Source: an uncultured Chloroflexia bacterium | GTDB taxonomy: Bacteria > Chloroflexota > Limnocylindria > QHBO01 | Length of the DNA: 64,000 nt | Direction of reading: 5' to 3' | Assembly (NCBI GenBank): GCA_963825525.1 | Contig: CAWGTN010000001.1 | Span: 4,725-68,724 of the forward strand | Part shown: piece by piece, positions 1 through 64,000 of the stretch | Position numbering within the stretch: position 1 is the first letter of the stretch | How the letters are laid out: every line of letters begins with the position of its first letter | Notes under the pieces: model-generated | The model's input: the letters and a program-made list of their open reading frames with translations, nothing else | Told to the model about the DNA's origin: nothing | Databases searched by the model: none | Position numbers and translations under genes: made by a program

Positions 1-308
1 ATGACCGACAGGTCCGTGTAGTCGCCACCGATGCCGTGGACGAGAATCGCCGCCGGGGCCCCCGTCGGACGGGTCCCGACGCAGCTGCCGTGGATGTTGC
101 CGCCCATGACGGTCACGTCGAATGGCACCGGGGCGTCGGCTGCTGGCGGCTCGGTGACCGACGGCTCGGTGACCGACGGCGCGGGCGCGGATTCCGACGA
201 TGCGGGCGCCTCCGCTGTCGTTGACGCGGGCGCCGCCGCACAGCCGGACGCGAGAAGACCCACGATCGTCAGGGCCGCGATCAATCGGACCTGGAGCCGT
301 GCAGACAT
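1..308 (-). CDS. Secreted lipoprotein, probable alpha/beta hydrolase; partial, its 3' end runs off the window
   Basis: The minus-strand translation from the ATG at 306-308 gives MSARLQVRLIAALTIVGLLASGC... This has a signal peptide and an LLASGC lipobox, and later an ILVHGIGG hydrolase-type motif. A GGAGG ribosome-binding site sits 5 nt upstream. It also contains a short tandem SVTEP-SVTEP repeat. Confidence 0.55.
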   Translation of the reverse strand, partial: MSARLQVRLIAALTIVGLLASGCAAAPASTTAEAPASSESAPAPSVTEPSVTEPPAADAPVPFDVTVMGGNIHGSCVGTRPTGAPAAILVHGIGGDYTDLSV

Positions 309-473
309 GTCAGCACCTCCCGTCGGAGCGCTGGAGCTGGAGCGCTCGCCGCGCATGATCGAACCCGTCGTCACCGTTGCCACTGCCAGCTGCCGTTGTC
401 ATTTGGGTCATCTGACGCGATTGCCTCGCTGCAGGTGTTCATCACTTACAACTGACGCGGCAGACGCCATCGG

Positions 474-1376
474 TTACGTGGTCCGATCCGCCGGCGCGCG
501 GGGATCCAACCAGGCGAATGACCCGGATTCGAGAAGCAGCCGGATGAAGACCTCGTCCGGCACGCCCCGTGTAGGCGCTGTGGTGTTTTCCATCAGCCGG
601 AAGCAGGCCCTCCCTCCGTCGATTTCGGGCCGGAGGACGATCCGGCCGGAGCCGTTCCAGGGCGTGAGACTCAGTGCCCCCGAGTGCATGCGATACCGCC
701 CACGATCGAGCTGCTGGCCTTCGTCGGTCTCGAGTCGATACGCGCCATCGTCCATGGTCAGCGTCCACCGCGAATCTCTGACGGGGACCTCGTCCAGGAC
801 AATGTCGACGAAGGCATCGTCCCGTGTCGCACGCATGCGCTTCACGACGTCGTCAGTACGCCAGCGTCGTTCGGAGACCCATCGGCCTCGATGGCCGATC
901 AGCGCCTCGCCGAGACGCTCGCGACCCCGGAACAGCCAGATCTTGGCCGCTGCCTCGGTGCAGCCGAGGATCTCGGCGACACGGCTGATCGGCAGGTCCG
1001 CCATGTAGTACAGCCGCACGGCCGCCCGCTCGTGAAGTGGTAGTGCGCCGATCGCTCGCTCGAGGTCCACCGTCGGGTGATCGTCGAAATGAGGGTGGTC
1101 GGGCCCGCTTGCCGCCATCTCTCGATTGACGCGATCGAGCTCGCGGCCCCTGCGCCTCCAGGCCATCCGGCGAGCTACGAGCCGAACCCAGGCATCGGGC
1201 GCTTCCAGGTGGGCCACCTCCTTCCACCGCTCGAGGGCGGCGATGAATGCGTCCTGTGCAACATCTTCGGCCGCGACACCGGCCACCGATTCGACGCTAC
1301 GGACGGTAGGAGCGAAGTGGATGCGGAAGAACGACGCGAAGTCGGGTGGATCCGGAGGCGTCGCGAGGGCTGTCAT
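474..1376 (-). CDS. ECF-family RNA polymerase sigma factor with an approximately 150-aa C-terminal extension
   Basis: The translation has sigma-70 region 2 (DVAQDAFIAALERW) and region 4 (LPLHERAAVRLYYMADLPISRVAEILGCTEAAAKIWLFRGRERL). The start is chosen at MTALA; the open frame extends further upstream to 1496. Confidence 0.8.
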   Translation of the reverse strand: MTALATPPDPPDFASFFRIHFAPTVRSVESVAGVAAEDVAQDAFIAALERWKEVAHLEAPDAWVRLVARRMAWRRRGRELDRVNREMAASGPDHPHFDDHPTVDLERAIGALPLHERAAVRLYYMADLPISRVAEILGCTEAAAKIWLFRGRERLGEALIGHRGRWVSERRWRTDDVVKRMRATRDDAFVDIVLDEVPVRDSRWTLTMDDGAYRLETDEGQQLDRGRYRMHSGALSLTPWNGSGRIVLRPEIDGGRACFRLMENTTAPTRGVPDEVFIRLLLESGSFAWLDPRAPADRTT

Positions 1377-1625
1377 GAGTGCGCGAGGCAAGGGCGAGCG
1401 CATCGGGCAGAGGGCGACGCCTGGCTCTTGATCGAGCTTCCGATCACGGGATGCCTCCGCGGTCAGGGCTGGTGACGGCCCAGTGTATGCCTCCACGACG
1501 TGCTTGCCGAGACTCGAGCTTCGCCTCGCGCTCTGTGGACGATGCTTGGGCGGCTGCGGCGTTCGGCCGAAGCGGAGACGTAGACCTGCGCGTGCGTGCC
1601 CATGCGGACCGACCGGCGCGCGGAC

Positions 1626-3548
1626 TCAACCGCCGATGGCTCGGGCGACGACGACCGCTGCCGCCGCCGACCAGCCCTGTGGCCGGCATGCGGCGGGGTA
1701 GGGGATGGCACGTCCCGACTCGTCGCGCGCCACCCCGGCAAACAGCTCCGGCAATCGCCATTCGAACGACGCCGCCGCGGCGAGCAGCCCTTCCGCCACG
1801 GTGCGGGCCTCCGCGCCGAAGCCGTCGGCGAGCATGCCGTCAATGATCATCGCCGTGTCGTGCGGCCACACCGCGCCGGCGTGGTATCGCATCGGCCAGT
1901 AGCCGCCGTTCGTGGTCGACAGCGTTCGGATGCCGAAGCCCGAGAACAGGGTGGGATCCATGAGGCGCTCGACCACGGCGCGCTGCTCGTCGCCGTCGAG
2001 CATGCCGGTACCCAGCAGGTGGCCCATGTTCGACGCGATGCCGTCCACGGCGCGGCCCTCGGCATCGAGCGCTACCGCGGGGTAGCGCGCACCGGTCGCG
2101 CCGTCACTGACCCAGAACGCGTCGCGGAAGCGCTCCGCCATCGAGTTGCCCCAGGTTCGCAGCTCGGCAGCTCCAGACTGACCGAGGGCGTCGAGCATCT
2201 CCGCCGCGTGGTGCGCAGCGCGGACTGCGTAACCCTGCACCTCGCATAGCGCGATCGGCCCATCCGCCAGGGACCCATCGGCCCAGCGCACGGCATCACC
2301 CGAGTCCTTCCATCCCTGGTTGGCCAGGCCGTGCCCGGTCGGGTCGTGGTAGGTGAGGAAGCCGCGAGGATCCGAGGCGGCGGCGTCACGCATCCAGCCG
2401 ATGGCCGCCTCGAGATGCGGCGCGAGCGCCGCGACCTCGTCGATCGGCATCCCCGCGCGCCATGCGTCGTGAAGCAGCGAGATCCAGAGGGGCGTAGCGT
2501 CCACGGTGCCGAAGTAGCGTGGCGGCAGCACCAGCCGCGTGCTGGCACTCGCGTGGTGCGTCGCATCACGTCGCAGCTCGTGGACGATTCTCCCCGGAGC
2601 CTCGGCGGTCGCAGCGTCATGGTCGGTTCCCTGGAGGTGAGCCAGCGCAACGACCGTGCCGTGGGCGATCTGGGGGGCCGCGGGTACCAGCAGGCTCGCG
2701 GCAATGATGCTGTCACGGCCGAAGAGCGTCAGGAACCATGGAGCGCCCGCGGCGATGAATGGTGCCTTGGGCAACCCGCGCAACGTGAGCTCGAGGCCCT
2801 CGAGATCGTCGAATGCCTGGCGCACGAGCCGACCAAGGTCGTGCGCCCGGCCATCCGGAACTGCGACCCGGTCGGCGGCCGCCGCCAGGGTGCGGGTGGC
2901 CGGAGCGGCGACCACCGCTCCGCTGTCGGTGGCATCGAGCGACCACGTTCCGGCGGCCGATCCGCCCGGCGGGGCGGTAAGGCCCCACGTGATCTCGAAG
3001 CCTTTCTCGTCGCGGGTTCGGGCGCCATCGGTCGCGATGCGAACGCCGACCCGACCGTCCGGCGTGGACCAGCCATCGTCGGTGGCCAACACCGGCCCGG
3101 CCTGTCCGCCGCCGCCCGACTTGACGACGTGCATCGGCGTCGCGTCGGGCGTGATTCGGATGGCGATCGCAACCGCCACGGGGTGGCTCGACGCGTTGAG
3201 CAGGGTGAGCGTCTCGGATACCGCGTCTCCGCCCATGGCTCGCTGACGCACGAGAAGGATCTCCGGATCGACGACGGCGCCGCCGCGGCGGAGCACAGCG
3301 CGGAGCTCCTGGCGCCGTGGAACGCCGTGATCGGTCGACAAGTGCGCGATCGACCATCCATCCGCGCGGATCGCGAGCTCGCGGACGATGCGGGTGTCGC
3401 CGAGGTACACGCCCTGTGCGCCCGCCCCAGCGTCGATCGAACCGTCGGGCGCGCTCCATGCCTGCATGGGTGCGGCAAGCAGGCACGCCAGGTCGTGGAG
3501 GAACGGTTGCTCCGCGATATGGACGTGATTGGGGGCGTCGTCAGCCAT
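1626..3548 (-). CDS. Glycogen-debranching-enzyme-like glycoside hydrolase (amylo-alpha-1,6-glucosidase family) with an N-terminal GDE domain
   Basis: The 640-aa translation has an FLTLFGRDSII motif and a C-terminal (alpha/alpha)6-barrel signature (GYWPMRYHAGAVWPHD, RLPELFAG). A GAGGA ribosome-binding site precedes the ATG at 3548. Confidence 0.85.
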   Translation of the reverse strand: MADDAPNHVHIAEQPFLHDLACLLAAPMQAWSAPDGSIDAGAGAQGVYLGDTRIVRELAIRADGWSIAHLSTDHGVPRRQELRAVLRRGGAVVDPEILLVRQRAMGGDAVSETLTLLNASSHPVAVAIAIRITPDATPMHVVKSGGGGQAGPVLATDDGWSTPDGRVGVRIATDGARTRDEKGFEITWGLTAPPGGSAAGTWSLDATDSGAVVAAPATRTLAAAADRVAVPDGRAHDLGRLVRQAFDDLEGLELTLRGLPKAPFIAAGAPWFLTLFGRDSIIAASLLVPAAPQIAHGTVVALAHLQGTDHDAATAEAPGRIVHELRRDATHHASASTRLVLPPRYFGTVDATPLWISLLHDAWRAGMPIDEVAALAPHLEAAIGWMRDAAASDPRGFLTYHDPTGHGLANQGWKDSGDAVRWADGSLADGPIALCEVQGYAVRAAHHAAEMLDALGQSGAAELRTWGNSMAERFRDAFWVSDGATGARYPAVALDAEGRAVDGIASNMGHLLGTGMLDGDEQRAVVERLMDPTLFSGFGIRTLSTTNGGYWPMRYHAGAVWPHDTAMIIDGMLADGFGAEARTVAEGLLAAAASFEWRLPELFAGVARDESGRAIPYPAACRPQGWSAAAAVVVARAIGG

Positions 3549-3617
3549 CGATATCCTCATGCTACGCCCGGCGGGGTTGACAACCGGGGCAACGCGATCC
3601 ACGATGACGATACCGCA

Positions 3618-3631
3618 TTTGAACGTTCAAA
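3618..3631. promoter_or_regulatory. Perfect palindrome ATTTGAACGTTCAAAT, likely the LacI-family operator in the divergent promoter region
   Basis: A 14-16 bp perfect inverted repeat with a central CG, matching the TGnAAnCGnTTnCA-type LacI/GalR operator consensus. It lies between the hydrolase start at 3548 and the LacI start at 3677. A TTGACA hexamer is at 3577-3582. Confidence 0.6.
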
Positions 3632-3676
3632 TCGACGGGCGAGAGCCTCCGGAAATCCGCAACGGAAGTGGAGAAG

Positions 3677-4756
3677 ATGGGCGCACGGCGACCCACGCTG
3701 GAATCGCTTGCCACCGACCTTGGCGTGTCCCGCCAGACGGTGTGGAACGTGCTGAATCGACCTGCGGTCGTCGCCGAGCCCACTCGCCAGCGCATAGCGG
3801 CTGCCATCAGCGCCGCGGGCTACGTCCCTTCCCGCGCCGGCCGACAGCTGCGCACGCAGCGCTCGCACGCCATCGGCATTCGCCTGATGCCGACCTTCGA
3901 TGGCATCAACGGACACATCCTGGACACTTTTCTCCACGAGCTGGCCGAGCACGCCCATCGCTCCGACTATCGCCTCGCGCTGTTCGCCGCTGCCAACGAG
4001 ACGGACGAGATCGCCACCTATGCCCGGATGCGAGCGTCGAACGAGATCGACGGCGTAGTGCTCACCTCCACGACCATCGACGACGAGCGCATCACATGGC
4101 TCCTCGAGAACGATGTGCCGTTCGTGTCGTTCGGCCGGCCATGGCGCCGCGACGCCGATGCGACGACCGCACCGCATGACTGGGTGGACGTCGACGGAGC
4201 CGCGGGGACCGAGGCGGTCACGCGCCACCTCTTGGCGGACGGCCACGTCCGGATCGGCTACCTGTCGTGGCCGGCGCAGCCGGACGTCGGCGGCGACCGC
4301 CTCGCCGGCTGGGAGCGCGCGATGCGTCTCACCTCCGACGAGCTCGACCTCTCCACCCTCATGGCCGAGTGCTCGAATGACGTGACCGATGCGCGCCGCG
4401 CCGCCCGCGAGCTGCTCGACCGCGGGATCACCGCGTTCGTGTGCGCGTCCGATACGCTGGCGCTCGGCGCGCGAGCGGCCCTCGGTGCGCGGAGTCCAGC
4501 CGCACCACCTGTCCCCATCGTCGGCTTCGACGACACCCCTGTTGCCCGCGCACTGGGCCTCAGCTCAGTCGCTCAGCCGATCGTCCGCGCGGCACGAACC
4601 TCGGTTGCGCTGCTCGTGAGCCGGCTCGCCGGGGAGCGTCCGCCCGAGCATGTCCTGCTTCCCCCGTCACCGGTGTTCCGCGACTCCGAGATCGCCACAC
4701 CGTCGTTGTTCGAGAGCGTCGGAACCATCCAGGAGAAGGAGATCACCAACCCATGA
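3677..4756 (+). CDS. LacI-family transcriptional regulator
   Basis: N-terminal helix-turn-helix (PTLESLATDLGVSRQTVWNVLNRP) followed by a periplasmic-binding-protein-like sugar-binding domain. The open frame begins at a GTG at 3668; the start is chosen at the ATG at 3677. Confidence 0.85.
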   Translation: MGARRPTLESLATDLGVSRQTVWNVLNRPAVVAEPTRQRIAAAISAAGYVPSRAGRQLRTQRSHAIGIRLMPTFDGINGHILDTFLHELAEHAHRSDYRLALFAAANETDEIATYARMRASNEIDGVVLTSTTIDDERITWLLENDVPFVSFGRPWRRDADATTAPHDWVDVDGAAGTEAVTRHLLADGHVRIGYLSWPAQPDVGGDRLAGWERAMRLTSDELDLSTLMAECSNDVTDARRAARELLDRGITAFVCASDTLALGARAALGARSPAAPPVPIVGFDDTPVARALGLSSVAQPIVRAARTSVALLVSRLAGERPPEHVLLPPSPVFRDSEIATPSLFESVGTIQEKEITNP

Positions 4757-6040
4757 TTCACCGATTTCCGCGCGTGCCGGCCATCCTCGCCGCTTCCGCG
4801 CTCCTGCTCGCCGCCTGCGGCAGCGGATTCGAATCAGAGGCGCCGGGGTCAACGGCACCGGCGTCGGCGGATCCCGGATCATCGACCGATGCCAGCACGC
4901 CGGCCGAGGCCGGGGCCGATCTGACGATCCTCATCGGTTCATCGGGCGACGCCGAGACGAACCTGGTGAACGATCTTGTGGCCGAGTGGTCGGCCGAGTC
5001 CGGCGTGAATGCCGAGGTCGTCGTGGCATCGGACCTCAACCAGCAGCTCTCGCAGGGCTTCAGCTCGAACAGCCCGCCCGACCTGTTCTACCTCTCGACC
5101 GATCAGATGGCCGCTTACGCCGCCACCGATTCGCTCGAGCCATATGCGGAGTCGCTCTCGAACGCCGACGACTTCTACCCGAATCTGCGCGAGGCGTTCA
5201 CCTACGACGGACAGTTCATGTGCGCGCCGAAGGACTTCTCGACATTGGCGCTGATCATCAACTCGGATCATGTGGTCGGAGGCCGGACTGACCGACGACG
5301 ACATTCCGACGACGTGGGAGGAGCTCGCCTCGGTCGCCGAGCAGCTGACGACCGACGACCACGTGGGCCTGGCCTACGGGCCGGAGGTGCAGCGCATCGG
5401 CGTGTTCATGGCCGAGGCCGGTGGAGCGTTCATCGATGACGATGGCACGACGGCGGTCGTCGACTCGCCGGAGAATGCCGAGGCGCTCCAGTACGTCAAG
5501 GACCAGATGGCGGCCGGCACGTTCTCCTACTCGTCCGACCTCGGCGCGGGCTGGGGCGGCGAGGCGTTCGGCAACGGCCTGGCGGCCATGGTGATCGAGG
5601 GCAACTGGATCGCCGGCGCCATGACGAACGACTTCCCGGACGTCAACTATGTCGTGGCCGAGCTGCCGGAAGGACCGGGCGGCAAGGGCACGATCCAGTA
5701 CACGAACTGCTGGGGCATGGCGGCGCTGTCGGACAACATCCCCGGCGCGACATCGCTGGTCGAGCATCTGACCAGCACCGAGTCTCAGCTGGCCGCGGCC
5801 GAAGCCTTCGGCGTGATGCCGTCGGTGGCATCGGCGGCGGAGGAGTGGAAGGCGGCGTTCCCCGAGTTCGCGGCGTTCATCGATGGTGCCGAGTACGCCA
5901 TCAACCTTCCGGCCCAGCCGGGGACCGGCGATGTGATCAGTGACTTCAACTCGCAGCTCGAGACGCTGCCCGCCACGGAACCCGAGGCGATCCTCACCAG
6001 CGTCCAGCAGAGCCTTCAGGCCGCGCTGGACGATCAGTAG
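4753..6040 (+). pseudogene. Sugar ABC transporter substrate-binding lipoprotein (family 1), disrupted by a 1-nt frameshift near 5266-5272
   Basis: The N-terminal half (MIHRFPRVPAILAASALLLAACGS..., with a lipobox) is in frame 1. The C-terminal half (MWSEAGLTDDDIPTTWEEL...AGTFSY...) continues in frame 2. The junction ...INSD|MWSEAG... implies one extra C. Confidence 0.75.
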
Positions 6041-6150
6041 GCTCTCCTCCACAGTCCGGGGTGGCGCGCATCGCGCCACCCCGGCACGGTCCACGTTGGA
6101 CTCCGACGGCACCCGGACGGTGCTGACCTCGTTCACCGCTTGAGGGCGAG

Positions 6151-7189
6151 ATGATAGGTACGCGGTCGCGCGGCTCGATCCACGGTAACCGGGCCTTGGC
6201 GGGATGGCTCTTCGTCACCCCCGCCATCGTCATCATCGGCCTGTTCGTACTCGTGCCGATCGTCATGGCCGCCTGGGTCAGCGTTTCGGACTGGTCGGGC
6301 ATCGGTCCGCCCTTCGCCGAGGGCGTGAATTTCGTCGGTGTCGACAACTACGCCGAGCTGCTCGGTGGAACCGGTCTCGCCACGCGAGATCTCGGCACCG
6401 CACTCCGCAACAACCTGTTCTACGTGCTCCTTGTCGTCCCGCTCCAGACCGCCATCGCGCTGGGGCTGGCGATCCTCGTCAACCGGCGGGTCATGCGCGC
6501 CCGCGGCTTCTTCCGCACCGCGTTCTACTTCCCCTCGGTAACCTCGTCGGTCGCCATTGTCGTGCTGTGGCTCTTCCTGTTCAGCGCCACCGGGCCGGTG
6601 AACAAGGTGCTCAGCTGGGTCTGGATCGACGGCCCGAACTGGTTCCAGGACCCGCGCGGCATCTTCCACATCGTCTTCGGGGCCTTCGGCATCACCGGTG
6701 CCGGACAACCCGCTCAGCGGTGCGAACTTCCTGGGGATCAGCGGCTGGGACTGGGTCTCCGGCCCGTCGGTCGCCATGAGCGCATTCATCCTCATGGCCG
6801 TCTTCACCACCTCGGGCACGTTCATGCTCCTGTTCATCGCCGCCCTCCAGCAGATCAACGCCGAGGTCGAGGAAGCGGCCATGACCGATGGCGCGAACGC
6901 CTGGCAACGCTTCCGGTACGTCACCCTGCCGATGCTCAAGCCGATCGTCTTCACGGTGGTCACGCTCGGCCTGATCGGGACATGGCAGGTCTTCGACCAG
7001 ATCTACGTGGGCACGCAGGGTGGCCCGGCGAAGACGACGCTGACGCCGGCCTACCTGTCGTTCAACTCGGCGTTCAACAACTATGACTGGCCCCGTGGCG
7101 CGGCCATCGCCTTCATCCTGTTCGCGATCATCGTGGTTCTCACCGCCCTCCAGCGGCTGTGGATCGGACGGACCGAGGTGGGACGATGA
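6151..7189 (+). pseudogene. Sugar ABC transporter permease (MalF-like), disrupted by a 1-nt frameshift near 6690-6700
   Basis: The N-terminal 180 aa carry several transmembrane segments up to ...GIFHIVFGAFGIT, and then the frame changes. The remainder (PDNPLSGANFLGISGW...EAAMTDGANAWQRFRYVTLPMLKP, with the EAA motif) reads in the +1 frame through to 7189. Confidence 0.75.
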
Positions 7190-8020
7190 CTCGACGCGAA
7201 GGGCTGTTGGCGTGGGCGCCGTTCGTGGTGCTCATCGTGCTGGCGACCATCTACATCGCGCCGTTCCTCGTGCAGGTGGTCAACTCATTCCGGCCCGACG
7301 CAGATGTCGTTCGCGAGCCACTGTCCCTCGGGCTCGGGTCGTGGACCGCGGCAGCCTACGACCGCTTGTTCACCCGCAGTGACTTTCCGTTGTGGACCAT
7401 GAACTCGTTCATCGTCACGCTGTCCGTCACGGTTGGCCGAGTCTTCTTCGTCAGCCTGGCTGGCTATTCGCTGGCGCGCATCCCGTTCCGGGGCCGCAGT
7501 GTCGTGTACGCCCTGCTCATCGCCGTCATGGCGGTACCGGGCGTGGTGCTGTTGATTCCGAAATTCATCGTCATCAACCAGCTCGGCATGTACGACTCGT
7601 ACTCCGGAATGATCATCCCCCTGCTGGCCGATGCTGCGGGCGTGTTCATCATGAAGAACTTCTTCGAGTCGATCCCCGTCGCCGTCGAGGAGCAGGCTCG
7701 CATCGACGGGGCCGGGCGTGTTCCGAATCTTCTGGTCCATCGTGCTGCCGATGTCATTGCCGGCGGTGATGACCATCGTCATCCTCTCGTTCCAGGGGTC
7801 GTGGAACGAGCTCAGCCACTTCATCGTGTCGACCCAGAGCACCGACCTGACGACGCTCACCAAGGGCGTCGCGCAGCTCGCGTCCGGGCAGCTGAGCCAG
7901 GGCTCCCAGTTCCCGATCAAGCTCGCCGCCGCGCTGCTCATGACCGTCCCCGTCGCCGTGGTGTTCTTCATCTTCCAGAAGCGGATCATGAACGTCGGTG
8001 CCGGCGCAGTGAAGGAGTAG
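7186..8020 (+). pseudogene. Sugar ABC transporter permease (MalG-like), disrupted by a 1-nt frameshift near 7705-7720
   Basis: MTRREGLLAW...EEQARIDGAG is in one frame and FRIFWSIVLPMSLPAVMTIV... in another. The break falls within a gggccgggc run. The ATGA start overlaps the upstream stop. Confidence 0.75.
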
Positions 8021-8280
8021 CGGGAGCTCGAGCGTCGGCCGGACGGCGGAGCACCGGACCGAGGCTGATCCCATCACGGCGACATGCGCTTGCGGGGGAG
8101 TTTGCCCGTGCCTATAGTCGCGGTGGCGTCCTGCCCGACGCCCAAGCTCCGCCGGGTGCCTGCGTGACCCGCTCGAGGAGTCAAAGGGGATTGGTGTCCT
8201 CCGGGCGGACCTGACGGCCACGAAACCTGAGGGTCGTTGCGACGGTGCGCAGGACTGGTGCGGCGGCCGGAGGGCTTTCG

Positions 8281-9258
8281 ATGACCGAGCAGAAGCATCT
8301 CAAGGCGCTCATCCGATCCCGGATGGCGCGCACCGGTGAGTCATACACCAGCGCACGCAGCCACACCGTCAGGCACGAGGCGCGTCCGACCCTGACGCTG
8401 GCGGCCGAGTTCCGGGCCCACGACAAGCACTGCATGACGGCAGTCTTCACCGCCGATGGCGGACACATCGTCAGCGGCGGCTTCGGCGGCCAGGCACGCA
8501 TCTGGACACCCGACGGGACCCGGGTCGGCGAATTCGTCGGCCACGAGTCGGCCGTCAGCGTGGTGCGCATCTCGCCGGACGGAGCCACCGCCATCACCGC
8601 CTCATCCGACAAGACCGTCCGTACCTGGGATCTTCCGACGAGACGGCAGATTGCCGTGCTCGGAACGCATCGGAAGCAGGTCCTGGCACTCGATCTTGAC
8701 GCGGCGCGGGACCGGGTGTGGAGTGGTGGCCACGATGGCCGGCTCAACGCGTGGACCCTCTCGACAGGGGAGCGTGTGGCCCAGATCGATCTTGGCGGCA
8801 GTGTGTCTTCGGTCGCCGTGCGAGCAACGGATGGGACGGTGGCCGTAGCCACGGTTGGCGCCGGGATCGCGATCCTGGGTCCTGACGGCGAGGAGATGGT
8901 TCGCTTGGCCGAGGACGCCTCCGTCGTCGGCTCGGTGACGTGGGCGACCGACGGCGGCTTCATGCTTGCGTCGGGGCAACGCGTGGCCACGGTCTGGGCA
9001 TCGGACACCTGGCAGCTCGTGCGGTCGCTGGAGACGGGGCCGGGGAGCATGCTGCCGGCGGCGCTCAGTGATGACGGGGGCCGGATGGCGCTCGGATGGG
9101 ACCATCACGTGGGCCTCTGGAGCGCCGATGAGTCGCAGCAGGGCGTGGTGATCAACGACCTTCCCAAGGGCGTCTATGGCCTGGCGTTCTCGCCCGACGG
9201 TCGCTCCTTAGCTATGGCGGCGGCGGACGGTCGGGTTCGCGTCTGGTCAGTCACCTAG
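8281..9258 (+). CDS. WD40 / beta-propeller repeat protein with a short N-terminal DNA-binding-like module
   Basis: Repeated WD-like blocks are present (GHESAVSVVRISPDG, TASSDKTVRTWDL, SGGHDGRLNAWTL, AAADGRVRVWSV). The N-terminal MTEQKHLKALIRSRMARTGESYTSARSH resembles a ribbon/HTH-like peptide; that resemblance is tentative. Confidence 0.75.
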   Translation: MTEQKHLKALIRSRMARTGESYTSARSHTVRHEARPTLTLAAEFRAHDKHCMTAVFTADGGHIVSGGFGGQARIWTPDGTRVGEFVGHESAVSVVRISPDGATAITASSDKTVRTWDLPTRRQIAVLGTHRKQVLALDLDAARDRVWSGGHDGRLNAWTLSTGERVAQIDLGGSVSSVAVRATDGTVAVATVGAGIAILGPDGEEMVRLAEDASVVGSVTWATDGGFMLASGQRVATVWASDTWQLVRSLETGPGSMLPAALSDDGGRMALGWDHHVGLWSADESQQGVVINDLPKGVYGLAFSPDGRSLAMAAADGRVRVWSVT

Positions 9259-9503
9259 GAGCCTCCCGACCTGCACGATGCTGGGGCCGCTCTCGAACGA
9301 TGACGGTCTGCCGCGAGACGCCCATCACCCGCGCCAGGTCGGCCCGGCCGTGCAGGATCAGTCACGCATGCGGCGCCTTGGAGAGTGCTGCCAGCGGACG
9401 CCGGCAAAAGGGAGCCCGCCGGCGGGGAGTGTCCTCGCGGATCACTCGCCTGACCGACGGGCCCCGAATGCGCCTGGCGTTCAGAACTGTCTCACCACAC
9501 GCG

Positions 9504-10217
9504 TCAGGCGGACACAGGTGCTCGCCGAAGGACCGGAACCGAGACCTTCTCGGGCCGAACCGCCCACACCAGGCCACCGCCTGCGATCAGGAGAGTTGCG
9601 CCGAGTCCTGCGAACAGAGCCGCGAGGCCGAGACCGAGCTGGAGCGCGGAGGCAGTGACGGTCCCGACGCCGAGCTCACCGATCAGGGCGTGGGCCACGC
9701 CGGTCCAGGCTTGTGCGCGGGCCGGACCCTCGATCGGATGCTCGCGATTGAAGTCGGCCCAGTAGCGGCCGTCCACCGCGAACTCGTACGTGCCGGCGGC
9801 GAACAGCTCGCCGTTGTAGGTGACGTCCTCCGCGAGGACGATGGTCTGGGTCGAGTTCAGGGTGTGATAGGCGACCGTCGCCATCTGGAACATGTACTCG
9901 CTGCCGGTATTGACGATCGGGTCAGCCGGGTCGAGCTCGCCGGCGACGACGGGGTAGCCCCACTCATCGGTCAGCAGACCCATGATTGCCTGCGCGCCTT
10001 CGGGCTCGCCGCGATCGACGAGCTGGCCGGCTTCGTTGTAGCTGAGCTCGACGCCCTGTGCCGCGCTGAACGCGTTCAGGGATGCCTGTCCCTCCTGGAC
10101 CTTGAAGAAGGCAAAGCCTCCAGCGACGACGAAGGCGAGGCCGATGAGGCCAAGCACGATGCCGAGGCCCTTCAATCGATTGATCACGGTACTTCTCCCG
10201 TTTCCCTGTGCGTTCAA
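9504..10217 (-). CDS. Hypothetical membrane-anchored protein
   Basis: An N-terminal signal anchor (GLGIVLGLIGLAFVVAGGFAFF) and a second C-terminal transmembrane segment. Amino-acid composition is protein-like. It lies downstream of, and on the same strand as, the ECF sigma gene, so an anti-sigma role is possible but unsupported. Confidence 0.6.
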   Translation of the reverse strand: MNAQGNGRSTVINRLKGLGIVLGLIGLAFVVAGGFAFFKVQEGQASLNAFSAAQGVELSYNEAGQLVDRGEPEGAQAIMGLLTDEWGYPVVAGELDPADPIVNTGSEYMFQMATVAYHTLNSTQTIVLAEDVTYNGELFAAGTYEFAVDGRYWADFNREHPIEGPARAQAWTGVAHALIGELGVGTVTASALQLGLGLAALFAGLGATLLIAGGGLVWAVRPEKVSVPVLRRAPVSA

Positions 10218-10408
10218 AGCCTCATGGCTCCGGTGTGCTCACCTTCGCCGCTGCGCCTGCCTGAGCGCAGTACCGAACGGCCCCCTCTCGCCGGCCAGAT
10301 GGCCCCCGACCGGGAAGTCAGGGGGTCTGCAGTGTGATTTCGTCAAACGAGCCATCCCGGGGTGCGGCGCTACCGCTTGCGGCGCCGTCGCGGGATCACG
10401 TGGGAGTC

Positions 10409-11128
10409 TCAAGGGGCGATCGCCAGACGCGGTCTCTTCCCGATGTTGGTTCGTTGGCGGTCCCCACGCTCGCGCCTGGGCTGGCGGGAGTCGTCACGGA
10501 CGAGTGCGGTGAGTGACGGGATGTCATCCCGCTCGAAGGCGTCCGTGTAGCGACCAAGCAGTGCCCGGTGCTCGGGACGCATCGGCTCGGGTGCGCCGCA
10601 TTCCTGCCGGGCGGCGAGCGTGACCCGGGCACGCTGGAGGGCGCTATTGACCGAGGCGACGCTCGTGCCGAGCAGCTCCGCCGCCTCGCTTGCTCGCCAA
10701 CGCAGCACCTCGCACATGAGGAGCACGGCGCGCTGGCGCGGCGGGAGGTGCTGGATGGCCACCATGAAGGCCTGGCGAACGGACTCCCGTGCGAGGACCG
10801 CCTCTGCAGGGTCGCCGCCCGATGACCATGGATGTGCATCGGGCGACCTCGGCTCGATCTGTGCCTCGGCATCCGTCGCAGTGCCGGGATCCATCGGCAC
10901 TGTCCGGCGCTGCGGATGGGCCAGCATGTCCAGGCAGACGTTTCTCGCGATGCGATACAGCCAGGTGCGCAGCGTGGCGCGGCCCTCGAATTGCTCGTGT
11001 GCGCGCCAAGCCCGCAGGAGCGTCTCCTGGACGGCATCCTCGGCCTCGAACCGGGAGCCCAGCACACGGTACGCGTAGCCGATCAGCTCTGCCCGGTACC
11101 GTTCCAGCGGAGCCTGGTGGATTGTCAT
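10409..11128 (-). CDS. ECF-family sigma factor (SigJ-like) with a C-terminal extension that may be truncated
   Basis: Region 2 (DAVQETLLRAWRAHEQF...TWLYRIARNVCLD) and region 4 (LPPRQRAVLLMCEVLRWRASEAAELLGTSVASVNSALQRARVTL). The tail ends in low-complexity SRQPRRERGDRQRTNIGKRPR. Confidence 0.8.
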   Translation of the reverse strand: MTIHQAPLERYRAELIGYAYRVLGSRFEAEDAVQETLLRAWRAHEQFEGRATLRTWLYRIARNVCLDMLAHPQRRTVPMDPGTATDAEAQIEPRSPDAHPWSSGGDPAEAVLARESVRQAFMVAIQHLPPRQRAVLLMCEVLRWRASEAAELLGTSVASVNSALQRARVTLAARQECGAPEPMRPEHRALLGRYTDAFERDDIPSLTALVRDDSRQPRRERGDRQRTNIGKRPRLAIAP

Positions 11129-11315
11129 GACGTGAGGGTGCATCGGGCGACGGACGGCGTGAAACACCGCCTGCCGATGGAGTCACAACGCCAGATGGTG
11201 AGTCCCCGGCCTCCACGGCCGATGACGTCGCGCGGCTAGACTTCATCGGACTCCGGAGGCCGGTTGCTGGCGTCCGAATGCACCTGAAGCAGGTCAATCC
11301 ACGTCTCCTTCGTCC

Positions 11316-12551
11316 ATGGATGTGTTGCAGCGTGACGTCAGCCGACGGCGGTTCCTCGGGATGGCCGGGTCCGCGGCCCTGGCGACGATCCTGGCTGCGT
11401 GTGGAGCCTCCGCCCGGAGCGCCGCTCCCTCCGCGACGCGTTCAGTGACGCCGAGCCGCAGCCCGGCGCCTCCGCCGACGGCACCGACTGCCTCGCCCAC
11501 GCCCTCACCCGCGGGGCTGAGCCTGCGCGATCAGGTCGCCCGGATGCTGCTCGTCGGATTCCGGGGCACGACGGCCGACGAGGCATCGGCCACGCTGGCC
11601 GACATCCGCGACCTGTCCCTGGGTGGCGTCCTGCTCTTTGACGTGGACGTGCCGACCCGCGCCCGCGTCCGGAACATCGTCTCGCCGACCCAGCTGCGCG
11701 AGCTCACCGCTGCACTGCACGATGCCGCGGGCGGTCGTGGGCTCATCGTCGCCGTCGACCAGGAGGGAGGGCGCGTTGCGCGTCTCGGTCCGGATCGCGG
11801 ATTCCCGGCGACGGTCAGCGCGGCCGGCCTGGGTGCCCGCGCGGACGTCGAATTCACCCGGGCCGCCGCCGTCGAGATGGCCGGGACCCTGGCTGACGCG
11901 GGCATCAACCTCAACCTGGCGCCGGTGGTGGATCTGAATCTCAACCCGGGCAACCCGATCATCGGCGCGCTCGACCGAAGCTTCGGTGCCGATCCGGAGC
12001 TCGTCGTCGCCCAGGCCGAGGCATTCATCAGCGGTCATCGCGATCTCGGGGTGCGAACGGCGCTCAAGCACTTCCCCGGTCACGGCAGTGCCACGGCCGA
12101 TACCCACCTGGGCGTGGTGGACGTCACCGGCTCGTGGCGAGAGGTCGAGCTCGATCCGTTCCGCCGGATCGTCGCCGACGGGCTGTGCGATGCCGTCCTC
12201 ACCGCCCACGTGTTCAACGCTCGATTGGACCCGGCGCATCCCGCAACCCTCTCCACGCCGATCATCACCGGGATCCTGCGTGACCAGGTCGGTTGGGATG
12301 GGGTGGTGATCAGCGACGATCTGCAGATGGGCGCCATCCGGCAGCAGTTCGGCTACGACGAGGCGGTGGCCCTGGCCATTGAGGCCGGCGTGGACCTCTT
12401 GACGATTGCCAACCAGCAGGTTTTCGAAGAGGGGATCGTGAGCCGGACCTTGGATCTGGTTGAAGAGATGGTGCGCTCCGGTCGCATCGGGGAGGATCGC
12501 ATTGCCGCCAGCGTGGAACGCCTGGATCGGTTCGTGAGCAGTCCTCAATGA
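11316..12551 (+). CDS. Glycoside hydrolase family 3 N-terminal-domain protein (NagZ / beta-hexosaminidase-like) with a Tat signal and lipobox
   Basis: RRRFLGMAG...LAAC signal. The KHFPGHG and DxxL catalytic-region motifs of the GH3 N-domain are present. Confidence 0.85.
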   Translation: MDVLQRDVSRRRFLGMAGSAALATILAACGASARSAAPSATRSVTPSRSPAPPPTAPTASPTPSPAGLSLRDQVARMLLVGFRGTTADEASATLADIRDLSLGGVLLFDVDVPTRARVRNIVSPTQLRELTAALHDAAGGRGLIVAVDQEGGRVARLGPDRGFPATVSAAGLGARADVEFTRAAAVEMAGTLADAGINLNLAPVVDLNLNPGNPIIGALDRSFGADPELVVAQAEAFISGHRDLGVRTALKHFPGHGSATADTHLGVVDVTGSWREVELDPFRRIVADGLCDAVLTAHVFNARLDPAHPATLSTPIITGILRDQVGWDGVVISDDLQMGAIRQQFGYDEAVALAIEAGVDLLTIANQQVFEEGIVSRTLDLVEEMVRSGRIGEDRIAASVERLDRFVSSPQ

Positions 12552-12657
12552 ACTCCATCGCCCGGGTGATCTGGGCGATGTTCCGGACCGATCCGATCCG
12601 GCCGCGAATGTCCTTCAGGCTCGGCATCTAGCTGGACTTCTCCATGCGCTGCGCTGC

Positions 12658-12836
12658 TGCTCGATAGTTCGCGGGATTCGCGCATGAGCACCGTTCGGCG
12701 TGCGATTTCCGCGATCAATCGAGCGTGTCGACGCTGGAACTGCACGCCGGCGGGCCACTCGTGCGGCCGGTCCATCGATAGATCGCGGGGATCGCACCTG
12801 AACAGCCGGTAATGTGAAATTCCCTCGATCTATCGT
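12658..12836. repeat. Intergenic module of four copies of a quasi-palindromic 14-16 bp motif (CTCGATAGtTCGCGGG-like), arranged as two inverted pairs about 48 bp apart. A homologous module lies at 62541-62711
   Basis: Motif copies are at 12658-12676, 12709-12725 (inverted), 12774-12790 and 12824-12835 (inverted). The second pair forms a perfect 10-bp stem, CGATAGATCG/CGATCTATCG. The sequence between the arms is also conserved against the second locus (CCGGT..GTGAA..TCCCTCGA). Confidence 0.6.
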
Positions 12837-13152
12837 CATGAGGCGCTCTTTCCACCCTTGTCGGCATCCGCGTCGGCATCGGCCTCGGGATCGGCGACAT
12901 CGGCATCGGCGTCAGGACGGCGACATCGGCGGCTGCGTCCTCGACGACCCGTCCAACGTTGGGACGGAGCCGCCGAAGATCTCCACCGGGAGGGGGCATG
13001 ACCATTGATGTTGTGGACAAGTTCGTGGACAGACCCCTTCCGAAATGCGATGGCCGCGGCCTACGATCCGCCCCGGTCCGTATCCTTGTCGTTCGGATCA
13101 ATCGCCCGGAATCATCCATCTCAATCAACTGAATCCTGGAGGGTGCCATCGC

Positions 13153-13497
13153 ATGACGCAGCGGCCGTCCGAGTCCGACGCTGCCGAACGGCGCGGGCCG
13201 CACGAGGAGCCACCACCTCCCGACGCGGTCTCATTCATTCGGTACTGCCATCACCGCCGCGGGGTGGGCTGGCCTGAGCTCTACGACGAGATGTGCGGTG
13301 TCGCCGCCCGTCGCGAGTTCCAGGGCTGGGACCACGCCGAGCTGGCGTCGCATGGCCTGACGTTCTCACTGTTCGAGATGCCGCGCCTTGCCTCGTGGGT
13401 GCGTGCCGTCCTGGAGGGCAGCGCCGAAGAGCGCGCGGTGAACGGCCATCGAGGAGCCACGACACCACGCCGACAGCCGCAGGGCGCGGTCGCCTAG
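13153..13497 (+). CDS. Conserved hypothetical protein of 114 aa
   Basis: A good ribosome-binding site (CTGGAGGG) precedes the start. The SFIRYCHHRRGVGWPELYDEMCG... composition is protein-like. No family assigned. Confidence 0.55.
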   Translation: MTQRPSESDAAERRGPHEEPPPPDAVSFIRYCHHRRGVGWPELYDEMCGVAARREFQGWDHAELASHGLTFSLFEMPRLASWVRAVLEGSAEERAVNGHRGATTPRRQPQGAVA

Positions 13498-13578
13498 CCC
13501 GCCCTGCGGCTGGATTCACCAGGAAAGCCCCGGTTCGCTTCGGCGAATCGGGGCTTTCTCCTATCCGAGGTTCGGCTG

Positions 13579-13878
13579 CTAGTAGGTGTGGCGGCGCGCC
13601 ATCTCACGCTCGATCATGCGCTCCATGACCATGTACTTCTCGATCCGGCGACGGAGCTCGTTCGCCTCAGGCGTGTAGAGGTGCACGAACTGCTGGAGCT
13701 CCAGGGACAGCTTGCGGCTGAACATCCGCGCGTGGTCGAGGTTGCGACGCAGCAGGACCTGGTCCATGCGTCGCAGGTGCTCCTCGTTGAGGAGGTCCTC
13801 GTCGCGCAGGAGCTCACGATCGGCGTCGAGCTGAGTGCGCTGGAGCTGGACGGGGGTGATGATCGAGTCGTCGGCCAT
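13579..13878 (-). CDS. Small helical hypothetical protein (99 aa), apparently co-transcribed with the response regulator
   Basis: Charged, coiled-coil-like sequence. It lies 12 nt downstream of the receiver gene on the same strand. Confidence 0.5.
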   Translation of the reverse strand: MADDSIITPVQLQRTQLDADRELLRDEDLLNEEHLRRMDQVLLRRNLDHARMFSRKLSLELQQFVHLYTPEANELRRRIEKYMVMERMIEREMARRHTY

Positions 13879-13890
13879 GACCGGGTCAGT

Positions 13891-14292
13891 CTACCGGCTG
13901 GCCGGGACGCCGATGAGGCCCTCGACCATGGACGTGAGCTCGTCGATCCCGAACGGCTTGGGGAGCACATGCACGTCGCCCACCGTGGCCAGCTCCTCCT
14001 CGCGATCCCGAAGGGCGGCGACATCGGCGGAGCAGATCACGATCGGGACCCTGGAGAGCTCGTCGTGAGCGCGGGAGAGGGTGACGATCTCCCAGCCCGA
14101 GGCGGCTCCCAGGATGAGATCCACGATGATCAGGTCCGGCTTCGAGTCCGCGATCTCCGCGATCGAGGTCTCTTCGCCGTTGTACAGCGACACCTCGTAC
14201 CCTGCGTCCTCGTCGAGGATGGCGGACATGAGCTCGAGGAATTCCGGGTTGTCGTTGACCACGCTGATTCGCGGTCGCGTCGCGCTGGGCAT
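13891..14292 (-). CDS. Single-domain response regulator (CheY-like receiver)
   Basis: Receiver motifs: a DD/E pair in ISVVNDNPEF, the phospho-acceptor in LIIVDLILG, a T/S in ICSAD, and a K in LPKPF. Confidence 0.85.
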   Translation of the reverse strand: MPSATRPRISVVNDNPEFLELMSAILDEDAGYEVSLYNGEETSIAEIADSKPDLIIVDLILGAASGWEIVTLSRAHDELSRVPIVICSADVAALRDREEELATVGDVHVLPKPFGIDELTSMVEGLIGVPASR

Positions 14293-14374
14293 GCTCAGGG
14301 TTTCCTCTGGCGCATCGGATATCGGCCTCAGAGGGCGCGAGTATAGTCCCGGCTCGATCGGTATGCTGATCGCG

Positions 14375-14450
14375 GGTCCCCGTAGCTCAGAGGACAGAGC
14401 AACCGCCTTCTAAGCGGTCGGTCGCAGGTTCGAATCCTGCCGGGGACGCC
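14375..14450 (+). tRNA. tRNA-Arg (anticodon TCT)
   Basis: The sequence GTCCCCG-TA-GCTC-AGAGGACA-GAGC-A-ACCGC-CTTCTAA-GCGGT-CGGTC-GCAGG-TTCGAAT-CCTGC-CGGGGAC-G-CCA folds as a cloverleaf with a 7-bp acceptor stem and a TCT anticodon. Confidence 0.9.
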
Positions 14451-14530
14451 ACGTACACGGTGCCGCCGATGCCTGGCGGCCCGGTCATCTCTCTGCCGAA
14501 TCCTCAAGGACCGGGCCAGCGCGATGCGCA

Positions 14531-15421
14531 TCAGATCCCCGCGATGGCGCGGGGTGCCATGCGTGGCCCGTAGCGCGGGGCACTGATGCGGCCGATCTCG
14601 AGCAGCCGCTGCACCCGCCCGCGCTGTCCCCGGTAGGGCTCGAGCAGCTCGAGCATGCGGGCATCGTCGGCCCGCTGCTCGCCGGCCAGGGCCCAGGCGA
14701 CCATGTTCGGGATGTGGAAGTCACCGACGCTGACCGCGTCCGGGTCGCCGAATGCCGTGCGCGCCACCTCGGCCGCCGTCCATGCGCCGATGCCCGGGAG
14801 CGAGATCAGGCGACGCGTCGCCAGCTGGACGTCATTCGCCCCCTCGAGCCATGCACCGCGGGCTGCGGCGCGCCGAACGACTTCGGCCCGGCGGCGCTCG
14901 AGTCCCAGGGGATGGAAGGCGTGATACGGGAGGCCTGCCAGCTGCTCGGCGCTCGGGGGCACCAACAGCTCGCCCGGGCCAGGGGCCGGATCGCCATGGG
15001 ACCGCAGGAGCGCGGCGTAGGCACGCAGGGCCTCGGTCGCGGTGACCTTCTGCTCGAATACGGACGGCACCAGGGCGTGGAGCACCCGGCCGCTCTTCGG
15101 CAGCCGCAGGCCGGGATGTCGCCGCTGGAGATCGCGCAGGATCGGGTGGTGGGCCACGAGGCGTTCGGGCTCATCCTCCTCGCCGACGAGGGCCGGTGAC
15201 TGCGCGAGCATCCAATCGGCCCCGTCGCCCCAGGCGTCGGCATCCAGCGTGGATCCATGCACCTCGAGACGAAGTGTGCCGGGGCCGCTTGGGGTCCGCG
15301 TGGCCCACAGCGCGACGCGAGGCGAAAGGCGAATCGTTCGGTCGCCAAGTCCGTGCCTCAATGGGCCGAGCGTCTCCGCCAGGTCTAGAGGCGCGCGCAG
15401 CCGGACTCGGCGCGCGTTCAC
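14531..15421 (-). CDS. alkA: DNA-3-methyladenine glycosylase II (AlkA / HhH-GPD family)
   Basis: HhH-GPD motif (ISLPGIGAWTAAEVARTAFGDPDAVSVGD) and an AlkA N-terminal-like domain. Its start overlaps the stop of the upstream acyltransferase. Confidence 0.8.
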   Translation of the reverse strand: MNARRVRLRAPLDLAETLGPLRHGLGDRTIRLSPRVALWATRTPSGPGTLRLEVHGSTLDADAWGDGADWMLAQSPALVGEEDEPERLVAHHPILRDLQRRHPGLRLPKSGRVLHALVPSVFEQKVTATEALRAYAALLRSHGDPAPGPGELLVPPSAEQLAGLPYHAFHPLGLERRRAEVVRRAAARGAWLEGANDVQLATRRLISLPGIGAWTAAEVARTAFGDPDAVSVGDFHIPNMVAWALAGEQRADDARMLELLEPYRGQRGRVQRLLEIGRISAPRYGPRMAPRAIAGI

Positions 15422-16359
15422 CGACGCATCGACAGGAGGATGGGGGAACCTCCCGCCTGCGACGCCTCCAGGTCAGCCCGGGTGCCGATGCCGCGGTAGC
15501 CCTCGGTGACGATGACCTGGGCCGAGACCTCGCCCAGGCTGGCGCCCGGGCCGGGGAGGAGGATGACGTCCGGCGCGTACTCGCGCAGCGCGACCCGCAG
15601 GCTGCCGGCGAAGTCATAGGTGATCGTGGGCTGCTCGCGGATCGTGTGCTGGCCAAGGGCCGCCGGGTCCGTTGACCATGGCGTGAACCGGACGCCGCGG
15701 CCGTCGACCAGGGTGACGTTCGGTGCTTCCCAGGTCAGGTCGGCCAGCCTGACCGATGCCTCGGCCGCCGATCGAGCGCGGAGCGGGGTGTGCCACGCCT
15801 GCTGGCCGGCGGCGCGGAGCGGGAATCGGCGGCTGCCCGACTGCACGGCCGGCAGCTCCCCGGCGATGGTCGACAGGACCGCCGACGTGGCGCTCAGGAT
15901 GGCGAAGCCGCCGAGATCGATGGACAGGTGGACCTCCTCGGCGTGTCGCGCCAGGACCGCCTCGAGAGCCGAGATGTTCGCGCTGTCAGGTCGCCAGTCG
16001 GCATCGGTCAGTGAGTAGACGAGCTGGCCGCCGGCATCCTCGTCGACGATCGGCTCCTCGGCGAGGAGTGCCATGGTCTGGACCAGGCGAAACGCATCGT
16101 CGAACGACAGGGCACCCGATGCAGCGAGCGCCGTGTACCACCCGCTGGAGCTGGCCACGACCACGACCACCTCGTGATCGTCGGCGATCCGCTCCGCGTC
16201 CAACAGGCTCCCCAGGAATGCGAGCGGGCCCGAATGTGCGGAGCGGAGGTGGACGGCCGGGTCGAACCGAGGCGCGGCGTCGAGCTCCGAGATGGTGGGC
16301 AGGTCGTAGTCGCGGCGCAGCTCATCGGCGCGGCGGACCCATGGATGATCGGGAGGCAT
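15418..16359 (-). CDS. Acyltransferase-domain protein (FabD / malonyl-CoA:ACP transacylase fold) with a non-canonical active-site motif
   Basis: AFLGSLL...VVVVASSSGWYTALAASGALSFDDAFRLV parallels the GHSLGEYSALVAAGVLSFEDALRLV region of FabD, but with ASSSGW in place of GHSLGE. The start is uncertain; the open frame extends to 16632. Confidence 0.6.
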   Translation of the reverse strand: MPPDHPWVRRADELRRDYDLPTISELDAAPRFDPAVHLRSAHSGPLAFLGSLLDAERIADDHEVVVVVASSSGWYTALAASGALSFDDAFRLVQTMALLAEEPIVDEDAGGQLVYSLTDADWRPDSANISALEAVLARHAEEVHLSIDLGGFAILSATSAVLSTIAGELPAVQSGSRRFPLRAAGQQAWHTPLRARSAAEASVRLADLTWEAPNVTLVDGRGVRFTPWSTDPAALGQHTIREQPTITYDFAGSLRVALREYAPDVILLPGPGASLGEVSAQVIVTEGYRGIGTRADLEASQAGGSPILLSMRR

Positions 16360-16418
16360 CGACCCGAGCGACGGTGGCCCGTAGGAGCCCCGTGATGGGA
16401 AGGCGACCGCAGCGCGGG

Positions 16419-18689
16419 TCACGATCGCGCCGCCGCGACGTGGCGCCGCCGGCCCACGGCCCGAACGGCGGAGGCCACGATCTGGTCGACGCCGACCAGC
16501 ACGGCCGATGTCGCGGGGCCGAGCGGCACGAACGAGTCGACCGCCCGGACCGAGTTGAGACGCCGCGTCGTGCGGGTCTCGGCGAGGTCGGCGATGATCG
16601 CATCGGCCACGCCGCCCCCGGTGGCCCGGCATTCGTCGACCACCACGACCGTGCCCACCTCGGCGGCCTGCGCGCGAATCGCCTCGATGGGGAGCGGGCT
16701 CAGCCAGCGGAGGTCCAGCACCCGGGCGCGGAGGTCGTGCTCCTCGGCCAGCCGTCGGGCGGCCTGCAGGCTCAATCGCAGGCCATTGGCGTAGCTGATC
16801 AGGAGGACATCGGCGTCCTCGTCCACCGACCCGTGGACGCCGATCTCACCGGGAACCAGCACCTCGGGCGGCGGGGGATAGTCGGACAGCCATCCACCGT
16901 CGCCGTCGGCGTGGAGATCCTTCTCGTGATAGAGCGCGATCGGCTCCAGGAAGATGACGACCCGCCCGTCCTCGATGGCCATCGCCACCGCACCGCGCAG
17001 CATGCGAGCCGCATCGTCGCCGCGTGACGGAGTGGCGATCACCAAGCCCGGAATGTCGCGCAGGGCGCCGATCGAGTTGTCGTTGTGGAAGTGCCCGCCG
17101 AACCCCTTCTGGTACGCCAGCCCCGCGACGCGCACAACCATGGGATTTCGGAACTGGCCGGAGCTGAAGAACTGGAGCGACGCCGCCTCGCCGCGAATCT
17201 GGTCCAGCGCGTTGTGGAGATAGGCGAGGTACTGGATCTCCGGGATCGGCAGCAGGCCGATATGGGCGGCACCCTGGGCGATTCCCAGGATGCTGGTCTC
17301 ATCGAGCAGGGTGTCGAACACGCGCGCCGCACCGAAGCGCTTCTGGAGGCCGTTCGTGATGTTGTACACGCCGCCCTTGCGCCCGATGTCCTGGCCGAAC
17401 AGGAACACCTCGGGCCGGCGCAGCATCTCGTCGGCGAGCGCCGCGTTCAGCTGACCCGCCAGGGTGCGGGACGTTGGCGCGGTGGCGGACTCCGGCAGCA
17501 CGCTGCCGAAGGCCGTGGCGCGCTCCTCCGGCGTGGCCAGGGGGACGGTCGCGCGCAAGGCGACGAGGGTCGGATTGCTGGGTGCGAGGGGTCCCGTCAC
17601 CTCCTCGGTGGTCTGGAGTCGCGGTCGCCGAACCGCCTCCTCCGCCACCGCAGCGACTCGGTCGCGTGTCTCCCGGACGAGGTCGCGCAGCATCTCCGGA
17701 TCCGCGGCTCCGGTCTCCACCAGGCGGCGGGCGTTGCGCAGGAGGGGGTCATCGGCCTCGATGGCCTCGATCTCGGGAAGTGATCGGTAGGTCGGCTCGG
17801 CGTCGCTGCCGGCGTGGCCCCACAGGCGGATCGTTCGGAGGTGAAGGAAGGCGGGGAGACGGCGTTCGCGGACGTGCCGGATTGCCGAGCCCACCGAATC
17901 CCAGATCTCATCCATCTCGCCGTCGGCACCGAAGTAGGTGAGATGCTCCTGCGATCCGAACGTGCTGGCGATCCAGCCGTCCGGAGTCGGCACACTGATC
18001 CCGGTCCCGTTGTCCTCGCAGATGAGCAACAACGGCATCGGCAGACCAAGGCGGACGGCATAGCGCGCCGTGTTGACCGCCGACAGGGCGGTGGCGTGAT
18101 TGGCGCTGGCGTCGCCGAACGAGCAGGCGACGATGGCATCGGCCGGCAGCCCGTTCGCCACGCCGAGCCGGTTGGCCCGGGCAAGGCTGAATGCCAGGCC
18201 CATGGCCTTCGGCAGGTGGCTGGCGATGGTGCTGGTCTGCGGCGGAACCCAGAGCGCGCGGCTTCCCCAGACCTTGTGCCGTCCCTGGCTGATCGGGTCG
18301 TCGCTGGACGCCACGATGCCGAGCAGCGCGTCGAGCATGGGCGTGCTGCCCGGCAGCTGTCGGGCCCGCGCCATCATGAAGCCGCCCGATCGGTAGTGGA
18401 GGAAGGCGGGGTCGTCGATCCGCAGCTGCGCCCCGACGATCGCGTTGTTCTCGTGACCGGCCGAGCCGATGGTGTAGAAGCTCCGGTTCGTCTTCTTCAG
18501 CTCACGCGCGATGACATCGAGCTGGCGGGAGGTCAGCTGGTCCTCGAACAGCGCCACCGCGGCCGCCGCCGTCAGCCCATCCTCTGCCGCCAGCGGGGCG
18601 TCGGGCGCCAGCCGACGCGTGGCCGGCTCGGCGGACTCGAGATAGGCGTCGAGCTGTCGCTCGACGATGGCGACGCGATCCCAGGTCAT
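16419..18689 (-). CDS. TPP-dependent 2-oxoacid dehydrogenase E1 component, fused alpha and beta subunits
   Basis: A 756-aa translation. The N-terminal half carries the TPP-binding alpha signature (GDASANHATALSAVNTA...GLPMPLLLICEDNGTGISV). The C-terminal half is the transketolase-like beta domain (RVFDTLLDETSILGIAQGAAHIG...IPGLVIATPS). Confidence 0.85.
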   Translation of the reverse strand: MTWDRVAIVERQLDAYLESAEPATRRLAPDAPLAAEDGLTAAAAVALFEDQLTSRQLDVIARELKKTNRSFYTIGSAGHENNAIVGAQLRIDDPAFLHYRSGGFMMARARQLPGSTPMLDALLGIVASSDDPISQGRHKVWGSRALWVPPQTSTIASHLPKAMGLAFSLARANRLGVANGLPADAIVACSFGDASANHATALSAVNTARYAVRLGLPMPLLLICEDNGTGISVPTPDGWIASTFGSQEHLTYFGADGEMDEIWDSVGSAIRHVRERRLPAFLHLRTIRLWGHAGSDAEPTYRSLPEIEAIEADDPLLRNARRLVETGAADPEMLRDLVRETRDRVAAVAEEAVRRPRLQTTEEVTGPLAPSNPTLVALRATVPLATPEERATAFGSVLPESATAPTSRTLAGQLNAALADEMLRRPEVFLFGQDIGRKGGVYNITNGLQKRFGAARVFDTLLDETSILGIAQGAAHIGLLPIPEIQYLAYLHNALDQIRGEAASLQFFSSGQFRNPMVVRVAGLAYQKGFGGHFHNDNSIGALRDIPGLVIATPSRGDDAARMLRGAVAMAIEDGRVVIFLEPIALYHEKDLHADGDGGWLSDYPPPPEVLVPGEIGVHGSVDEDADVLLISYANGLRLSLQAARRLAEEHDLRARVLDLRWLSPLPIEAIRAQAAEVGTVVVVDECRATGGGVADAIIADLAETRTTRRLNSVRAVDSFVPLGPATSAVLVGVDQIVASAVRAVGRRRHVAAARS

Positions 18690-18998
18690 GCGGCAGTTGG
18701 TGACTCGGTGGCAAGGGGGGCCGCGCCATTCTACCGTCGCCCGGGCTCATCGGCGAAGCGGGAAGTCTGCTCCTCCGGTGCAGGCAGCGGCGACCGTCAC
18801 GAGCGCCAGCTGGAGTGCCATCGCGACGAGCGGCGACCAGAACATGGGGTGTCGAACCAGGCGGAACACGGCGACCTCCTCGGGGGTGCGGCGCGCTCGC
18901 TCGACCGGTTGATGCGAGCAGGGGCGCCCACGGGCATGGGACGCCAGCGGCACTTACCGCGTCGTTACCACCGGCTTACCGGGCGGCCGGCACCCGGG

Positions 18999-19835
18999 TC
19001 AGCCTCCGACCGAGATCAGCACGATGCCGATCAGCGCCAGCGCCACGCCGGCCTGTCCAAGGCGCGGCAGCCGCTCCCCGAGGACGAAGCGGGCGAGAAT
19101 CATGGTCACGATCGGGTACATGCCCGAAAGGGCAGCCGCCAGGCCGATGGGGATGCCGTCGCGCGCGATGACGTAGAACGCGTTGCCCCCGACATCGAAC
19201 AGTCCCGCCGCGATCACGATCCGCCACGGGAACCGCGAGCGGTCGAAGCGACCAACGGCAAACGCCAGGGCCAGCCCAGCCGACATCGTTCGGCTGAAGA
19301 CGAGTGCCCACAGCGGATCACCGCCACGCGCGGCGAGATCCAGGAGCACGTACCAGGTCCCGAAGCCCACCGCGGCAACGCCGGCGAGGAGCAGGGCGCG
19401 ACGCCCAATCTCGGTGCGCGAGGCGGTCCCAGCGGCCGCTGCCGCCGCGGCGGCGCAGCCCACCCCGACCAGCTGCCAACCACCCACCGTCGATCCCGCC
19501 AGGGCACCCACGGTCAGTGGGATGGCCAGCGATCCGGCCCCGCTCAGTGAGGTCACGAGGCCCATCGAACCGAGCGACATGCCGCGGTACAGGGCAGCCA
19601 GGCCGATCGCACCAGCGATCCCGGCTGAGAGGCCGATCAGCGCCGGCCCGAGCTCCGGGACGGGCGGACGAACGACGAGGACGCCGATGAGCAGTGCGAC
19701 CAACCCGACGACGTGGGCGCCGGCCACCACGACCAGGGCGCCGGCGCGCCGTGCCGCGAAGGCACCGGCAAAGTCGCCGGCCCCGAACGACAGGGCCGAC
19801 AGGACGCCGGCGGAGATTCCCAGCGGGGGCATCAA
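18999..19835 (-). CDS. EamA / DMT-family transporter
   Basis: Ten predicted transmembrane segments with duplicated EamA-like halves. Confidence 0.7.
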   Translation of the reverse strand: MMPPLGISAGVLSALSFGAGDFAGAFAARRAGALVVVAGAHVVGLVALLIGVLVVRPPVPELGPALIGLSAGIAGAIGLAALYRGMSLGSMGLVTSLSGAGSLAIPLTVGALAGSTVGGWQLVGVGCAAAAAAAAGTASRTEIGRRALLLAGVAAVGFGTWYVLLDLAARGGDPLWALVFSRTMSAGLALAFAVGRFDRSRFPWRIVIAAGLFDVGGNAFYVIARDGIPIGLAAALSGMYPIVTMILARFVLGERLPRLGQAGVALALIGIVLISVGG

Positions 19836-19961
19836 TGGACCTCATGCGACCAGTTCGGGGCCGGCTGGACTCTAGCGGACCTTGACACTCGAGCGTTCCA
19901 AACTCGATAGTGCGCGCAGTCTCGAACTGCCCAGTCATTCGACGCCGTCCGAGCCGGCGCG

Positions 19962-21074
19962 GTGGGCATTCGGCGCGAGGTGCAGTTGGCGGTCGATTCC
20001 AGTCGCGCAACCGGTCAGGCGTCGCCGGATGGCGAGGGTGGCGTTCCAGCCGTTCGGCTTGCCGGCGTCAGCAAGCAGTTCGGCGAGGTCACCGCCGTCG
20101 CCGGCATCGATCTCGAGATCGCGGACGGCGAGTTCTTCAGCATGCTCGGCCCGTCGGGGTCCGGCAAGACGACCACACTGCGCATGATCGCCGGCTTCGA
20201 GGAGCCGACGGCCGGACGCATCTGGCTGCACGGGCGGGATATCACGGGCGTCCCGCCGTTCGATCGCGACATCAACACCGTATTCCAGGACTACGCACTC
20301 TTCCCGCACATGAGCGTCGCCGACAACGTGGGATATGGCCTCGTGGTCCGCAAGATCGCCGCTGCCGAGCGCCGCGAGCGGGTCACCGATGCACTCGAGA
20401 TGGTGCGACTGGCCGACTACGGCGCGCGACGCCCGGCACAGCTGAGCGGCGGTCAGCGGCAGCGGGTGGCACTCGCCCGCGCCCTCGTGAACCGCCCCCG
20501 AGTGCTGCTGCTCGACGAGCCGCTGGGCGCTCTCGACCTCAAGCTGCGCGAGGAGATGCAGATCGAGCTCAAGGCCATCCAGCAGCAGGTCGGCATCACG
20601 TTCATCTACGTGACCCACGACCAGGAGGAGGCGCTCACCATGAGCGACCGCCTGGCCGTATTCAACGCGGGGCGAATTGAGCAGGTTGGCTCGCCCGCCG
20701 ATGTGTACGAGCATCCGACCACCACGTTCGTGGCCGGTTTCGTGGGCACGTCGAATCTCCTGACCGGTGAAGCCGCCGTGAACGTCATCGGGCGCGATGG
20801 CATCTTCACGGTCCGTCCCGAGAAGATCCGAATCGAGGATCGGGACGCGTCCGCTGACGCGGACGAGGCGTCCGCACTTGGTCGGATCCGGGAGGTCGTC
20901 TACCTCGGCCCGGATACCCGCTACATCGTCGCCCTCGAGGTGGGTGGCGAACTCGTGGTCACCCGACAGAACCTCGAAACGTCGTCCATGGAGGCGCTCG
21001 CCACGCAGGGCCGATCCGTTCGGCTCGTCTGGAAGCGCCGCCACGTGTTGAGCCTCGCGACCAGCGAGCAGTGA
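19962..21074 (+). CDS. potA: Spermidine/putrescine ABC transporter ATP-binding protein PotA
   Basis: Walker A (GPSGSGKTT), the [15 protein letters not shown] signature, Walker B ([11 protein letters not shown]), and a TOBE C-terminal domain. The start is uncertain; the open frame begins at 19962. Confidence 0.85.
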
Positions 21075-21100
21075 TGGGGGATCCAGAAGGGAACCAGCCA

Positions 21101-22267
21101 ATGAGGCACCTGAGAATTCCGGCGGTCATCATGGTCAACGGTCTGCTCCTGGCGGCATGCAGCTCGGCGGGTCCGTCCGCCAGCACCGTCAACGAGATCG
21201 GCGAAGGGGAGGGAGAGCTCAACCTCGTCATCTGGGCGGGCTACGCGGAGCGTGGCGAGGTTGATGCGGGCTTCGACTGGGTCACTCCGTTCGAGGAGGA
21301 GACCGGCTGCGAAGTCAACACCACCAACATGACCGATTCCAACAACGGCGTCTCGCTCATCCAGTCCGGTGAGTACGACGGCATCTCGGCGTCCGGCGAC
21401 GCGACGAGCCGGCTGATCGCCAGCGATCTCGTGGCACCCGTCAACACGGACGTCTTCGAGAACTATGGCAACGTGTTCGATGGTCTCAAGGACCTTCCGC
21501 ACAACACCGTCGACGGCGTGAACTACGGCGTCCCCCACGGCCGCGGGCCGAACCTGTTGGCGTGGAACACCGAAGAGGTCACCGAGGCCCCGACCAGCTG
21601 GGACATCATCTGGGAGAACGGTGCGGACTACGCCGGTGACATCAGCATCTACGACTCGTCGATCTTCATCGCCGATGCGGCGCTGCATCTGATGAAGTCG
21701 GAGCCGGATCTCGGGATCACGAACCCGTACCAGCTGACCCAGGAGCAGTTCGACGCCGCGATCGCGCTCCTTGAGGATCTCAACGCCAACAATCCGCTGT
21801 ACTGGGGCACCTTCAGTGACCAGGTGAGCTCGTACGGCGCCGGCGACGTGGTGGTCGGCACCACCTGGCAGTTCCAGGTCAACCTGCTGCAGGGCGAGGA
21901 TGCGCCGATCGAGGCAGTCCTTCCCGAAGAAGGGTCCACCGGCTGGTCGGACACCTGGATGATGGCCGCCGAAGCGGCTCACCCCAACTGCATGCTCATG
22001 TGGATGGACCACATGATGTCGCCGGAGGCCAACGGCCAGGCGACCGTCTGGTTCGGTGAGGCGCCGACCAGCCAGGAGGCGTGCGACTATGCCGAGACGC
22101 TGTCGCCCGGCCATTGCGACCTGACGCATGCCACCGACGAGGCGTACTACGACAGGATCTGGTACTGGAGCACGCCGGAGGAGAGCTGCGCCGATGACGA
22201 CGACGCAACGACCTGCGTGACCCAGGACGACTGGGTCCAGGCATGGACGACGCTGCGCGGTGCGTGA
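21101..22267 (+). CDS. potD: Polyamine ABC transporter substrate-binding lipoprotein (PotD/PotF family)
   Basis: Signal peptide with lipobox (LLLAACSS) and a family-2 substrate-binding fold. It sits in operon order potA-potD-potB-potC. Confidence 0.8.
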   Translation: MRHLRIPAVIMVNGLLLAACSSAGPSASTVNEIGEGEGELNLVIWAGYAERGEVDAGFDWVTPFEEETGCEVNTTNMTDSNNGVSLIQSGEYDGISASGDATSRLIASDLVAPVNTDVFENYGNVFDGLKDLPHNTVDGVNYGVPHGRGPNLLAWNTEEVTEAPTSWDIIWENGADYAGDISIYDSSIFIADAALHLMKSEPDLGITNPYQLTQEQFDAAIALLEDLNANNPLYWGTFSDQVSSYGAGDVVVGTTWQFQVNLLQGEDAPIEAVLPEEGSTGWSDTWMMAAEAAHPNCMLMWMDHMMSPEANGQATVWFGEAPTSQEACDYAETLSPGHCDLTHATDEAYYDRIWYWSTPEESCADDDDATTCVTQDDWVQAWTTLRGA

Positions 22268-22359
22268 CCGCGTGAGCCGATCCGAGTGATCTCCCGAATG
22301 CTCCCCGGGGGCCAGCCTCCGGGGAGCATTTGTTCCCTTTCCATGCGAGCCATCCGCCG

Positions 22360-23265
22360 ATGACTGTCCCGGCCATTCCCGAAGCGGCGCCTACGCCCGG
22401 GCGCGCGAGGCGATTTGCGACGTGGCTCCACGCTCGCCCTCGGGCGCAGCGCCGACTGCTCCTGTCCGGGCCGCTGGCGTGGATGGTGCTGGCCTACTTC
22501 GGCTCCCTGGCGATCCTGCTGCTCAGCGCCTTCTGGGCCAAGGACTCGTTCACCGGGCGCGTCGAACCGTTCGAGTGGAGCCTCGATGCTTTCGACGACC
22601 TGATCTCGAACGCCGTGTATCGGACGATCGCCCTGCGCACGATCGCAATCGCGGCCCTGGTGACGTTGACGGACGCCCTGCTTGCCTTCCCGATCGCGTA
22701 CTACATGGCGCGGGTGGCGTCGCCTCGAGTCAGGGGCGCACTGATCGTGGCAATCCTCATGCCGCTGTGGGCCGCCTATCTCGTCAAGGTCTACGCCTGG
22801 AGGACGATCCTCCAGGGCAACGGCTTCCTCGAGTGGGCCCTGGGGCCGTTGGGCGTGGACGCGCCCGGCCTCGGGCAGATCGCCAACTCGTGGCTCGTCC
22901 TCAGCTACCTGTGGCTGCCCTACATGATCCTGCCCATCTACGCGGGCCTGGAGCGCATCCCCGGTTCGCTGCTCGAGGCCTCGTCCGACCTCGGCGCAAA
23001 GAGCGGGACCACGTTCCGACGCGTGATCCTGCCGCTCGTCTTCCCGTCCCTGGTGGCGGGCTCCATCTTCACGTTCTCGCTGACGCTCGGCGACTACATC
23101 ACGCCCGACCTGGTGAGCGATGCGAAGTTCATCGGCAATGTCATCTACGACAACTCGAGCCTGGGCAACGTGCCGCTGGCCGCCGCGTACTCGCTCCTGC
23201 CGATCGCGATCATGGTCGGCTACCTCCTGGTGGCGCGCCGTCTCGGCGCGTTCGACTCGCTGTGA
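22360..23265 (+). CDS. potB: Polyamine ABC transporter permease PotB
   Basis: Six transmembrane segments and an EAA loop (LEASSDLGAKSGTTFRRVILPL). Confidence 0.8.
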   Translation: MTVPAIPEAAPTPGRARRFATWLHARPRAQRRLLLSGPLAWMVLAYFGSLAILLLSAFWAKDSFTGRVEPFEWSLDAFDDLISNAVYRTIALRTIAIAALVTLTDALLAFPIAYYMARVASPRVRGALIVAILMPLWAAYLVKVYAWRTILQGNGFLEWALGPLGVDAPGLGQIANSWLVLSYLWLPYMILPIYAGLERIPGSLLEASSDLGAKSGTTFRRVILPLVFPSLVAGSIFTFSLTLGDYITPDLVSDAKFIGNVIYDNSSLGNVPLAAAYSLLPIAIMVGYLLVARRLGAFDSL

Positions 23266-23277
23266 CGGAGGGCCAGG

Positions 23278-24078
23278 ATGTCTGAATCGCGGTGGGTTCG
23301 CATCGGCCTGCGCATCGCGACCGGGGCGGTGATCGTCTTTCTCTACCTCCCGCTCGTGATCCTCGTGATCTACGCCTTCAATCCGTCGCGCCTGCAGGCG
23401 TGGCCACCGACCGGGTTCACGCTCGATTGGTTCGGCGAGGCGGCAGGCAATCCGGCGATCCGTCGAGCGCTCGTGAACTCGCTGCTGGCCGGCACCGGCG
23501 CGACCGCCGTCGCCCTGGTCCTCGGGACGGCCGCGGCCCTGGCCGTGCAGCGCTTCGCGTTCTTCGGGCGCGACACGATCTCGTTCCTGTTCGTGCTGCC
23601 GATCGCCCTGCCGGGCGTGGTGACCGGGATCGCGCTGCGCACCACGTTCCAGACCGCGGGGGTCGACTTCGGCCTCGGCACGATCATCGTCGGCCACGCC
23701 ACGTTCTGCGTGGTGATCGCCTATAACAACGTCATCGCCCGCCTGCGGCGGCTGCCGCGCACGCCTGAGGAGGCGTCGGCGGACCTCGGTGCCGACACCT
23801 GGACCACGTTCCGCCGCATCACGCTGCCCGGCATGGGGACCGCCCTGCTGTCCGGCGGCCTCCTGGCGTTCGCGCTGTCGTTCGACGAGATCATCGTCAC
23901 CAACTTCACCGCCGGGCCGGGGACCCAGACGATCCCGATGTGGATCTTCGCGGCCATTCAGCGCCCCACGGAGCTGCCCGTCGTCAACGTCGTGGCCTTC
24001 GTACTCATCGTGGTATCGACCGTTCCCGTCTACTTCGCCCAGCGGATCAGCGCCGGAGTCGCGGGGGGCCGCACCTGA
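23278..24078 (+). CDS. potC: Polyamine ABC transporter permease PotC
   Basis: Six transmembrane segments and an EAA loop (EEASADLGADTWTTFRRITLP). Confidence 0.8.
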   Translation: MSESRWVRIGLRIATGAVIVFLYLPLVILVIYAFNPSRLQAWPPTGFTLDWFGEAAGNPAIRRALVNSLLAGTGATAVALVLGTAAALAVQRFAFFGRDTISFLFVLPIALPGVVTGIALRTTFQTAGVDFGLGTIIVGHATFCVVIAYNNVIARLRRLPRTPEEASADLGADTWTTFRRITLPGMGTALLSGGLLAFALSFDEIIVTNFTAGPGTQTIPMWIFAAIQRPTELPVVNVVAFVLIVVSTVPVYFAQRISAGVAGGRT

Positions 24079-24095
24079 CCGGATAGTCCCGGTGC

Positions 24096-25958
24096 GTGAT
24101 GTCCCGTCCCGTCGTAGGCTGGGTGACGACACCGGCCGTCCGAGCGCCGGATCGCAGGGGAGATCGTCCAGCCGTGTCCGTATCCGAACCGATCCAGCCC
24201 GTCGGGCGCACGCCCGCCTGGCGCACCGTCGTGATCGCGGTCGTCGCGGTCCTGGCCATCGCCATCGGCGCCTTCGCCGGATCGGTGCTTCTCACGAACC
24301 GAACCGCGGCAATGGGATCGGGATCGGCCTACGTTCCCGCGGACGCCGCCTTCTTCGTCGAGCTTCGGGTCGACCCGTCGGTCGATCAGGATGCCGCGCT
24401 GCGTGACATCCTCGGTCGCTTCCCCGAGATCCCCGAGGTCGACCTTGAACGCCCGCTCTACGCGCAGGCGATCGAGTCCATCGAGGAGATGCTCGATGCC
24501 GAGGACGCGGGGATCAGCTGGGCGGACGACGTTGCGCCATGGTTCGACGGTCGCGTCTCGCTCACCGTCACGGACATTCCGTTGACGGCCATGGGTGCCC
24601 CCATGGACCCGATGGATCCCATGGCGATGCCCGAGGTCCCACCCATGCTCGTGATGCTGGGCGTGACGGACCGCTCAGAGGCCGAGGGGGCAATCGGTCG
24701 CATCCTCGCCGCAGGCGGCAACGGCATGCCGGCTCTGTCGACGATCGAGCACCGCGGCGTGGTGATCCACGTGGTGGAAGACTCCGAGCTCGGTGCCTAC
24801 GCACTCACCGATGACCAACTGGTGTTCGGCACCAACGCCGAGACGATCCAGGCGGCAATCGATACACACGCCGATGGTGACGCCAGCCTCGCCGATCTGC
24901 CGGAAATGTCCCGTCTGATCGCCCAGCTCCCCGACGATTGGCTCATGTTCGCGACATTCGACTTCACCGACATGATGGCCCAGGCCATGGCCGAGAGTGC
25001 CAGCGCAGCGCCGGCCATTGCCGACGCGTTCAACTCGCTGATGGCGGGCCAGCCGCTGCGAGGGGCGATGGCCGTCTCGGCGGCCGAGGGCCGCCTCGTC
25101 ATCGATGGCGCGTCCGACTCCGCCACCGGCGCCTTCGCCCGCGAGAACGCGCGGCGCAACCTGGCGGCGGAGGTCCCGGGCGACGCGCTCTACTTCAGCG
25201 AGGCCGGAGACATCGGCACCATGCTCGCCGCGGTCATCGGACCGATGAAGGAGGCGATGGCCGAGACGCCCGGTGCCGCCGACGAGATCAGCCAGATGGA
25301 GGCGGCGCTGGGCGCCGACCTCGAGGAGCTCGTGAGCTGGATCGACGACGGGGCGATGGCCATCGGCGCGACCGACGGCGAGCCGTGGGCCGGGCTGGTC
25401 CTGGTTCCCAGCGACATGGACGCGGCACAACGGCGCCTGGGTCAGCTCGGAACATTCGCCGGCCTCGCCGCCCTCGATCCGAGCAGCGGGCTGTCGGTCA
25501 GCGAGGAGGACGTCGATGGCGTGAGCGTCACGACCATCACCTGGACTGATCCGAACGCCTTCCCGGATGCCGGCATGGACATGGGCATGCCGAGCTTCGG
25601 CGGGCTGGTGGTCGAGTACGCGGTCACCGATGACCGCGCCGTCGTCGGTGTCGGCGATGCGTTCGTCCGCCGTGCGCTTGCCCTGGGCTCCGGCGATGGA
25701 CTCGCGGCCGAGGCGCGCTACGCGGACGCGGTCGAGGCGTTCGGTGGGGCCGAGAACGCGGGCGTGGCGTGGCTCGACTTCGCCGGCGTCCGTGAAGCGA
25801 TCGAGGAAACCCTGGGGCCGCTCATCGAGGCGGGCGATCCCGATGGCATGTACGCGTCCGAGATCCGCCCCTGGCTGCTCCCGCTCGATCGTTTCATCTC
25901 GGTGACGCGCGTCGACGGCGACGTCACGATCCAGCGTGGCGCGCTGCTGTTCGAGTGA
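24096..25958 (+). CDS. DUF3352-like secreted or membrane-anchored protein
   Basis: An N-terminal transmembrane segment (WRTVVIAVVAVLAIAIGAFAG) followed by a long Asp/Ala/Gly-rich extracytoplasmic region. The family assignment is from recall. Confidence 0.55.
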   Translation: MMSRPVVGWVTTPAVRAPDRRGDRPAVSVSEPIQPVGRTPAWRTVVIAVVAVLAIAIGAFAGSVLLTNRTAAMGSGSAYVPADAAFFVELRVDPSVDQDAALRDILGRFPEIPEVDLERPLYAQAIESIEEMLDAEDAGISWADDVAPWFDGRVSLTVTDIPLTAMGAPMDPMDPMAMPEVPPMLVMLGVTDRSEAEGAIGRILAAGGNGMPALSTIEHRGVVIHVVEDSELGAYALTDDQLVFGTNAETIQAAIDTHADGDASLADLPEMSRLIAQLPDDWLMFATFDFTDMMAQAMAESASAAPAIADAFNSLMAGQPLRGAMAVSAAEGRLVIDGASDSATGAFARENARRNLAAEVPGDALYFSEAGDIGTMLAAVIGPMKEAMAETPGAADEISQMEAALGADLEELVSWIDDGAMAIGATDGEPWAGLVLVPSDMDAAQRRLGQLGTFAGLAALDPSSGLSVSEEDVDGVSVTTITWTDPNAFPDAGMDMGMPSFGGLVVEYAVTDDRAVVGVGDAFVRRALALGSGDGLAAEARYADAVEAFGGAENAGVAWLDFAGVREAIEETLGPLIEAGDPDGMYASEIRPWLLPLDRFISVTRVDGDVTIQRGALLFE

Positions 25959-26035
25959 GCCCATCGCCCGAGCCGCTGCGCGATGGTCGGGAAGGGGAGT
26001 CGGGCGTTCCCGCGGCCGAGGATCGGCTGCGCGCC

Positions 26036-26272
26036 ATGGGCGTGCGGCCGACGACCTGGAGCAACGGACCGGGTGATCGCTACGCAGCCCACGAGCATGC
26101 GACCGTCAAGCTGCTGATCTGCGCCGAGGGCTCGATCACGTTCCTGGTCGGCGACGAGGGGCAGCCACTCGAGCTCACGGTCGGTGACGGAATCATGCTT
26201 CCGGCGGGGACGCGCCACGCCGCCGTGGTCGGCCCGCACGGGTGCACGTGCGTCGAGGGACATCGCAGCTAG
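26036..26272 (+). CDS. Small cupin-domain protein
   Basis: Cupin motifs around YAAHEHATVKLLICAEGS and DGIMLPAGTRHAAV. Confidence 0.6.
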   Translation: MGVRPTTWSNGPGDRYAAHEHATVKLLICAEGSITFLVGDEGQPLELTVGDGIMLPAGTRHAAVVGPHGCTCVEGHRS

Positions 26273-26568
26273 GCGTGCGGTCCCCGGCGCGAGGCCACTT
26301 CTCGGGCCTCCTTCTCGAAGCGGTTGTCGTCGTACCAGCGTTTCCCGGCTCGTCGGGCTCGCAGCGAGTCCGTCAGATAGGCGATCGGAAAGGCCAACCC
26401 GTGCCGGGCCCACTGCCGCACGTGCTGGAGCTCATGCTCGAGCTCGGCGCCCTCCAGCGGCCGCCAGGCGTAGATCCGGTTGCCGATGGTGATCGCCAGC
26501 CAGTCCTTCACGATCAGTGAGCCGATGACGCGCAGCCACGGCCAGACGTGGACTCGATGCGTCGTCAC
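26269..26568 (-). CDS. Small HExxH-motif protein, possibly a DUF4157-like putative zinc metallopeptidase domain
   Basis: WLAITIGNRIYAWRPLEGAELEHELQHVRQWARHG resembles the A.T.G..I...G..LLAHELTHVvQ signature of DUF4157. It overlaps the upstream GT2 gene by 4 nt. Confidence 0.5.
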   Translation of the reverse strand: MTTHRVHVWPWLRVIGSLIVKDWLAITIGNRIYAWRPLEGAELEHELQHVRQWARHGLAFPIAYLTDSLRARRAGKRWYDDNRFEKEAREVASRRGPHA

Positions 26569-27494
26569 CGGCCGGCACGATTGAGCAGGAGGTCGCGGCG
26601 GTCGCCCCAGTGCTCGAGGAAGCGGTAGAAGTTCCGCTTGCTGAGCCGATCCCGCTCAGCATCGGGCAACGACGCGTAGCCGCGGTGCTCGTGACGCGTC
26701 AGCGGGAGCGGATCGGTACGGATCGCTCGCCAGCCCGCGTCACGGACCGCGAAGCTGAAGTCGAGATCCGCATTGCGATAGAACCGGAATCGACGATCGA
26801 ATCCCTCGACTGTGCGCAGTGCATCGCGGCGGACGGCCAGGCAATAGCCCTCGATGGCATCCACCTCGCCCGGCGGCGCATCCTCGAACTCGCGACCGTC
26901 GCCGCTCGTGACCCCCCAGCCGCCGGCAACTCCGACCGTGGGATCGTCGAACGCGGCCATCAGCGGCTCCACGAAGTCGCCGATCGGCTCGAGCGATGTG
27001 TCGAGCAGGACCGTGATCTCGCCACGGGAGCGGCGCAGCCCGAGGTTGCGTGCATCGGCCCAGCCGAGGCGCTGGCTCGTGCGCAGCACGATCGTCTCGT
27101 CGGGGAGTGGGTGATCGACATCGGCCTCCGGCGCGTTCGCGACCATCACGAGCTCGAACGGCACGCTGGGTGGGTGAGCCCGGAGCCCAAGCAACAGTCG
27201 GGCAAGGTCCTCCGGATGGTCGTCGGCCACGACCTGGATCGAGACGGCCAGCGTCGGCGGATCATCCAGCAGCGACGCCAGGTCGTTGGGATCGGCGTAC
27301 CCGGTCTGGGCCGGTTGCGGCGGCAGCAACGGTCGAGCGGTCGAGCCGCCGGCGCTGTCCTGGACCTCCCAGCCCATGGCCGCCAACTCGTCACGGAGCG
27401 CATCCGCCTCCTCCCAGCGCCGCTCGTCGCGCGCGGCTCGTCGCTTGGTGAGGAGCGCGCGGACTTCGGCGGGGGGTTTGCCCTCACGGGACAT
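26565..27494 (-). CDS. Family-2 glycosyltransferase with an N-terminal CysRS-C-terminus-like peptide
   Basis: GT-A fold with a DxD motif (LLDTSLEP). The N-terminal PPAEVRALLTKRRAARDERRWEEADALRDELAAMGWEVQD resembles the C-terminal helical segment of cysteinyl-tRNA synthetases. Confidence 0.7.
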   Translation of the reverse strand: MSREGKPPAEVRALLTKRRAARDERRWEEADALRDELAAMGWEVQDSAGGSTARPLLPPQPAQTGYADPNDLASLLDDPPTLAVSIQVVADDHPEDLARLLLGLRAHPPSVPFELVMVANAPEADVDHPLPDETIVLRTSQRLGWADARNLGLRRSRGEITVLLDTSLEPIGDFVEPLMAAFDDPTVGVAGGWGVTSGDGREFEDAPPGEVDAIEGYCLAVRRDALRTVEGFDRRFRFYRNADLDFSFAVRDAGWRAIRTDPLPLTRHEHRGYASLPDAERDRLSKRNFYRFLEHWGDRRDLLLNRAGR

Positions 27495-27643
27495 CGGCAG
27501 AAGTACTCCTGGAAATGACCGAACGTACCGGGTCGTTCGAGATCACCGCAACCTTACTATCCGACCACGAGCCGCATCCACCGCACCTGCCCGGTGCGAA
27601 CGGCCCGTTGCAGTGCCCCAATACGAGGGATGACATACCACCC

Positions 27644-27829
27644 ATGATGACGAACGAGGTCGGAAAGCTGCTGACGGCGGCCGAAGTCGCCGAAATGCTG
27701 CATCTCCACGTGAACACCGTGAAGCGCCTCGGGGATCGTGGGGAGCTCCCCTTCTTCCGCGTGTGCAAGCGTGGTGACCGTCGCTTCCGCTACGACGACG
27801 TGCTCGAGTTCCTCCACCGCAGCAAGTAG
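27644..27829 (+). CDS. Small MerR/excisionase-family HTH DNA-binding protein (BldC-like)
   Basis: A 61-aa protein: LLTAAEVAEMLHLHVNTVKRLGDRGELPFFRVCKRGDRRFRYDDVLEF. A GAGGGA ribosome-binding site lies upstream. Confidence 0.7.
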   Translation: MMTNEVGKLLTAAEVAEMLHLHVNTVKRLGDRGELPFFRVCKRGDRRFRYDDVLEFLHRSK

Positions 27830-27884
27830 CGCCATATCTGCTCCCGGTTCGTCCGGGGCGTGCCCCTGCCAGGGGGCTGTGCAA

Positions 27885-27917
27885 ACGACCGCCGAGGTGC
27901 CATTTCTCGGCGGTCGT
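27885..27917 (+). terminator. GC-rich hairpin (12-bp perfect stem, 9-nt loop) downstream of the HTH gene
   Basis: ACGACCGCCGAG-gtgccattt-CTCGGCGGTCGT. No U-tract follows, which is common in high-GC actinobacterial terminators. Confidence 0.45.
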
Positions 27918-27944
27918 TCGCATGTGTCGCATAATCGACGGCCA

Positions 27945-29111
27945 ATGAACGACGAAACGAACGACCTCGAAGAGGCGCGACAGCTCCTTGACGGTGGCGA
28001 TCACGAGGCGGCCATCCGCCGAGCCGAGCCGCTCACCAGCCAGTCGAACGCGGACACGGCGGGTGATGCATGGCTCGTCATCGGCATGGCCCGCTACCGC
28101 CTGGACGACGAACCGGGCGCGATGAGCGCGTGGCGCTCGGCCGCTGATGCGGGCGGAGCAAGCGCGTGGCTCGGCTGGCGGAGCGTCGCCGAGCAGAACG
28201 TCCGCGACGGGGACCTGGAGGCGGCGATCACCGCGTACCGGGAGGCTGACCGGCGCGCCCCGGCCGCCGAGCGAGGACCCATCGCCAATCGGATCGCCTG
28301 GCTCCTCAAGGAGACCGGCCACGATTTCGCCGCACGCCGGCAGTTCAACAAGGCTCGCGGCGCCTATGCGACCTACGTCCCCCTGGTGACGTACGCCATC
28401 ATCGGGATCTGCGTTGCGCTGTTCGGCATCGACGCCTTCCTGACGCAGGGCGCCACGCTGGGCGGGGGGTTCCTCGGTGGTCAGCCCGGACCGCTGGGCC
28501 AGGACAATCTCATCAACGGCTTCTACGTCGCGAGCGGTGAGTGGTGGCGGATCATCACCAGCGCGTTCTTCCACCTCGGCCCGATCCACCTGGCGTTCAA
28601 CATGTACGTGCTCTACCTGTACGGCCAGCTGGCGGAGCGCATGTACGGGCGCATCGAATTCGCGGCGATCTACCTGCTGTGCGCCGCCGGCGGCAGCGTC
28701 CTCACCATCCTGGTCGAGCCGCAGCAGTTCGCGGCCGGGGCGTCCGGGGCCATCTTCGGCATCATCGGCCTGCTGTTCGTTGTCTCGCGTCGCCACCACG
28801 CGGTCCTCGGTCGTGAGGCTCGGTCGATGATGGCCGGCATCGGGACCTACCTGGTGTTCCTCCTGGTCTTCACCTTCCTGGTTCCGGGGATCAGCCTGAC
28901 CGGACATCTCGGCGGGCTCATCGTCGGGGCGATCCTGGGGTTCCTCCTGCCGCCCACGGGCGTCGAGACCCTGAGCGGCATGTGGCGCACTCCCACCGGT
29001 GCGCGCCTCTCGGGCGCCATGCCGCCGCCATTGCGTGCCGCGGTCTACGGCAGCGTGGCCGGCCTGCTCGTCCTGGGCTCGTACGTGGCGGCGGGCCTGA
29101 CCGTCGGTTGA
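27945..29111 (+). CDS. Rhomboid-family intramembrane serine protease with an N-terminal TPR-like cytoplasmic domain
   Basis: Rhomboid core with the GASGAIFG catalytic serine motif and a downstream GHLGG histidine, across six to seven transmembrane segments. It lies immediately upstream of trpD. Confidence 0.85.
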   Translation: MNDETNDLEEARQLLDGGDHEAAIRRAEPLTSQSNADTAGDAWLVIGMARYRLDDEPGAMSAWRSAADAGGASAWLGWRSVAEQNVRDGDLEAAITAYREADRRAPAAERGPIANRIAWLLKETGHDFAARRQFNKARGAYATYVPLVTYAIIGICVALFGIDAFLTQGATLGGGFLGGQPGPLGQDNLINGFYVASGEWWRIITSAFFHLGPIHLAFNMYVLYLYGQLAERMYGRIEFAAIYLLCAAGGSVLTILVEPQQFAAGASGAIFGIIGLLFVVSRRHHAVLGREARSMMAGIGTYLVFLLVFTFLVPGISLTGHLGGLIVGAILGFLLPPTGVETLSGMWRTPTGARLSGAMPPPLRAAVYGSVAGLLVLGSYVAAGLTVG

Positions 29112-29364
29112 CCGCCGGGACCGGCGCCCGTAGGATGCCGATCCCAACCGAACAGCGGCATCGACCGGGACGAGTACCCGATGACGACGGCCCACACGAG
29201 CGAGCCGGGATGGTGAGAGCCGGCATGGACCGCATCGAGGAATGGACCCGCGAGCCTCGCCACGAATCGCTCGACGCGAGCGACAAGCGGCGACGAACCG
29301 ACCCACCGTTAGCCGGGTCGACAAGTGCGGACCATTCGGTCCGAACGAGTGTGGCACCGCGGAA

Positions 29365-29394
29365 AACGCCTCCGTCTCTCGAGATGGAGGCGTT
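29365..29394 (+). promoter_or_regulatory. Hairpin (AACGCCTCC / GGAGGCGTT) in the trpD leader; possible terminator or attenuator
   Basis: A 9-bp stem followed by T-containing TTCGTGTTGCT. An alternative CGAACG/CGTTCG pairing overlaps it. No Trp-rich leader peptide was found. Confidence 0.3.
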
Positions 29395-29421
29395 CGTGTT
29401 GCTCAGCCAAGGATGGATCTC

Positions 29422-30468
29422 ATGTCGACAGCCAGCCCCGAGCTCAGCGAGCATCGCCCGGCCGTGAGCGCGGCGGTCGAGCTCGTCGCTGCGGGTGCCG
29501 TGCTGCCCGCGCCACTGGCCGAGGCGGCCATGGAAGAGCTCATGGCGGGCTCGGCTCCGCCCACCCAGGTCGCCGCGCTGCTCGCGATGCTCCGCGTGCG
29601 CGGCGAGACGCCGGAAGAGCTGGCGGCATTTGCACGTGTCATGCGCAGCCGAGCGGTCCGCGTCGATGCGCCCGATGGATCGGTTGACCTCTGCGGCACC
29701 GGTGCCGACGGTGCGGGCACGTTCAACATCTCGACCCTTGCAGCCTTCGTCGTGGCCGGCGCGGGCGTCCCGGTCGCCAAGCACGGCAACCGTGCCGTCA
29801 CGAGCCGATGCGGGTCAGCGGACTTCGTGGAGGCGCTGGGCATCCCGCTCGACCCGGGACCCGAGGCCACCGGCCGCCGCATTCGCCAGACGGGGTTCGG
29901 TTTCATCTTTGCGCCGGCGTACCACCCGGCGATGAAGCATGCCGCACCGATCCGACGAGAGCTGCCGATCCGCACCGCGTTCAACCTGCTCGGGCCGATC
30001 ATCTCGCCGGCCGGGGTCCGCCGCCAGCTCCTTGGTGTCGCCGATGAACGCCTGCTGCCGCTCATGGCCGGTGCGTTGGCCCGACTCGACACCGACCGCG
30101 CGCTCGTCGTCCACTCCGGCGACGGCCTGGACGAGCTGTCGCTGGCCGGGCCGAATCGAGCCATGCTGGTCGAGGGGCGGATGGTCGGCGAGCTCTCCAT
30201 CGATCCGGAGGAGCTCGGCCTGGCTCGCGCGCCGCGCAGCGCCTTTGCCGGTGGCGATGCGCAGCTCAACAGCGCCATCGCGCTCAGCGTGCTCGGTGGC
30301 GAGCCGGGGGCCGCACGCGACGTCGTGGTGCTCAACGCCGGGGCCGCCCTGTTCGTGTCGGGCGCGGCGACCGACGTCGCCGAGGGGATTGCCATGGCAG
30401 CCGATGCCGTGGACTCGGGCGCCGCCGCCAACGTGGTCGAGGCATCGGCCCGTTTCGAGGACCACTGA
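29422..30468 (+). CDS. trpD: Anthranilate phosphoribosyltransferase
   Basis: The GTGADG.GTFNIST signature ([25 protein letters not shown]) and KHGNRAVTS are present. An AAGGA ribosome-binding site lies 9 nt upstream. Confidence 0.9.
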
Positions 30469-30472
30469 GCCG

Positions 30473-33139
30473 ATGCCCTCGACGGTTCTGAATGACCTTC
30501 TCATCGCGGCACGGCGACGATCTCGGGCTGACGCGCGCGTCACCCCCCTTTCCGAGCTGCGCCGCGATATCGCCCGCCTGCCGGCTGCGCGACGATTCGA
30601 GGCAGCGCTGCGGTACGACGACCGCGTGGCGCTGGTCGCCGAGGCGAAGCGGGCCTCGCCGTCAAGCGGCGAGTTCGCGGTGGCCCGTGGATCGGCGGCG
30701 ATCGTGGAGCTCGCCCGGGGGTACGCGGCGGCCGGCGCCGCGGCGCTCTCGATCCTCACCGAGCCGACGCGGTTCGGTGGCAGCGACGACGACCTCGTGG
30801 CCGCCGCGCGCATCGGCCTGCCGGTGCTGCGCAAGGATTTCGTCGTCGATCGCTACGGCATCTGGCAGGCCCGCTGGCTCGGCGCGGACGCCGTGCTGCT
30901 CATCGTGCGGGCGCTTGGGCCGGACGAGCTCCGCTCGCTCATCGAGGAGGCCGGACGCGCCGGGGTCGACGCGCTGGTGGAGGTGCATGACGAGCGCGAG
31001 CTCGATACGGCGCTCGAGGCGGACGCGACGCTCATCGGCGTGAACGCGCGCAACCTCGAGACCCTGGCGGTGGACCTCGCCGCATCTCTGCCGCTGATCG
31101 CTCATGCGGCGGATGCGGGTGCGACGGTGGTGGCGGAGAGCGGGATGTCCTCGGCCGCGGACGTCGCCCAGGCCGGCGCCTGCGGGGCACATGCGGTGCT
31201 GATCGGGACCGCGCTGCTTCGTGAGCCGGACCCGGCGGCGGCCGCGGCAGGCATGGTGGCGGCGGCGCCGCAACGGAGACCGACGGCACGGCTGCCGTAT
31301 CCCTCGCGGCCGGCGGTCAAGGCCTGCGGGCTGCGGGACCGCGCGTCGGTGCAGGCGGCCATCGCGGCGGATGCCGATCTTGCCGGGTTCATCCTCGACC
31401 CCGCGTCCCCGCGCAGCGTCGACGTCGGGCGCGCGGCGGAGCTCATCGGCTCGATGCGCCGGCCGCGGCCCGTGCTCGTGTTCCGGGCTCCCACGCACCG
31501 GGAGGTCACGGACGCGGTTGAGGCGACGAAGGCGTCCGCCATTCAGCTCGCAGGGTTCGATGCACCGCCGGCGTGGCTCGGCGGGCTCGGCTCGACGGTC
31601 GACACCGTGATCGGCGTGCTCCACCAACCGGCCTCCGTGCGACAGGCCCTGCTGGCCGCCGAAGCATGGATCGCCGGCGGGGCGACCCACCTTCTGCTCG
31701 AGGGGGCCGCGCGCGGCGCCGGCGGGGGATCGGGCAGCGGCGCGCCGCGCGACATCGCGCGACGCCTCAACCGGATCGTGCCGGTCGGAATCGCGGGGGG
31801 CCTGACACCGGCCACTGTCGCCGGAGCGGTGCGGGACGCCCGCCCGGCCCTCGTCGACGCGGCGAGCGGACTGGAGCGCGATGGCACATCGGATCCCCGG
31901 CGCATCGGTGCCTTCGTGCGCAATGCTCGCCGGGAGGCCGCCGGCGGTGACCGGGTCGATGTCACGGGCCGCTTCGGCCGCTTCGGGGGGCGCTTCGTGC
32001 CGGAGACGCTCATTCCTCCGCTGGAAAACCTTGAGGCTGCCTGGTCGGCCGCCGGCAGAGACCGTGGCTACCGCGACGACCTCGAGCGCCTGTACCGCGA
32101 CTTCGTCGGCCGTCCGACGCCGATCTTTGCGATTCCTCCAGACGCCCTGCGGGGGCGGGGCGGGCGTGGGGCGACGCTGTGGCTCAAGCGAGAGGACCTC
32201 GCCCACACCGGCGCCCACAAGATCAACAACGCGGTGGGACAGACCCTGCTGGCCCAGCGCATGGGGAAGCCGCGCATCATCGCCGAGACCGGTGCCGGGC
32301 AGCATGGCGTTGCGACGGCCACCGCGTGCGCGCTGCTCGGCCTGAAGTGCGTCGTCTACATGGGCACCACCGACATCGAGCGCCAGGCGCCGAACGTACG
32401 ACGGATGGACCTGCTGGGCGCTGAGGTCCGGCCGGTGTCGACGGGCAACGGCACCCTGCGCGACGCTCTGAACGAGGCGCTGCGTGACTGGGTCGCCAAC
32501 GTGGAGGACACGTTCTACGTTCTCGGCTCGGCTGCCGGCCCGCATCCCTACCCGGAGATGGTGGCCACGCTGCAGTCGGTCATCGGTCGCGAGAGTCGCG
32601 CCCAGATGCTCGAGGCCATCGGTCGCATGCCGGACGCGGTGGTGGCGTGCGTCGGTGGCGGCAGCAACGCCATCGGGATCATGCGGCCGTTCATCGATAC
32701 CGCCACGCGGCTCATCGGGGTCGAGGCGGGAGGACGCGGTGACGGGCTGGGCGACAACGCGGCGTCGCTCGGCCTCGGAGCGCCGGGCGTGCTGCACGGT
32801 GCCTTCACCATGCTCACCCAGGACGCTGCCGGACAGGTGGTCGAGCCGCACTCGGTCAGCGCCGGACTCGACTATCCGGGCGTTGGGCCGCAGCTCGCCG
32901 CACTCGCCGAGTCCGGCCGCATGGAGGTGGCACGTGCCACGGACGCCGAGGCCCTCGCGGCCACGGGGTGGCTGGCTCGCACCTGCGGAATCATCCCGGC
33001 CCTCGAATCCGCGCACGCCCTGGCGGCGGCACTCCGCATGCTGCCGGAGCTCGACGGCGATGCCCACCTCCTCATCAACCTCTCCGGCCGGGGCGACAAG
33101 GACATGGGCATCCTGGACCACGAGCTTGCCACCACATGA
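30473..33139 (+). CDS. trpCFB: Apparent trifunctional fusion: indole-3-glycerol-phosphate synthase (TrpC), phosphoribosylanthranilate isomerase (TrpF) and tryptophan synthase beta (TrpB) in one uninterrupted frame
   Basis: The TrpC domain spans aa 1-270 ([37 protein letters not shown]). The TrpF domain begins at VKACGL and runs to [21 protein letters not shown]. TrpB begins at [15 protein letters not shown] and includes [13 protein letters not shown] and the PLP region. There is no stop between 30473 and 33139, and no in-frame start lies between the TrpF and TrpB segments. Confidence 0.8.
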
Positions 33140-33957
33140 CCGGCGCCGGCCGCATTCGCGATGCGTTCGATGCCGCAGCCGCCGATGGGCGGACGGCGCT
33201 CGTCGCCTACCTGCTGTCGGGCTTTCCCAGCGAGGCCGATGCGGTCGCGGCCGCCGAGGCAGCGCTCGATGCGGGCGCCGACATCATTGAAGTCGGCGTC
33301 CCGTTCAGCGACCCACTGGCCGATGGGCCGACCATCGCGGACGCCGGCCGCGTCTCGCTTGCGGCCGGTGGAGGCCTTCCGTCGGCACGGCGGCTGGTCG
33401 CCGCCCTGCGCGACCGAGGCCATCGGCAGCCGATCATGGTGATGACGTATCTCAACCCGCTGCTGGCCGCCGGAGAGCACGAGACCCTCGACGGCCTGCG
33501 CGAAGCCGGGGCTGACGGGCTCATCGTTCCGGACCTGCCCGCCGGCGCAATGCCGCGGATGGAGCGATTGGCAGCCGACCTGGGCCTCGCGATGTCGTTC
33601 CTCGTGGCGCCGAACACCTCGGAACGGCGGATCGAGGCGGCGATCGCGGCGTCGACCGGCTTCGTGTACGTCGTGCCGTTGCTCGGCGTGACCGGTGCGC
33701 GTGACACGGTCGCGGCGGGTGCTTCGGAGCTCATCGGGACCGTTCGCCGGCAGGCGGACGGACGCGTCCCGGTGGCCGCCGGCTTCGGCCTGAGCACGGC
33801 GGCCCAGGTCGCGGACCTTGCACCGGTCGCCGACGGACTCATCATCGGCTCGGCACTGGTTGCCGCCCTGCGGGACGGTGGCCCGGCGCGAATGGGGGAC
33901 CTGGTGCGGGAGCTTGCCGCCGCCACGTCACCCGGACCGGGTCCTGTGCGATCCTGA
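33136..33957 (+). CDS. trpA: Tryptophan synthase alpha subunit
   Basis: Its ATGA overlaps the trpB stop. TrpA motifs present: [15 protein letters not shown] and the [10 protein letters not shown] phosphate loop. Confidence 0.9.
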
Positions 33958-33961
33958 GCCC

Positions 33962-34714
33962 ATGTGCTTCGACCATGACGCTCGACCACCACTCCCACCG
34001 ATCCGCGGCTCGGCACTCGATGCCCGCGAGCTGACCCTCCACAGCCGGGACGGAACGGCCGTGAGCGCCTACGCCGCGCTCGCCGAGCCGTCTGCCGATC
34101 TCGGAATAGTCATCGTGCCGGACGTGCGCGGGCTGCACCCGTACTACGAGGAGCTGGCCCTTCGCTTTGCCGAGGCCGGGATCCACGCGATCGCCATCGA
34201 CCTCTACGCGCGCACGGCCGGCGACGTCCCGCGCGGCCCGGAGTTCGTCCACGAGCCGCATGTCACGCGGCTGGATCCGGCGCAGGTCAACGATGACGTC
34301 GCGGCGGCGTCCGCCTGGCTCGGCGGTCACGCCACCTCGATCTTCAGCATCGGCTTCTGCCTTGGTGGCCGGATCAGCCTGGTCCAGGCCAGCACCGGCC
34401 TGGGGCTGACGGGCGTCATCGGCCTGTATCCGTGGCCGGTCGGACCGCACCGCTCGGGAATTCCGGCGCCGGCCGACCTTGCGCCGGAGTTCGCGTGCCC
34501 GGTGCTGGCCATCTACGGTGGGGCGGACACGGCCATCCCGCAGGAACAGCGAGCCGCATTCGACGAGGCGCTCGACCGCGCGGGCGTGACCCATCGAAGC
34601 GTGACGTACGAAGGTGCGCCGCACTCGTTCTTCGACCGCCGCGCGGAGGAGCACGCCGATGCCAACGCCGCCGCCTGGGGCGAGATCCTCCAGTTCGTGG
34701 GAGCCGGCAGCTAG
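33962..34714 (+). CDS. Dienelactone-hydrolase-family alpha/beta hydrolase
   Basis: DLH-fold nucleophile motif GFCLGG, plus a C-terminal histidine region (YEGAPHSF). Confidence 0.75.
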   Translation: MCFDHDARPPLPPIRGSALDARELTLHSRDGTAVSAYAALAEPSADLGIVIVPDVRGLHPYYEELALRFAEAGIHAIAIDLYARTAGDVPRGPEFVHEPHVTRLDPAQVNDDVAAASAWLGGHATSIFSIGFCLGGRISLVQASTGLGLTGVIGLYPWPVGPHRSGIPAPADLAPEFACPVLAIYGGADTAIPQEQRAAFDEALDRAGVTHRSVTYEGAPHSFFDRRAEEHADANAAAWGEILQFVGAGS

Positions 34715-35595
34715 GCGCCGACCGGCGTGCGCTCCTGTGACGAGGGCCGTGCCTCGGCGGGGCGAATCGGCCGCAGGTAGAGCGCCAGCACGGCCACGAC
34801 GTAGACGAGCCAGCTGATGAAGGTGACCCACTCCGGCGTGCTCGTGTACCCGACCAGGGCACGCAGGATGGAGCCGATGACGCCCAGGGCGCCGGCATCG
34901 GGCTCATGCGGCAGGACGGCGCTGATGTCGAACGCCTGCGATGTCCCGACCGTGATCCAGCCGACCTCGACGAACTCGTGGACGGCGTGCGAGAGGAGCC
35001 CCGCGGCGATGAAGATCAGGGCGATCCCCGTCCAGCTGAAGAACGTGCGCAGGTTGATGACGCGCGCCCCGCGATACAGCCCGTAGCCGATCGCGACGGC
35101 GATCAGGAGGCCGATGATCGCTCCGACCAGCGTGCTGCTCGCCTCCGAGCCCGCCGCGGTCGCCTGGCCCATGAGGAAGAGCGACGTCTCGATGCCTTCG
35201 CGGATGACCGCGGTGAAGGCCAGGATGCCGAGTCCGAATACGCCGCCCTCCATCAGCGCGCGATCCACCCCGGCCTGGAGCTGGCCCTTGATGTTCGCGG
35301 ATGTTCGACGCATCCAGAACAGCATCCAGGTCACGACCGCCGCCGCGGTGAGCATGGCGAAGCCCTCGAAGATCTGCTCCGCCGGCGCTTCGAATCCGCC
35401 CACCGTGTTGAAGAGCAGGAGGCCGACGGCCACGCTCAGGACGATGGCGGCTCCTGCGCCCAGCCAGATCTTTCCGAAATGCCGTTGGTTTCCGGTCTTG
35501 GCGAGGTACGCCAGGATGATGCTGACGATGAGCGCCGCCTCGACGCCCTCACGGAGCCCGGTCAGCAGTCCGGTCGTCAAGAATCCGAAGTCCAA
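34711..35595 (-). CDS. FTR1/EfeU-family high-affinity iron permease
   Basis: Seven transmembrane segments with REGVE and REGIE (RExxE) motifs. Confidence 0.75.
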   Translation of the reverse strand: MDFGFLTTGLLTGLREGVEAALIVSIILAYLAKTGNQRHFGKIWLGAGAAIVLSVAVGLLLFNTVGGFEAPAEQIFEGFAMLTAAAVVTWMLFWMRRTSANIKGQLQAGVDRALMEGGVFGLGILAFTAVIREGIETSLFLMGQATAAGSEASSTLVGAIIGLLIAVAIGYGLYRGARVINLRTFFSWTGIALIFIAAGLLSHAVHEFVEVGWITVGTSQAFDISAVLPHEPDAGALGVIGSILRALVGYTSTPEWVTFISWLVYVVAVLALYLRPIRPAEARPSSQERTPVGA

Positions 35596-35750
35596 GGTCG
35601 TTTCCTCTCAGCGTGGGTGGTGAACGCGAGTAAGGCTACCCTTACGTCATTCGTTCGTCAATCCGAATCACTGACGAACGGGTCGGGATTCGACGCGGCA
35701 TGCGTCCGACTAGAATCAGGGCTCCCGACACCGACCTCCACGGAGACCAC

Positions 35751-36947
35751 ATGATCGATTTCTCACTGACCGATGCCCAGCGCGAAGTGCAGCGCACCGC
35801 GCGCGCCTTTGCCGAGCGGGAGATCCTCCCGCGCATCGGCGAGATGGATGCCACCGCGACGTATGACCGCTCCCTCTACGAGAAGATGGGATCGGAGGGC
35901 CTGCTGGGCCTGCCGATTCCGGAGCAGTACGGCGGGGCCGGCATGGACTACATCGCCTTCGCGCTGCTGTGCGAGGAGATGGAGCGTGCCGATACGGCCT
36001 TCCGCGTGATCCTCAGCGTGCACACCGGGCTGAACTCGCTGACCCTGCTCCAGTGGGGGAGCGAGGAGCAGAAGCAGCAGTACCTCGTCCCGCAGGCGCG
36101 CGGCGAGAAGATCGCCACCTTCGGGCTGACCGAGCCGGGCGTCGGATCGGACGCCGGCAATCTCGCCACCACCGCGCGCCGCGACGGTGATCGCTACATC
36201 CTCAACGGCAGCAAGATCTGGATCAGCCTGGCCGACACTGCGGACCACTTCCTGGTCTTCGCCAACGTCGATCGCAGCAAGGGCCACAAGGGCATCACCG
36301 CCTTCATCGTGGAGCGCTCGTTCCCCGGCTTCAGCTCCGAGTCGCTGCACGGCAAGCTCGGGGTCCGGGCCGGCAACACCGGGATCCTGACCTTCAGCGA
36401 CTGCGAGGTGCCGGCCGCCAACCGGGTCGGCGAGGAGGGCGAGGGCTTCACCATCGCCATGAGCGCCATCGACCAGGGCCGCTACACCGTGGCCGCCGGC
36501 TCGGTCGGGCTGGCGCAGGCGTGCCTCGACGCATCGGTCAAGTACGCGCACGAGCGCCAGGCGTTCGGCTCCGAGATCGGGCAGCACCAGCTGGTGAAGC
36601 AGATGATCTCGAAGATGTACGCCGGCATCGAGTCCGGACGCCTCCTCGTCTTCAAGGCCGGCTGGAAGAAGAACGCCGGAGAGCGCAACACGCGCGAGAC
36701 CGGCCTGGCGAAGTGGTACTGCACCGACCACGCGGTTGCGTCGGCGCTGGACGCGATCCAGATCCACGGCGCCTACGGCTACAGCAACGAGTATCCGGTC
36801 GAGCGCTACCTGCGCAACAGCAAGGGCTCGGTGATCTACGAGGGAACGTCGCAGATCCACACCCTGATGCAGGCCGATTACCTGCTCGGCTATCGCAAGG
36901 ACAAGGCCCTGCGCATGCCGCAGCCCGCGTTCGAAGGCGAGATGTAG
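35751..36947 (+). CDS. Acyl-CoA dehydrogenase
   Basis: ACAD N, middle and C-terminal domains, including GLTEPGVGSDAGNL, IHGAYGYSNEYPVERYLRNSK and the catalytic-region YEGTSQI. Confidence 0.9.
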   Translation: MIDFSLTDAQREVQRTARAFAEREILPRIGEMDATATYDRSLYEKMGSEGLLGLPIPEQYGGAGMDYIAFALLCEEMERADTAFRVILSVHTGLNSLTLLQWGSEEQKQQYLVPQARGEKIATFGLTEPGVGSDAGNLATTARRDGDRYILNGSKIWISLADTADHFLVFANVDRSKGHKGITAFIVERSFPGFSSESLHGKLGVRAGNTGILTFSDCEVPAANRVGEEGEGFTIAMSAIDQGRYTVAAGSVGLAQACLDASVKYAHERQAFGSEIGQHQLVKQMISKMYAGIESGRLLVFKAGWKKNAGERNTRETGLAKWYCTDHAVASALDAIQIHGAYGYSNEYPVERYLRNSKGSVIYEGTSQIHTLMQADYLLGYRKDKALRMPQPAFEGEM

Positions 36948-36952
36948 ATCCG

Positions 36953-37501
36953 GTGAGCCGCACGATCGAGCTGATCGCCGGCCTGCTGCTGGTGGCCGTT
37001 GCCATCCTGCTGCTGGCCAGCGAGCCGTTGATCGACTTCGTTCGGGGACTCGGGGTGAGCGACGACGTGCTGCGCTGGTGGCCGGTGCTGCTCATCGGCA
37101 TGTCGCTCTTCTTCCTGGTGCCCGGCTTCCTCGGCGGTCCGACGCGACGCCTGCGCGCCGGGATGGTCATTCCGGGAGCCATCCTGGCCGGCGTGGGCGG
37201 GGCGCTGCTCTACACCAGTCTCACCGACCGTTGGGGCGCATGGGCATACCTGTGGAGCGTCTTCCCGTTCAGCTTCGGCCTCGGGATGTACGCGGCCGGC
37301 TGGATCGCCGACGCGCCGGCCTTCAAGTGGATCGGCGCCGGGATCGCCGTCGGCGGCGTGGTGGCCTACCTCGTCTTCGCGACAGCCTTCGGAGGCGAGG
37401 CGTTCCGACTGGTCGCCGCCATCGGCATCCTGGCGTTGGGCCTCGCCCTGACGGTCGGCGGCCTCGCCGAGCGGCTCAGCCGGAAGTCGCCCACGTCCTA
37501 A
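36953..37501 (+). CDS. Small integral membrane protein (GTG start)
   Basis: Five hydrophobic helices. It follows the ACAD gene with a 5-nt gap. Confidence 0.5.
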   Translation: MSRTIELIAGLLLVAVAILLLASEPLIDFVRGLGVSDDVLRWWPVLLIGMSLFFLVPGFLGGPTRRLRAGMVIPGAILAGVGGALLYTSLTDRWGAWAYLWSVFPFSFGLGMYAAGWIADAPAFKWIGAGIAVGGVVAYLVFATAFGGEAFRLVAAIGILALGLALTVGGLAERLSRKSPTS

Positions 37502-39495
37502 CCGCTCGGCCTTCCTCGGCGCACGTGCTCGTCGAACCACGCCAGCAGCCGCTCCATGCGGTCGATGCGGCGATCCGGGCGGCCGGAGGTTCGCATGCCG
37601 TGGTGCTCCTCGGGATAGAGGATGAGCTCCACCTCGCGGCCGAGGACCTTGAGCGCGGTGAAGAATTGCTCGTTGTCCGACGCGGGACAGATCCGATCCT
37701 CTTCGGCCTGCAGCATGAGCAGCGGCGTCCGGACGCGGGCGGCGTTCCGAAGGGGCGACGACTGCCACAGCGCTCGCATGCCCTTGTCGGTCAGCGGATC
37801 CCCGAGGCCGGCCCGACGGTTGTAGTAGACGCCGAAGAACGAGTTCGCCCAGGTGCTGACCTGATTGGCGACGCCGTTCTCGGATGACGCGGCGGCAAAG
37901 CGATCCGTCACCCCGATCAGCCACTGGGTCAGGAACCCGCCGTACGACAACCCCATGACCGCCAGGCGGTCGGGGTCGGCGAGTCCTCGCGCCACGAGCG
38001 CGTCGACGGCCGCCATCGCATCCTCGGCATCGGCATCACCCCAGCTGGCCGAGAGCCCCCTGACCCACTCCGACCCGAACGTGGCCGAGCCGCGAATGTT
38101 CGGCATGAGGACCCGGTAGCCGGCGGCGCACAGGGCCAGGCCATCCATCGTGCCACCTGGCCCCCACGCGCCAGTCGGTCCGCCGTGGACGTGGAGGACG
38201 GTCGGCAGGCGGCGGCGGCCGGCGCCGGCGGGCGAGGCCAGCCAGGCGTGAATCGGCCCGGCCGGGCCATCGAGCTCGAGCTCGGTGAGCTCGACCGCCG
38301 GGAAGCGGCGCAGCCATCCGGATCCCTCGCGCGTCACCTGGCGCAGCCGCCCGGACTCGACAGCGTGGACGTCGGCCGCGCCACCGTCGACGGCGGCAGA
38401 GACGACGATCCGGCCGCGTGCAGCGGCGATCCCGGAGGCGGCAAGCGGCAATGTCGGGTCCACCAGCGGCTCCGTCAGCGCGTCCAGGGTGACGCGGAAC
38501 GGGACGTTCCGTCCGCGCATGCCGATCATGACCGCCAGCGTCGCGTCGTCCAGCCAGACCGGCGCGAGGCTGCCCTCGGTCATCTGCAGGTCGCACCACG
38601 CCCACTCGCCGAGGGGACGATCGAGCTCGGCCGTCAACGAACGCGGTCGCCCGCTCGGAAGCTCCACGACCCACAGCTGGGGCGGGACGTCGTCCGGTGG
38701 GTCGTCGACGTCCGTGCCGATGAACGCCAGGTGCCGCCCATCGGGGGAGTAGCTCGGGTAGTCGGCATCGCCGGCCAGGCTGACGAGCTCGCGGATGCGC
38801 GGACGACGCGCCTCGGTCCCGACGCTCCACACCTGAATGCGCGGGGCGATCGTGGTGTCGGCGCCGCGATCGGCGCTGAACGCGATCCGTTCACCGTCCG
38901 GTGCCCAGGTCGGATTGAGGACGTCGAAGTCACCGCTCGTGAGCTGCCGCGGTCGGGCACCGTCCCGGGTGGCGACCACCCACAGGTGCGCGCGTCGCGC
39001 CACGTGACCCGAATCGTCGTCACGAAAGTCCAGCCGGGTGAGGCGCCTCGCGATCGGCGTTCGGCCCTTCGGATCGTCGCCGATCACGAACCGCTGATCG
39101 CCAGCCGGGGCCACCAGGGCCAGCCGCCCTCCATCGGGGCTCCAGCGAGCCGCCGACGCTCCGTGCTTCAGCGATGTCAGCTGCCACGGCTCGCCACCGT
39201 CGAGTGGAAGGATCCATAGCTGTCCGGTGCCCGTCGCCCCGCCGGTGATCGGCGACCGCACGAACGCGATGAGGGTCCCGTCCGGCGAGATCTGCGGTGC
39301 GGTGTCGCGGACCGAGCCGCGGGTGAGCTGGCGCGACCGGCCTCCACGATACGGCCTCACCCAGAGGTGCGACTCGTACGAGCCACCGCGCACGCGCCGT
39401 AATACGTACACGATGGATTCGCCGTCCGGCGAGATCTCGAATGCCTCGAGGGCGATCTGGGCGCGAACGAGCGCGCTCGGCGTTGCTTTCGTCAT
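37498..39495 (-). CDS. S9-family serine peptidase (prolyl oligopeptidase / acylaminoacyl-peptidase type) with an N-terminal beta-propeller
   Basis: Propeller repeats (ISPDG, WSPDG, WAPDG, YSPDG) followed by an alpha/beta hydrolase domain with GLSYGG and an HGxxD-type region (HGGPTGAW...EEHHG). Confidence 0.85.
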   Translation of the reverse strand: MTKATPSALVRAQIALEAFEISPDGESIVYVLRRVRGGSYESHLWVRPYRGGRSRQLTRGSVRDTAPQISPDGTLIAFVRSPITGGATGTGQLWILPLDGGEPWQLTSLKHGASAARWSPDGGRLALVAPAGDQRFVIGDDPKGRTPIARRLTRLDFRDDDSGHVARRAHLWVVATRDGARPRQLTSGDFDVLNPTWAPDGERIAFSADRGADTTIAPRIQVWSVGTEARRPRIRELVSLAGDADYPSYSPDGRHLAFIGTDVDDPPDDVPPQLWVVELPSGRPRSLTAELDRPLGEWAWCDLQMTEGSLAPVWLDDATLAVMIGMRGRNVPFRVTLDALTEPLVDPTLPLAASGIAAARGRIVVSAAVDGGAADVHAVESGRLRQVTREGSGWLRRFPAVELTELELDGPAGPIHAWLASPAGAGRRRLPTVLHVHGGPTGAWGPGGTMDGLALCAAGYRVLMPNIRGSATFGSEWVRGLSASWGDADAEDAMAAVDALVARGLADPDRLAVMGLSYGGFLTQWLIGVTDRFAAASSENGVANQVSTWANSFFGVYYNRRAGLGDPLTDKGMRALWQSSPLRNAARVRTPLLMLQAEEDRICPASDNEQFFTALKVLGREVELILYPEEHHGMRTSGRPDRRIDRMERLLAWFDEHVRRGRPSG

Positions 39496-39662
39496 GGTTG
39501 CCGAGTATGCCGAGCGCAGGATCGGGCGGTGATGCGGATTCCGCAGGAATGCCGGAAACGTTGACCGGATTCCGTGGGGTATGCCATCCTCGGCCGAACC
39601 AAAGCGGCTGTCCCGCCCCGGGCATCCAACTGCCGCTGTAGCGACTGGAGGTAGGTGGGACA

Positions 39663-41367
39663 GTGCGAACTCGTCGTTTCCTGGCCAGCATGACGGTCCT
39701 CGGCCTGGTCCTCGCCGCGTGCGGGACCTCGCAGGGGTCCCCAAGCGCTGGCGCATCGCAGCCAGATGGCGGGACGCCGTCCGACGGGGGAACCGCAACC
39801 GGTGGGACCGTGCGCATCGGTTGGGGAGGATCGCCCGACAGCCTGAATCCCGGCAATGGCGTGCTGGCCGAGTCCTACACGCTCTATCCGCTCGATGTAT
39901 GACGTGCCCATCGACATCACCTCGGACGGGGAGTACGTCCCGGAGCTGGCGACCTCGTGGGATGTCTCCGATGACGGCCTGACCTGGACGCTCGACATCG
40001 TCGACGGCGCCACCTTCCACGACGGCGAGCCGCTGACCGCCGAGGACGTGGCCTACTCGATTCAGCTCTACAAGGACACCGAGGACTTCCCGTTCCTGCC
40101 GTCCTACGCGGCGTACTTCGAGACCATCGAGGCGCCGGACGCCAACACGGTGGTCCTCACCACCGCGGAGCCGCTCGGCAACTTCGAGGCGAACATGGTC
40201 TTCATGTACGTCATCCCGAAGCACATCTGGGAGACCGAGGACGACCCGGTCGCCTTCGACAACCTCGACATGATCGGATCGGGACCCTTCAAGGTGGCCG
40301 AGTACTCGCAGGGCGAGTTCGTCGAGCTCGAGACCAACACCGAGTACTGGCAGACGCCCGCCAACATCGACGGCGTGATCTTCCAGACGATTGACAATCC
40401 CGATGCGCGCGCCACCGCGCTGACCACCGGTGAGGTCGATGCCATCACCGAGTTCCCGGCGACCGCGGTGAGCACCCTGCAGAATGCCGAGAACGTCAAC
40501 GTCCACATTGCCGATATCGGAGCGGGCGGTGCTTTCCGCGACGTGTTCTTCAACGTGGTTTCAGACGAGGACTGCCCCGCCGAGGACGGTGTGTGCTCGG
40601 GACATCCGGCGCTGAAGGACCTGGCCGTGCGCCAGGCGTTGGCGACCGCCACCGACAAGGAGCAGATCATCGACGTCGCGACGCTGGGGACGAGCTCAGC
40701 GGGCCTGTCGGTCGTGCCCCCGGGACTGGGCGACTTCTACGCCAGCGACGTGCAGGACTACGCCTACGACGTGGACGCAGCGAACGCACTGCTCGACGAC
40801 GCAGGCTACGAGGACTCCGACGGTGACGGCGTACGTGAGTGCCTGGCCGACCAGGACTGCGACGACCTCACGTTCCGGTTCAACTACGCCGATGACATCG
40901 ACACGGCGCCGCGCGAAGCGGAGTTGCTGCAGGGCATGTGGGCCGACATCGGGGTTCAGATCGAGATCCAGGGATTGGATCCCGACACGCTCACCAGCGT
41001 GTGCTGCCCGACGTTCGACTATGACGTGATGCTGTGGGGCTGGGGCTCGGATCCGGACCCGGCCTTCCTCCTGGGCGTTGCCCTGTGCGGGGAGATCGAC
41101 ACGGGCTTCAGCGAGACCGGGTACTGCAATCCCGCGTTCGATGAGCTCTACGATCGGCAGGGCATCGAGACCGACCCGACGGCTCGGGTGGAGATGATCC
41201 ACGAGATGCAGCAGATCCTGGTGGAAGATGTCCCGTACATCATTCCGTACTACCAGGTCTCGATCCAGGCATGGCGGACCGATACGTTCAGCGGCTGGCT
41301 GGACATCGACCCGACGCTGGGCCTGGAGGACGCGGCCAACCTGATCGCCCTGCGACCGGCCGAGTAG
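39663..41367 (+). pseudogene. Peptide/nickel ABC transporter substrate-binding lipoprotein (family 5, DppA/OppA-like), with a 1-nt frameshift near 39885-39895
   Basis: Signal peptide and lipobox (LVLAACG) plus the first roughly 75 aa are in frame 1, ending ...YTLYPLDV*. The remainder (MYDVPIDITSDGEYVPELATSWD...) is in frame 2. The junction LYPL|YDVPID implies one extra G. Confidence 0.75.
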
Positions 41368-41457
41368 GACCCACCGCAGCGCGGGGTCGGCGCTCGTGAC
41401 GCTCGGCCCCGCGCTGTCCAGCCCGATGCACTCCGATGCTTCGCGCAGGCCCAGCGC

Positions 41458-42465
41458 ATGAGTGGACGGGGCGGTTACCTCCTGCGCAAGATCGGCTGGG
41501 CGCTGCTCACGATCTTCGTTGTCATCACCTTCAACTTCGTCCTGTTCCGTGTGCTGCCGGGTGACCCCGCGAAGTCCGGGCTGCGTGACCCGCGGCTGAA
41601 TCCGGCGGCTGTCGAGGCGCTGCGCGAGCGATTCGGGCTCGACAAGCCGGTGTTCATCAATCTCGATGGCGGCAACCCGTTCGACTCGCAGTACGTCGCG
41701 TACTTCGCAGCCCTGAGCCGCGGTGACCTGGGAACGAGCTACGCGTTTCGCGACAAGCCGGTGGGTGACCTCATCGGCCAGGCCCTGGGGAACACCCTGT
41801 GGCTGATCATTCCGTCGCAGTTCCTCGCCATCCTGTTCGGCGCCGGCCTCGGCCTTTTCGCGGCATGGCGGCGCGGCCGGCCGTTGGACGTGAGCGCGCT
41901 CACCTTCAGCCTGTTCATGTGGTCGCTGCCGACGTTCTTCCTGGGGATCATCCTGCTCGTCGCCGGCGCGAACTGGCTCGGGCTGCCCACCGCCGGGCGG
42001 ATCACGATCGGCGCGGGGTTCGAATCGTTCTGGGACGTCGCCATCGACGTGGCCCGCCATCTGATCCTGCCGACGCTGACCCTCACCCTCGTCCTGCTGG
42101 GCGAGTACATGCTCATCATGCGCAGCAGCGTGCTCGACGTCTTCGGCGAGGACTACATCCTCACGGCGCGCGCCAAGGGCCTCTCCACCTACCGGATCAT
42201 CCGCCACCACGCCCTGCGCAACGCGATCCTGCCGATGGTCACGCTCATCGCCCTCAACCTGGGCTTCACCGTCTCCGGGGCGATCCAGGTCGAGGCCGTC
42301 TACTCGTGGCCGGGCCTCGGGGCGCTGACGGTGAATGCCGTCGGCGACCGCGACTACCCGGTCCTCCAGGGCGCGTTCCTGCTGATCGCCGTGGCCGTCG
42401 TGCTGGCGAACCTGATCGCTGAGCTCGTCTATGGCTGGCTCGATCCCCGGGTGAGCGAGGGATGA
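41458..42465 (+). CDS. Peptide ABC transporter permease (DppB/OppB-like)
   Basis: Six transmembrane segments and an EAA-like loop (LTARAKGLSTYRIIRHHALRNA). Confidence 0.85.
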   Translation: MSGRGGYLLRKIGWALLTIFVVITFNFVLFRVLPGDPAKSGLRDPRLNPAAVEALRERFGLDKPVFINLDGGNPFDSQYVAYFAALSRGDLGTSYAFRDKPVGDLIGQALGNTLWLIIPSQFLAILFGAGLGLFAAWRRGRPLDVSALTFSLFMWSLPTFFLGIILLVAGANWLGLPTAGRITIGAGFESFWDVAIDVARHLILPTLTLTLVLLGEYMLIMRSSVLDVFGEDYILTARAKGLSTYRIIRHHALRNAILPMVTLIALNLGFTVSGAIQVEAVYSWPGLGALTVNAVGDRDYPVLQGAFLLIAVAVVLANLIAELVYGWLDPRVSEG

Positions 42466-42469
42466 GCCG

Positions 42470-44413
42470 ATGAGCGTGCTGATCGAGGCGACGGCGCCAA
42501 AGGCCGTCGAGGCGCGTGCCTGGTGGCGCTCCTTCCTTCACCATCGGATGGGGATGATCGGGGCGGGCATGCTCGCCATCGCGCTCTTCGTCGCCGTGGC
42601 GGCACCGCTGCTCGCGCCGTACGACCCGTACGCGACGGTCCGCGTCAGCATCCTCGACATCTACCAGGCCCCATCGGGCCAGCACCTGCTCGGGACCGAT
42701 GACGGCGGCAAGGACGTCTTCTCATCGCTGCTGTATGGAGCGCGGGTCTCGCTCATCGTCGGGTTTGCGGCGGCAGCGATCGCCCTGTTCATCGGCGGGC
42801 TGGTCGGCATCGTGGCGGGCTACCGCGGTGGCTGGGTCGGATCGCTCCTCATGCGGATCACCGACTTCTTCCTCGTCATCCCGGACCTGGCGCTCCAGAT
42901 CGTGCTCGTGGCGATCATCGGCCCGTCGCTGGGCACGATCATCCTGGTCATCGGCGCCCTGGGCTGGACGACGACCGCGCGGCTGGTGCGATCGCAGGCG
43001 CTCACCGTGAGGGAGCGCAAGTACGTGATGCGGGCTCGCGCCATCGGCGCCGGTGATGCGCACATCCTGCGCCGGCACATCCTGCCTGCGGTGCTGCCGC
43101 TGATGCTGGCGAACATGGTGCTGGTCATCAGCCTGGCGATCCTGTCGGAGTCGACGCTCGCATTCCTGGGCCTCGGGGACCCGACGGTCATCAGCTGGGG
43201 CCAGATGCTGAACTTCGCCTTCGGCCGTGGCGCCGTGACCGCGGGCGCATGGTGGGCCCTCCTTCCACCCGGATTCGCGATCGTGTGGGTCGTGCTCGGA
43301 ACGACGCTCCTCGGCACGGCGCTGGAGGATGCGCTCAACCCGCGCCTGAAGCGACACCACCTCGAGACGCCCGGTGAGGACGTCGCGACCGATCGTGCGG
43401 TCCCGGCGCTCGACATCCCATCCGCCGGGGTAGCAGATGCTGGTCCCATCCTCCGCGTTCGGGACCTGTCGATCGAGTTCGACACGCCATCGGGTCCGCA
43501 GCGAGCGGTGGATGGGGTGAGCTTCGACCTCCTCCGGGGGCAGACCCTGGGTCTGGTGGGTGAGTCGGGCTGTGGCAAGACGACCACGGTGCTCGGCATC
43601 CTGCGCCTCCTGCCGCCGGGCGGTCGCGTGGTGTCAGGGAGCGTCTGGTTCGAGGGCGAGGACCTGCTGAGCCTGGACGGCGGCGCGCTGCGCGCGTTCC
43701 GATGGACCCGCCTGTCGCTTGTCTTTCAGGGGGCGATGAACGCCCTCAACCCGGTGCGCACGGTGGGTGATCAGATCGTCGAGGCGATCCGCCTGCACGA
43801 CACCGAGATCAGCAAGGCGGAGGCGCTCGATCGCTGCGCCGACCTGCTCGAGCGCGTCGGGATCGGCCGCCGGCGAGCCGGCGAGTATCCGCACACCTAC
43901 TCGGGTGGGATGCGCCAGCGCGCCATGATCGCCCTGGCGCTCGCCTGCGATCCCGACGTGATCGTGGCGGACGAGCCGACGACGGCGCTGGACGTGATGA
44001 TCCAGGCCCAGATCCTCGAGCTCCTGAGCGGGATCGCGCGCGACTTCGGGACAGGGATCATCCTGGTGACTCATGACCTCGGGGTCGTCGCCCAGGCATG
44101 CGACCGAGTCGTGGTCATGTACGGCGGCGGCGTTGCCGAGGAGAACGACGCGGCGACGTTGTTCCGCGACCCGCAGCATCCGTACACGCAGGAGCTGCTG
44201 CAGTCGTTCCCGGACCTCGCGCATCCCGATCGCCCGCTGCGCGGCATCCCCGGGTCACCACCGCGGCTGGACGACATGCCCGTCGGCTGCCGCTTTGCTC
44301 CTCGATGTCCGCACGCCTTCGATCGGTGCCGGACCGAGCGTCCGCCTGAGTACGGCGTCACCGGCGGACGGGCAGCATGCTTCCTGCTGGACCCGGAGGG
44401 GGAGCGCCCGTGA
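42470..44413 (+). CDS. Fused peptide ABC transporter permease (DppC-like) and ATP-binding domain (DppD-like)
   Basis: The N-terminal 300 aa are a permease with an EAA loop (MRARAIGAGDAHILRRHILP). The C-terminal 330 aa are an ATP-binding cassette with Walker A (GESGCGKTT), the signature YSGGMRQR and Walker B (IVADEPTTALD). The frame is continuous through the junction. Confidence 0.8.
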   Translation: MSVLIEATAPKAVEARAWWRSFLHHRMGMIGAGMLAIALFVAVAAPLLAPYDPYATVRVSILDIYQAPSGQHLLGTDDGGKDVFSSLLYGARVSLIVGFAAAAIALFIGGLVGIVAGYRGGWVGSLLMRITDFFLVIPDLALQIVLVAIIGPSLGTIILVIGALGWTTTARLVRSQALTVRERKYVMRARAIGAGDAHILRRHILPAVLPLMLANMVLVISLAILSESTLAFLGLGDPTVISWGQMLNFAFGRGAVTAGAWWALLPPGFAIVWVVLGTTLLGTALEDALNPRLKRHHLETPGEDVATDRAVPALDIPSAGVADAGPILRVRDLSIEFDTPSGPQRAVDGVSFDLLRGQTLGLVGESGCGKTTTVLGILRLLPPGGRVVSGSVWFEGEDLLSLDGGALRAFRWTRLSLVFQGAMNALNPVRTVGDQIVEAIRLHDTEISKAEALDRCADLLERVGIGRRRAGEYPHTYSGGMRQRAMIALALACDPDVIVADEPTTALDVMIQAQILELLSGIARDFGTGIILVTHDLGVVAQACDRVVVMYGGGVAEENDAATLFRDPQHPYTQELLQSFPDLAHPDRPLRGIPGSPPRLDDMPVGCRFAPRCPHAFDRCRTERPPEYGVTGGRAACFLLDPEGERP

Positions 44414-45429
44414 GCGAGCCGATCCAGCCCGAGCCGATCCTGCGCGTCGAGGGGCTGTTCAAGGAGTTCCCGGGCCGGACCACGTTCGGCGACTGGGTCC
44501 GGCGGCGCCCGGCGCCACCGGTGCGCGCGGTCGATGGGATCTCGTTCGAGCTCCGCGCCGGCGAGATCCTTGCGCTCGTCGGTGAGTCCGGCTGCGGAAA
44601 GACGACCACGGGCAACCTGCTCATGGGACTCCTGCCGCCGAGCGGTGGGCGAGTGATGCTCGATGGCGAGGAGGTCGGCGCGCTGTCAGGCCGTGGTCTG
44701 CGCCAGCTTCGACGCCGCGTGCAGATGGTCTTCCAGGACCCGTACGAGTCGCTGAACCCCCGCATGACGGTCGGTGACATCGTCGCGGAGCCGTTGCGCG
44801 TCCACCGGGTGGCGACGTCCGACGACGACCTGCGGGCACGCGTCGCGACCGCCCTCACCTCGGCTGGCCTGGCGCCTGCCGACGCGTACCTCGCGCGCTA
44901 CCCATTCGAGATGTCTGGCGGGCAGCGGCAGCGCGTCGTGATCGCTGCGGCCCTGGCACTTGAGCCATCCCTCCTTGTCGCCGATGAGCCGGTCAGCATG
45001 CTCGACGTCAGCATCCGCGCCGAGATCCTCAACCTGCTCTCCAGCCTGGCCCGAGATCACGGGATCGGGATCGTGATGATCACCCACGACCTCTCGACCG
45101 TGGCCGCCTACGCCGATCGAATCGCGGTGATGTACCTGGGACGCATCGTCGAGCATGGCCCGACGCGCCAGGTCCTGTCGGATCCGCAGCACCCGTATGC
45201 GCGCGCACTGCTGTCGGTGGTCCCGGTGCCCGATCCCTCGCTCCGGCGGACGCCGGTCATCCTGAGCGGCGAGACGCCGGATCCCTCGCGGATTCCCTCG
45301 GGGTGTCGCTTCCATCCGCGCTGCCCGCTCGCCTTCGACCGATGTCCGCAGGTCGATCCTCGGCTCATCGACGTCGGGCCTGACCACCAGGCCGCCTGTC
45401 TCCTGCTGGGGGACGGCAGCGGTCGCTGA
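44410..45429 (+). CDS. Peptide ABC transporter ATP-binding protein (DppF/OppF-like)
   Basis: Walker A (GESGCGKTT), the signature MSGGQRQR and Walker B (LVADEPVSMLD). Its GTG start overlaps the upstream stop. Confidence 0.85.
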   Translation: MSEPIQPEPILRVEGLFKEFPGRTTFGDWVRRRPAPPVRAVDGISFELRAGEILALVGESGCGKTTTGNLLMGLLPPSGGRVMLDGEEVGALSGRGLRQLRRRVQMVFQDPYESLNPRMTVGDIVAEPLRVHRVATSDDDLRARVATALTSAGLAPADAYLARYPFEMSGGQRQRVVIAAALALEPSLLVADEPVSMLDVSIRAEILNLLSSLARDHGIGIVMITHDLSTVAAYADRIAVMYLGRIVEHGPTRQVLSDPQHPYARALLSVVPVPDPSLRRTPVILSGETPDPSRIPSGCRFHPRCPLAFDRCPQVDPRLIDVGPDHQAACLLLGDGSGR

Positions 45430-45449
45430 AGGCGGCGGCCGCTGGCGTT

Positions 45450-45992
45450 TCAGCTGGCGAGCAGGCTCGCGACGCTCACCAGCGCGACCATGACGGCGAC
45501 GGCCAGCGATGGGCCGAAGCGAACCACCCGGGACCGCAGGCGGCTGACGATTGCCGCCACGATGGCTGCCAGCGTGGCGCCCGCCACGCCTCCGGCTGCC
45601 GCGGCAACGGCGTGGGCCAGGGTGGGTGAGGCACTGCCGATCTGGCGCTCACCGGCCGTCACCACGCCGAGGACGACCACGACGAGCGCGCCGAACAGCC
45701 CGGCTCCGAGCGTCGCGGTACCCGCGCGCGCTGCCCCGACCTGGGTGGCGCCGGTGGCGGCGGCTCCGCCCGCGAGGAACGATGCGACGAGGAATGTTCC
45801 CGGTAGCGCCCCGTTGGCGTCCACCGGGGGCGCGGCGATGAACCACGTGAGCGCGATGATCGGTCCGGCCAGCATCCCGAGCGCTGCGACCCAGGTGAGT
45901 GGACGTGTCCAGTCCTCGGGGTCCTCCGGCGGCACGACGGCGCCGAGGCGCACGCTGACCGGGACGAGGTCGTCGTCCGGCGCTTCGCTCAT
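45450..45992 (-). CDS. Hypothetical Ala-rich integral membrane protein
   Basis: Four hydrophobic segments. It overlaps the mshC-like stop by 4 nt. Confidence 0.5.
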   Translation of the reverse strand: MSEAPDDDLVPVSVRLGAVVPPEDPEDWTRPLTWVAALGMLAGPIIALTWFIAAPPVDANGALPGTFLVASFLAGGAAATGATQVGAARAGTATLGAGLFGALVVVVLGVVTAGERQIGSASPTLAHAVAAAAGGVAGATLAAIVAAIVSRLRSRVVRFGPSLAVAVMVALVSVASLLAS

Positions 45993-47260
45993 GCCGCCGA
46001 GCTGGCGCTCACCGCGTCCGATGAGGAGCTCAATCGCAGGCCAAGGATGCGGCCGCCGAGCTCCCCGACCTGGCGACCGGCATCGGCAGCCAGCCCGAGA
46101 TCGTCGGTGGCCAGCGCCAGGCGGGCGAGCGCGTCGAGCTCGGCGGTCGCCGTCGGCGTGTCGAGATCGTCATTCATGGCGTCGATGAATCGCCGCCGGT
46201 GCTCGGCCACGAGGGGGTGGGAGGGCATGCCGTCCGGCGCATGACCCTTGGCGGCCAGCTCATCGGCCCGTTGCGTGGCCTGGCGCAGGAGCGAGGCGGC
46301 AGCCGCCGACGCCTCGAGGTCACCATCGGCGAATTCGACCTCGGAGCGGTAGTGATGTGAGACGAGGTAGTGGCGGATCGTGTCCCCCGAATAGGTGCAC
46401 AGGAGGTCGCGGACCAGCACCAGGTTGCCCAGCGACTTGCTCATCTTGTGGCCCTGGTAGCTCAGCATCCCGGCGTGGGTCCAGAACGCGACCGCCGGAC
46501 GATCCCCGGTGGCGTGCTCCGACTGGGCCAGCTCCGATTCGTGGTGGGGAAAGAGGAGATCGCCACCGCCGCCGTGGATCTCGAATCGCGTCCCCAGGTA
46601 GGCCATGGCCATGGCGGAGCACTCGATGTGCCAGCCGGGCCGTCCCGGACCCCAGGGCGCCGGCCACGCCGGCTCGTCGGGCAGGGAGCGCTGCCAGAGC
46701 ACGAAGTCGAGCGGTTCGCGCTTGCCGGGCATGTCCGGGTCGTTCCCGCGCTCGTTGGCGATCGGCAGCATGTCGGTCGGAGACAGCTTGGAGAGCTGCC
46801 CGTAGTCCGGGTCGGCCGCCACGTTGAAGTAGACGTTGCCATCGGCGACATAGGCGAGCTGCCTGTCAAGCAGGGAGCCGATGAGCTCGACCATCTGCGG
46901 AATGTGCTCGCTCGCCCGCGGGTAGTGATCGGGCGGCAGCCAGTTCAGCGCCGCCATCTCGGTCAGGAACGTCGTCACGTGGCGATTCCCGAGCTCCAGG
47001 TAGTCCTCGCCCGTCTCGCGGGCCTTGCGCAGCATGTCGTCGTCGACGTCGGTGAGATTCTGGACGTAGGTCACGTCGTGCCCAAGAAACTCGAGATACC
47101 GATGGAGCACGTCGAAGCTCACGTAGGTGAAGGCGTGCCCGAGGTGGCCCGTGTCGTACGGGGTCACGCCACAGACGTAGAGTCCTACCGAGTCGCGGTC
47201 GCCGATCGGCGCGAATGGATGAAGGCCGCCGCGCCGGGCGTCATGAAGTCGAAGGGTCAC
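45989..47260 (-). CDS. mshC: Mycothiol ligase MshC-like protein, or a class-I cysteinyl-tRNA-synthetase paralog
   Basis: HLGHAFTYVSFDV (HIGH-type), KMSKS and PGWHIECSAMA motifs. The length and motif set match the MshC motifs above; the comparison is from memory. The start is uncertain: a GTG at 47260 or the open-frame start at 47353. Confidence 0.7.
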   Translation of the reverse strand: MTLRLHDARRGGLHPFAPIGDRDSVGLYVCGVTPYDTGHLGHAFTYVSFDVLHRYLEFLGHDVTYVQNLTDVDDDMLRKARETGEDYLELGNRHVTTFLTEMAALNWLPPDHYPRASEHIPQMVELIGSLLDRQLAYVADGNVYFNVAADPDYGQLSKLSPTDMLPIANERGNDPDMPGKREPLDFVLWQRSLPDEPAWPAPWGPGRPGWHIECSAMAMAYLGTRFEIHGGGGDLLFPHHESELAQSEHATGDRPAVAFWTHAGMLSYQGHKMSKSLGNLVLVRDLLCTYSGDTIRHYLVSHHYRSEVEFADGDLEASAAAASLLRQATQRADELAAKGHAPDGMPSHPLVAEHRRRFIDAMNDDLDTPTATAELDALARLALATDDLGLAADAGRQVGELGGRILGLRLSSSSDAVSASSAA

Positions 47261-47485
47261 GCTGCGAATTCTAAAGCGGTTCGCAGAATTCGCCCGGGAC
47301 GCTGGACCGGACCGATAGAATCGGCCGACAGGCGGGGGTCTGCTGCCGACCACATGAGCCGAATGGGAGCCCGATTTTGGAAGTGCTGCGCTGGCTACTC
47401 TTCTTTGCGATCGCGATGTTTCTGATGGTCGCCGGCATCTTCTTCGTGATGGGCAGGCCGCTGCCGCTGCCGCGATTCTGAGGCG

Positions 47486-47932
47486 TCACCACAGCTCCGG
47501 CTTGGTGCTCATGAGGAAGCCGATGACGCCGATGACCCCTGCCATCCCGTAGGCAACCCATCGCTGGCGCCGCGCGCGTCGTGACCATGTCTCATTGTCC
47601 GCGTCGCTTCGCAGGCCGACCATGCGCCGCAGGTTGGGTCGGCTCACGAAGGCCGCGACGGCGAGATTGAGGGCGTACAGGCCCAATGCGATGAGCAACC
47701 ACGGTTGCGCCAGGAGCTCCGGTCCCAGAATCCACAGCATGGCGGCGCCGGTGATCGCCAGGCCGCCAGCGATGATGATCGTGCCCGTGCCCTGGGCGGC
47801 CATCAGAAGGCGCGTCACCGGCCCGGCCGCTCCGTCTCCGCGCCGCAGCACGAACGGGAGCAGGACACTCGGCAGCAGCAGCGCGACGGCCAGCGCGATG
47901 TGCGTGACCAGAAGGATCGGGAACCAGTTCAT
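47486..47932 (-). CDS. DUF2269-like membrane protein
   Basis: Four transmembrane helices. Family assignment is from recall. Confidence 0.55.
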   Translation of the reverse strand: MNWFPILLVTHIALAVALLLPSVLLPFVLRRGDGAAGPVTRLLMAAQGTGTIIIAGGLAITGAAMLWILGPELLAQPWLLIALGLYALNLAVAAFVSRPNLRRMVGLRSDADNETWSRRARRQRWVAYGMAGVIGVIGFLMSTKPELW

Positions 47933-47958
47933 GGTGATCCGATCCTAGCGCAGCGCGG

Positions 47959-48306
47959 TCAGCGACCCTTGGTGAACCCCCGGTGGACCCCCAGCCGGCG
48001 CAGAAGCGTCGGGATGTTGATGGCCCATCCCACGCCCAGCGGACGCGGCGTGAAGATCTTCGGCGACTTCGGGTTCCAGTACGCGCTGCGCACGGACTCG
48101 ATGGACGGCATGCGGAAGTCATACGGCACGAAGCCGAGCAGGCGTCCGTTCCAGGTGCGCTCGGCCTTGGGCTTTCGCATCTCCGTGTAAATGGCGCCCA
48201 CCACCGCGCCGATGACGGCCATCTTGAGAAGTGATGTCAGGGCGTCGACCTCGTTGCGGGTGGCCTGCGCCTTTCGCGAGAGATCGTCACGTACGTTGTC
48301 GATCAT
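47959..48306 (-). CDS. Small hypothetical protein with one transmembrane segment
   Basis: Open frame with a protein-like composition (VIGAVVGAIYTEM). Confidence 0.45.
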   Translation of the reverse strand: MIDNVRDDLSRKAQATRNEVDALTSLLKMAVIGAVVGAIYTEMRKPKAERTWNGRLLGFVPYDFRMPSIESVRSAYWNPKSPKIFTPRPLGVGWAINIPTLLRRLGVHRGFTKGR

Positions 48307-48380
48307 GGGTCCTCCTTGGCGGTGCGTCACGCAAGCGCCGTGCCGGGCCCGCCTGCTGCGTAAACTCTAGCGCGCCACCC

Positions 48381-49349
48381 ATGAGCACGCCCGAAGCCCT
48401 TCCTTTCCTGAGCGGCGACCGCATCCGCGAGGCCGTGCCGATGCCGGATCTGCTCGACGCGATCGAGGCGGCATATCGCGACGTTGCCGCCGGCCGCGAT
48501 CGTTCACCGCTTCGCGCTCACGTGGAGCTCGGCGATGGCTCACTGCTCCTCATGCCCGGCGTGCGGGCGGGCGGGGATGGGGCGACGGTCAAGCTCGTCA
48601 CCGTCATGCCCGGCAACGCCGAGCGGGGATTGCCGACGATCCACGCGCTCGTCGTCTGGTTCGACGCCAGCACGGGGCAGCCGCGGGCGCTGCTCGACGG
48701 GGCGGCCGTGACCGCCATGCGCACCGGTGCCGCCTCGGGCGTCGGCACGCGACTCCTGGCGCGGCCGGATGCCGAGACACTGACCGTGATCGGGGCAGGG
48801 GTCCAGGCGGAGTGGCAGATCCGGGCCGTTCTCGCCGCTCGGCCCATCCGCCGGGTCCTCGTGGTGGGACGGGATGCCATCCGCCGCGACGCCTTCGCCG
48901 CCCGCATGGCCGATGCGCTGGGCCTTGACGTCACCGGAGCCGCCGATGCGGAGCACGCCGTCCGCCAGGCCGATGTCATCTGCTGCGCCACGACGTCCTC
49001 CGAGCCGGTCTTCGAGGCCGACTGGCTCACGCCCGGCGTGCACGTGAACGGGATCGGCGCGTTTCAGCTCTCCATGGTCGAGATTCCGCCCGAGGCCTTC
49101 GCTCGAGCGTCACTGGTGGCCATCGACTCTCGCGACGCCGCGATGGCCGAGGCGGGGGACGTGGTTGCCGCCATCGAGCGTGGATTCGTGGCGGCCGATG
49201 CGCTGGTGGAGATCGGGACCGTGGATGCCGCCTGGGCCGGTTCTCGCCCGGCCGACGCGATCACGATCTTCAAGTCGGTGGGCCTTGCCCTCCAGGACGT
49301 GGCCGCCGCGGAGCTCATCGTTCGGCGGCTCTCCCGGGATGAGCCCTAG
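48381..49349 (+). CDS. Ornithine cyclodeaminase / mu-crystallin-family protein
   Basis: OCD/mu-crystallin fold with a Rossmann GAGVQAEWQ motif and VICCATTS. Confidence 0.8.
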   Translation: MSTPEALPFLSGDRIREAVPMPDLLDAIEAAYRDVAAGRDRSPLRAHVELGDGSLLLMPGVRAGGDGATVKLVTVMPGNAERGLPTIHALVVWFDASTGQPRALLDGAAVTAMRTGAASGVGTRLLARPDAETLTVIGAGVQAEWQIRAVLAARPIRRVLVVGRDAIRRDAFAARMADALGLDVTGAADAEHAVRQADVICCATTSSEPVFEADWLTPGVHVNGIGAFQLSMVEIPPEAFARASLVAIDSRDAAMAEAGDVVAAIERGFVAADALVEIGTVDAAWAGSRPADAITIFKSVGLALQDVAAAELIVRRLSRDEP

Positions 49350-50494
49350 CCGGCGGCTCGAAGTCCCGCCGGGAGTGTGGGGAGTGCCCGTTCGATCACG
49401 AATCGCGCGATGAGCGCGCGCATCACTGGTGAATAGCGGCGTGACGGCTGGCTGAAGGTCGCGGCTCGCGCTCGTTCATCGGCCATGCGCTCGAACCGGA
49501 CGGCGGCGTGATCGGCCATGTCGCGAATGTCGACGACGGCCGTGGTGAGGGCTGGCGCACCGGCGGCCACCGACTCGATGGTTGAGCCGCCGGCGTCAGC
49601 CACTGACACGACGATCGGCTTCGGATTGGCCGGTGGTGGAGGTGGCGGAGCTGACAGGCCTGCCTGGCCACCGCCCGGCGCCGGGCCGACCGGCGTGGCC
49701 GGAGCGGGGGCCGGCGCCAACGTCGGTGCGGCGGTTGGGGCCGGGGTGGCGGGTGCCGGGGTCGCGGTCGGCGATCCGGGCGCCGGAGTCGAGCTGGGCG
49801 GAGGTGTGGGCGCGAGGGTCGGAGCCGGCGTGGGCACAGGTGTCGGAGCGGGCGTTGCGGGCGGCGGCGCTGCGGGCGGCGCGGCGCTGACGACCACGCC
49901 CGTGTAGTACGTCGCCAGGATCTGCGCCGCGCTCTTGCCGGCGAGGCCACACGTCTGCGTGCCCCACTGGAACATCTGCCAGCCATTGGCGTTGGCGCCA
50001 CACGATTCGCCCGGGGCGCCGGCGTTGTAGTACGTGGCGAAAATCCGGCCGTTCCTGTGGGCGAGCGTGCCCCAGGTGGCGTCGACGGCCGACGCCATCG
50101 CGGGGTAGGTGGTGCGCGACGGGTCGTAGTGCTGGTCGCGGGTCGAGTCGAAGACGTCGAAGCAGTCGCCGGCGGTGTTGACGTAGCCGCGCCAATGGAT
50201 CACCTGGTACCAGGCGTAGTTTTTGACGGCGAGCGCGCCGGATCGGATCGACTCGGTCGTCCATGAGCTGATCCATTCGCGCGACAGGACGTTCTTCACA
50301 TAGGTCCGGAAATCGACCGTGTCGACCGCGCCGGTCGTCGTGCGATAGACACGAATCGTCGCCGGCGGGACCGTCTCGGATGCGTACGTGCCGCACGGCC
50401 CGGCCGCAACGGCGGGTCGGGGACCGGCGGGCAGGGTCGCAAGACAGAGGAGGATCGCGGCGAGCAGGCTCGCCACGCGGGGTGATCGCTGCAT
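49346..50494 (-). CDS. Secreted SpoIID/LytB-like domain protein with a Pro/Ala/Thr-rich linker
   Basis: Signal peptide. The SpoIID-like core is FRTYVKNVLSREWISSWTTESIRSGALAVKNYAWYQV. It is followed by a PAPTPAP low-complexity linker of about 100 aa. Confidence 0.6.
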   Translation of the reverse strand: MQRSPRVASLLAAILLCLATLPAGPRPAVAAGPCGTYASETVPPATIRVYRTTTGAVDTVDFRTYVKNVLSREWISSWTTESIRSGALAVKNYAWYQVIHWRGYVNTAGDCFDVFDSTRDQHYDPSRTTYPAMASAVDATWGTLAHRNGRIFATYYNAGAPGESCGANANGWQMFQWGTQTCGLAGKSAAQILATYYTGVVVSAAPPAAPPPATPAPTPVPTPAPTLAPTPPPSSTPAPGSPTATPAPATPAPTAAPTLAPAPAPATPVGPAPGGGQAGLSAPPPPPPANPKPIVVSVADAGGSTIESVAAGAPALTTAVVDIRDMADHAAVRFERMADERARAATFSQPSRRYSPVMRALIARFVIERALPTLPAGLRAAG

Positions 50495-50558
50495 GGAGTC
50501 CGCACCCTATCGGCCTCCAAACCGCACCGCACCCGACCGAAAGTACCGCGGCCGCGGG

Positions 50559-51439
50559 TCAGTCGGCCCAGCGATGGACCCGTTCACGGACGGTGTCGAA
50601 CCCGAGCTCGTCGCACAGCGCCACGAACTCGGCGCGCGGAACGCCATGCCATTCGAGCGAATCGAGGGTCGGCGTGCGAGAGATGTCGGCGTCGCGGTTC
50701 AGGATTGCCAGCCGCCGATACAGGAGCGCATCGGCCCGCTGCTGATCGAGCGTCGCGGCCAGCCGAGATGCATTCCGCAGAGGCACGTCCCAATCGAGCG
50801 CCGAGGGCGGGATGTCCTCGAGATGCTTCCAGCGCGCCAGCACCGCCGATGCGCTCTTGGCACCCCACCCCGGCAGGCCGGGGAAACCGTCGCTGCTGTC
50901 GCCGACGAGTGCGAGATAGTCGGGGATGCTGTCCGGCTCGACCCCGAACTTGCCGATGATGCCGGCTTCGTCGTACGTGATCTGCCGCATCCGATCGCGG
51001 AGCACGATCCGGTCGCTGGCGACAGCTGCCCGAGGTCCTTGTCGACGGAGCAGATGACGATCTGTTCGATCCGCGGATCGCTGCCGAACCGATCGATCGC
51101 GGCCGCGATGCCGTCATCGGCCTCGTCGGCGACCATCGGCCAGACGGCCATGCCCAGGGCTTCCAGCGCGCGCTCGGCGTCGCGGAACTGGGCCAGGAGA
51201 TCGGGATCCATGCCGGCGCTCGATTTGTAGCCGGGGAAGAGGTCGTTGCGCCACGACTCGATGACGTAGTCAGTCGCCGCGCCGATGTGGGTGACGTCCG
51301 GCTCCCGGAGGAGCGACAGCATCGAGTCCACGATGCCCTGGACCGCGTTCACCGGACGCCCATCCGGCGCTCGGCGTGGTGGGCGGGAGTAGTAGGCGCG
51401 AAAGAGTTCGAACGTGGCATCGACGAGGTGGAGCTTCAT
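50559..51439 (-). pseudogene. 5'-3' exonuclease (FEN/Pol I N-terminal-like), disrupted by a 1-nt deletion near 51030-51040
   Basis: The N-terminal part (MKLHLVDATFELFRAYYS...VICSVDKDLGQL) is in one frame. The C-terminal H3TH part (RDRMRQITYDEAGIIGKFGVEPDSIPDYLALVGDSSDGFPGLPGWG) is in another. Restoring a G in ctg(g)tcgcc rejoins GQLVASDRIVLRDRM. Confidence 0.75.
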
Positions 51440-51463
51440 CGGGGTCGAGCATACACATGGGGC

Positions 51464-51491
51464 TTGACACGGTTCGGGCAGCGCGTATAGT
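51464..51491 (+). promoter_or_regulatory. Sigma-70-like promoter, TTGACA-N16-TATAGT, upstream of the ArsR operon
   Basis: TTGACA lies at 51464-51469 and TATAGT at 51486-51491. Confidence 0.55.
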
Positions 51492-51498
51492 TCCGTTA

Positions 51499-51510
51499 GG
51501 TTATATAACC
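51499..51510. promoter_or_regulatory. Perfect 12-bp palindrome GGTTATATAACC, likely the ArsR/SmtB operator
   Basis: It sits between the -10 element and the ribosome-binding site of the ArsR gene. Confidence 0.55.
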
Positions 51511-51524
51511 GAAAGGTGATCGAG

Positions 51525-51896
51525 ATGGGGAATGCGGACCAGCTCAGCGCGACCTTCGCCGCACTCGCCGATCCGACGCGGCGCGCAATCCTCGCGCGTC
51601 TGGCGGTGGGCGAGGCATCGGTCAAGGAGCTGACGCTGCTGTCCGACATGACCCAGCCCGCGGTCTCGAAGCATCTCCGGGTGCTGGAGCGAGCGGGATT
51701 GATCGAGCAGGGGAGGCATGCGCAATGGCGACCACGCCGGTTGCGTGCCGATCCGCTCCGGGACGTGGCCGACTGGGTCGGCACGTATCGGCCGCACTGG
51801 GAGGAGCGCTTCGATCGGCTCGACGCCTTCCTCCGCGATCTCAATGAACGGCAGCAACCGCAGGAAGGAACCGACGATGACCGCGACCAGGACTGA
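51525..51896 (+). CDS. ArsR/SmtB-family transcriptional regulator
   Basis: ALADPTRRAILARLAVGEASVKELTLLSDMTQPAVSKHLRVLERAGLI forms a winged helix-turn-helix. Confidence 0.85.
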   Translation: MGNADQLSATFAALADPTRRAILARLAVGEASVKELTLLSDMTQPAVSKHLRVLERAGLIEQGRHAQWRPRRLRADPLRDVADWVGTYRPHWEERFDRLDAFLRDLNERQQPQEGTDDDRDQD

Positions 51897-52377
51897 CCGA
51901 GGCAGCACCGACTCCACGACGATCTACTCGGAGAACGGTGACCTCACCTACGAGCGCATCTTCGCCGCGCCACGCGAGGCCGTGTGGAAGGCGAACACCG
52001 ATGCCGAGCTCATTCCCCTGTGGTGGGGACCGCACGGAACGTCCACCACCGTCGCCGAGATGGACGTTCGTCCCGGTGGTGCGTGGCGCTTCGTGAGCAG
52101 CGGCCCGGATCGCGAGGACGTCGCGTTCTACGGCGAGTACCTCGAGGTGGTGCCGCCGGAGCGCATCAAGTGGACGTTCATGTTCGACGTCGAAGGTGTG
52201 GGTCCGCAGGGCGGGCCCGAGACGCTCACGCTGGAGGATCTGGGCGACGGGCGAACCCTGATGCGGGCCGTGTCGCACATGGGATCCGAGGAGATCATCG
52301 AGCAGGCGCTGGCGACGGGCATGACGCAGGGCGCGATCGAGACGTGGGATCGGCTGGAGGCACTGTTGGCGGCTTAG
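51877..52377 (+). CDS. SRPBCC-superfamily protein (Aha1 / activator-of-Hsp90-ATPase-homolog-like)
   Basis: Overlaps the ArsR stop. Its composition and size fit the AHSA1/polyketide-cyclase-like fold that commonly pairs with ArsR. Confidence 0.7.
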   Translation: MTATRTDRGSTDSTTIYSENGDLTYERIFAAPREAVWKANTDAELIPLWWGPHGTSTTVAEMDVRPGGAWRFVSSGPDREDVAFYGEYLEVVPPERIKWTFMFDVEGVGPQGGPETLTLEDLGDGRTLMRAVSHMGSEEIIEQALATGMTQGAIETWDRLEALLAA

Positions 52378-52575
52378 TTGAGCGAGCCTCAACCACGTTG
52401 ACCGGGTCCGACCGGGCCCGGTCGCTTGGTGAGCGGGAAATCGCGCAGTAAGCCGCTGGTAATCGACGGGGCGCATGATCGGCGCAGCGGTGTGGGAAGC
52501 GTGCCCTGCGCCGCCGGCCCGGGTTATCCGGCCAGGGCCGGCGGCCCACGCCGCACCATCACGTGGGAGCCCGCC

Positions 52576-53341
52576 GTGCGATACGAGCTCATCGGACGCG
52601 GACTGCGGGCCTTGCGGCATCCGGCACGGCTTGCGCCAGGCAGGACGTCGCCGCAGCGCTGCGGAGCTGAGCCGCGCGGTGATCTCCGACCTCGAACACG
52701 GCCGGATCGAACACCATTCGTTGGCAGCGCTGGTGTCAGCGGCTCATGCGCTCGGGGCGACGCTTCGGATCGACCTCGGCATGCCGGGCGGTGATCTCCA
52801 TCGGTTGCTGGATGCCGACCATGCGTGGCTCCAGGCCGAATGGGCAGGGCTGCTCGAGCGTTCCGGCTGGCTGGCCGAGGCGGAGCGCACGTTCAACCAT
52901 TACGGCGAACGAGGCAGCATCGATCTGATCGCGTGGCACCCGCCGAGCCGAGTGCTGCTTGTTGTCGAGATCAAGACCGTGATTGTCGACGTGCAGGATC
53001 TGCTCGCCGGCATCGATCGTAAGGTGCGCATCGGCGAGATCCTCGCTCGGCAGCACGGGCGGACCGTTTCAAGCGTCGTTCCGGCGCTGATCATTGCCGA
53101 AGGCTCGACGTCGCGGCGCCGCCTCCAGTCGCACGCGGCCCTGTTCCGTCGGTTCGCGCTGCGTGGACGTTCGGCTGTCGCCTGGCTGCGGGCTCCCGCT
53201 GCGGGCGTGGCGCCGACGGGGATCCTGTGCATGTCCAAATTGTCAGGTGCGCATCCTGGCGACCGTAGACGCGCTGGGCGTCAGCGAGTGCGGCTCCGCA
53301 CTCGGGATCCACGCTCAGAGTCCGATGCTCGACGGGCATGA
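52576..53341 (+). pseudogene. XRE-type HTH fused to a PD-(D/E)xK nuclease-fold domain; the HTH is broken by two 1-nt shifts about 25 nt apart
   Basis: The HTH pieces fall in three frames: YELIGRGLRALRHPARLA, then RQDVAAAL, then ELSRAVISDLEHGRIEHHSLAAL. The C-terminal domain has GSIDLIAW...VVEIKT (a D...E.K motif). Confidence 0.5.
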
Positions 53342-53355
53342 CGGCGCCGATATCG

Positions 53356-53498
53356 CGCCTAGCGTCGCCAGGATGCGCAGGTGACGACAGAACGGCCGCT
53401 TGGCGCGGATACCGTCGCCAGGATGCGCAGGTGACGACAGACCGGCCGCTCAGGGCCGATACCGTCGCCGAGATGCGCAGGTGACGACACGCGTCGCG

Positions 53499-53505
<7 letters not shown>
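53356..53505 (+). repeat. Tandem direct repeat, about 2.7 copies of a 50-bp unit
   Basis: Copies at 53360, 53410 and 53460 share TACCGTCGCCAGGATGCGCAGGTGACGACAGA. A partial inverted copy (TGCGCATCCTGGCGAC) lies at 53249-53264. Confidence 0.8.
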
Positions 53506-55254
<1,749 letters not shown>

Positions 55255-55313
55255 CTTGGGGGCAGGGCCGATGTCCCCGCAACCGTGACGCCGCAACGTG
55301 GCAGGATTCGCCC

Positions 55314-57338
55314 ATGAGCGATGACTTCGATTTCGATGCCTACCTTCGTCTGCCTCGCCTCTCGGGCCTCGGCGCCTCACCCGACGGCCAACGCCTGGTC
55401 GTCAGCGTCGGGCGGCCGGCACCCGATGGCAAGAAGATGCACTCGTCCCTGTGGGAGCTGGATGCCAGCGGCGATGAGCGACCGCGCCGCCTGACTCGAT
55501 CCGCACCGGGTGAGAGCGCGGCCACGTTCGCCCGTGACGGCTCGATCCTCTTCACCTCGAGCCGGCCGGATCCGGATCGCGGGCCGGACGACGGAGCGGA
55601 TGACGAAGAGATCTCCGGCCTGTGGCTGCTGCCGCCGAACGGTGGCGAGGCGCGCCTGCTGGCGGCGCCGTCGGGCGGCGTCGATGCGGTGGTCTCCGCT
55701 CGGGACGCCGATGTCGTGGTCTATGCAGCGTCGGTCTTCCCGGGAACCCGGGACGCGGCGAGCGACCTCGAGCGTCACAAGGCACGGAAGAAGGCCGGTG
55801 TCGACGCGCTCCTGTTCGAGACCGTCCCGATCGGTCATTGGGACTCGTACCACGGACCACGGGAACGGCACCTGTTCGCTGCGCCGATGCCGGCGGGCGA
55901 GGATCGCATCGGCGACCCGAAGGACCTGACGCCGGACGCGGGCATCGCCCTCACCGAGCAGGGCTTCGACGTGACCCCGGACGGCGCCACGATCGTCACC
56001 GGGTGGGTGACGAGTGACGAGATCGGCCGGACCGACTTCGGGCTCATGGCGATCGATCGCGCGACAGGCGAGCATCGGCGGATCACGACCGAGGACAGCT
56101 GGTTCGACAGCCCGGCCTGCTCACCCGACGGCCGCTGGGTGGCCTGCGTGCGCTCGGACAAGGACGTTCCGGAGCGAGTCGGCGACGCCACGCTGTGGCT
56201 GATCGACCTGGCGACCGGGGACGGGCGCGATCTCACCCCCGACCTCGACCTCTGGCCGCAGCACCCTGTCTGGTCGGAGGACGGGACGGCCATCTGGTTC
56301 ACCACCGATCGACAGGGCGCCGGTGCCGTGTTCCGCCACGACATCGGCTCCTCGACCACGACCCTCGTGGCCGACGACGGCACCTTCACCGACCTGTCGG
56401 TCCATGCCGCCGGCGGGCCGGTGGCACTCAGCAATTCGTACGCGGATCCTCCCCATCCGGTTCGCCTTGGCGAAGACGGCGCGAGCCAGCGCCTGCGCAG
56501 CTTCGCCGAACTCGATGCCGATGCCATCGCGAAGCTCCCGGGACGTGTGGAGCGCGTCCGCGCCGAGGCATCGGACGGACAGGAGATCGGGTCGTGGCTG
56601 GTGCTGCCGCGCGACGCGTCCGCGGCGGCGCCGGTTCCGCTCGTGGTGTTCGTTCACGGCGGGCCGATCGGCAGCTGGAACGCGTGGACGTGGCGCTGGA
56701 ACGCGCACCTGCTGGCGGCGAAGGGCTACGCGGTCCTGATGCCCGATCCCGCGATCTCCACCGGCTACGGCCACGCCTTCGTCCAGCGCGGCTGGGGCCG
56801 ATGGGGCGCCGAGCCCTACACCGATGTCATGGCTGCCGTGGATGCCGCTCTGGAGCGGCCAGAGCTCGATACGGAGCGCACGGCTCTCATGGGTGGTTCG
56901 TTCGGCGGCTACATGGCGAACTGGGTGGCCGGCAACACCGACCGCTTCCGGGCCATCGTGACCCACGCCAGCCTGTGGGAGCTTCGCGGCTTCCATGGCA
57001 CCACCGACTACGGCCCGGACTGGGAGCGGGAATTCGGCGATCCGTACACGGATCCGTCGCGCTACGAGGAATGGAGCCCCAGCCGGCTGCTTGCCAATAT
57101 CCGCACCCCGATGCTGGTCATCCACGGCCAACGTGACCTGCGTGTACCCGTCAGCGAGGGACTGCGGCTATGGACCGACCTGCGGCGCCACAACGTTCCC
57201 GCGAGGTTCCTCTACTTCCCCGACGAGAATCACTGGATCCTCAAGCCGCAGAACGCGCGCCTCTGGTACGAGACCGTCTGGGCGTTCCTGGATGAGCACG
57301 TTCGTGGCGCCGAATGGCGCCGGCCGTCATTGCTGTGA
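55314..57338 (+). CDS. S9-family serine peptidase (dipeptidyl aminopeptidase / acylaminoacyl-peptidase type)
   Basis: Beta-propeller N-terminal domain (SPDG repeats) and an alpha/beta hydrolase C-terminal domain with GGSFGG and a HGQRDLRVP catalytic region. Confidence 0.85.
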
Positions 57339-57488
57339 CGATTGCGGCACGCCGAGTGCATGAGGAGGCGGCATGTTTGGATTGATTCGCCGCTTCGTCG
57401 TTGGCTGGCTGCTCGTGAGGCTGCTTCGCCGATTCACCCAGGGCTCGTCTCGGACGAAACCCCGCCGCTAGTCCCCCGGCAAGACCGG

Positions 57489-58440
57489 TCAGCGGGCGCG
57501 GGCGGCCTCGCGCTCGAGGATCTGCGCCCGCTTGGCCTCGAACCGCGACGCCTGGGCGTCGAGGTTGGTGAGGAACGCGCGAAGCTCGGTGCGGCGCCGC
57601 TCGGCCGACGGGTCAATGCCCTCGAGTTCGAAGACGCCCCAATGCGCCAGGAGCGGCCAGACGACGTCGTCGTGATGGACCCGCAGGTCGTAGATACCGG
57701 CCTTCGCCATCTGGGCGGCCTTGCGGGTGAAGTTCACCATCCCTGATCCGGGCATCTGGAAGTCCATGATCTCGTCCGCGATCGCATGCACGGCGGCGGA
57801 CGGGATCGATCTTCATGGCCTCCGACAGCATGTCCCGATAGAAGACCATGTGAAGGTTTTCGTCGGATGCGATGCGGGTCATGATCCTGTCCGCCACCGG
57901 GTCGGACGAGTAGCGCCCCGTGTTGCGGTGGCTGATCCGCGTCGCCAGCTCCTGGAACGCCACGTAGGCCAGGCCGCGCAGGACGTTGCCACCATCATCG
58001 TGGTCATAGGCGGTCTGCAGCTGGTTCATGCGTCCGCGCTCCAGCGCAATCGGATCGATGTTGCGGGTCACCACGAGGTAGTCGCGCAGCACGATGGCAT
58101 GGCGCCCTTCCTCGGCGGTCCATCGGTTCACCCAGTTGATCCACGGGCCGTCGCCGCGGCCGAACATTCGGTGGATCTCGCGGTGATAGCTCGGCAGGTT
58201 GTCCTCGGTCAGGAGGTTGACCTCGAACGCGATCTGCGCCACGCCGCTGATGCGGGGCTGGTCCGGCGTCCAGGGATCCTTGTCGAAATCACGGCCCATC
58301 GAATACGGGATGTAGTCGTGTGGGAACCACTCCTTGGCCATGCCGAGGTGGCGGTTCAGCAGCATCTCGGCCGCGGGCTCGAGCTCGGTCAGGAGGTCGC
58401 GGGGAGGCGTGAAGGAGGGGGTCTCGATCTGGGTCGTCAT
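57489..58440 (-). pseudogene. Soluble acyl-ACP desaturase (DesA1/DesA2-type di-iron enzyme), disrupted by a 1-nt frameshift near 57790-57800
   Basis: Di-iron motifs EEGRHAIVLRDYL and DENLHMVFYRD are in one frame up to ...MKIDP. The normal continuation (AVHAIADEIMDFQMPGSG...) lies in another frame. Confidence 0.75.
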
Positions 58441-58541
58441 CGGGTGCTCCGGTAGCGGGAAGGCGCACCGCTGACCGACGCGCAGGAATGATACGTTTGA
58501 AGTTTATCGTCGCATGAATCGGGCCAACATGCGCGTCGGCC

Positions 58542-58961
58542 TCAGGTTCGTCGTTGATCCTCGCCGTGGATGCCGCGCCCCTCGAGCAGGCGGACGAGAC
58601 CGTCGATGTCGTCGACCGTGACCGTGAGTGACTCCATTCGTCCACCAAGGACGTAGCGAGAGGGGACCCATTCCTCGAAGCACAGGCACACTCCGCCATG
58701 CGTGCTGGTGCCGAAGGTGAAGCCCCGATCGGCGCCGGACGCGTGCGGGCCGATCGCCCTCCAGAAGCGATAGGGCCCGGTGATCAGGTACCCGCTCACG
58801 TTTTCCATCGGCGTCTCGAGGCTGAACGGGCCGAATCGGGCCAGCAGGCGTCCGTCGGCGGTGATGGTGACCTGGGCTGCGCCCGGCTTGACGCCGAGGA
58901 GTCGGAGCGGCCACCGCCACGGATTGGCGAATCTCAGGGGAAAGGTCGCGTCCCCGCTCAT
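58542..58961 (-). CDS. Hypothetical protein of about 140 aa
   Basis: Open frame immediately downstream of the glutamate dehydrogenase gene, with a protein-like composition. No family assigned. Confidence 0.45.
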   Translation of the reverse strand: MSGDATFPLRFANPWRWPLRLLGVKPGAAQVTITADGRLLARFGPFSLETPMENVSGYLITGPYRFWRAIGPHASGADRGFTFGTSTHGGVCLCFEEWVPSRYVLGGRMESLTVTVDDIDGLVRLLEGRGIHGEDQRRT

Positions 58962-58966
58962 GACGG

Positions 58967-60226
58967 TCAGGGGTAGAGGCCGCGCAGGGTCGTGGCCTCG
59001 GCCACCCGACCCACCGCGACCATCATCGCCGCGGCGCGCAGGTCGACCTTCTGGGCTTCGGCCATCGCGCGGACCCCGGCCATCGCCTCGTCCATGATGC
59101 GATCGAGCTGTGCCGTGATCTCGTCCCGCGACCAGAAGAACGCCTGCATGTCCTGCACCCACTCGAAGTAGCCGAGCACCGTCCCGCCCGATGTGCAGAT
59201 GATGTCCGGGATGACCGTCACGCCACGGTCGGCGAGGATCGCGTCGGCCGACGGGGTGACTCCGCCGTTCGCCACCTCGGCGATGAGTCGAGCGCGCACC
59301 GTCGGTGCGGTCACGTCGCTGACCTCGCCCTGCAGCCCGGCCAGGGCGATGACTGCGCAGTCGGTCGCAAAGAGATCGGCCTTCGAAATCGGCTCTGTGT
59401 CAGCCAGCCCGCGGATCGTGTCGCGCTCACGCATCCAAAGCACGGCGGCGGCCACGTCGATCCCGGATGCGTTCATGACACCCTCCGCGTCGTCGCCGAT
59501 GGCCACGATCACGGCGCCCGCCGCGTGGAGCTCTTCAGCGAGGGTCATGCCAACGCGGCCGAACCCCTGGATGGCAACCCGCGTCCCTTCCAGTGTGCCG
59601 TTGGCGGTGGCGATGCAGCGCAGCGCACCGCGAGCCGTGGCGCTCCGACGCCCGCGTGTGCCTCCCACCGACATCGGCTTGCCGATGACGGAGGCGGCGA
59701 CAGTGTGACCGCGGTGCATCGAGAAGGTGTCCATCATCCATGCCATGGTCTGCGAGCCGGTATTGACGTCAGGCGACGGAATGTCGCTGCTGGGTCCGAG
59801 CAGGGGGCCGATCTCGGTGGCGAAGCGTCGCGTGAGCCCCTGCCGCTCCTGCTCGCTGAGCCGCCGGGGGTTGACCCGCACCCCTCCCGCCGCCCCACCG
59901 AACGGGATGTGAACGAGCGCGGCCTTCCAGGTGTTGAGCATGGCCAGCGCGCGGACCTCGTCGAGATCGAGGTTCGGCACGTAGCGCACGCCGCCCGAGA
60001 CGGGTCCGCGGTTCACGTTGTGGTGCACGCGATAGCCCGTGTAGACCATGACCCGGCCATCCTCGTGGGTGACCGGGAAGTTGACCGTCAGCTCCCGCTT
60101 CGGGACCCGCAGGACGCGATGCATCCCCTCGTCGAGGTGAAGCCGGTCGGCGGCCGCATCCAGCTCGGCCTGGGTCGTGGTCCAGATGTTGTCGGCGCGT
60201 GCCGCGCCTGGATTCGGGGACGCCAT
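58967..60226 (-). CDS. gdhA: Glu/Leu/Phe/Val-family dehydrogenase (glutamate dehydrogenase, about 420 aa)
   Basis: Active-site and dimerisation motifs (VHIPFGGAAGGVRV) and an NAD(P)-binding domain (AIQGFGRVG). Confidence 0.85.
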   Translation of the reverse strand: MASPNPGAARADNIWTTTQAELDAAADRLHLDEGMHRVLRVPKRELTVNFPVTHEDGRVMVYTGYRVHHNVNRGPVSGGVRYVPNLDLDEVRALAMLNTWKAALVHIPFGGAAGGVRVNPRRLSEQERQGLTRRFATEIGPLLGPSSDIPSPDVNTGSQTMAWMMDTFSMHRGHTVAASVIGKPMSVGGTRGRRSATARGALRCIATANGTLEGTRVAIQGFGRVGMTLAEELHAAGAVIVAIGDDAEGVMNASGIDVAAAVLWMRERDTIRGLADTEPISKADLFATDCAVIALAGLQGEVSDVTAPTVRARLIAEVANGGVTPSADAILADRGVTVIPDIICTSGGTVLGYFEWVQDMQAFFWSRDEITAQLDRIMDEAMAGVRAMAEAQKVDLRAAAMMVAVGRVAEATTLRGLYP

Positions 60227-60271
60227 GGGCTCAGCCTAGCGCGAACCGCGGGCCGCGGAATGCCCGTCTCG

Positions 60272-61450
60272 TCAGAAGCCCTGGATGCCGGCGTACCACT
60301 TGCGCAACGTCACGTCGCCGATCTCGACCCAGGCGTCATTCATGGCCCAGGTCGCGTCCAGCCATTGCCGAGCCTCGTCGAGCTCCGCCGGCTCGAGAAC
60401 CTGGTTCAGGAGCCATTCGAACTCGTCAACCGCGATCGGCCGATCGAACGCCTGTCCATCGTGATCGGTGATCTGCATCGAGAAGCCGCTCGGCTCCCCG
60501 TTCGACTCTCCGAACGCCACGACCCTCTCCGCCTGTCGGGTCGGCTGGTCGACGCACGTCCAGCCGGCTTGGACCACCCCGTCGGTGGCCGTGTGCGCTC
60601 GTTCACAGGCCATGCCGAGGGCGGTGAAGCGGCGGGCAAGCTCTGCGGCATCGCGAGTGGGAGGGCGGGCAAGCTGCGCTGACGCTGACGCCGTCGCCGA
60701 TGGCATGGCCGTCGGGTCCGGAGACACGAGCTCGCCCAACCCAGGCGACGGACGACTGATCACCGATGCGAGGACGATCACTCCGACCCCGATGCCGCCC
60801 ACGATCAGCGCGGCGACCGGACGCCGACCACGCGCGACGTGCAACGCCGCGACGGCCGCGGACAGGATGGTCACCAGCAGAGCTCCCGCCACGAGCGGTG
60901 CGGACCACCCTGATGTGGGGCGGACAGGGGCCTCGGAAGCCGATGCCGACGCCCTTGGCGCGGGGGACCCCGTCGGGTCGGGCGCGATCGCGATCGGGCG
61001 GATGTCGCGGAGGTCGGCGAAATCGCTGCGGACCGCGATCGGATCGGTCAGCCCGATGAGCTGCTCGGCCTCCTGCCGGCTGTGGATGGGCGTCGGGCGC
61101 ACGCACGGGCCTGACGCCAGGCTCCCGTCCCGCTGGGTCGAGACCACGAACGCGTAGGTTCCCGCCTCGATAGGCCGCGCCTGGAAGGTGATCCAGTCGT
61201 GCGTGATCGTGACGACTGGCGGGAGGTCGTCGCCCCGCAGGACAGCGTCCACCGTGAGCGTGAGCTCGACCACCTGCGTCGCATCGGCGGCATCTTCCAG
61301 CGTGCCGATGAAGATCGTCGCGTCCTCGGCATCGGGCGGCCCGCCCTGGAGAAGCGTCGACACCGAGGTGAGAACGCAGCTCGTGCCCACGCCGTGGGCC
61401 GGCAGCGCCAGCCATGCCACCAGAACTGCGATCCCCACCACCGTCCGCAT
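60272..61450 (-). CDS. Hypothetical secreted / single-pass membrane protein
   Basis: N-terminal signal peptide and a central transmembrane segment (APLVAGALLVTILSAAVAAL). No recognised domain. Confidence 0.5.
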   Translation of the reverse strand: MRTVVGIAVLVAWLALPAHGVGTSCVLTSVSTLLQGGPPDAEDATIFIGTLEDAADATQVVELTLTVDAVLRGDDLPPVVTITHDWITFQARPIEAGTYAFVVSTQRDGSLASGPCVRPTPIHSRQEAEQLIGLTDPIAVRSDFADLRDIRPIAIAPDPTGSPAPRASASASEAPVRPTSGWSAPLVAGALLVTILSAAVAALHVARGRRPVAALIVGGIGVGVIVLASVISRPSPGLGELVSPDPTAMPSATASASAQLARPPTRDAAELARRFTALGMACERAHTATDGVVQAGWTCVDQPTRQAERVVAFGESNGEPSGFSMQITDHDGQAFDRPIAVDEFEWLLNQVLEPAELDEARQWLDATWAMNDAWVEIGDVTLRKWYAGIQGF

Positions 61451-61562
61451 CGCCAGAGTCTAGGTGGGGTGGCAAGATATGCCCGTCCAATCCAGATCGT
61501 CGCGCCGGCTGCCTGCATATTTGCCGATCGGCGCGTCACCGCATCCCAGAGGAGGACCGCCG

Positions 61563-62501
61563 ATGGCGCCGCGCGTCATGACCGTCTCCGGACCGATTCC
61601 ACCCGAGAAGCTCGGCTTCACGCTTCCCCACGAGCACACCGCCATCAGCCTGTGGCACATCGCCAACCGCTGGGACTACTGGGAGCTCACGCCCGATGAC
61701 GATCTGATCATCGGCGAGCTGAGCGACTTTCGACGGCGAGGGGGAGGCACCGTTGTCGACCTCACCCTGCCGGGGGTGGGCCGCGACCCGGACCGGCTGC
61801 GCCGCCTGGCGAGCGCCACCGGGCTGAATATCGTGATGGGGTCCGGATGGTATCGGGAGGCGTATTACCCCGCCGAGATGAACGTCGACCGGCGCAGCGT
61901 CGACGACCTGGCGGCGGAGATCATCGGCGAGTTCGAGAACGGCGTCGGGGGAAGCGGCATCCGGCCCGGGATCATCGGCGAGATCGGCACCGACAAGCCG
62001 TGGGTCAGCGCGCGGGAAGAACGCGTGCACCGGGCCGCCGCCCGGGCCTCGAAGGCGACCGGCATGGCGATCACCACGCACGGCGTTCAGTCTGCCGTCG
62101 GGCTGGCGCAGCTGCGCATCTTCACCGAGGAGGGCGTCGATCCCTCGCGCGTCGTCATCGGCCATGCCGACTCGCACCACGACCTCGACTTCTACCTCGA
62201 GGTGCTCGATGGCGGGGCAAACCTGCAGTTCGATTTCCTGGGCCACCGGTTCGCAGCCGAGGAGGCCCTCGAGCCGCGCCTGGTCGAGACGATCGTCGAG
62301 CTGCTGGAGCGGGGCTATGGGCCGCAGATCCTCCTCAGCCAGGACGTCTGCCACAACCGCCAGCTCAAGGTCAACGGCGGCTTCGGCTACGTGTACCTCC
62401 AGCAGCATTTCCTGCCGACGCTGCGCACGGCCGCGGTGGGGGAGGGCGAGATCCAGCAGATGACCTTCGAGAATCCCGCACGGATCCTCACGATTCCCTG
62501 A
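61563..62501 (+). CDS. Phosphotriesterase-family metal-dependent hydrolase (PTE/PHP-like)
   Basis: GFTLPHEHT and TDKPWV...ITTHG...GHADSH...SQD metal-binding pattern. A GAGGAGG ribosome-binding site lies upstream. Confidence 0.8.
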   Translation: MAPRVMTVSGPIPPEKLGFTLPHEHTAISLWHIANRWDYWELTPDDDLIIGELSDFRRRGGGTVVDLTLPGVGRDPDRLRRLASATGLNIVMGSGWYREAYYPAEMNVDRRSVDDLAAEIIGEFENGVGGSGIRPGIIGEIGTDKPWVSAREERVHRAAARASKATGMAITTHGVQSAVGLAQLRIFTEEGVDPSRVVIGHADSHHDLDFYLEVLDGGANLQFDFLGHRFAAEEALEPRLVETIVELLERGYGPQILLSQDVCHNRQLKVNGGFGYVYLQQHFLPTLRTAAVGEGEIQQMTFENPARILTIP

Positions 62502-62540
62502 GGACGTTGGGTGCCAGTTGCATGGGCGTTCGATGTATGA

Positions 62541-62711
62541 GTCGAAATCGCGCGCAGGGCGGGTACTACGCGCTGATGCTGCGATATATCGAGCGGCTGG
62601 GAGCGTGAAGCGCGCCGCGGCGTGCTCGTCACGTGTGCCGGCGCTCGATAGATCGCGGGAACCGCACGCGGCCCGGCCCTCCGGTGAACATCCCTCGAAA
62701 TATCGCGCAGC
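62541..62711. repeat. Second copy of the intergenic motif module described at 12658-12836
   Basis: Motif copies at 62541-62557, 62579-62596 (inverted), 62643-62667 and 62692-62711. The region from 62643 aligns with 12774-12836 at about 65% identity. Confidence 0.6.
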
Positions 62712-62750
62712 CCCCGGGTTGTGGCATGTCACGCGTCCATACTTCGGCCC

Positions 62751-63779
62751 ATGCCGCCGTCACGCGACCCGATCACCGATCTGAAGCGGATCGCCTTCCT
62801 GCTCGAGTCTGCCCAGGAGCCGAGCTACCGGGTCCGGGCGTTCCGCAGCGCTGCCGCCACCATGGCGCGCATCGGAGCCGATGAGCTCGCCGCTCGGGCA
62901 GCCGCAGGAACGCTACGTGAGCTGACGGGCGTCGGTGAAGTGACCGAGCGGACGATCCTCGAGAGCCTGCGCGGCGAGGAGCCGGTGTATCTGCGCCGGC
63001 TGGAGTCCACGGAGGGGAAGCCGATGGCCGAGGGCGCCGCCGCGCTCCTGGACGCCCTCCGTGGCGATTGCCACGTCCACACCGAGGCATCGGACGGAGG
63101 CGCAAGCATCCGGGAGATGGCCGAGGTGGCGATTGAGCTCGGGCACGCGTACGTGGTCATCACCGACCACTCCCCGCGGCTGACCGTCGCGAATGGGCTG
63201 TCGGCCGAGCGCCTTGAAGCGCAGCTCGACGAGATCCGCGAGCTCAACGCCGAGCTGGCACCGTTCCGGATCCTCACCGGGATCGAGGTCGACATCAACG
63301 AGGACGGCTCACTCGACCAGGAACCCGAGCTGTTGATGCGACTCGACGTGGTCGTCGGCAGCATTCATTCGGCCCTGCGCTCCGAGTCACGCGCCATGAC
63401 CGTTCGCATGGTGACGGCGCTCGCCAACCCCAACCTCGACATCCTTGGTCATTGCACCGGCCGGATGGTGACCGGCAAGCGGAAGCGCCCCGAGTCGGCG
63501 TTCGACGCGGAGATCGTGTTCGCCGCCGCCGACCGCTTCGACAAGGCGGTCGAGATCAACTCGCGTCCGGAGCGCCTCGATCCGCCGAAACGGCTCCTGC
63601 GGCTGGCGATCGAGGCCGGCTGCCGCGTCGCGATCGATTCGGACGCTCACGCCCCGGGACAGATGGCATGGCTGGTCAACGGCTGCGAGCGCGCGTTCCT
63701 GTGCGGCGTGACGCCGGCCATGATCGTCAATGCGCTGGCGGCGGACGACCTCGTGGCCTGGACGTCGGCCCATCGGTGA
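62751..63779 (+). CDS. PHP-domain protein with an N-terminal PolX-like helix-hairpin-helix region
   Basis: N-terminal DLKRIAFLLE...LTGVGEVTE (HhH). The PHP metal-site pattern includes CHVHTEASDG...ITDHS...DSDAH. Confidence 0.75.
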   Translation: MPPSRDPITDLKRIAFLLESAQEPSYRVRAFRSAAATMARIGADELAARAAAGTLRELTGVGEVTERTILESLRGEEPVYLRRLESTEGKPMAEGAAALLDALRGDCHVHTEASDGGASIREMAEVAIELGHAYVVITDHSPRLTVANGLSAERLEAQLDEIRELNAELAPFRILTGIEVDINEDGSLDQEPELLMRLDVVVGSIHSALRSESRAMTVRMVTALANPNLDILGHCTGRMVTGKRKRPESAFDAEIVFAAADRFDKAVEINSRPERLDPPKRLLRLAIEAGCRVAIDSDAHAPGQMAWLVNGCERAFLCGVTPAMIVNALAADDLVAWTSAHR

Positions 63780-63857
63780 GGTGGCGGTTGGCGCAGGATC
63801 TGCACTCGGAAGGTCGGGCGCATACTGAAGGCCCACCCGCAAGGAGAATGATCTGCA

Positions 63858-64000
63858 ATGTCCGTCGCCAAGGTAACCGAGCTTTCCTGCACCTCGAACG
63901 ACAGCTTCGAGGACGCCGTCCGCCAGGGGATCGATCGCGCCAGCAAGACGCTGCGCGGCGTGAAGAGCGCATGGGTCAAGGAGCAGCGTGTGAACGTGGG
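63858..64000 (+). CDS. Dodecin-family flavin-binding protein; partial, it runs off the window end
   Basis: MSVAKVTELSCTSNDSFEDAVRQGIDRASKTLRGVKSAWVKEQ matches the dodecin fold signature (start about 63858). An AAGGAG ribosome-binding site lies upstream. Confidence 0.7.
   Translation, partial: MSVAKVTELSCTSNDSFEDAVRQGIDRASKTLRGVKSAWVKEQRVNV

Follow-up and report, generated by a model that had tools for sequence, protein, structure and literature searches.

Single-base frameshifts in three sugar importer genes of a soil Limnocylindria genome are very probably errors of the assembled consensus

Has a soil bacterium recently lost a sugar importer, or were the three frameshifts that interrupt its transporter genes introduced when its genome was assembled? 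The DNA analysed here, a stretch of 64,000 nucleotides (the window), comes from a Candidatus Limnocylindria (Chloroflexota) genome obtained from a metagenome; the locus groups with Candidatus Limnocylindria/Chloroflexota MAGs, and a pseudogene-rich actinobacterium similar to Leifsonia xyli, which the GC content of 68% had suggested as a source, was rejected on this ground. A sequence-only reading of the window had offered two interpretations, real pseudogenisation of the uptake system and locally poor consensus. Of these, poor consensus was upheld, while pseudogenisation was disfavoured by the privacy of the insertions, the retained constraint, repair by one base per gene and the damage to other genes. 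On comparative evidence, the three insertions are very probably errors of the assembled consensus rather than mutations in the organism, whose importer operon is probably intact and functional.

The three transporter genes form an ordinary sugar ABC importer operon of the CUT1 type, adjoining the genes for a LacI regulator and a GH63-like hydrolase (Table 1). As in other CUT1 (MalEFG-like) importers, an SBP_bac_1/SBP_bac_8 lipoprotein is encoded with two BPD_transp_1 permeases that carry an EAA loop, next to a LacI gene and a glycoside hydrolase gene. The binding protein has a lipobox (LLAAC) close to its N-terminus, both of its pieces match PF13416 (SBP_bac_8) and PF01547 (SBP_bac_1) at contiguous profile positions, and intact 428-aa homologues were found at 99% and 98% identity. 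The repaired permeases both match PF00528 and contain the EAA-type loops EEAAMTDGAN (permease 1) and EEQARIDGAG (permease 2). The LacI and hydrolase genes are intact, as had been reported. The hydrolase gene is divergent from the LacI gene, has a 640-aa orthologue in the same-species contigs and showed no window-private indel in comparison with them. The regulator would be 362 aa long if its start is the GTG at 3668; its orthologue on contig_13676 has 359 aa. The gene order of the locus is kept in more than 10 Limnocylindria genomes.

Table 1. Features of the sugar importer locus and the three extra bases (positions in the window)
Feature	Position	Strand	Description
Glycoside hydrolase, 640 aa	1626..3548	-	Intact; GDE_N_bis and MGH1-like/GH63-like domains (Pfam)
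LacI-family regulator, 359 aa	3677..4756	+	Intact; Pfam LacI, Peripla_BP_1, Peripla_BP_3
Sugar-binding lipoprotein gene, CUT1-type	4753..6040	+	428 aa after repair; 1 extra base in record
Extra base 1	5269	+	Window GGATCATG; same-species contigs GGATATG; most sister species GGACATG
GC-rich hairpin, 13-bp perfect core	6054..6087	+	Between binding-protein and permease genes
MalF-like permease gene (permease 1)	6151..7189	+	345 aa after repair; 1 extra base; Pfam BPD_transp_1
Extra base 2	6705..6706	+	Window GCCGGACAAC; contig_13676 GCCGGCAAC; contig_2439 GCCGGAAAC
MalG-like permease gene (permease 2)	7186..8020	+	277 aa after repair; 1 extra base; Pfam BPD_transp_1
Extra base 3	7712	+	Window GGGGCCGGGC; all relatives GGGGCGGGC

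Four transporter genes had been counted at this locus, but there are only three. No ATPase gene is present, the gene that follows permease 2 (8245-9258) encodes a WD40 protein according to Pfam, and no ABC_tran gene was found at the equivalent locus of the same-species contigs. In this the locus differs from MalEFG-like importers. It is common for CUT1 systems of Gram-positive bacteria and Chloroflexota to rely on a shared MsiK-type ATPase that is encoded elsewhere. The lack of an ATP-binding subunit in the operon indicates that the locus supplies the membrane and binding part only, which fits a shared ATPase encoded elsewhere.

The previously reported single-nucleotide frameshifts in the three transporter genes were confirmed, and their exact sites were established (Table 1). 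The window was segmented by a codon-usage score, as an initial segmentation by GC3 was too noisy. All three genes switch from frame 1 to frame 2, indicating one extra base in each, and the phase of GC3 flips at ~5270, ~6700 and ~7710. The Pfam profiles continue across the breaks, from positions 3-102 to 105-273 of SBP_bac_8 in the binding protein and from 3-92 to 95-177 of BPD_transp_1 in the MalG-like permease, where the break falls within the EAA coupling loop. Comparison with orthologous loci, which had been proposed as a check, showed that the reading frame continues unbroken through each of the three sites in 11 sister species, where the alignment places one extra base per site in the window. 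The same holds for contig_13676 and contig_2439 of the same species, one of which has 98.3% and the other 99.1% nucleotide identity to the window; the same-species comparators are different strains at 0.3-2% divergence.

Deletion of one base per gene yielded ORFs of 1287, 1038 and 834 nt for the binding protein, the MalF-like permease and the MalG-like permease, which are the lengths found on contig_13676, and left no internal stop in any of the three. Both repaired permease proteins are 100% identical to those of contig_13676. In an exact look-up, the intact permease sequences were recorded on contig_13676 only; the broken transporter fragments are recorded as called genes on one contig of 289,786 bp only (NCBI and ENA). 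The changes derived in the lineage of the window comprise 16 synonymous substitutions and 1 non-synonymous substitution in the three genes, indicating that constraint on them is not relaxed, and GC3 remains ~0.9 downstream of each shift.

The extra bases lie at synonymous third codon positions that vary among relatives. At 5269, the T and C alleles of an Asp codon are both present in the window, as seen from the sequences of the same-species contigs and most sister species. At 6705/6706, A and C, both alleles of a Gly third-position SNP, stand in tandem. The base at 7712 falls on the synonymous third position of an Ala codon, where sister species have G, A or C. The second allele at 5269 and at 7712 is known only from other species, so that, of the three transporter insertions, only the one at 6705 is shown to combine alleles that both occur in sampled strains of the species. 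In the whole window, 3 of the 10 isolated insertions that are private to it (6705, 39893 and 54036) consist of both alleles, in tandem, of an SNP seen among the other strains, compared to a chance rate of 0.5-1%, and this suggests that strains were collapsed in a consensus of the Nanopore/Flye type. Two other sources of error were examined and rejected. Homopolymer errors do not apply, as none of the three sites is in a long homopolymer; several indels touch GATC, but their enrichment at this methylation motif, as expected from basecalling errors, was not significant (6/54 versus a 6.5% background, p = 0.14).

We therefore propose, as the most likely route, that reads of closely related, co-existing strains were merged into a single long-read contig, one of the Nanopore/Flye+Medaka type. 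At SNPs between the strains, the consensus would keep both alleles side by side, adding one base and shifting the frame. The relatives in the databases bear names of two kinds, 'MFD...bin' for MAGs and 'contig_N' for ENA assemblies, and from these relatives and the contig naming the window contig itself would be a Nanopore MFD assembly. MFD-LR MAGs are Nanopore-only and were produced by Flye --meta assembly with one round of Medaka (PMC12313526). Nanopore consensus indels are a known cause of frameshifted gene calls (PMC9262707). The lesions in the window are similar to those described there, in that private single-base indels split conserved genes, a one-base edit repairs them, and those in the importer are missing from a cleaner contig of the species (contig_13676). 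However, the classic account emphasises deletions within long homopolymers, whereas the errors found here are mostly insertions outside homopolymers, a significant fraction of which are two strain alleles in tandem.

The damage is not confined to the importer. The earlier contrast with no frameshifts in the other long genes is wrong: single-base indels private to the window also interrupt genes at 39893, 46094, 51022, 52617/52642/52666, 54036 and 57804. At least six further genes are broken, encoding an oligopeptide-binding protein, a Cys-tRNA-synthetase-like protein that is likely important, a 5'-3' exonuclease, an XRE regulator, a methylmalonyl-CoA mutase and an acyl-ACP desaturase. Five of these were test-repaired with one edit each; the XRE regulator gene, with three insertions in 50 nt, was outside that set. 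In addition, a patch at 10316-10356 (45 nt) contains seven single-base indels. The indels are zoned, occurring at 5-13 kb and at 39-58 kb, with none over the 27 kb between (12917-39893), and the trp fusion, E1 and potABCD genes on which the claim of intact genes had relied fall in that indel-free stretch. With at least six other genes broken, three hits in 3.3 kb are unremarkable: for 9-11 gene-breaking indels in ~58 kb, the scan statistic gave P = 0.29-0.68 for some three within 2.45-3.3 kb, and the cluster does not exceed chance. Lesions were thus not concentrated at the locus relative to the background, as those of a pseudogenised operon should be.

Gene breaks are also found in every long-read contig of the species, in a different set of places each time. 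They affect the genes for LacI, permease 2, a sigma factor, E1 and others in contig_2439; the trp fusion, SpoIID and methylmalonyl-CoA mutase in contig_4305; and an SBP_bac_5 gene in contig_18897. Isolated private one-base insertions numbered 20 in contig_2439, 10 in the window, 7 in contig_4305 (3 from the region-B alignment, where the contig is named L031, and 4 from region C) and 2 in contig_18897. Contig_13676 had no private indel in the 16 kb compared, and all genes there are full length. A GCGCC at 46094 has lost one base in the window and another in contig_2439; such independent losses are the mark of a site prone to error and not of common descent. The short-read Logan contigs L033 and L035 had 0 gaps relative to the window in the parts they cover, which lie away from the three transporter sites, and Logan short-read contigs, again away from these sites, agree with the majority at private indels of other long-read contigs. 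Such a pattern, with private indels in one assembly and different ones in other assemblies of the species, is what an artefact would leave.

An artefact could also have arisen by another route, namely, generic low-coverage long-read consensus noise without strain mixing, which we regard as possible and somewhat doubtful. Nanopore MAGs below ~40x coverage are known to retain indels (PMC9262707), and the seven-indel patch resembles a poorly supported stretch. For all private deletions, and for seven of the 10 isolated insertions private to the window, no second allele could be demonstrated, as noise would predict; however, only two to three strains were sampled, so that most allele merges would escape detection. 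Noise also does not account for the excess of tandem alleles over the chance rate, and the zoning of the indels fits local strain heterogeneity.

Very recent real pseudogenisation, in which three independent one-base insertions were fixed and one strain lost its uptake system, appears very unlikely. The insertions are present in the deposited sequence, a first dead gene in the operon would make the remaining genes neutral, and the adjoining 4.9-kb segment that is missing in sister species marks a variable neighbourhood. However, three neutral indels predict many substitutions, for the most part non-synonymous, whereas 16 of the 17 changes are synonymous and the repaired permeases are identical to those of a sister strain. 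All three lesions are insertions, against the bias of bacterial mutation towards deletions, and at 6705 the alleles of two strains stand side by side. Lesions of the same kind also affect the Cys-tRNA-synthetase-like gene, the methylmalonyl-CoA mutase gene, the exonuclease gene and others, a broken share that is implausible for a free-living soil bacterium. Several adjacent genes interrupted by small indels are also found among the genuine pseudogenes of reduced genomes such as those of Mycobacterium leprae and Leifsonia xyli subsp. xyli. The lesions in those organisms are reproducible between isolates and accompanied by relaxed constraint and further decay, whereas those in the window are private to one assembly, being absent from contig_13676, contig_2439 and the 11 sister species, with very low dN/dS, no further stops after repair and permeases equal to those of the sister strain. 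If the insertions were true in one strain, a conserved sugar importer would just have been lost, and the tandem-allele pattern would be coincidental. Programmed +1 ribosomal frameshifting or transcriptional slippage that restores each frame in vivo would agree with the shared direction of all three shifts but has a negligible probability, as the extra base is absent in every relative, same-species strains included, so that there is no conserved recoding site, the three sites share no slippery homopolymer or common motif, and the same lesions occur in unrelated genes.

If the transporter lesions are an assembly artefact, the finding itself is ordinary; the biology is that of a conserved sugar importer, and the practical lesson concerns data quality. 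In some zones, genes on the window contig and on sister long-read contigs of the same species are broken by an indel about once every 5-8 kb. At such a rate, pseudogene calls, metabolic reconstructions and inferences of a missing transporter from such MAGs are unreliable unless reads or sister assemblies are used to check them. From sequence alone, the tandem alleles hint that collapsed strain diversity, and not homopolymer miscalling, may be a main source of error. Tandem-allele insertions may form a recognisable and correctable error class in collapsed-strain long-read MAGs, detectable by comparison of sequences.

Three further features of the locus were observed. The importer borders a 4.9-kb segment that is absent from sister species. 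The GH63/MGH1-like hydrolase hints at a substrate of the glucosyl-/mannosyl-glycerate type or an alpha-glucoside. The region 6038-6150, which includes the hairpin, has an MFE of -58.1 kcal/mol (z = -3.3), and the hairpin is probably an intercistronic stem-loop.

In the ORF listing and translation of the window, which has a GC content of ~68%, the binding-protein, permease 1 (MalF-like) and permease 2 (MalG-like) genes each start in frame 1 and continue in frame 2. Pfam profile coordinates are continuous across the breaks: SBP_bac_8 3-102 continues as 105-273 in the binding protein, BPD_transp_1 3-92 continues as 95-177 in permease 2, and the C-terminal piece of permease 1 covers profile positions 47-177. 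GC3 switches phase at ~5270, ~6700, and ~7710 and is still ~0.9 downstream of each. The three frameshifts noted in the sequence-only reading are thus confirmed by ORFs, Pfam coordinates, and GC3 phase. That reading counted four transporter genes; the locus has only three, with a WD40-repeat protein gene next, and Pfam detected no ATPase gene there. The C-terminal fragments left by the breaks (256, 163, and 100 aa) were found as called genes only on one 289,786-bp contig in NCBI and ENA, and the lesions are therefore present in the public record.

The three frameshifts are almost certainly assembly artefacts; the locus is otherwise that of an ordinary, conserved CUT1-type sugar importer. A protein search returned binding proteins of 428 aa, intact and 99% and 98% identical. 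The contigs carrying them, together with contigs reached via exact window proteins, formed the same-species set: contig_13676 (ERZ25039476; loci L030 and L036), contig_2439 (ERZ25039530; L029 and L034), contig_4305 (ERZ25039498; L031, L037, and L041), contig_18897 (ERZ25039476; L032), and five short Logan contigs (L033, L035, and L038-L040). The long-read contigs were mostly 96.8 to 99.7% identical to the window in nucleotides, with contig_4305 down to 95.4% in the last 12.5 kb (51481-64000). The insertions were absent from both same-species contigs covering the sites, contig_13676 and contig_2439. In contig_13676, no private indel was seen across the 16 kb compared, and all genes are full length (359 aa for LacI, 428 aa for the binding protein, and 345 and 277 aa for the permeases). 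The repaired binding-protein query also matched 14 Chloroflexota/Candidatus Limnocylindria MAGs at 78 to 96% protein identity, many with names of the type MFDxxxxx.bin.x.y (MFD, Microflora Danica). In this comparison with orthologous loci in sister genomes, which had been proposed as a check, all three genes are unbroken in 11 of the 14, with the two window pieces meeting end to end; nucleotide alignments with sister species show one extra base, peculiar to the window, at each of the three sites. In three other MFD MAGs (L011, L013, and L014), the frame of these genes is broken as well, at different positions.

A codon-usage scan and translations flagged more split genes, and six further genes are broken by single-base indels that are private to the window in the comparison with same-species contigs (window-private). 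The earlier claim that other long genes carry no frameshift therefore does not hold; the intact genes it listed fall between 12917 and 39893, where the window has no indel. Finding three of the 9 to 11 gene-breaking events (58 kb) within 2.45 to 3.3 kb has a probability of 0.29 to 0.68. The frameshift observation is correct as sequence, yet it is not special.

Features of the transporter locus and window-private indels
Position	Feature	Observation
4753..6040 (+)	binding protein	extra base at 5269
6054-6087	hairpin	strong, GC rich; 13-bp perfect core; z = -3.3
6151..7189 (+)	permease 1	extra base at 6705/6706
7186..8020 (+)	permease 2	extra base at 7712
8245-9258	WD40-repeat protein gene	next after permease 2 (Pfam)
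10316-10356	intergenic 45-nt patch, non-coding	7 single-base indels and several mismatches vs both same-species contigs
12651, 12917	non-coding	private indels
39893	oligopeptide-type SBP_bac_5 (oligopeptide-binding protein)	single-base indel; long open frame regained by single-base edit
46094	Cys-tRNA-synthetase-like, 603 aa in relatives	single-base indel; frame regained likewise
51022	5'-3' exonuclease	single-base indel; frame regained likewise
52617, 52642, 52666	XRE regulator	three insertions in a 50-nt stretch
54036	methylmalonyl-CoA mutase	single-base indel; frame regained likewise
57804	acyl-ACP desaturase	single-base indel; frame regained likewise

Many private gene-breaking indels also occur in the sister long-read contigs. 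These affect LacI (cut to 236 aa), permease 2 (window position 7503), a sigma factor, the WD40 gene, E1 (split into 463 and 300 aa), and others in contig_2439; the trp fusion (in three pieces), SpoIID, and methylmalonyl-CoA mutase in contig_4305; and an SBP_bac_5 gene in contig_18897. Logan contigs L033 and L035 have no gaps relative to the window and agree with the majority at every private indel of another long-read contig. Both the window and contig_2439 have lost one base of GCGCC at 46094, though not the same one (GCCC versus GCGC); independent losses of this kind mark an error-prone spot and not common ancestry.

The sequence at 6705 is GGACAAC in the window, GGCAAC in contig_13676, and GGAAAC in contig_2439. 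The two alleles thus stand in tandem in the window, as they do at 39893 (C/G) and 54036 (C/G). This pattern was found at 3 of 10 isolated window-private insertions, versus a simulated chance rate of 0.5 to 1%, and at two further sites in contig_2439. The extra bases at 5269 (T+C) and 7712 (C+G) lie at synonymous third positions, with the alternative allele found in sister species. Reads of co-existing strains would have been collapsed in the assembly, with the consensus retaining both alleles where strains differ. The binding-protein gene is also a hotspot of real divergence between strains: at 4930-5470 (codons 62 to 239) the window differs from contig_13676 by 39 mismatches per kb, nearly all of them synonymous, compared with mostly 0 to 8 (up to 17 at 8 to 9 kb) in other 1-kb bins. 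This peak suggests recombination or several co-existing haplotypes. The MFD-LR catalogue is Nanopore only, assembled with Flye --meta --nano-hq and one Medaka polishing round (PMC12313526), and frameshifted gene calls are a known effect of Nanopore consensus indels (PMC9262707). From its relatives and its own sources, we infer that the window's contig is part of this catalogue. Plain low-coverage noise may contribute to events other than allele merges, and the intergenic patch at 10316-10356 resembles a short run of consensus without local support.

Real pseudogenisation, the other of the two readings offered earlier, is disfavoured by the absence of the extra bases from same-species contigs, the same kind of indel in six other window genes, and the tandem-allele insertions, including 6705. 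It is also at odds with the exact one-base repair: once each gene loses one base, the ORFs measure 1,287, 1,038, and 834 nt, as in contig_13676, each ending in its only stop codon, and the repaired permeases are 100% identical to those of contig_13676. With three neutral indels, many substitutions would be expected as well, most of them non-synonymous. No such load was seen in the three genes, where window-lineage substitutions, polarised with two outgroup species, were 16 synonymous and 1 non-synonymous. Poor consensus was thus the better of the two readings, the insertions being private and repairable. A GATC-linked basecalling error was tested and was not significant. Programmed frameshifting is excluded because the extra base is absent from all relatives.

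The fused tryptophan-biosynthesis gene (IGPS-PRAI-TrpB; ~30530-33133) is whole in the window, split in contig_4305, and at least 980 aa in contig_18897; E1 is called as 1,090 aa in contig_4305. Every same-species contig has the ~4.9-kb segment at 8028-12972, which carries the genes for the WD40 protein and an ECF-type sigma factor, a 227-aa gene, and a GH3 NagZ-like gene; the closest sister species, L001 and L002, both lack it at this position. The hairpin just past the binding-protein stop codon is probably an intercistronic stem-loop, predicted to set how much binding protein is made relative to permease.

Follow-up and report, generated by a model that had tools for sequence, protein, structure and literature searches.

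Dispersed four-arm palindromic repeats of Candidatus Limnocylindria and a repeat-bracketed HTH protein with a predicted nuclease fold

Intergenic regions of Candidatus Limnocylindria (Chloroflexota) carry a family of dispersed palindromic DNA repeats, two members of which, modules A and B, lie in the 64-kb stretch of DNA analyzed here (the window). The modules are symmetric, occur at a given orthologous site in some genomes but not in others, and bracket a partner gene whose variants go together with matching variants of the module arms. We think it probable, with real room for doubt, that the window modules are solo, nonautonomous members of a repeat-plus-partner system resembling REPIN/RAYT, in which the partner is not an HUH transposase. 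The partner, a protein of 220 to 250 amino acids, is not encoded in the window, within which tblastn detected no copy of its gene.

Both modules are 178 nt long and contain four CTCGATnnATCGAG-like palindromes, the centers of which are spaced 50, 64, and 50 bp apart. A single arm is the palindrome CTCGAT-nn-ATCGAG, and the entire module is itself an imperfect palindrome with two-fold symmetry. The features of the two loci are the following.

11316 to 12551, + strand: GH3 glycosidase gene (Pfam Glyco_hydro_3, 2e-63), with its stop codon 108 nt before module A
12660 to 12837, unstranded: module A, complete main-type (CTCGATnnATCGAG) solo copy (nhmmer, 128.8 bits on + and 87.7 bits on -)
12660 to 12675, + strand: module A arm 1, CTCGATAGTTCGCGGG, 1 mismatch
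12708 to 12723, - strand: module A arm 2, CTCGATTGATCGCGGA on the - strand, 2 mismatches
12733 to 12764, unstranded: module A central symmetric element, GCTGGAA ... CTCGTGC (columns 77 to 83 and 102 to 108 of the 47-copy alignment)
12774 to 12789, + strand: module A arm 3, ATCGATAGATCGCGGG (motif scan, inverted repeat)
12822 to 12837, - strand: module A arm 4, GACGATAGATCGAGGG on the - strand (motif scan, inverted repeat)
61464 to 62501, + strand: phosphotriesterase-family (PTE) gene (Pfam PTE, 4.4e-67), with its stop codon 28 nt before module B
62530 to 62707, unstranded: module B, complete main-type unit in the PTE-PolX/PHP junction (nhmmer, 115.7 bits on + and 79.7 bits on -)
62530 to 62545, + strand: module B arm 1, degenerate, TTCGATGTATGAGTCG (alignments)
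62578 to 62593, - strand: module B arm 2, CTCGATATATCGCAGC on the - strand (motif scan)
62603 to 62634, unstranded: module B central symmetric element, GCGTGAA ... GTCACGT (columns 77 to 108 of the 47-copy alignment)
62644 to 62659, + strand: module B arm 3, CTCGATAGATCGCGGG, exact match (motif scan)
62692 to 62707, - strand: module B arm 4, CCCTCGAAATATCGCG as read on +, 8 nt shorter than in the orthologous copy of L121
62751 to 63779, + strand: PolX-like gene with HHH_8 and PHP domains (Pfam, orthologous loci)

Scanning the window for CTCGATAGATCGCGGG with up to 3 mismatches returned seven matches, compared to 1.83 expected, a number that none of 100 shuffles reached. The matches lay at 12660(+), 12708(-), 12774(+), 12822(-), 62578(-), and 62644(+), with one stray at 23452. 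In both loci, the 16-mers of each pair start 48 nt apart and the second pair begins 114 nt after the first, and module A harbors a perfect 10-bp inverted repeat, CGATAGATCG/CGATCTATCG (12776 to 12785 and 12826 to 12835), so both the paired motifs and the inverted repeat described in a first-pass annotation of this DNA are present. Modules A and B align over about 180 nt nearly without gaps, with 74% column identity, and the alignment places CCGGT, GTGAA, and TCCCTCGA between the arms of both, as that annotation had claimed for the inter-arm sequence. When module A was used as the query against the window, blastn returned B at E=1e-8 and the reverse complement of A itself at E=1.5e-6. The motif scan and the A-B alignment thus bear out the claim of a four-arm palindromic module with a second copy about 50 kb away, except that the arms of locus B had been undercounted: there are four, arm 1 being degenerate and arm 4 shortened. 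Only A and B were returned by nhmmer as modules in the window, and sites of the CCGATnnATCGG type occurred there at chance level only. The two window copies are old, being 62 to 74% identical to each other.

Module A stands alone in the spacer that separates the GH3 gene from an open reading frame (ORF) of 114 codons and ends 316 nt ahead of the latter, while module B lies 14 to 44 nt upstream of the PolX-like gene; the earlier placement of both copies immediately upstream of genes thus holds for B but not for A. At orthologous loci, the site of module B was found filled in L121, whose PolX is 97% identical, and empty in L118, L119, and L120, whose PolX proteins are 83 to 86% identical and whose spacers measure 0 to 51 nt. 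Where the module is absent, the PolX gene abuts the PTE gene. Copy B is thus a lineage-specific insertion into an otherwise contiguous PTE-PolX junction.

Beyond the window pair, we found about 60 further intergenic copies in Limnocylindria metagenome-assembled genomes (MAGs) and metagenomes. A pattern scan of genome contigs gave eight matches with identical spacing, all of them in Limnocylindria MAGs, and scanning metagenomes and then running nhmmer yielded 62 copies, of which 47 were nonredundant and full length (module A aligned with 46 others). These 47 copies are of constant length and free of indels, keep the 50/64/50-bp spacing, and show a mean column identity of 68%; the family consensus of the central symmetric element is GCAcGAG ... 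CTCgTGC. Copies found without bias score nearly equally on the two strands, e.g., 115.5 versus 111.4 bits. Most copies begin 0 to 50 nt past a stop codon, and by intergenic class 36 are tandem, 8 convergent, and 3 divergent. Since a rough estimate against an assumed 65/17/17 split gave a chi-square of about 3.9 with 2 degrees of freedom, we claim no placement rule.

Copies within one genome are only 62 to 80% identical and hence old, yet specific positions are nearly invariant. Mean module identity was 0.74 within a contig versus 0.62 between contigs. L126 contains two copies, 94% identical and 1.3 kb apart, around an unrelated ORF of 330 codons, and L068 lacks a module that is present at the same place in L083, L058, and L033. 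No direct repeat indicative of a target-site duplication was found at a consistent offset among the 47 copies, the empty sites being too diverged to define junctions, and a scan of viral contigs gave two pattern matches, neither of which was borne out as a module by the HMM. Literature searches returned no description of repeats in Limnocylindria. Of the identities that had been proposed at first, a miniature repeat element was supported by the roughly 60 copies in a single class, by their presence or absence at orthologous sites, and by the bracketed partner gene.

The partner family comprises 445 members at E≤1e-5. In 10 of 11 loci, falling into four genomic contexts, the partner gene had a module on either side. 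A partner of 226 amino acids lies between two modules in L083, L058, and L033, and two-sided modules were also found in L123, L124, L125, L126, L127, L128, and L129. The main-type partner is located between a sigma-54 response-regulator gene and ytxH-pcm (L058, L068, L083, L123, and L129), and the CCGAT-type partner is located between that regulator gene and an MFS gene (L127 and L128). The partners of L125 and L126 are in other contexts, the L125 cassette lying inside the ribosomal operon between map and infA. In every cassette, a module ends about 40 nt ahead of the partner start codon, and the flanking modules are kept at the same syntenic place even though the partner proteins are only 57 to 66% identical. 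Additional solo modules are found on the partner contigs L123, L126, L127, and L129.

Partner proteins and arms vary together. The recognition helix SWST.AR is paired with arm CTCGATnnATCGAG (P0124, P0187, P0194, and P0181), SPDTQRR or SADTQRR with arm CCGATnnATCGG (P0227 and P0239), and GWATYAR with arm CTCCATGGAG (P0173); the genes for P0173 and P0227 are on one contig, each flanked by its own module type. The half-sites are 10 bp apart in the CTCCATGGAG type versus 14 bp in the main type, a difference that is awkward for a simple change of specificity and counts against our preferred explanation. Co-location and matching variation across no more than these three types suggest that the partner HTH binds the arms. 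Among the original proposals, a nucleoprotein site fits best, because the arms resemble the binding sites of dimeric HTH proteins.

The N-terminal domain of the partner matched Pfam HTH_31 (3.9e-7; 30.7 bits, above the 27-bit cutoff) and is thus an XRE-type HTH. The other Pfam matches were to HTH_3 and, weakly, to the LacI or TetR_N HTH; none was to Y1_Tnp. The family profile matched the solved structures of HipB, ClgR, and C-protein over residues 14 to 78, and it was for the HTH only that similarity to solved structures was detectable by sequence. The C-terminal domain had no sequence match in Pfam, NCBIfam, PADLOC, PHROGs, or PDB sequences. Its AF2 model (pLDDT, 91.6; pTM, 0.86) has an alpha-beta-beta-beta-alpha-beta core made up of a helix (13 to 21), three strands (28 to 35, 40 to 47, and 52 to 58), a second helix (64 to 82), and a last strand (86 to 93). 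The best Foldseek matches in PDB were nearly all PD-(D/E)xK proteins (EndoMS/NucS, the R2 endonuclease domain, R.BspD6I, McrC, Can2, and Bax1), with EndoMS/NucS at the top (probability, 1.00; E=2e-3), but these matches are weak, the best E value being 2e-3 and the TM scores 0.43 to 0.47. Residues E110, D121, E134, R137, and K152 are invariant among 34 sequences, and the conserved acidic residues are on strands beta2 and beta3, where the PD-(D/E)xK motif is expected, the catalytic motif having been assigned by eye. The C-terminal domain is therefore predicted to adopt a PD-(D/E)xK nuclease fold, and the partner may be an active nuclease.

In the explanation that we favor, the four palindromic arms of each module would be the recognition sites of this dedicated partner, encoded elsewhere in these genomes, which would bind them as a dimer through its XRE-type HTH. 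Its nuclease would cut at or near the arms and thereby lead to modules being copied or moved within the genome, a mobilization in trans analogous to the way in which RAYT transposases are believed to sustain REPIN populations. The partner gene would remain at low copy number, permanently bracketed by two modules, while solo modules would accumulate in intergenic spacers. Against this stands the fact that PD-(D/E)xK enzymes cut DNA, and we know of none that carries out strand transfer on its own. Further points against it are the age of the window copies, the lack of a partner gene in the window, the weakness of the fold matches, and the failure to find a target-site duplication or a defined junction. 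In addition, a host-level or autoregulatory function would account for the syntenic retention of the flanking modules as well as a selfish one would. A bolder version is that an HTH/PD-(D/E)xK nuclease recognizes four sites and propagates 178-bp modules without an HUH or DDE enzyme, for example by cruciform or hairpin cleavage and host repair, and that recognition helix and arms codiversify into orthogonal types inside a single genome, which would make this a previously undescribed class of system; we put this forward tentatively, as something that could well prove wrong.

The mobile unit might instead be the whole module-gene-module cassette of 1.1 to 1.2 kb, IS-like with palindromic ends, in which case solo modules would be remnants of recombination, comparable to solo LTRs, and would never be mobile alone. 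The occurrence of cassettes in four genomic contexts, including the ribosomal operon, is in line with this, and the flanking modules could recombine because they resemble each other (0.78 to 0.80 in L123 and L058); because each module is a palindrome, it could serve as either a direct or an inverted repeat. However, partner genes are scarce relative to modules, the 445 family members comparing with more than 8,000 matches for a single-copy housekeeping-type gene in the same class. The distribution of the cassettes also resembles vertical inheritance more than frequent transposition, since most of them occupy just two syntenic positions, one on each side of a single sigma-54 response-regulator gene. 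Moreover, the nearly identical module pair of L126 encloses an unrelated ORF, and we consider the cassette unlikely to be the mobile unit. We regard as less likely still that the modules are four-operator arrays for the partner acting as a global XRE-family regulator, which would control its own gene along with a scattered regulon (PolX, ada, dnaJ, and others) and use its nuclease-like domain for oligomerization or ligand sensing. In favor of this, the 14-bp arm palindromes are of the kind usually seen in operators of dimeric HTH proteins, the spacing between them is strictly kept, a module precedes the partner start codon in every cassette, and some copies are directly upstream of DNA repair or stress genes, namely, PolX in the window, an Ada-like gene (L005), and dnaJ (L015). 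Yet 8 of the 47 copies are convergent and have no downstream gene (L014, L059, L082, L088, L090, and others), the PolX orthologues of three relatives lack the module and abut the upstream gene, the neighboring genes have no common function, and no variation is seen in the acidic residues that one expects in an active nuclease. The convergent copies and the empty junction also speak against the shared regulon site suggested at the outset as a general role. A gene-specific operator is ruled against by that junction and by the spread of about 60 copies over tandem, convergent, and divergent spacers; modules A and B are probably without any role specific to their neighboring genes. To our knowledge, the arms bear no convincing resemblance to the LexA SOS box, the RecA-NDp/PafBC promoter, CIRCE, HAIR, ClgR, RDRM/DdrO, FNR/CRP, or parS sites.

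It seems very improbable that the module acts as RNA, i.e., as an imperfect hairpin of about 85 bp in 3' untranslated regions or operon spacers that would be a terminator, an RNase III site, or a stabilizer in either orientation, as has been suggested for REP, BIME, and ERIC elements. Module A does fold far better than shuffles (-101.4 kcal/mol, z=-4.9), most copies closely follow a stop codon, and the symmetry would permit function in both orientations, but module B is barely above shuffles (z=-1.95), and three copies lie between divergent genes. Covariation was tested in four ways, namely, by within- and between-copy complementarity, observed and expected pairing, mutual information, and counts of structure pairs against shuffles, and no compensatory signal was found beyond a subfamily signal. 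Watson-Crick complementarity over 90 symmetric pairs was 52.6 observed versus 51.7 expected, so that pairing is what column composition gives, and complementarity within copies equaled that between copies. Across the 47 copies, 79.7% of cells were paired versus 77.6% in shuffles, and pairs changed on both sides numbered 26 versus 23.2, a count reached by 58 of 500 shuffles. The columns that covary are the arm flanks, and by mutual information the same columns covary in the direct sense too, so this is subfamily signal only. The dinucleotides at the arm centers are unpaired in 25 to 28 of the 47 copies, i.e., in more than half. Sense-strand mismatches showed no G·U asymmetry (G·T 221 versus A·C 203, p=0.41), and the RNAalifold consensus was the palindrome itself and nothing more. 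At gathering score, Rfam matched only a tRNA and ASdes in the whole window, both away from the modules, and in E-value mode the two loci gave just chance-level matches to miRNA precursors; scans for sigma-70 promoters and intrinsic terminators found none at either locus, including no U-tract terminator. A hairpin would not need strict conservation of its stem sequence. A structured RNA, the remaining early proposal, is thus ruled against by pairing at the expected level, the lack of a G·U excess, and the lack of an Rfam match; the module is conserved as DNA sequence and not as structure.

Returning to a partner acting on dispersed modules, the closest counterpart is the REPIN-RAYT system (REPtrons; Proteobacteria and others), the features of which we took for comparison from PMC3116915, PMC3337134, PMC5581495, and PMC3733652. 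Both have dispersed, intergenic, palindromic, noncoding repeats and a low-copy partner bracketed by them; partner variants are matched by distinct repeat variants, more than one type of which may be present in a genome; and target-site duplications are lacking in both. The Limnocylindria partner locus may be vertically inherited as well. They differ in that a RAYT is an HUH tyrosine transposase of the IS200/IS605 type, whereas the Limnocylindria partner combines an XRE-HTH with a predicted PD-(D/E)xK fold. A REPIN is a doublet of 20- to 40-nt REPs with a GTAG (or CGTC) tag, whereas the module is 178 bp long with four 14-bp palindromes, and neither tag was found at the module ends in the 47-copy alignment. 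In addition, the module is conserved by sequence, with no sign of hairpin maintenance. TIRtrons, in which TIRYT tyrosine transposases are associated with long, sometimes double-palindromic terminal inverted repeats that form repeat families (PMC3733652), are alike in that one gene lies between long palindromic repeats, which are found on their own too, as moderately abundant families, but they also rely on an HUH tyrosine transposase rather than on an HTH and nuclease-fold protein.

With miniature inverted-repeat elements and their kin (MITEs/Correia-NEMIS, ERIC/IRU, RUP, and BIME), the modules share a length of 100 to 200 bp, an intergenic location, overall palindromy, and presence or absence between relatives, and BIMEs likewise hold several internal sub-repeats resembling protein sites in alternating orientation. 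The modules differ from these elements in having no target-site duplication across the 47 copies and in combining old copies with nearly invariant positions. A search for a parent insertion sequence, one carrying a DDE transposase and matching ends, likewise came up empty; the outer arms of the module are inverted repeats, and the sole associated gene is bracketed by whole modules, not by half-modules. PD-(D/E)xK nucleases joined to a DNA-binding domain (type II restriction enzymes, NucS/EndoMS, the R2 endonuclease, and TnsA of Tn7) share the predicted core fold, with acidic residues on beta2 and beta3, and type IIP restriction enzymes share palindromic recognition sequences. R2 and TnsA are examples of the PD-(D/E)xK fold in use by mobile elements. 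The module locus, in contrast, consists of one gene with no adjacent methyltransferase, reverse transcriptase, or DDE partner, and literature searches returned no description of a PD-(D/E)xK partner for palindromic repeats.

In every described REPIN-RAYT-like case, the TIRtron included, the enzyme is an HUH tyrosine transposase, and REPIN-RAYT remains the chief case of repeats maintained over the long term in bacterial lineages with a dedicated, vertically inherited enzyme (PMC3733652 and PMC5581495). If our explanation is true, the genomic logic of REPIN-RAYT would operate with an unrelated enzyme in an uncultured class of soil and freshwater Chloroflexota, and the repeat-plus-partner arrangement would have evolved more than once. 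The system would also offer a naturally occurring collection of recognition helices matched to their DNA sites and would raise the question of how a nuclease-fold protein multiplies a 178-bp palindrome. Because the modules mimic operators and RNA hairpins, they are worth masking or annotating in Limnocylindria genomes, where they may, in addition, be responsible for some contig breaks in assemblies.

The first-pass annotation had described 12658-12836 as an intergenic module built from four copies of a quasi-palindrome, and this description was borne out by the search with motif CTCGATAGATCGCGGG, allowing up to three mismatches. Matches were found at 12660 (+), 12708 (-), 12774 (+), and 12822 (-) in the first element, here termed module A, and at 62578 (-) and 62644 (+) in the second, module B. 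The window contains seven matches compared with 1.8 expected, a number reached in none of the shuffles. The perfect inverted repeat CGATAGATCG/CGATCTATCG was located at 12776-12785 and 12826-12835. Both elements are 178 nt long:

12660-12837, module A, flanked by a GH3 glycosidase gene that stops at 12551 and by an open reading frame (ORF) of 114 aa with weak support, which starts 316 nt downstream.
62530-62707, module B, flanked by a phosphotriesterase-family (PTE) gene that stops at 62501 and by a gene of PolX-like HHH_8 plus PHP type, the start of which is at 62721 or 62751.

In both modules, the starts of the 64-nt units lie 114 nt apart, and a single arm is a palindrome in itself, CTCGAT-nn-ATCGAG. 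Reverse-complementing unit 2 gives a sequence close to unit 1, which makes the complete module one large, imperfect palindrome; blastn aligned module A with its own reverse complement (E=1.5e-6) and with module B (E=1e-8). The alignment of the two modules is nearly gapless over about 180 nt, with 74% column identity, the stretches between the arms included, as the annotation had noted. Neither a sigma-70-type promoter nor an intrinsic terminator was predicted at either locus.

Several minor features surround the two copies. A low-complexity, Asp/Ala-rich minus-strand ORF has its stop at 12838-12840, the exact edge of module A. The stretch of roughly 310 nt that follows module A, up to the 114-aa ORF (12838-13152), lacks a convincing coding frame; short CGGCATCGGC-like repeats run from 12859 to 12939, and 12926-12940 forms a 15-nt inverted repeat with 12962-12976. 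Downstream of module B, within 62716-62750, the sequence CCATACT precedes the PolX ATG by 7 to 8 nt, both in the window and in L122, another contig with the PTE-PolX junction. It could act as a -10-like element from which a transcript with little or no leader would start, in which case PolX may have its own promoter just 3' of module B.

We then asked how widespread the module is. With each species represented by a single genome, a one-unit pattern returned 16 stretches, 8 of which had the exact window spacing; all 8 came from Candidatus Limnocylindria (Chloroflexota) MAGs, five of them from a single MAG, and all 8 contained the full two-unit module. The closest named relatives of the window PolX protein are likewise Limnocylindria proteins, so that the window itself belongs to this class. 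Scanning metagenomes with the inner half as pattern, followed by an HMM search, brought the family to 62 copies, 47 of them non-redundant and full length, constant in length to 1 to 2 nt and with a mean column identity of 68%. Copies retrieved with an unbiased pattern scored nearly equally on both strands in the HMM search (e.g., 115.5 versus 111.4 bits, and 80.0 versus 80.0 bits), which makes the consensus two-fold symmetric: GCTCGATnnATCGAGC ... TTCAC ... CTCGATnnATCGAGC ... GCAcGAG / CTCgTGC ... GCTCGATnnATCGCG ... GTGAA ... GCTCGATnnATCGAGC, with arm centres spaced by 50, 64, and 50 bp.

Three contigs (L083, L058, and L033) each carry a pair of modules separated by about 710 nt, with a gene between them that encodes a protein of 223 to 226 aa. 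As a single adjacent module pair could arise by chance according to a rough estimate, more homologues of this partner protein were fetched (445 members at E<=1e-5). All further loci with DNA on both sides of the gene had a full module on each side:

L123 and L129: sigma-54 response regulator, partner gene, ytxH-pcm.
L124: 978-nt contig, the ends of which cut both modules.
L125: partner gene within the ribosomal operon, between map and infA.
L126: amidohydrolase, partner gene, 330-aa ORF.
L127 and L128: response regulator, partner gene, MFS gene.

Overall, this low-copy gene is bracketed by modules in 10 of 11 loci, representing four genomic contexts. The arm type, moreover, matches the type of protein:

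Recognition helix SWST.AR (P0124, P0181, P0187, P0194): arm type CTCGATnnATCGAG.
Recognition helix S(P/A)DTQ(Q/R)R (P0227, P0239): arm type CCGATnnATCGG.
Recognition helix GWATYAR (P0173): arm type CTCCATGGAG.

The genes for P0173 and P0227 reside on one 38-kb contig, each beside its own module type, and modules of the CCGAT type are also found solo in L120, L123, and L126. L126 carries two modules 1.3 kb apart that are 94% identical. Modules on the same contig were on average more alike (mean identity, 0.74) than those on different contigs (mean, 0.62; maximum, 0.72), and extra solo modules, by our count, were several-fold denser within 10 kb of a partner gene (six in about 71 kb) than around PolX (two in 105 kb). 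These three observations fit copying within the genome.

The partner loci showed further features. GGTAA-N6/7-GGTAA (e.g., GGTAATGGGCCGGTAAGC) is conserved within the stretch of about 40 nt that separates the partner start codon from the module upstream of it (L068, ~845-885; L083, ~1489-1529; L125, 9962-10000; L126, 9945-10000; L127, 3966-4000; L129, 4960-5000); it was found with all three arm types and may be the partner-gene promoter or another protein-binding site. The 330-aa ORF of L126 (10931-11923, within 10697-12162) has no Pfam match, adjoins the partner cassette, and is flanked by the two 94% identical modules, of CTCCATGGAG type, so that the order is module, partner gene, module, ORF, module; it may be a passenger, or it may have arisen when this region was recently duplicated in place. 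In L123, L127, L128, and L129, two partner types are placed on opposite sides of one sigma-54-dependent response-regulator gene, the main type towards ytxH-pcm and the CCGAT type towards an MFS/HD_5 pair, where L123 has just a solo CCGAT-type module (7048-7217). Partner-gene contigs are mostly very short (~1-5 kb), and several (L124, L029, L035, L048, and L049) end within a module, which suggests that modules break metagenome assemblies.

The partner protein starts with an XRE-type helix-turn-helix (HTH) domain (Pfam HTH_31, 30.7 bits versus a 27-bit cut-off). AlphaFold2 modeled the full protein with a pLDDT of 87 and the C-terminal 148 residues alone with a pLDDT of 91.6 and a pTM of 0.86, predicting an alpha-beta-beta-beta-alpha-beta core. 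Searches of Pfam, NCBIfam, PADLOC, PHROGs, and PDB sequences gave no match to this domain. Foldseek against the PDB placed PD-(D/E)xK nucleases on top, namely, EndoMS/NucS (probability 1.00, E=2e-3), the R2 retrotransposon restriction-like endonuclease, R.BspD6I, McrC, Can2/Cdn1, Bax1, and viral cap-snatching endonucleases; the E-values being modest, the assignment is at the level of fold. Across 34 diverse members, E110, D121, E134, R137, and K152 never vary, and, by eye, these residues appear to match the E...D...(D/E)xK positions expected of the predicted fold.

We infer that an HTH dimer of the partner would bind every palindromic arm, that its nuclease domain would cut at or near the arms, and that cutting would copy or move modules. 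If so, solo modules, the window pair included, would be non-autonomous members. In a close variant, the mobile unit is the whole module-gene-module cassette, and solo modules are remnants of recombination. An RNA hairpin is a weaker explanation, and the "small structured RNA" of the first-pass annotation was not supported. No Rfam family matched either locus. Over 90 symmetric column pairs, Watson-Crick complementarity was 52.6, compared with 51.7 predicted from column compositions, and was the same inside one copy as between different copies. A defined 53-pair structure had 79.7% of cells paired (77.6% in shuffles) and 26 pairs changed on both sides (23.2 in shuffles; 58 of 500 shuffles were as high), while the central two bases of each arm were unpaired in 25 to 28 of the 47 copies. 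The few strongly covarying columns are arm-flanking bases (17/167, 53/132, and 68-69/116-117), which also covary in the direct sense; compensation was thus rejected in favor of a subfamily or lineage signal, and nothing compensatory was left beyond it in the 47 copies. In 30 copies with co-directional flanking genes, oriented along transcription, there was no excess of G·T over A·C (221 versus 203, p=0.41). Judging from these alignments, what is conserved is specific sequence and not pairing, and the module is a symmetric four-site DNA element of fixed geometry.

An operator array for a global regulator is also weaker than copying by the partner. By crude ORF calls, copies lie between genes that are co-directional (36), convergent (8), or divergent (3); many start 0 to 50 nt past a stop codon, and the L014 copy has the 3' end of a lysA-like gene on one side and that of a histidine-phosphatase gene on the other. 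The neighbours (PolX, an Ada-like gene, dnaJ, rpmG-secE-nusG, glnA) share no theme. At the PTE-PolX junction, the module is also present in L121 (PolX 97% identical) and is absent from three relatives (PolX 83 to 86% identical), in which spacers of 0, 8, and 51 nt separate the two genes; similarly, L068 lacks a module at the place occupied in L083, L058, and L033. Modules have therefore been gained and lost at orthologous sites, and module B is a lineage-specific insertion. The convergent spacers, the lack of a neighbour theme, and the empty junctions argue against the proposed shared regulon site, and both window copies are probably functionally inert where they are. Of the options in the annotation, the miniature repeat element was the correct one, given the 62 copies and their gain and loss.

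Two further details concern the PTE-PolX junction. Compared with the orthologous L121 copy (9935-9960), arm 4 of module B (62692-62707) shows an indel of 8 nt lying between two TCGA repeats (CCCTCGATCTATCGAGATATCGCG in module B versus CCCTCGAAATATCGCG in L121), which looks like slippage inside the arm. In L122, the module HMM found nothing in the 167-nt spacer (9211-9377), which holds CGATGGATCAGGC and CCATGGATCAGGC as well as GCACGTGAG and TTCATGC and may be a decayed module, or one of another type, at the same site.

The family shares with REPIN-RAYT systems and TIRtrons a common logic, namely, dispersed palindromic repeats flanking a dedicated low-copy gene, pairing of the two by type, and the coexistence of several types in one genome (PMC3116915, PMC3337134, PMC5581495, PMC3733652). 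In contrast to REPIN-RAYT, the Limnocylindria partner is not an HUH tyrosine transposase, nor is the repeat a REP doublet carrying the GTAG tag. Target-site duplications were looked for at the modules and none was found; no parent insertion sequence having the same ends was found either, and the family thus probably does not qualify as a MITE. A literature search of incomplete coverage returned no account of such repeats in Limnocylindria and no PD-(D/E)xK partner for palindromic repeats. The finding itself is real, and the family with its partner gene represents a new form of repeat-plus-dedicated-enzyme arrangement that merits follow-up.

Elsewhere in the window, 58043-58110 (+) matched the Rfam family ASdes, a Mycobacterium tuberculosis sRNA (56.5 bits versus a gathering score of 40). 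Synteny with L121 puts the match in or near a homologue of acyl-ACP desaturase (FA_desaturase_2), and its probable source is conserved sequence coding for the desaturase, not a Chloroflexota sRNA gene.

What the first reader, a model, noticed from the sequence alone, without database searches (positions are those of the whole stretch)
30473..33139. trpC, trpF and trpB read as one continuous 888-codon frame, implying a trifunctional IGPS-PRAI-TrpB-beta fusion
TrpC-TrpF fusions are classic, for example in E. coli. Here the TrpB domain follows TrpF with only a roughly 10-aa linker ([21 protein letters not shown]) and no in-frame start. That would place three consecutive tryptophan-pathway activities, the last being the PLP-dependent beta reaction, on one polypeptide, while trpA remains separate and translationally coupled through an ATGA overlap. 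The other frameshifts in this window insert stops; they do not remove them. So this is unlikely to be an assembly artefact.
Basis: partly seen in the sequence, partly recalled or inferred. Interest (0 to 1): 0.7.

Follow-up and report, generated by a model that had tools for sequence, protein, structure and literature searches.

The report
Conserved TrpC-TrpF-TrpB fusion gene
Three tryptophan-synthesis enzymes (TrpC, TrpF, TrpB) really are encoded as one 888-residue protein here; the fusion is conserved across a whole group of uncultured Chloroflexota (Limnocylindria), so it is a real but modest variation on well-known trp gene fusions.

Summary
Window 30473..33139 (+) is one stop-free frame of 888 codons. 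It carries complete IGPS (aa 1-265), PRAI (aa 280-489) and TrpB1 (aa 499-888) domains. trpD lies 4 nt upstream and trpA overlaps the stop codon (ATGA).

It is not an assembly artefact. More than 120 protein clusters at 65-91% identity, from independent assemblies named Candidatus Limnocylindria or Chloroflexota, have the same length of about 888 aa and the same three domains. Both linkers keep their length, and linker 2 is under purifying selection (pN/pS about 0.3-0.4). Three relatives' loci each show trpD-trpCFB-trpA. Catalytic residues are invariant, except that the PRAI general acid is Glu instead of Asp.

The three fused activities are therefore not consecutive; the separate TrpA supplies the step between IGPS and TrpB.

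Novelty is limited. All three pairwise fusions have curated NCBIfam models. Other C-F-B and D-C-F-B fusions, and larger eukaryotic ones, are already in the databases. I found no paper describing the bacterial C-F-B fusion.

In passing: a Trp-specific T-box leader with a terminator-like hairpin precedes trpD.

The parts
29108..29136 (+). Sigma-70-like promoter (TTGACC-17-TAGGAT) upstream of the leader
   Evidence: this is the only promoter-like site in 29000-34200, against 0.1 expected from shuffles. Both hexamers are conserved in L081 and L083.
29152..29382 (+). T-box leader RNA with a UGG (Trp) specifier
   Evidence: RF00230 matches over the full model (1-219) with 59.6 bits, below the gathering score of 93, and E=1.3e-12 for the 451-nt search. 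The specifier loop reads GAA-UGG-A and the T-box motif reads AGUGUGGCACCGCGG; the intergenic alignment that contains it is 84% identical across window, L081 and L083.
29366..29393 (+). Terminator-like hairpin (12-bp GC-rich stem) followed by UUCGUGUUG, at the 3' end of the T-box
   Evidence: One search finds a terminator-like site at 29373-29392. (RNAfold) gives a 12-bp stem. The sequence is invariant in L081 and L083.
29413..30468 (+). trpD (anthranilate phosphoribosyltransferase). The probable start is ATG 29413 or 29422; the mechanical ORF start at 29242 lies inside the T-box leader.
   Evidence: Glycos_trans_3N plus Glycos_transf_3, 278 bits. The relatives' trpD is 345-356 aa.
30473..33139 (+). 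trpCFB fusion gene, 888 codons plus TGA
30473..31267 (+). IGPS (TrpC) domain, aa 1-265
   Evidence: PF00218 at 224 bits. E57, K59, K121, E170, N191, R193, E222 and S223 are invariant in 107 sequences.
31268..31309 (+). Linker 1, aa 266-279. The sequence varies but the length is nearly constant.
   Evidence: alignment. pN/pS is 0.47-0.90, with one 3-nt indel in L082. Block-mean pLDDT is about 89-93.
31310..31939 (+). PRAI (TrpF) domain, aa 280-489
   Evidence: PF00697 at 68 bits against a cutoff of 22.7. It aligns end to end with solved PRAIs 5lhf, 4wui and 1lbm. C285 is invariant. E410 replaces the catalytic Asp.
31940..31966 (+). Linker 2, aa 490-498 (family consensus PTGADRVDx)
   Evidence: Conserved in 107 sequences. 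pN/pS is 0.28-0.43. It contains no in-frame start codon.
31967..33136 (+). TrpB1-type tryptophan synthase beta domain, aa 499-888
   Evidence: TIGR00263 at 537 bits against a cutoff of 392. It is 54-62% identical to solved TrpB structures, with target-normalised TM-score about 0.89. H582, K583, E605, G728-N732 (G730 in at least 90%) and D800 are invariant, and S871 is in at least 90% of sequences.
33136..33957 (+). trpA (tryptophan synthase alpha), a separate gene whose ATG overlaps the trpCFB stop codon (ATGA)
   Evidence: PF00290, 227 bits. The same overlap of coordinates is seen in L081, L082, L083 and L086.

Best explanation
This is a genuine trpC-trpF-trpB gene fusion fixed in a lineage, in a high-GC member of Candidatus Limnocylindria (Chloroflexota). 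It arose by loss of the two intergenic stop/start junctions in an ancestral trpC-trpF-trpB-trpA gene run.

Shown by the analysis:
- The gene encodes one 888-aa polypeptide with three complete domains.
- The catalytic residues are conserved.
- It sits in a trpD-trpCFB-trpA operon behind a Trp T-box leader.

Inferred:
- The TrpB1 domain dimerises and binds the separately encoded, translationally coupled TrpA. This would give an alpha2-beta2 tryptophan synthase core with an IGPS-PRAI module tethered to the N-terminus of each beta subunit, so that one particle holds the last four activities of the pathway (PRAI, IGPS, TrpA, TrpB).
- The main benefit is probably fixed 1:1:1 stoichiometry, co-folding and stability, and co-localisation, rather than proven channelling. 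From my own knowledge, channelling was not found in the E. coli TrpC-TrpF fusion.
For: -: uninterrupted frame.
- three domains above the Pfam and TIGR cutoffs.
- the 120 best-scoring clusters, at 65-91% identity, all carry IGPS+PRAI+PALP. Most are 882-904 aa and come from NCBI, ENA, JGI and Logan assemblies. The named ones are Ca. Limnocylindria, Limnocylindrales or Chloroflexota.
- junction lengths are conserved, linker 2 is conserved in sequence, and catalytic residues are invariant.
- pN/pS below 1 across both linkers.
- the same trpD-trpCFB-trpA arrangement on contigs of 0.42-0.98 Mb, and trpE-trpG-trpD-trpCFB-trpA in L082.
- other Chloroflexota classes (Dehalococcoidia, Chloroflexia, Anaerolineae, Tepidiformaceae) have the same gene order as separate ORFs. 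This fits fusion in situ.
- no usable internal start codon before TrpB, and no second trpC, trpF or trpB in the window.
- AlphaFold2 gives mean pLDDT 88.6 and pTM 0.88, with both linkers modelled at about 87-93.
- no promoter-like or terminator-like site inside the gene.
- two other assemblies of nearly the same gene carry frameshifts elsewhere but read through the junctions.
Against: - There is no protein-level evidence: no proteomics and no enzyme assays.
- The PRAI domain departs from consensus at two normally conserved positions. E410 replaces the general-acid Asp, which is D in 46 of 48 TrpFs from other phyla. A360 replaces the His of the QLHG motif, which is H in 43 of 48. PRAI activity is therefore inferred, not certain.
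- The quaternary structure with TrpA and any channelling are inference.
- pTM from a single-chain model does not show the physiological assembly.
- Only three relatives were compared at DNA level, and the linkers are short, so the pN/pS values are noisy.
Confidence: 0.9

Rival explanations
1. The PRAI domain is a degenerate, catalytically weak or inactive spacer. The protein would then be effectively bifunctional (IGPS + TrpB), like the curated TrpC/TrpB fusions, with PRA isomerisation supplied elsewhere, for example by a PriA-like HisA.
For:: the PRAI score is only 68 bits, against 110-122 bits in the other fusions P0122 and P0157. E410 replaces the catalytic Asp and A360 replaces the conserved His; other C-F-B and F-B fusions keep Asp at that position.
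Against: The general base C285, the phosphate-binding motifs GGGSG and AGGL, and the DAASG-LE motif are conserved. pN/pS for the domain is 0.39-0.55, similar to TrpC. Glu keeps the carboxylate. The domain aligns end to end with solved PRAIs. No second trpF is present in the window, although the rest of the genome was not seen.
Confidence: 0.08
2. One ORF but several proteins. Internal translation initiation or proteolytic cleavage in the linkers would release free TrpB (and TrpC and TrpF), so the fusion would be only genetic.
For: An in-frame ATG-GTG pair lies at aa 261-262, just before the PRAI domain. Linker 1 varies in sequence.
Against: No in-frame start codon with a Shine-Dalgarno sequence lies before TrpB. 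Met261 is not conserved. Linker 2 is conserved and modelled with high confidence. No internal promoter-like site was found.
Confidence: 0.03
3. An assembly or sequencing artefact (indels removing stop codons) created a false fusion in this window.
For: Other assemblies of nearly the same gene do carry indel frameshifts: P0279 (980 aa) and P0280 (444 aa). trpE is split in L082.
Against: More than 120 independent clusters share the same length and architecture. The junction alignments are in frame, with a codon-sized indel. P0279 reads through both junctions and P0280 through junction 1.
Confidence: 0.01

Closest known systems
Bifunctional TrpC-TrpF (IGPS-PRAI) of E. coli and other bacteria (NCBIfam NF006945/PRK09427; PDB 1PII, 7ETX)
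   Same: IGPS is N-terminal to PRAI on one chain. The match spans aa 3-486 of the window protein, and 1pii and 7etx are hit.
   Different: The score of 222.9 is below the family cutoff of 380. Here a TrpB domain follows, and the linker is longer (about 14 aa). The fusion probably arose independently, since sister Chloroflexota classes have separate genes.
Bifunctional TrpF-TrpB (NCBIfam NF010376/PRK13803), described as rare in bacteria and archaea (PMC11237513)
   Same: PRAI is fused to the N-terminus of TrpB. It is the best NCBIfam hit, covering aa 280-882 with 600.9 bits. Examples among the fetched loci are L024 (Chlamydiae) and L030 (Bacteriovoracaceae).
   Different: The score is below the cutoff of 819. 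The window protein has an extra N-terminal IGPS, and its linker does not align with those of P0134 and P0137.
Bifunctional TrpC-TrpB (NCBIfam NF010375/PRK13802)
   Same: IGPS and TrpB are on one chain (563.5 bits). P0124 and P0128 have this architecture.
   Different: The score is far below the cutoff of 1386. Those proteins lack the PRAI domain between the two.
Other database proteins with C, F and B on one chain: P0122 (818 aa), P0123 (967 aa), P0138 (948 aa), P0157 (TrpD-C-F-B, 1220 aa, marine), Paulinella P0133 (A-F-B-D-C) and P0135 (E-G-A-F-B-D-C). Also the Euglena five-domain enzyme (mentioned in PMC2395257).
   Same: Multi-enzyme tryptophan-pathway polypeptides that include IGPS, PRAI and TrpB. 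P0122 also sits between trpD and trpA.
   Different: They are only 34-49% identical. Their linkers differ in length and do not align, and they keep the catalytic Asp in PRAI. They are probably independent fusion events.

Membership tests
IGPS / TrpC (Pfam PF00218) | Profile score above the gathering cutoff over the full domain | tested here: met
   224.4 bits against 27, covering profile positions 13-251 of 254.
IGPS / TrpC | Catalytic and substrate-binding residues. By my own knowledge of S. solfataricus IGPS these are E51, K53, K110, E159, N180, R182, E210 and S211. | tested here: met
   E57, K59, K121, E170, N191, R193, E222 and S223 are invariant in 107 sequences. The residue mapping was done by motif (EAKRxSPS, LRKDF, VEVH, GVNxRxL, AESG).
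PRAI / TrpF (Pfam PF00697) | Profile score above the cutoff over the full domain | tested here: met
   68.3 bits against 22.7, covering profile positions 1-192 of 193; end-to-end alignments to solved PRAIs.
PRAI / TrpF | General base Cys (Cys7 in T. maritima) and general acid Asp (Asp126) | tested here: inconclusive
   C285 is invariant. The acid position is Glu (E410) in at least 90% of the family, whereas it is D in 46 of 48 TrpFs from other phyla. The carboxylate is kept, but activity was not tested.
TrpB1, tryptophan synthase beta (NCBIfam TIGR00263) | Equivalog score above the cutoff, and a better score than the TrpB2-like model | tested here: met
   537.5 bits against 392.45. TIGR01415 (the TrpB-like model) scores only 157.6 against 518.85.
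TrpB1 | PLP lysine and catalytic residues (Salmonella numbering K87, E109, the GGGSN loop, D305, S377) | tested here: met
   K583, E605, G728-N732 (G730 in at least 90%) and D800 are invariant, and S871 is in at least 90% of sequences.
TrpB1 | Forms an alpha2-beta2 complex with TrpA | not testable with these tools
   The only support is an adjacent, translationally coupled trpA.
NCBIfam NF010376 bifunctional TrpF/TrpB | Whole-protein score at or above 819 | tested here: not met
   600.9 bits. The architecture is the same over aa 280-882, but the protein is not a member of that equivalog family.
NCBIfam NF006945 bifunctional TrpC/TrpF | Whole-protein score at or above 380 | tested here: not met
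   222.9 bits.
NCBIfam NF010375 bifunctional TrpC/TrpB | Whole-protein score at or above 1386 | tested here: not met
   563.5 bits.
T-box leader (Rfam RF00230), for the upstream element | Score at or above the gathering score of 93 | tested here: not met
   59.6 bits, although the match covers the full model with E=1.3e-12.
T-box leader (Rfam RF00230), for the upstream element | Specifier codon in the specifier loop, the conserved T-box sequence, and a downstream terminator | tested here: met
   The GAA-UGG-A specifier and the GUGGCACCGCG T-box motif are present. A terminator-like hairpin follows. The region is conserved in L081 and L083.

The most novel reading that the evidence does not exclude
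The fusion is more than a stoichiometry device. With TrpA bound, the TrpC-TrpF-TrpB chain would form a rigid (alpha-beta-F-C)2 particle, a tryptophan-synthesising metabolon, in which the labile intermediates CdRP and IGP pass between closely placed active sites. That would extend the classic indole tunnel of tryptophan synthase to four consecutive steps. The lineage-specific changes would be adaptations to this assembly: Glu for Asp in PRAI, and Arg for the Lys167-equivalent residue of TrpB that mediates alpha-beta communication. The high single-chain pTM (0.88) and the conserved, confidently modelled linker 2 are compatible with a fixed domain arrangement.
Probability: 0.12. Interest if true: 0.6.

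Novelty: new variant of a known kind. Interest (0 to 1): 0.3.

Why it matters
Tryptophan-pathway fusions are textbook material for how operons turn into multi-enzyme proteins, and for whether fusion brings substrate channelling.

This gene is a naturally fixed bacterial fusion of IGPS, PRAI and TrpB that still recruits a separate TrpA. It offers a tractable system to test three things:
- whether tethering upstream enzymes to the tryptophan synthase core changes kinetics, allostery or stability;
- whether a PRAI that uses Glu as its general acid is fully active;
- how such a fusion is built in steps from a C-F-B-A gene run.

It also matters for annotation. These proteins are currently named only 'tryptophan synthase subunit beta'. 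Pathway reconstructions that rely on names could therefore score trpC and trpF as missing in Limnocylindria MAGs and wrongly predict tryptophan auxotrophy.

Tried and rejected
- Genome scan. It returned no Limnocylindria genome. I used it instead as a cross-phylum control: none of 80 loci has C, F and B in one ORF.
- Exact look-up of the window protein's contig. It returned nothing, although the exact protein is in the collection as P0278, from NCBI and ENA, on a 290-kb contig.
- Foldseek against PDB. It matched only TrpB chains, and no solved structure covers more than one domain plus B. It gave no information on domain arrangement, and neither PAE nor coordinates were available.
- Literature (and papers read). 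I found no description of a bacterial TrpC-TrpF-TrpB fusion. The Xie et al. 2003 review of trp operon evolution is not held, so prior mention there cannot be excluded.
- Possible four-domain C-F-B-A fusions P0110 and P0107. I rejected these: their tails go out of register before or at the end of the TrpB domain and look like frameshift read-through into trpA.
- An ancestral trpB start at the out-of-frame GTG and ATG after the GGGAGG in linker 2 (read). I rejected this: that frame does not encode TrpB-like sequence.
- A Trp-rich leader peptide upstream of trpD. I rejected this in favour of a T-box RNA.
Full report
OBSERVATION

Window 30473..33139 (+) translates to 888 residues with a single terminal TGA. 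The ATG at 30473 lies 4 nt after the trpD stop codon. The trpA ATG at 33136 overlaps the stop codon as ATGA.

Pfam finds IGPS (aa 19-258, 224 bits), PRAI (aa 282-483, 68 bits) and PALP (aa 547-872, 145 bits). NCBIfam TIGR00263 (trpB) matches aa 499-880 with 537 bits against a cutoff of 392, and the TrpB2-like model scores far lower.

The domain models and the AlphaFold secondary structure place linker 1 at about aa 266-279 and linker 2 at about aa 490-498. Linker 2 contains no in-frame ATG, GTG or TTG, and no plausible internal start codon precedes TrpB. The window holds no second copy of any of the three domains.

IS IT REAL?

A search of about 5.8 billion proteins returned 276 hits. All 120 listed are at 65-91% identity and carry IGPS+PRAI+PALP. 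Most are 882-904 aa; a few are shorter partial sequences, and two longer ones are discussed below. They come from independent NCBI, ENA, JGI and Logan assemblies. Those with names are 'MAG: tryptophan synthase subunit beta' from Candidatus Limnocylindria, Limnocylindrales or Chloroflexota (taxonomy).

In alignments of 30 and 107 members, both junctions keep their length. Linker 2 has the consensus [22 protein letters not shown] and is well conserved. Linker 1 varies in sequence but not in length.

Codon alignments with three relatives give pN/pS of 0.28-0.43 for linker 2 and 0.47-0.90 for linker 1, against 0.14-0.55 for the domains. The only indel is one codon long.

Relatives on contigs of 0.42-0.98 Mb show the same local gene order as the window: rhomboid, trpD, trpCFB, trpA, DLH, FTR1, acyl-CoA dehydrogenase (L081 and L083). 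A more distant member has trpE-trpG-trpD-trpCFB-trpA (L082).

The exact window protein is in the collection as P0278. Two near-identical versions from other assemblies (P0279, 980 aa; P0280, 444 aa) are frameshifted elsewhere in the gene, yet P0279 reads through both junctions and P0280 through junction 1. An assembly artefact is effectively excluded.

ORIGIN

Among 80 loci from other phyla and other Chloroflexota classes, the order trpC-trpF-trpB is common, but the genes are separate ORFs. One locus has C fused to F (Ktedonobacteraceae L001). Two have F fused to B (L024, L030). None has all three fused. The fusion therefore most likely arose in situ, by loss of the two gene boundaries in an ancestor of this Limnocylindria group.

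At 50% clustering the whole family collapses to one representative (P0067). A few other representatives also carry C, F and B on one chain:
- P0122 (818 aa), which lies between trpD and trpA in L086;
- P0123 (967 aa);
- P0138 (948 aa);
- P0157, a marine TrpD-C-F-B protein of 1220 aa;
- two eukaryotic 5- and 7-domain proteins.

Their linkers differ in length and do not align with the window's, which suggests independent fusion events.

FUNCTION

The IGPS residues E57, K59, K121, E170, N191, R193, E222 and S223 are invariant. So are the TrpB residues H582, K583 (the PLP lysine), E605, the GGGSN loop (G728-N732, G730 in at least 90%) and D800; S871 is in at least 90% of sequences. I mapped these to the characterised enzymes by motif, from my own knowledge.

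The PRAI domain aligns end to end with solved PRAIs and keeps the general-base Cys (C285). However, the general-acid Asp is Glu (E410) in at least 90% of the family, while it is D in 46 of 48 TrpFs from other phyla. The His of the QLHG motif is Ala here, while it is H in 43 of 48. The other C-F-B fusions keep Asp. I consider the domain active, because the carboxylate is kept, the phosphate-binding motifs are intact and pN/pS is about 0.4-0.55. This remains the weakest link in the functional argument.

AlphaFold2 with the 107-sequence alignment gives mean pLDDT 88.6 and pTM 0.88, with both linkers at about 87-93. This is compatible with a defined domain arrangement. The only low-confidence stretch is aa 755-802, inside TrpB. 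Foldseek against the PDB matches only TrpB chains, with target-normalised TM-score about 0.89.

MECHANISM (INFERRED)

The TrpB1 domain should dimerise and bind the translationally coupled TrpA. That would place IGPS-PRAI modules on the N-termini of the beta subunits. Fungal TrpA-TrpB fusions and bacterial TrpF-TrpB and TrpC-TrpB fusions show that N-terminal extensions of TrpB are tolerated (NCBIfam models; 7a20).

The pathway order is PRAI, IGPS, TrpA, TrpB. The complex with TrpA would hold four consecutive steps. The likely benefit is fixed stoichiometry, stability and co-localisation. Channelling is unproven.

REGULATION (NOTICED IN PASSING)

The 300-nt region before trpD is 84% identical among the window, L081 and L083. 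It contains three elements:
- a sigma-70-like promoter at 29108-29136;
- a full-length T-box match at 29152-29382, with 59.6 bits (below the gathering score of 93) and E=1.3e-12, a GAA-UGG-A (Trp) specifier and the T-box motif;
- a 12-bp terminator-like hairpin at 29366-29393.

No promoter-like or terminator-like site lies inside trpCFB. The mechanical trpD ORF start at 29242 falls inside this leader, so the true start is probably 29413 or 29422.

COMPARISON WITH WHAT IS KNOWN, AND NOVELTY

All pairwise fusions have curated NCBIfam models: TrpC/TrpF (NF006945), TrpF/TrpB (NF010376) and TrpC/TrpB (NF010375). The window protein matches each over the relevant part but scores below every cutoff. 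It shares their architecture without being a member of those families, and no curated model covers the triple fusion.

In the literature, TrpF-TrpB is called rare (PMC11237513) and Euglena has a five-domain enzyme (PMC2395257). I found no paper describing a bacterial C-F-B fusion, but the main review on trp fusions is not held.

VERDICT

This is a real, conserved fusion and a new variant of a well-known kind. Interest is modest at 0.3. It has practical value for annotation: these genes are labelled only as trpB, which hides trpC and trpF. It also offers a natural test case for how fusions behave in the tryptophan synthase system.

Noticed in passing
window 29108-29393 (+): The region upstream of trpD holds a promoter-like site, a full-length T-box leader (RF00230, 59.6 bits, below the gathering score, E=1.3e-12) with a UGG (Trp) specifier, and a terminator-like hairpin. 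The intergenic region containing them is 84% identical in L081 and L083. The 38-aa 'gene' called in L083 at 4722-4838, and the first 57 codons of the mechanical trpD ORF, overlap this RNA.
   Followed up: partly
window 31700-31702 (E410) and 31550-31552 (A360): The PRAI domain of the whole Limnocylindria family has Glu where the catalytic general-acid Asp normally sits (D in 46 of 48 TrpFs from other phyla). It also has Ala in place of the His of the QLHG motif (H in 43 of 48). One of the two other TrpFs with Glu is the Chlamydiae TrpF-TrpB fusion L024.
   Followed up: partly
window 32459-32461 (R663): The TrpB residue equivalent to Salmonella beta-Lys167 is an invariant Arg in this family. 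From my own knowledge, Lys167 takes part in alpha-beta communication. Most other fusions and TrpBs have Lys at this position.
   Followed up: no
P0279 (980 aa) and P0280 (444 aa), same 90% cluster as the window protein: Near-identical copies of this gene from other assemblies (contigs of 159 kb and 2.3 Mb) are frameshifted, after aa ~842 and aa ~408 respectively. These look like indel errors in those assemblies rather than biology. P0110 and P0107 similarly run on into trpA sequence after going out of register.
   Followed up: partly
L084/L085 5001-8663 (Tara Oceans marine contigs): A 1220-aa TrpD-TrpC-TrpF-TrpB four-domain protein (P0157, 9 cluster members) lies next to a divergently transcribed TrpE-TrpG fusion, with no trpA called alongside. 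The source organism is unknown, and the neighbours include SNF2/DEAD helicase, peptidase M13 and NFACT-R genes.
   Followed up: no
L086 591-3047 (JGI 3300037308): A second bacterial C-F-B fusion lineage (P0122, 818 aa, 49% identical) has much shorter linkers and Asp retained in PRAI. It also lies between trpD and trpA. It is probably an independent fusion.
   Followed up: partly
L082 2964-4386: In a more distant family member the operon is complete (trpE-trpG-trpD-trpCFB-trpA), but trpE is called as two pieces (364 and 121 aa), probably because of a frameshift. In the window's closer relatives trpE and trpG are not adjacent; a rhomboid gene precedes the T-box and trpD.
   Followed up: no
window 58043-58110 (+) and 14376-14448 (+): There is an Rfam hit above the gathering score to the ASdes sRNA family (RF01781, 56.5 bits), which was described in Mycobacterium. 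That is unexpected in a Chloroflexota window and may reflect a conserved desaturase-gene sequence. There is also one tRNA.
   Followed up: no
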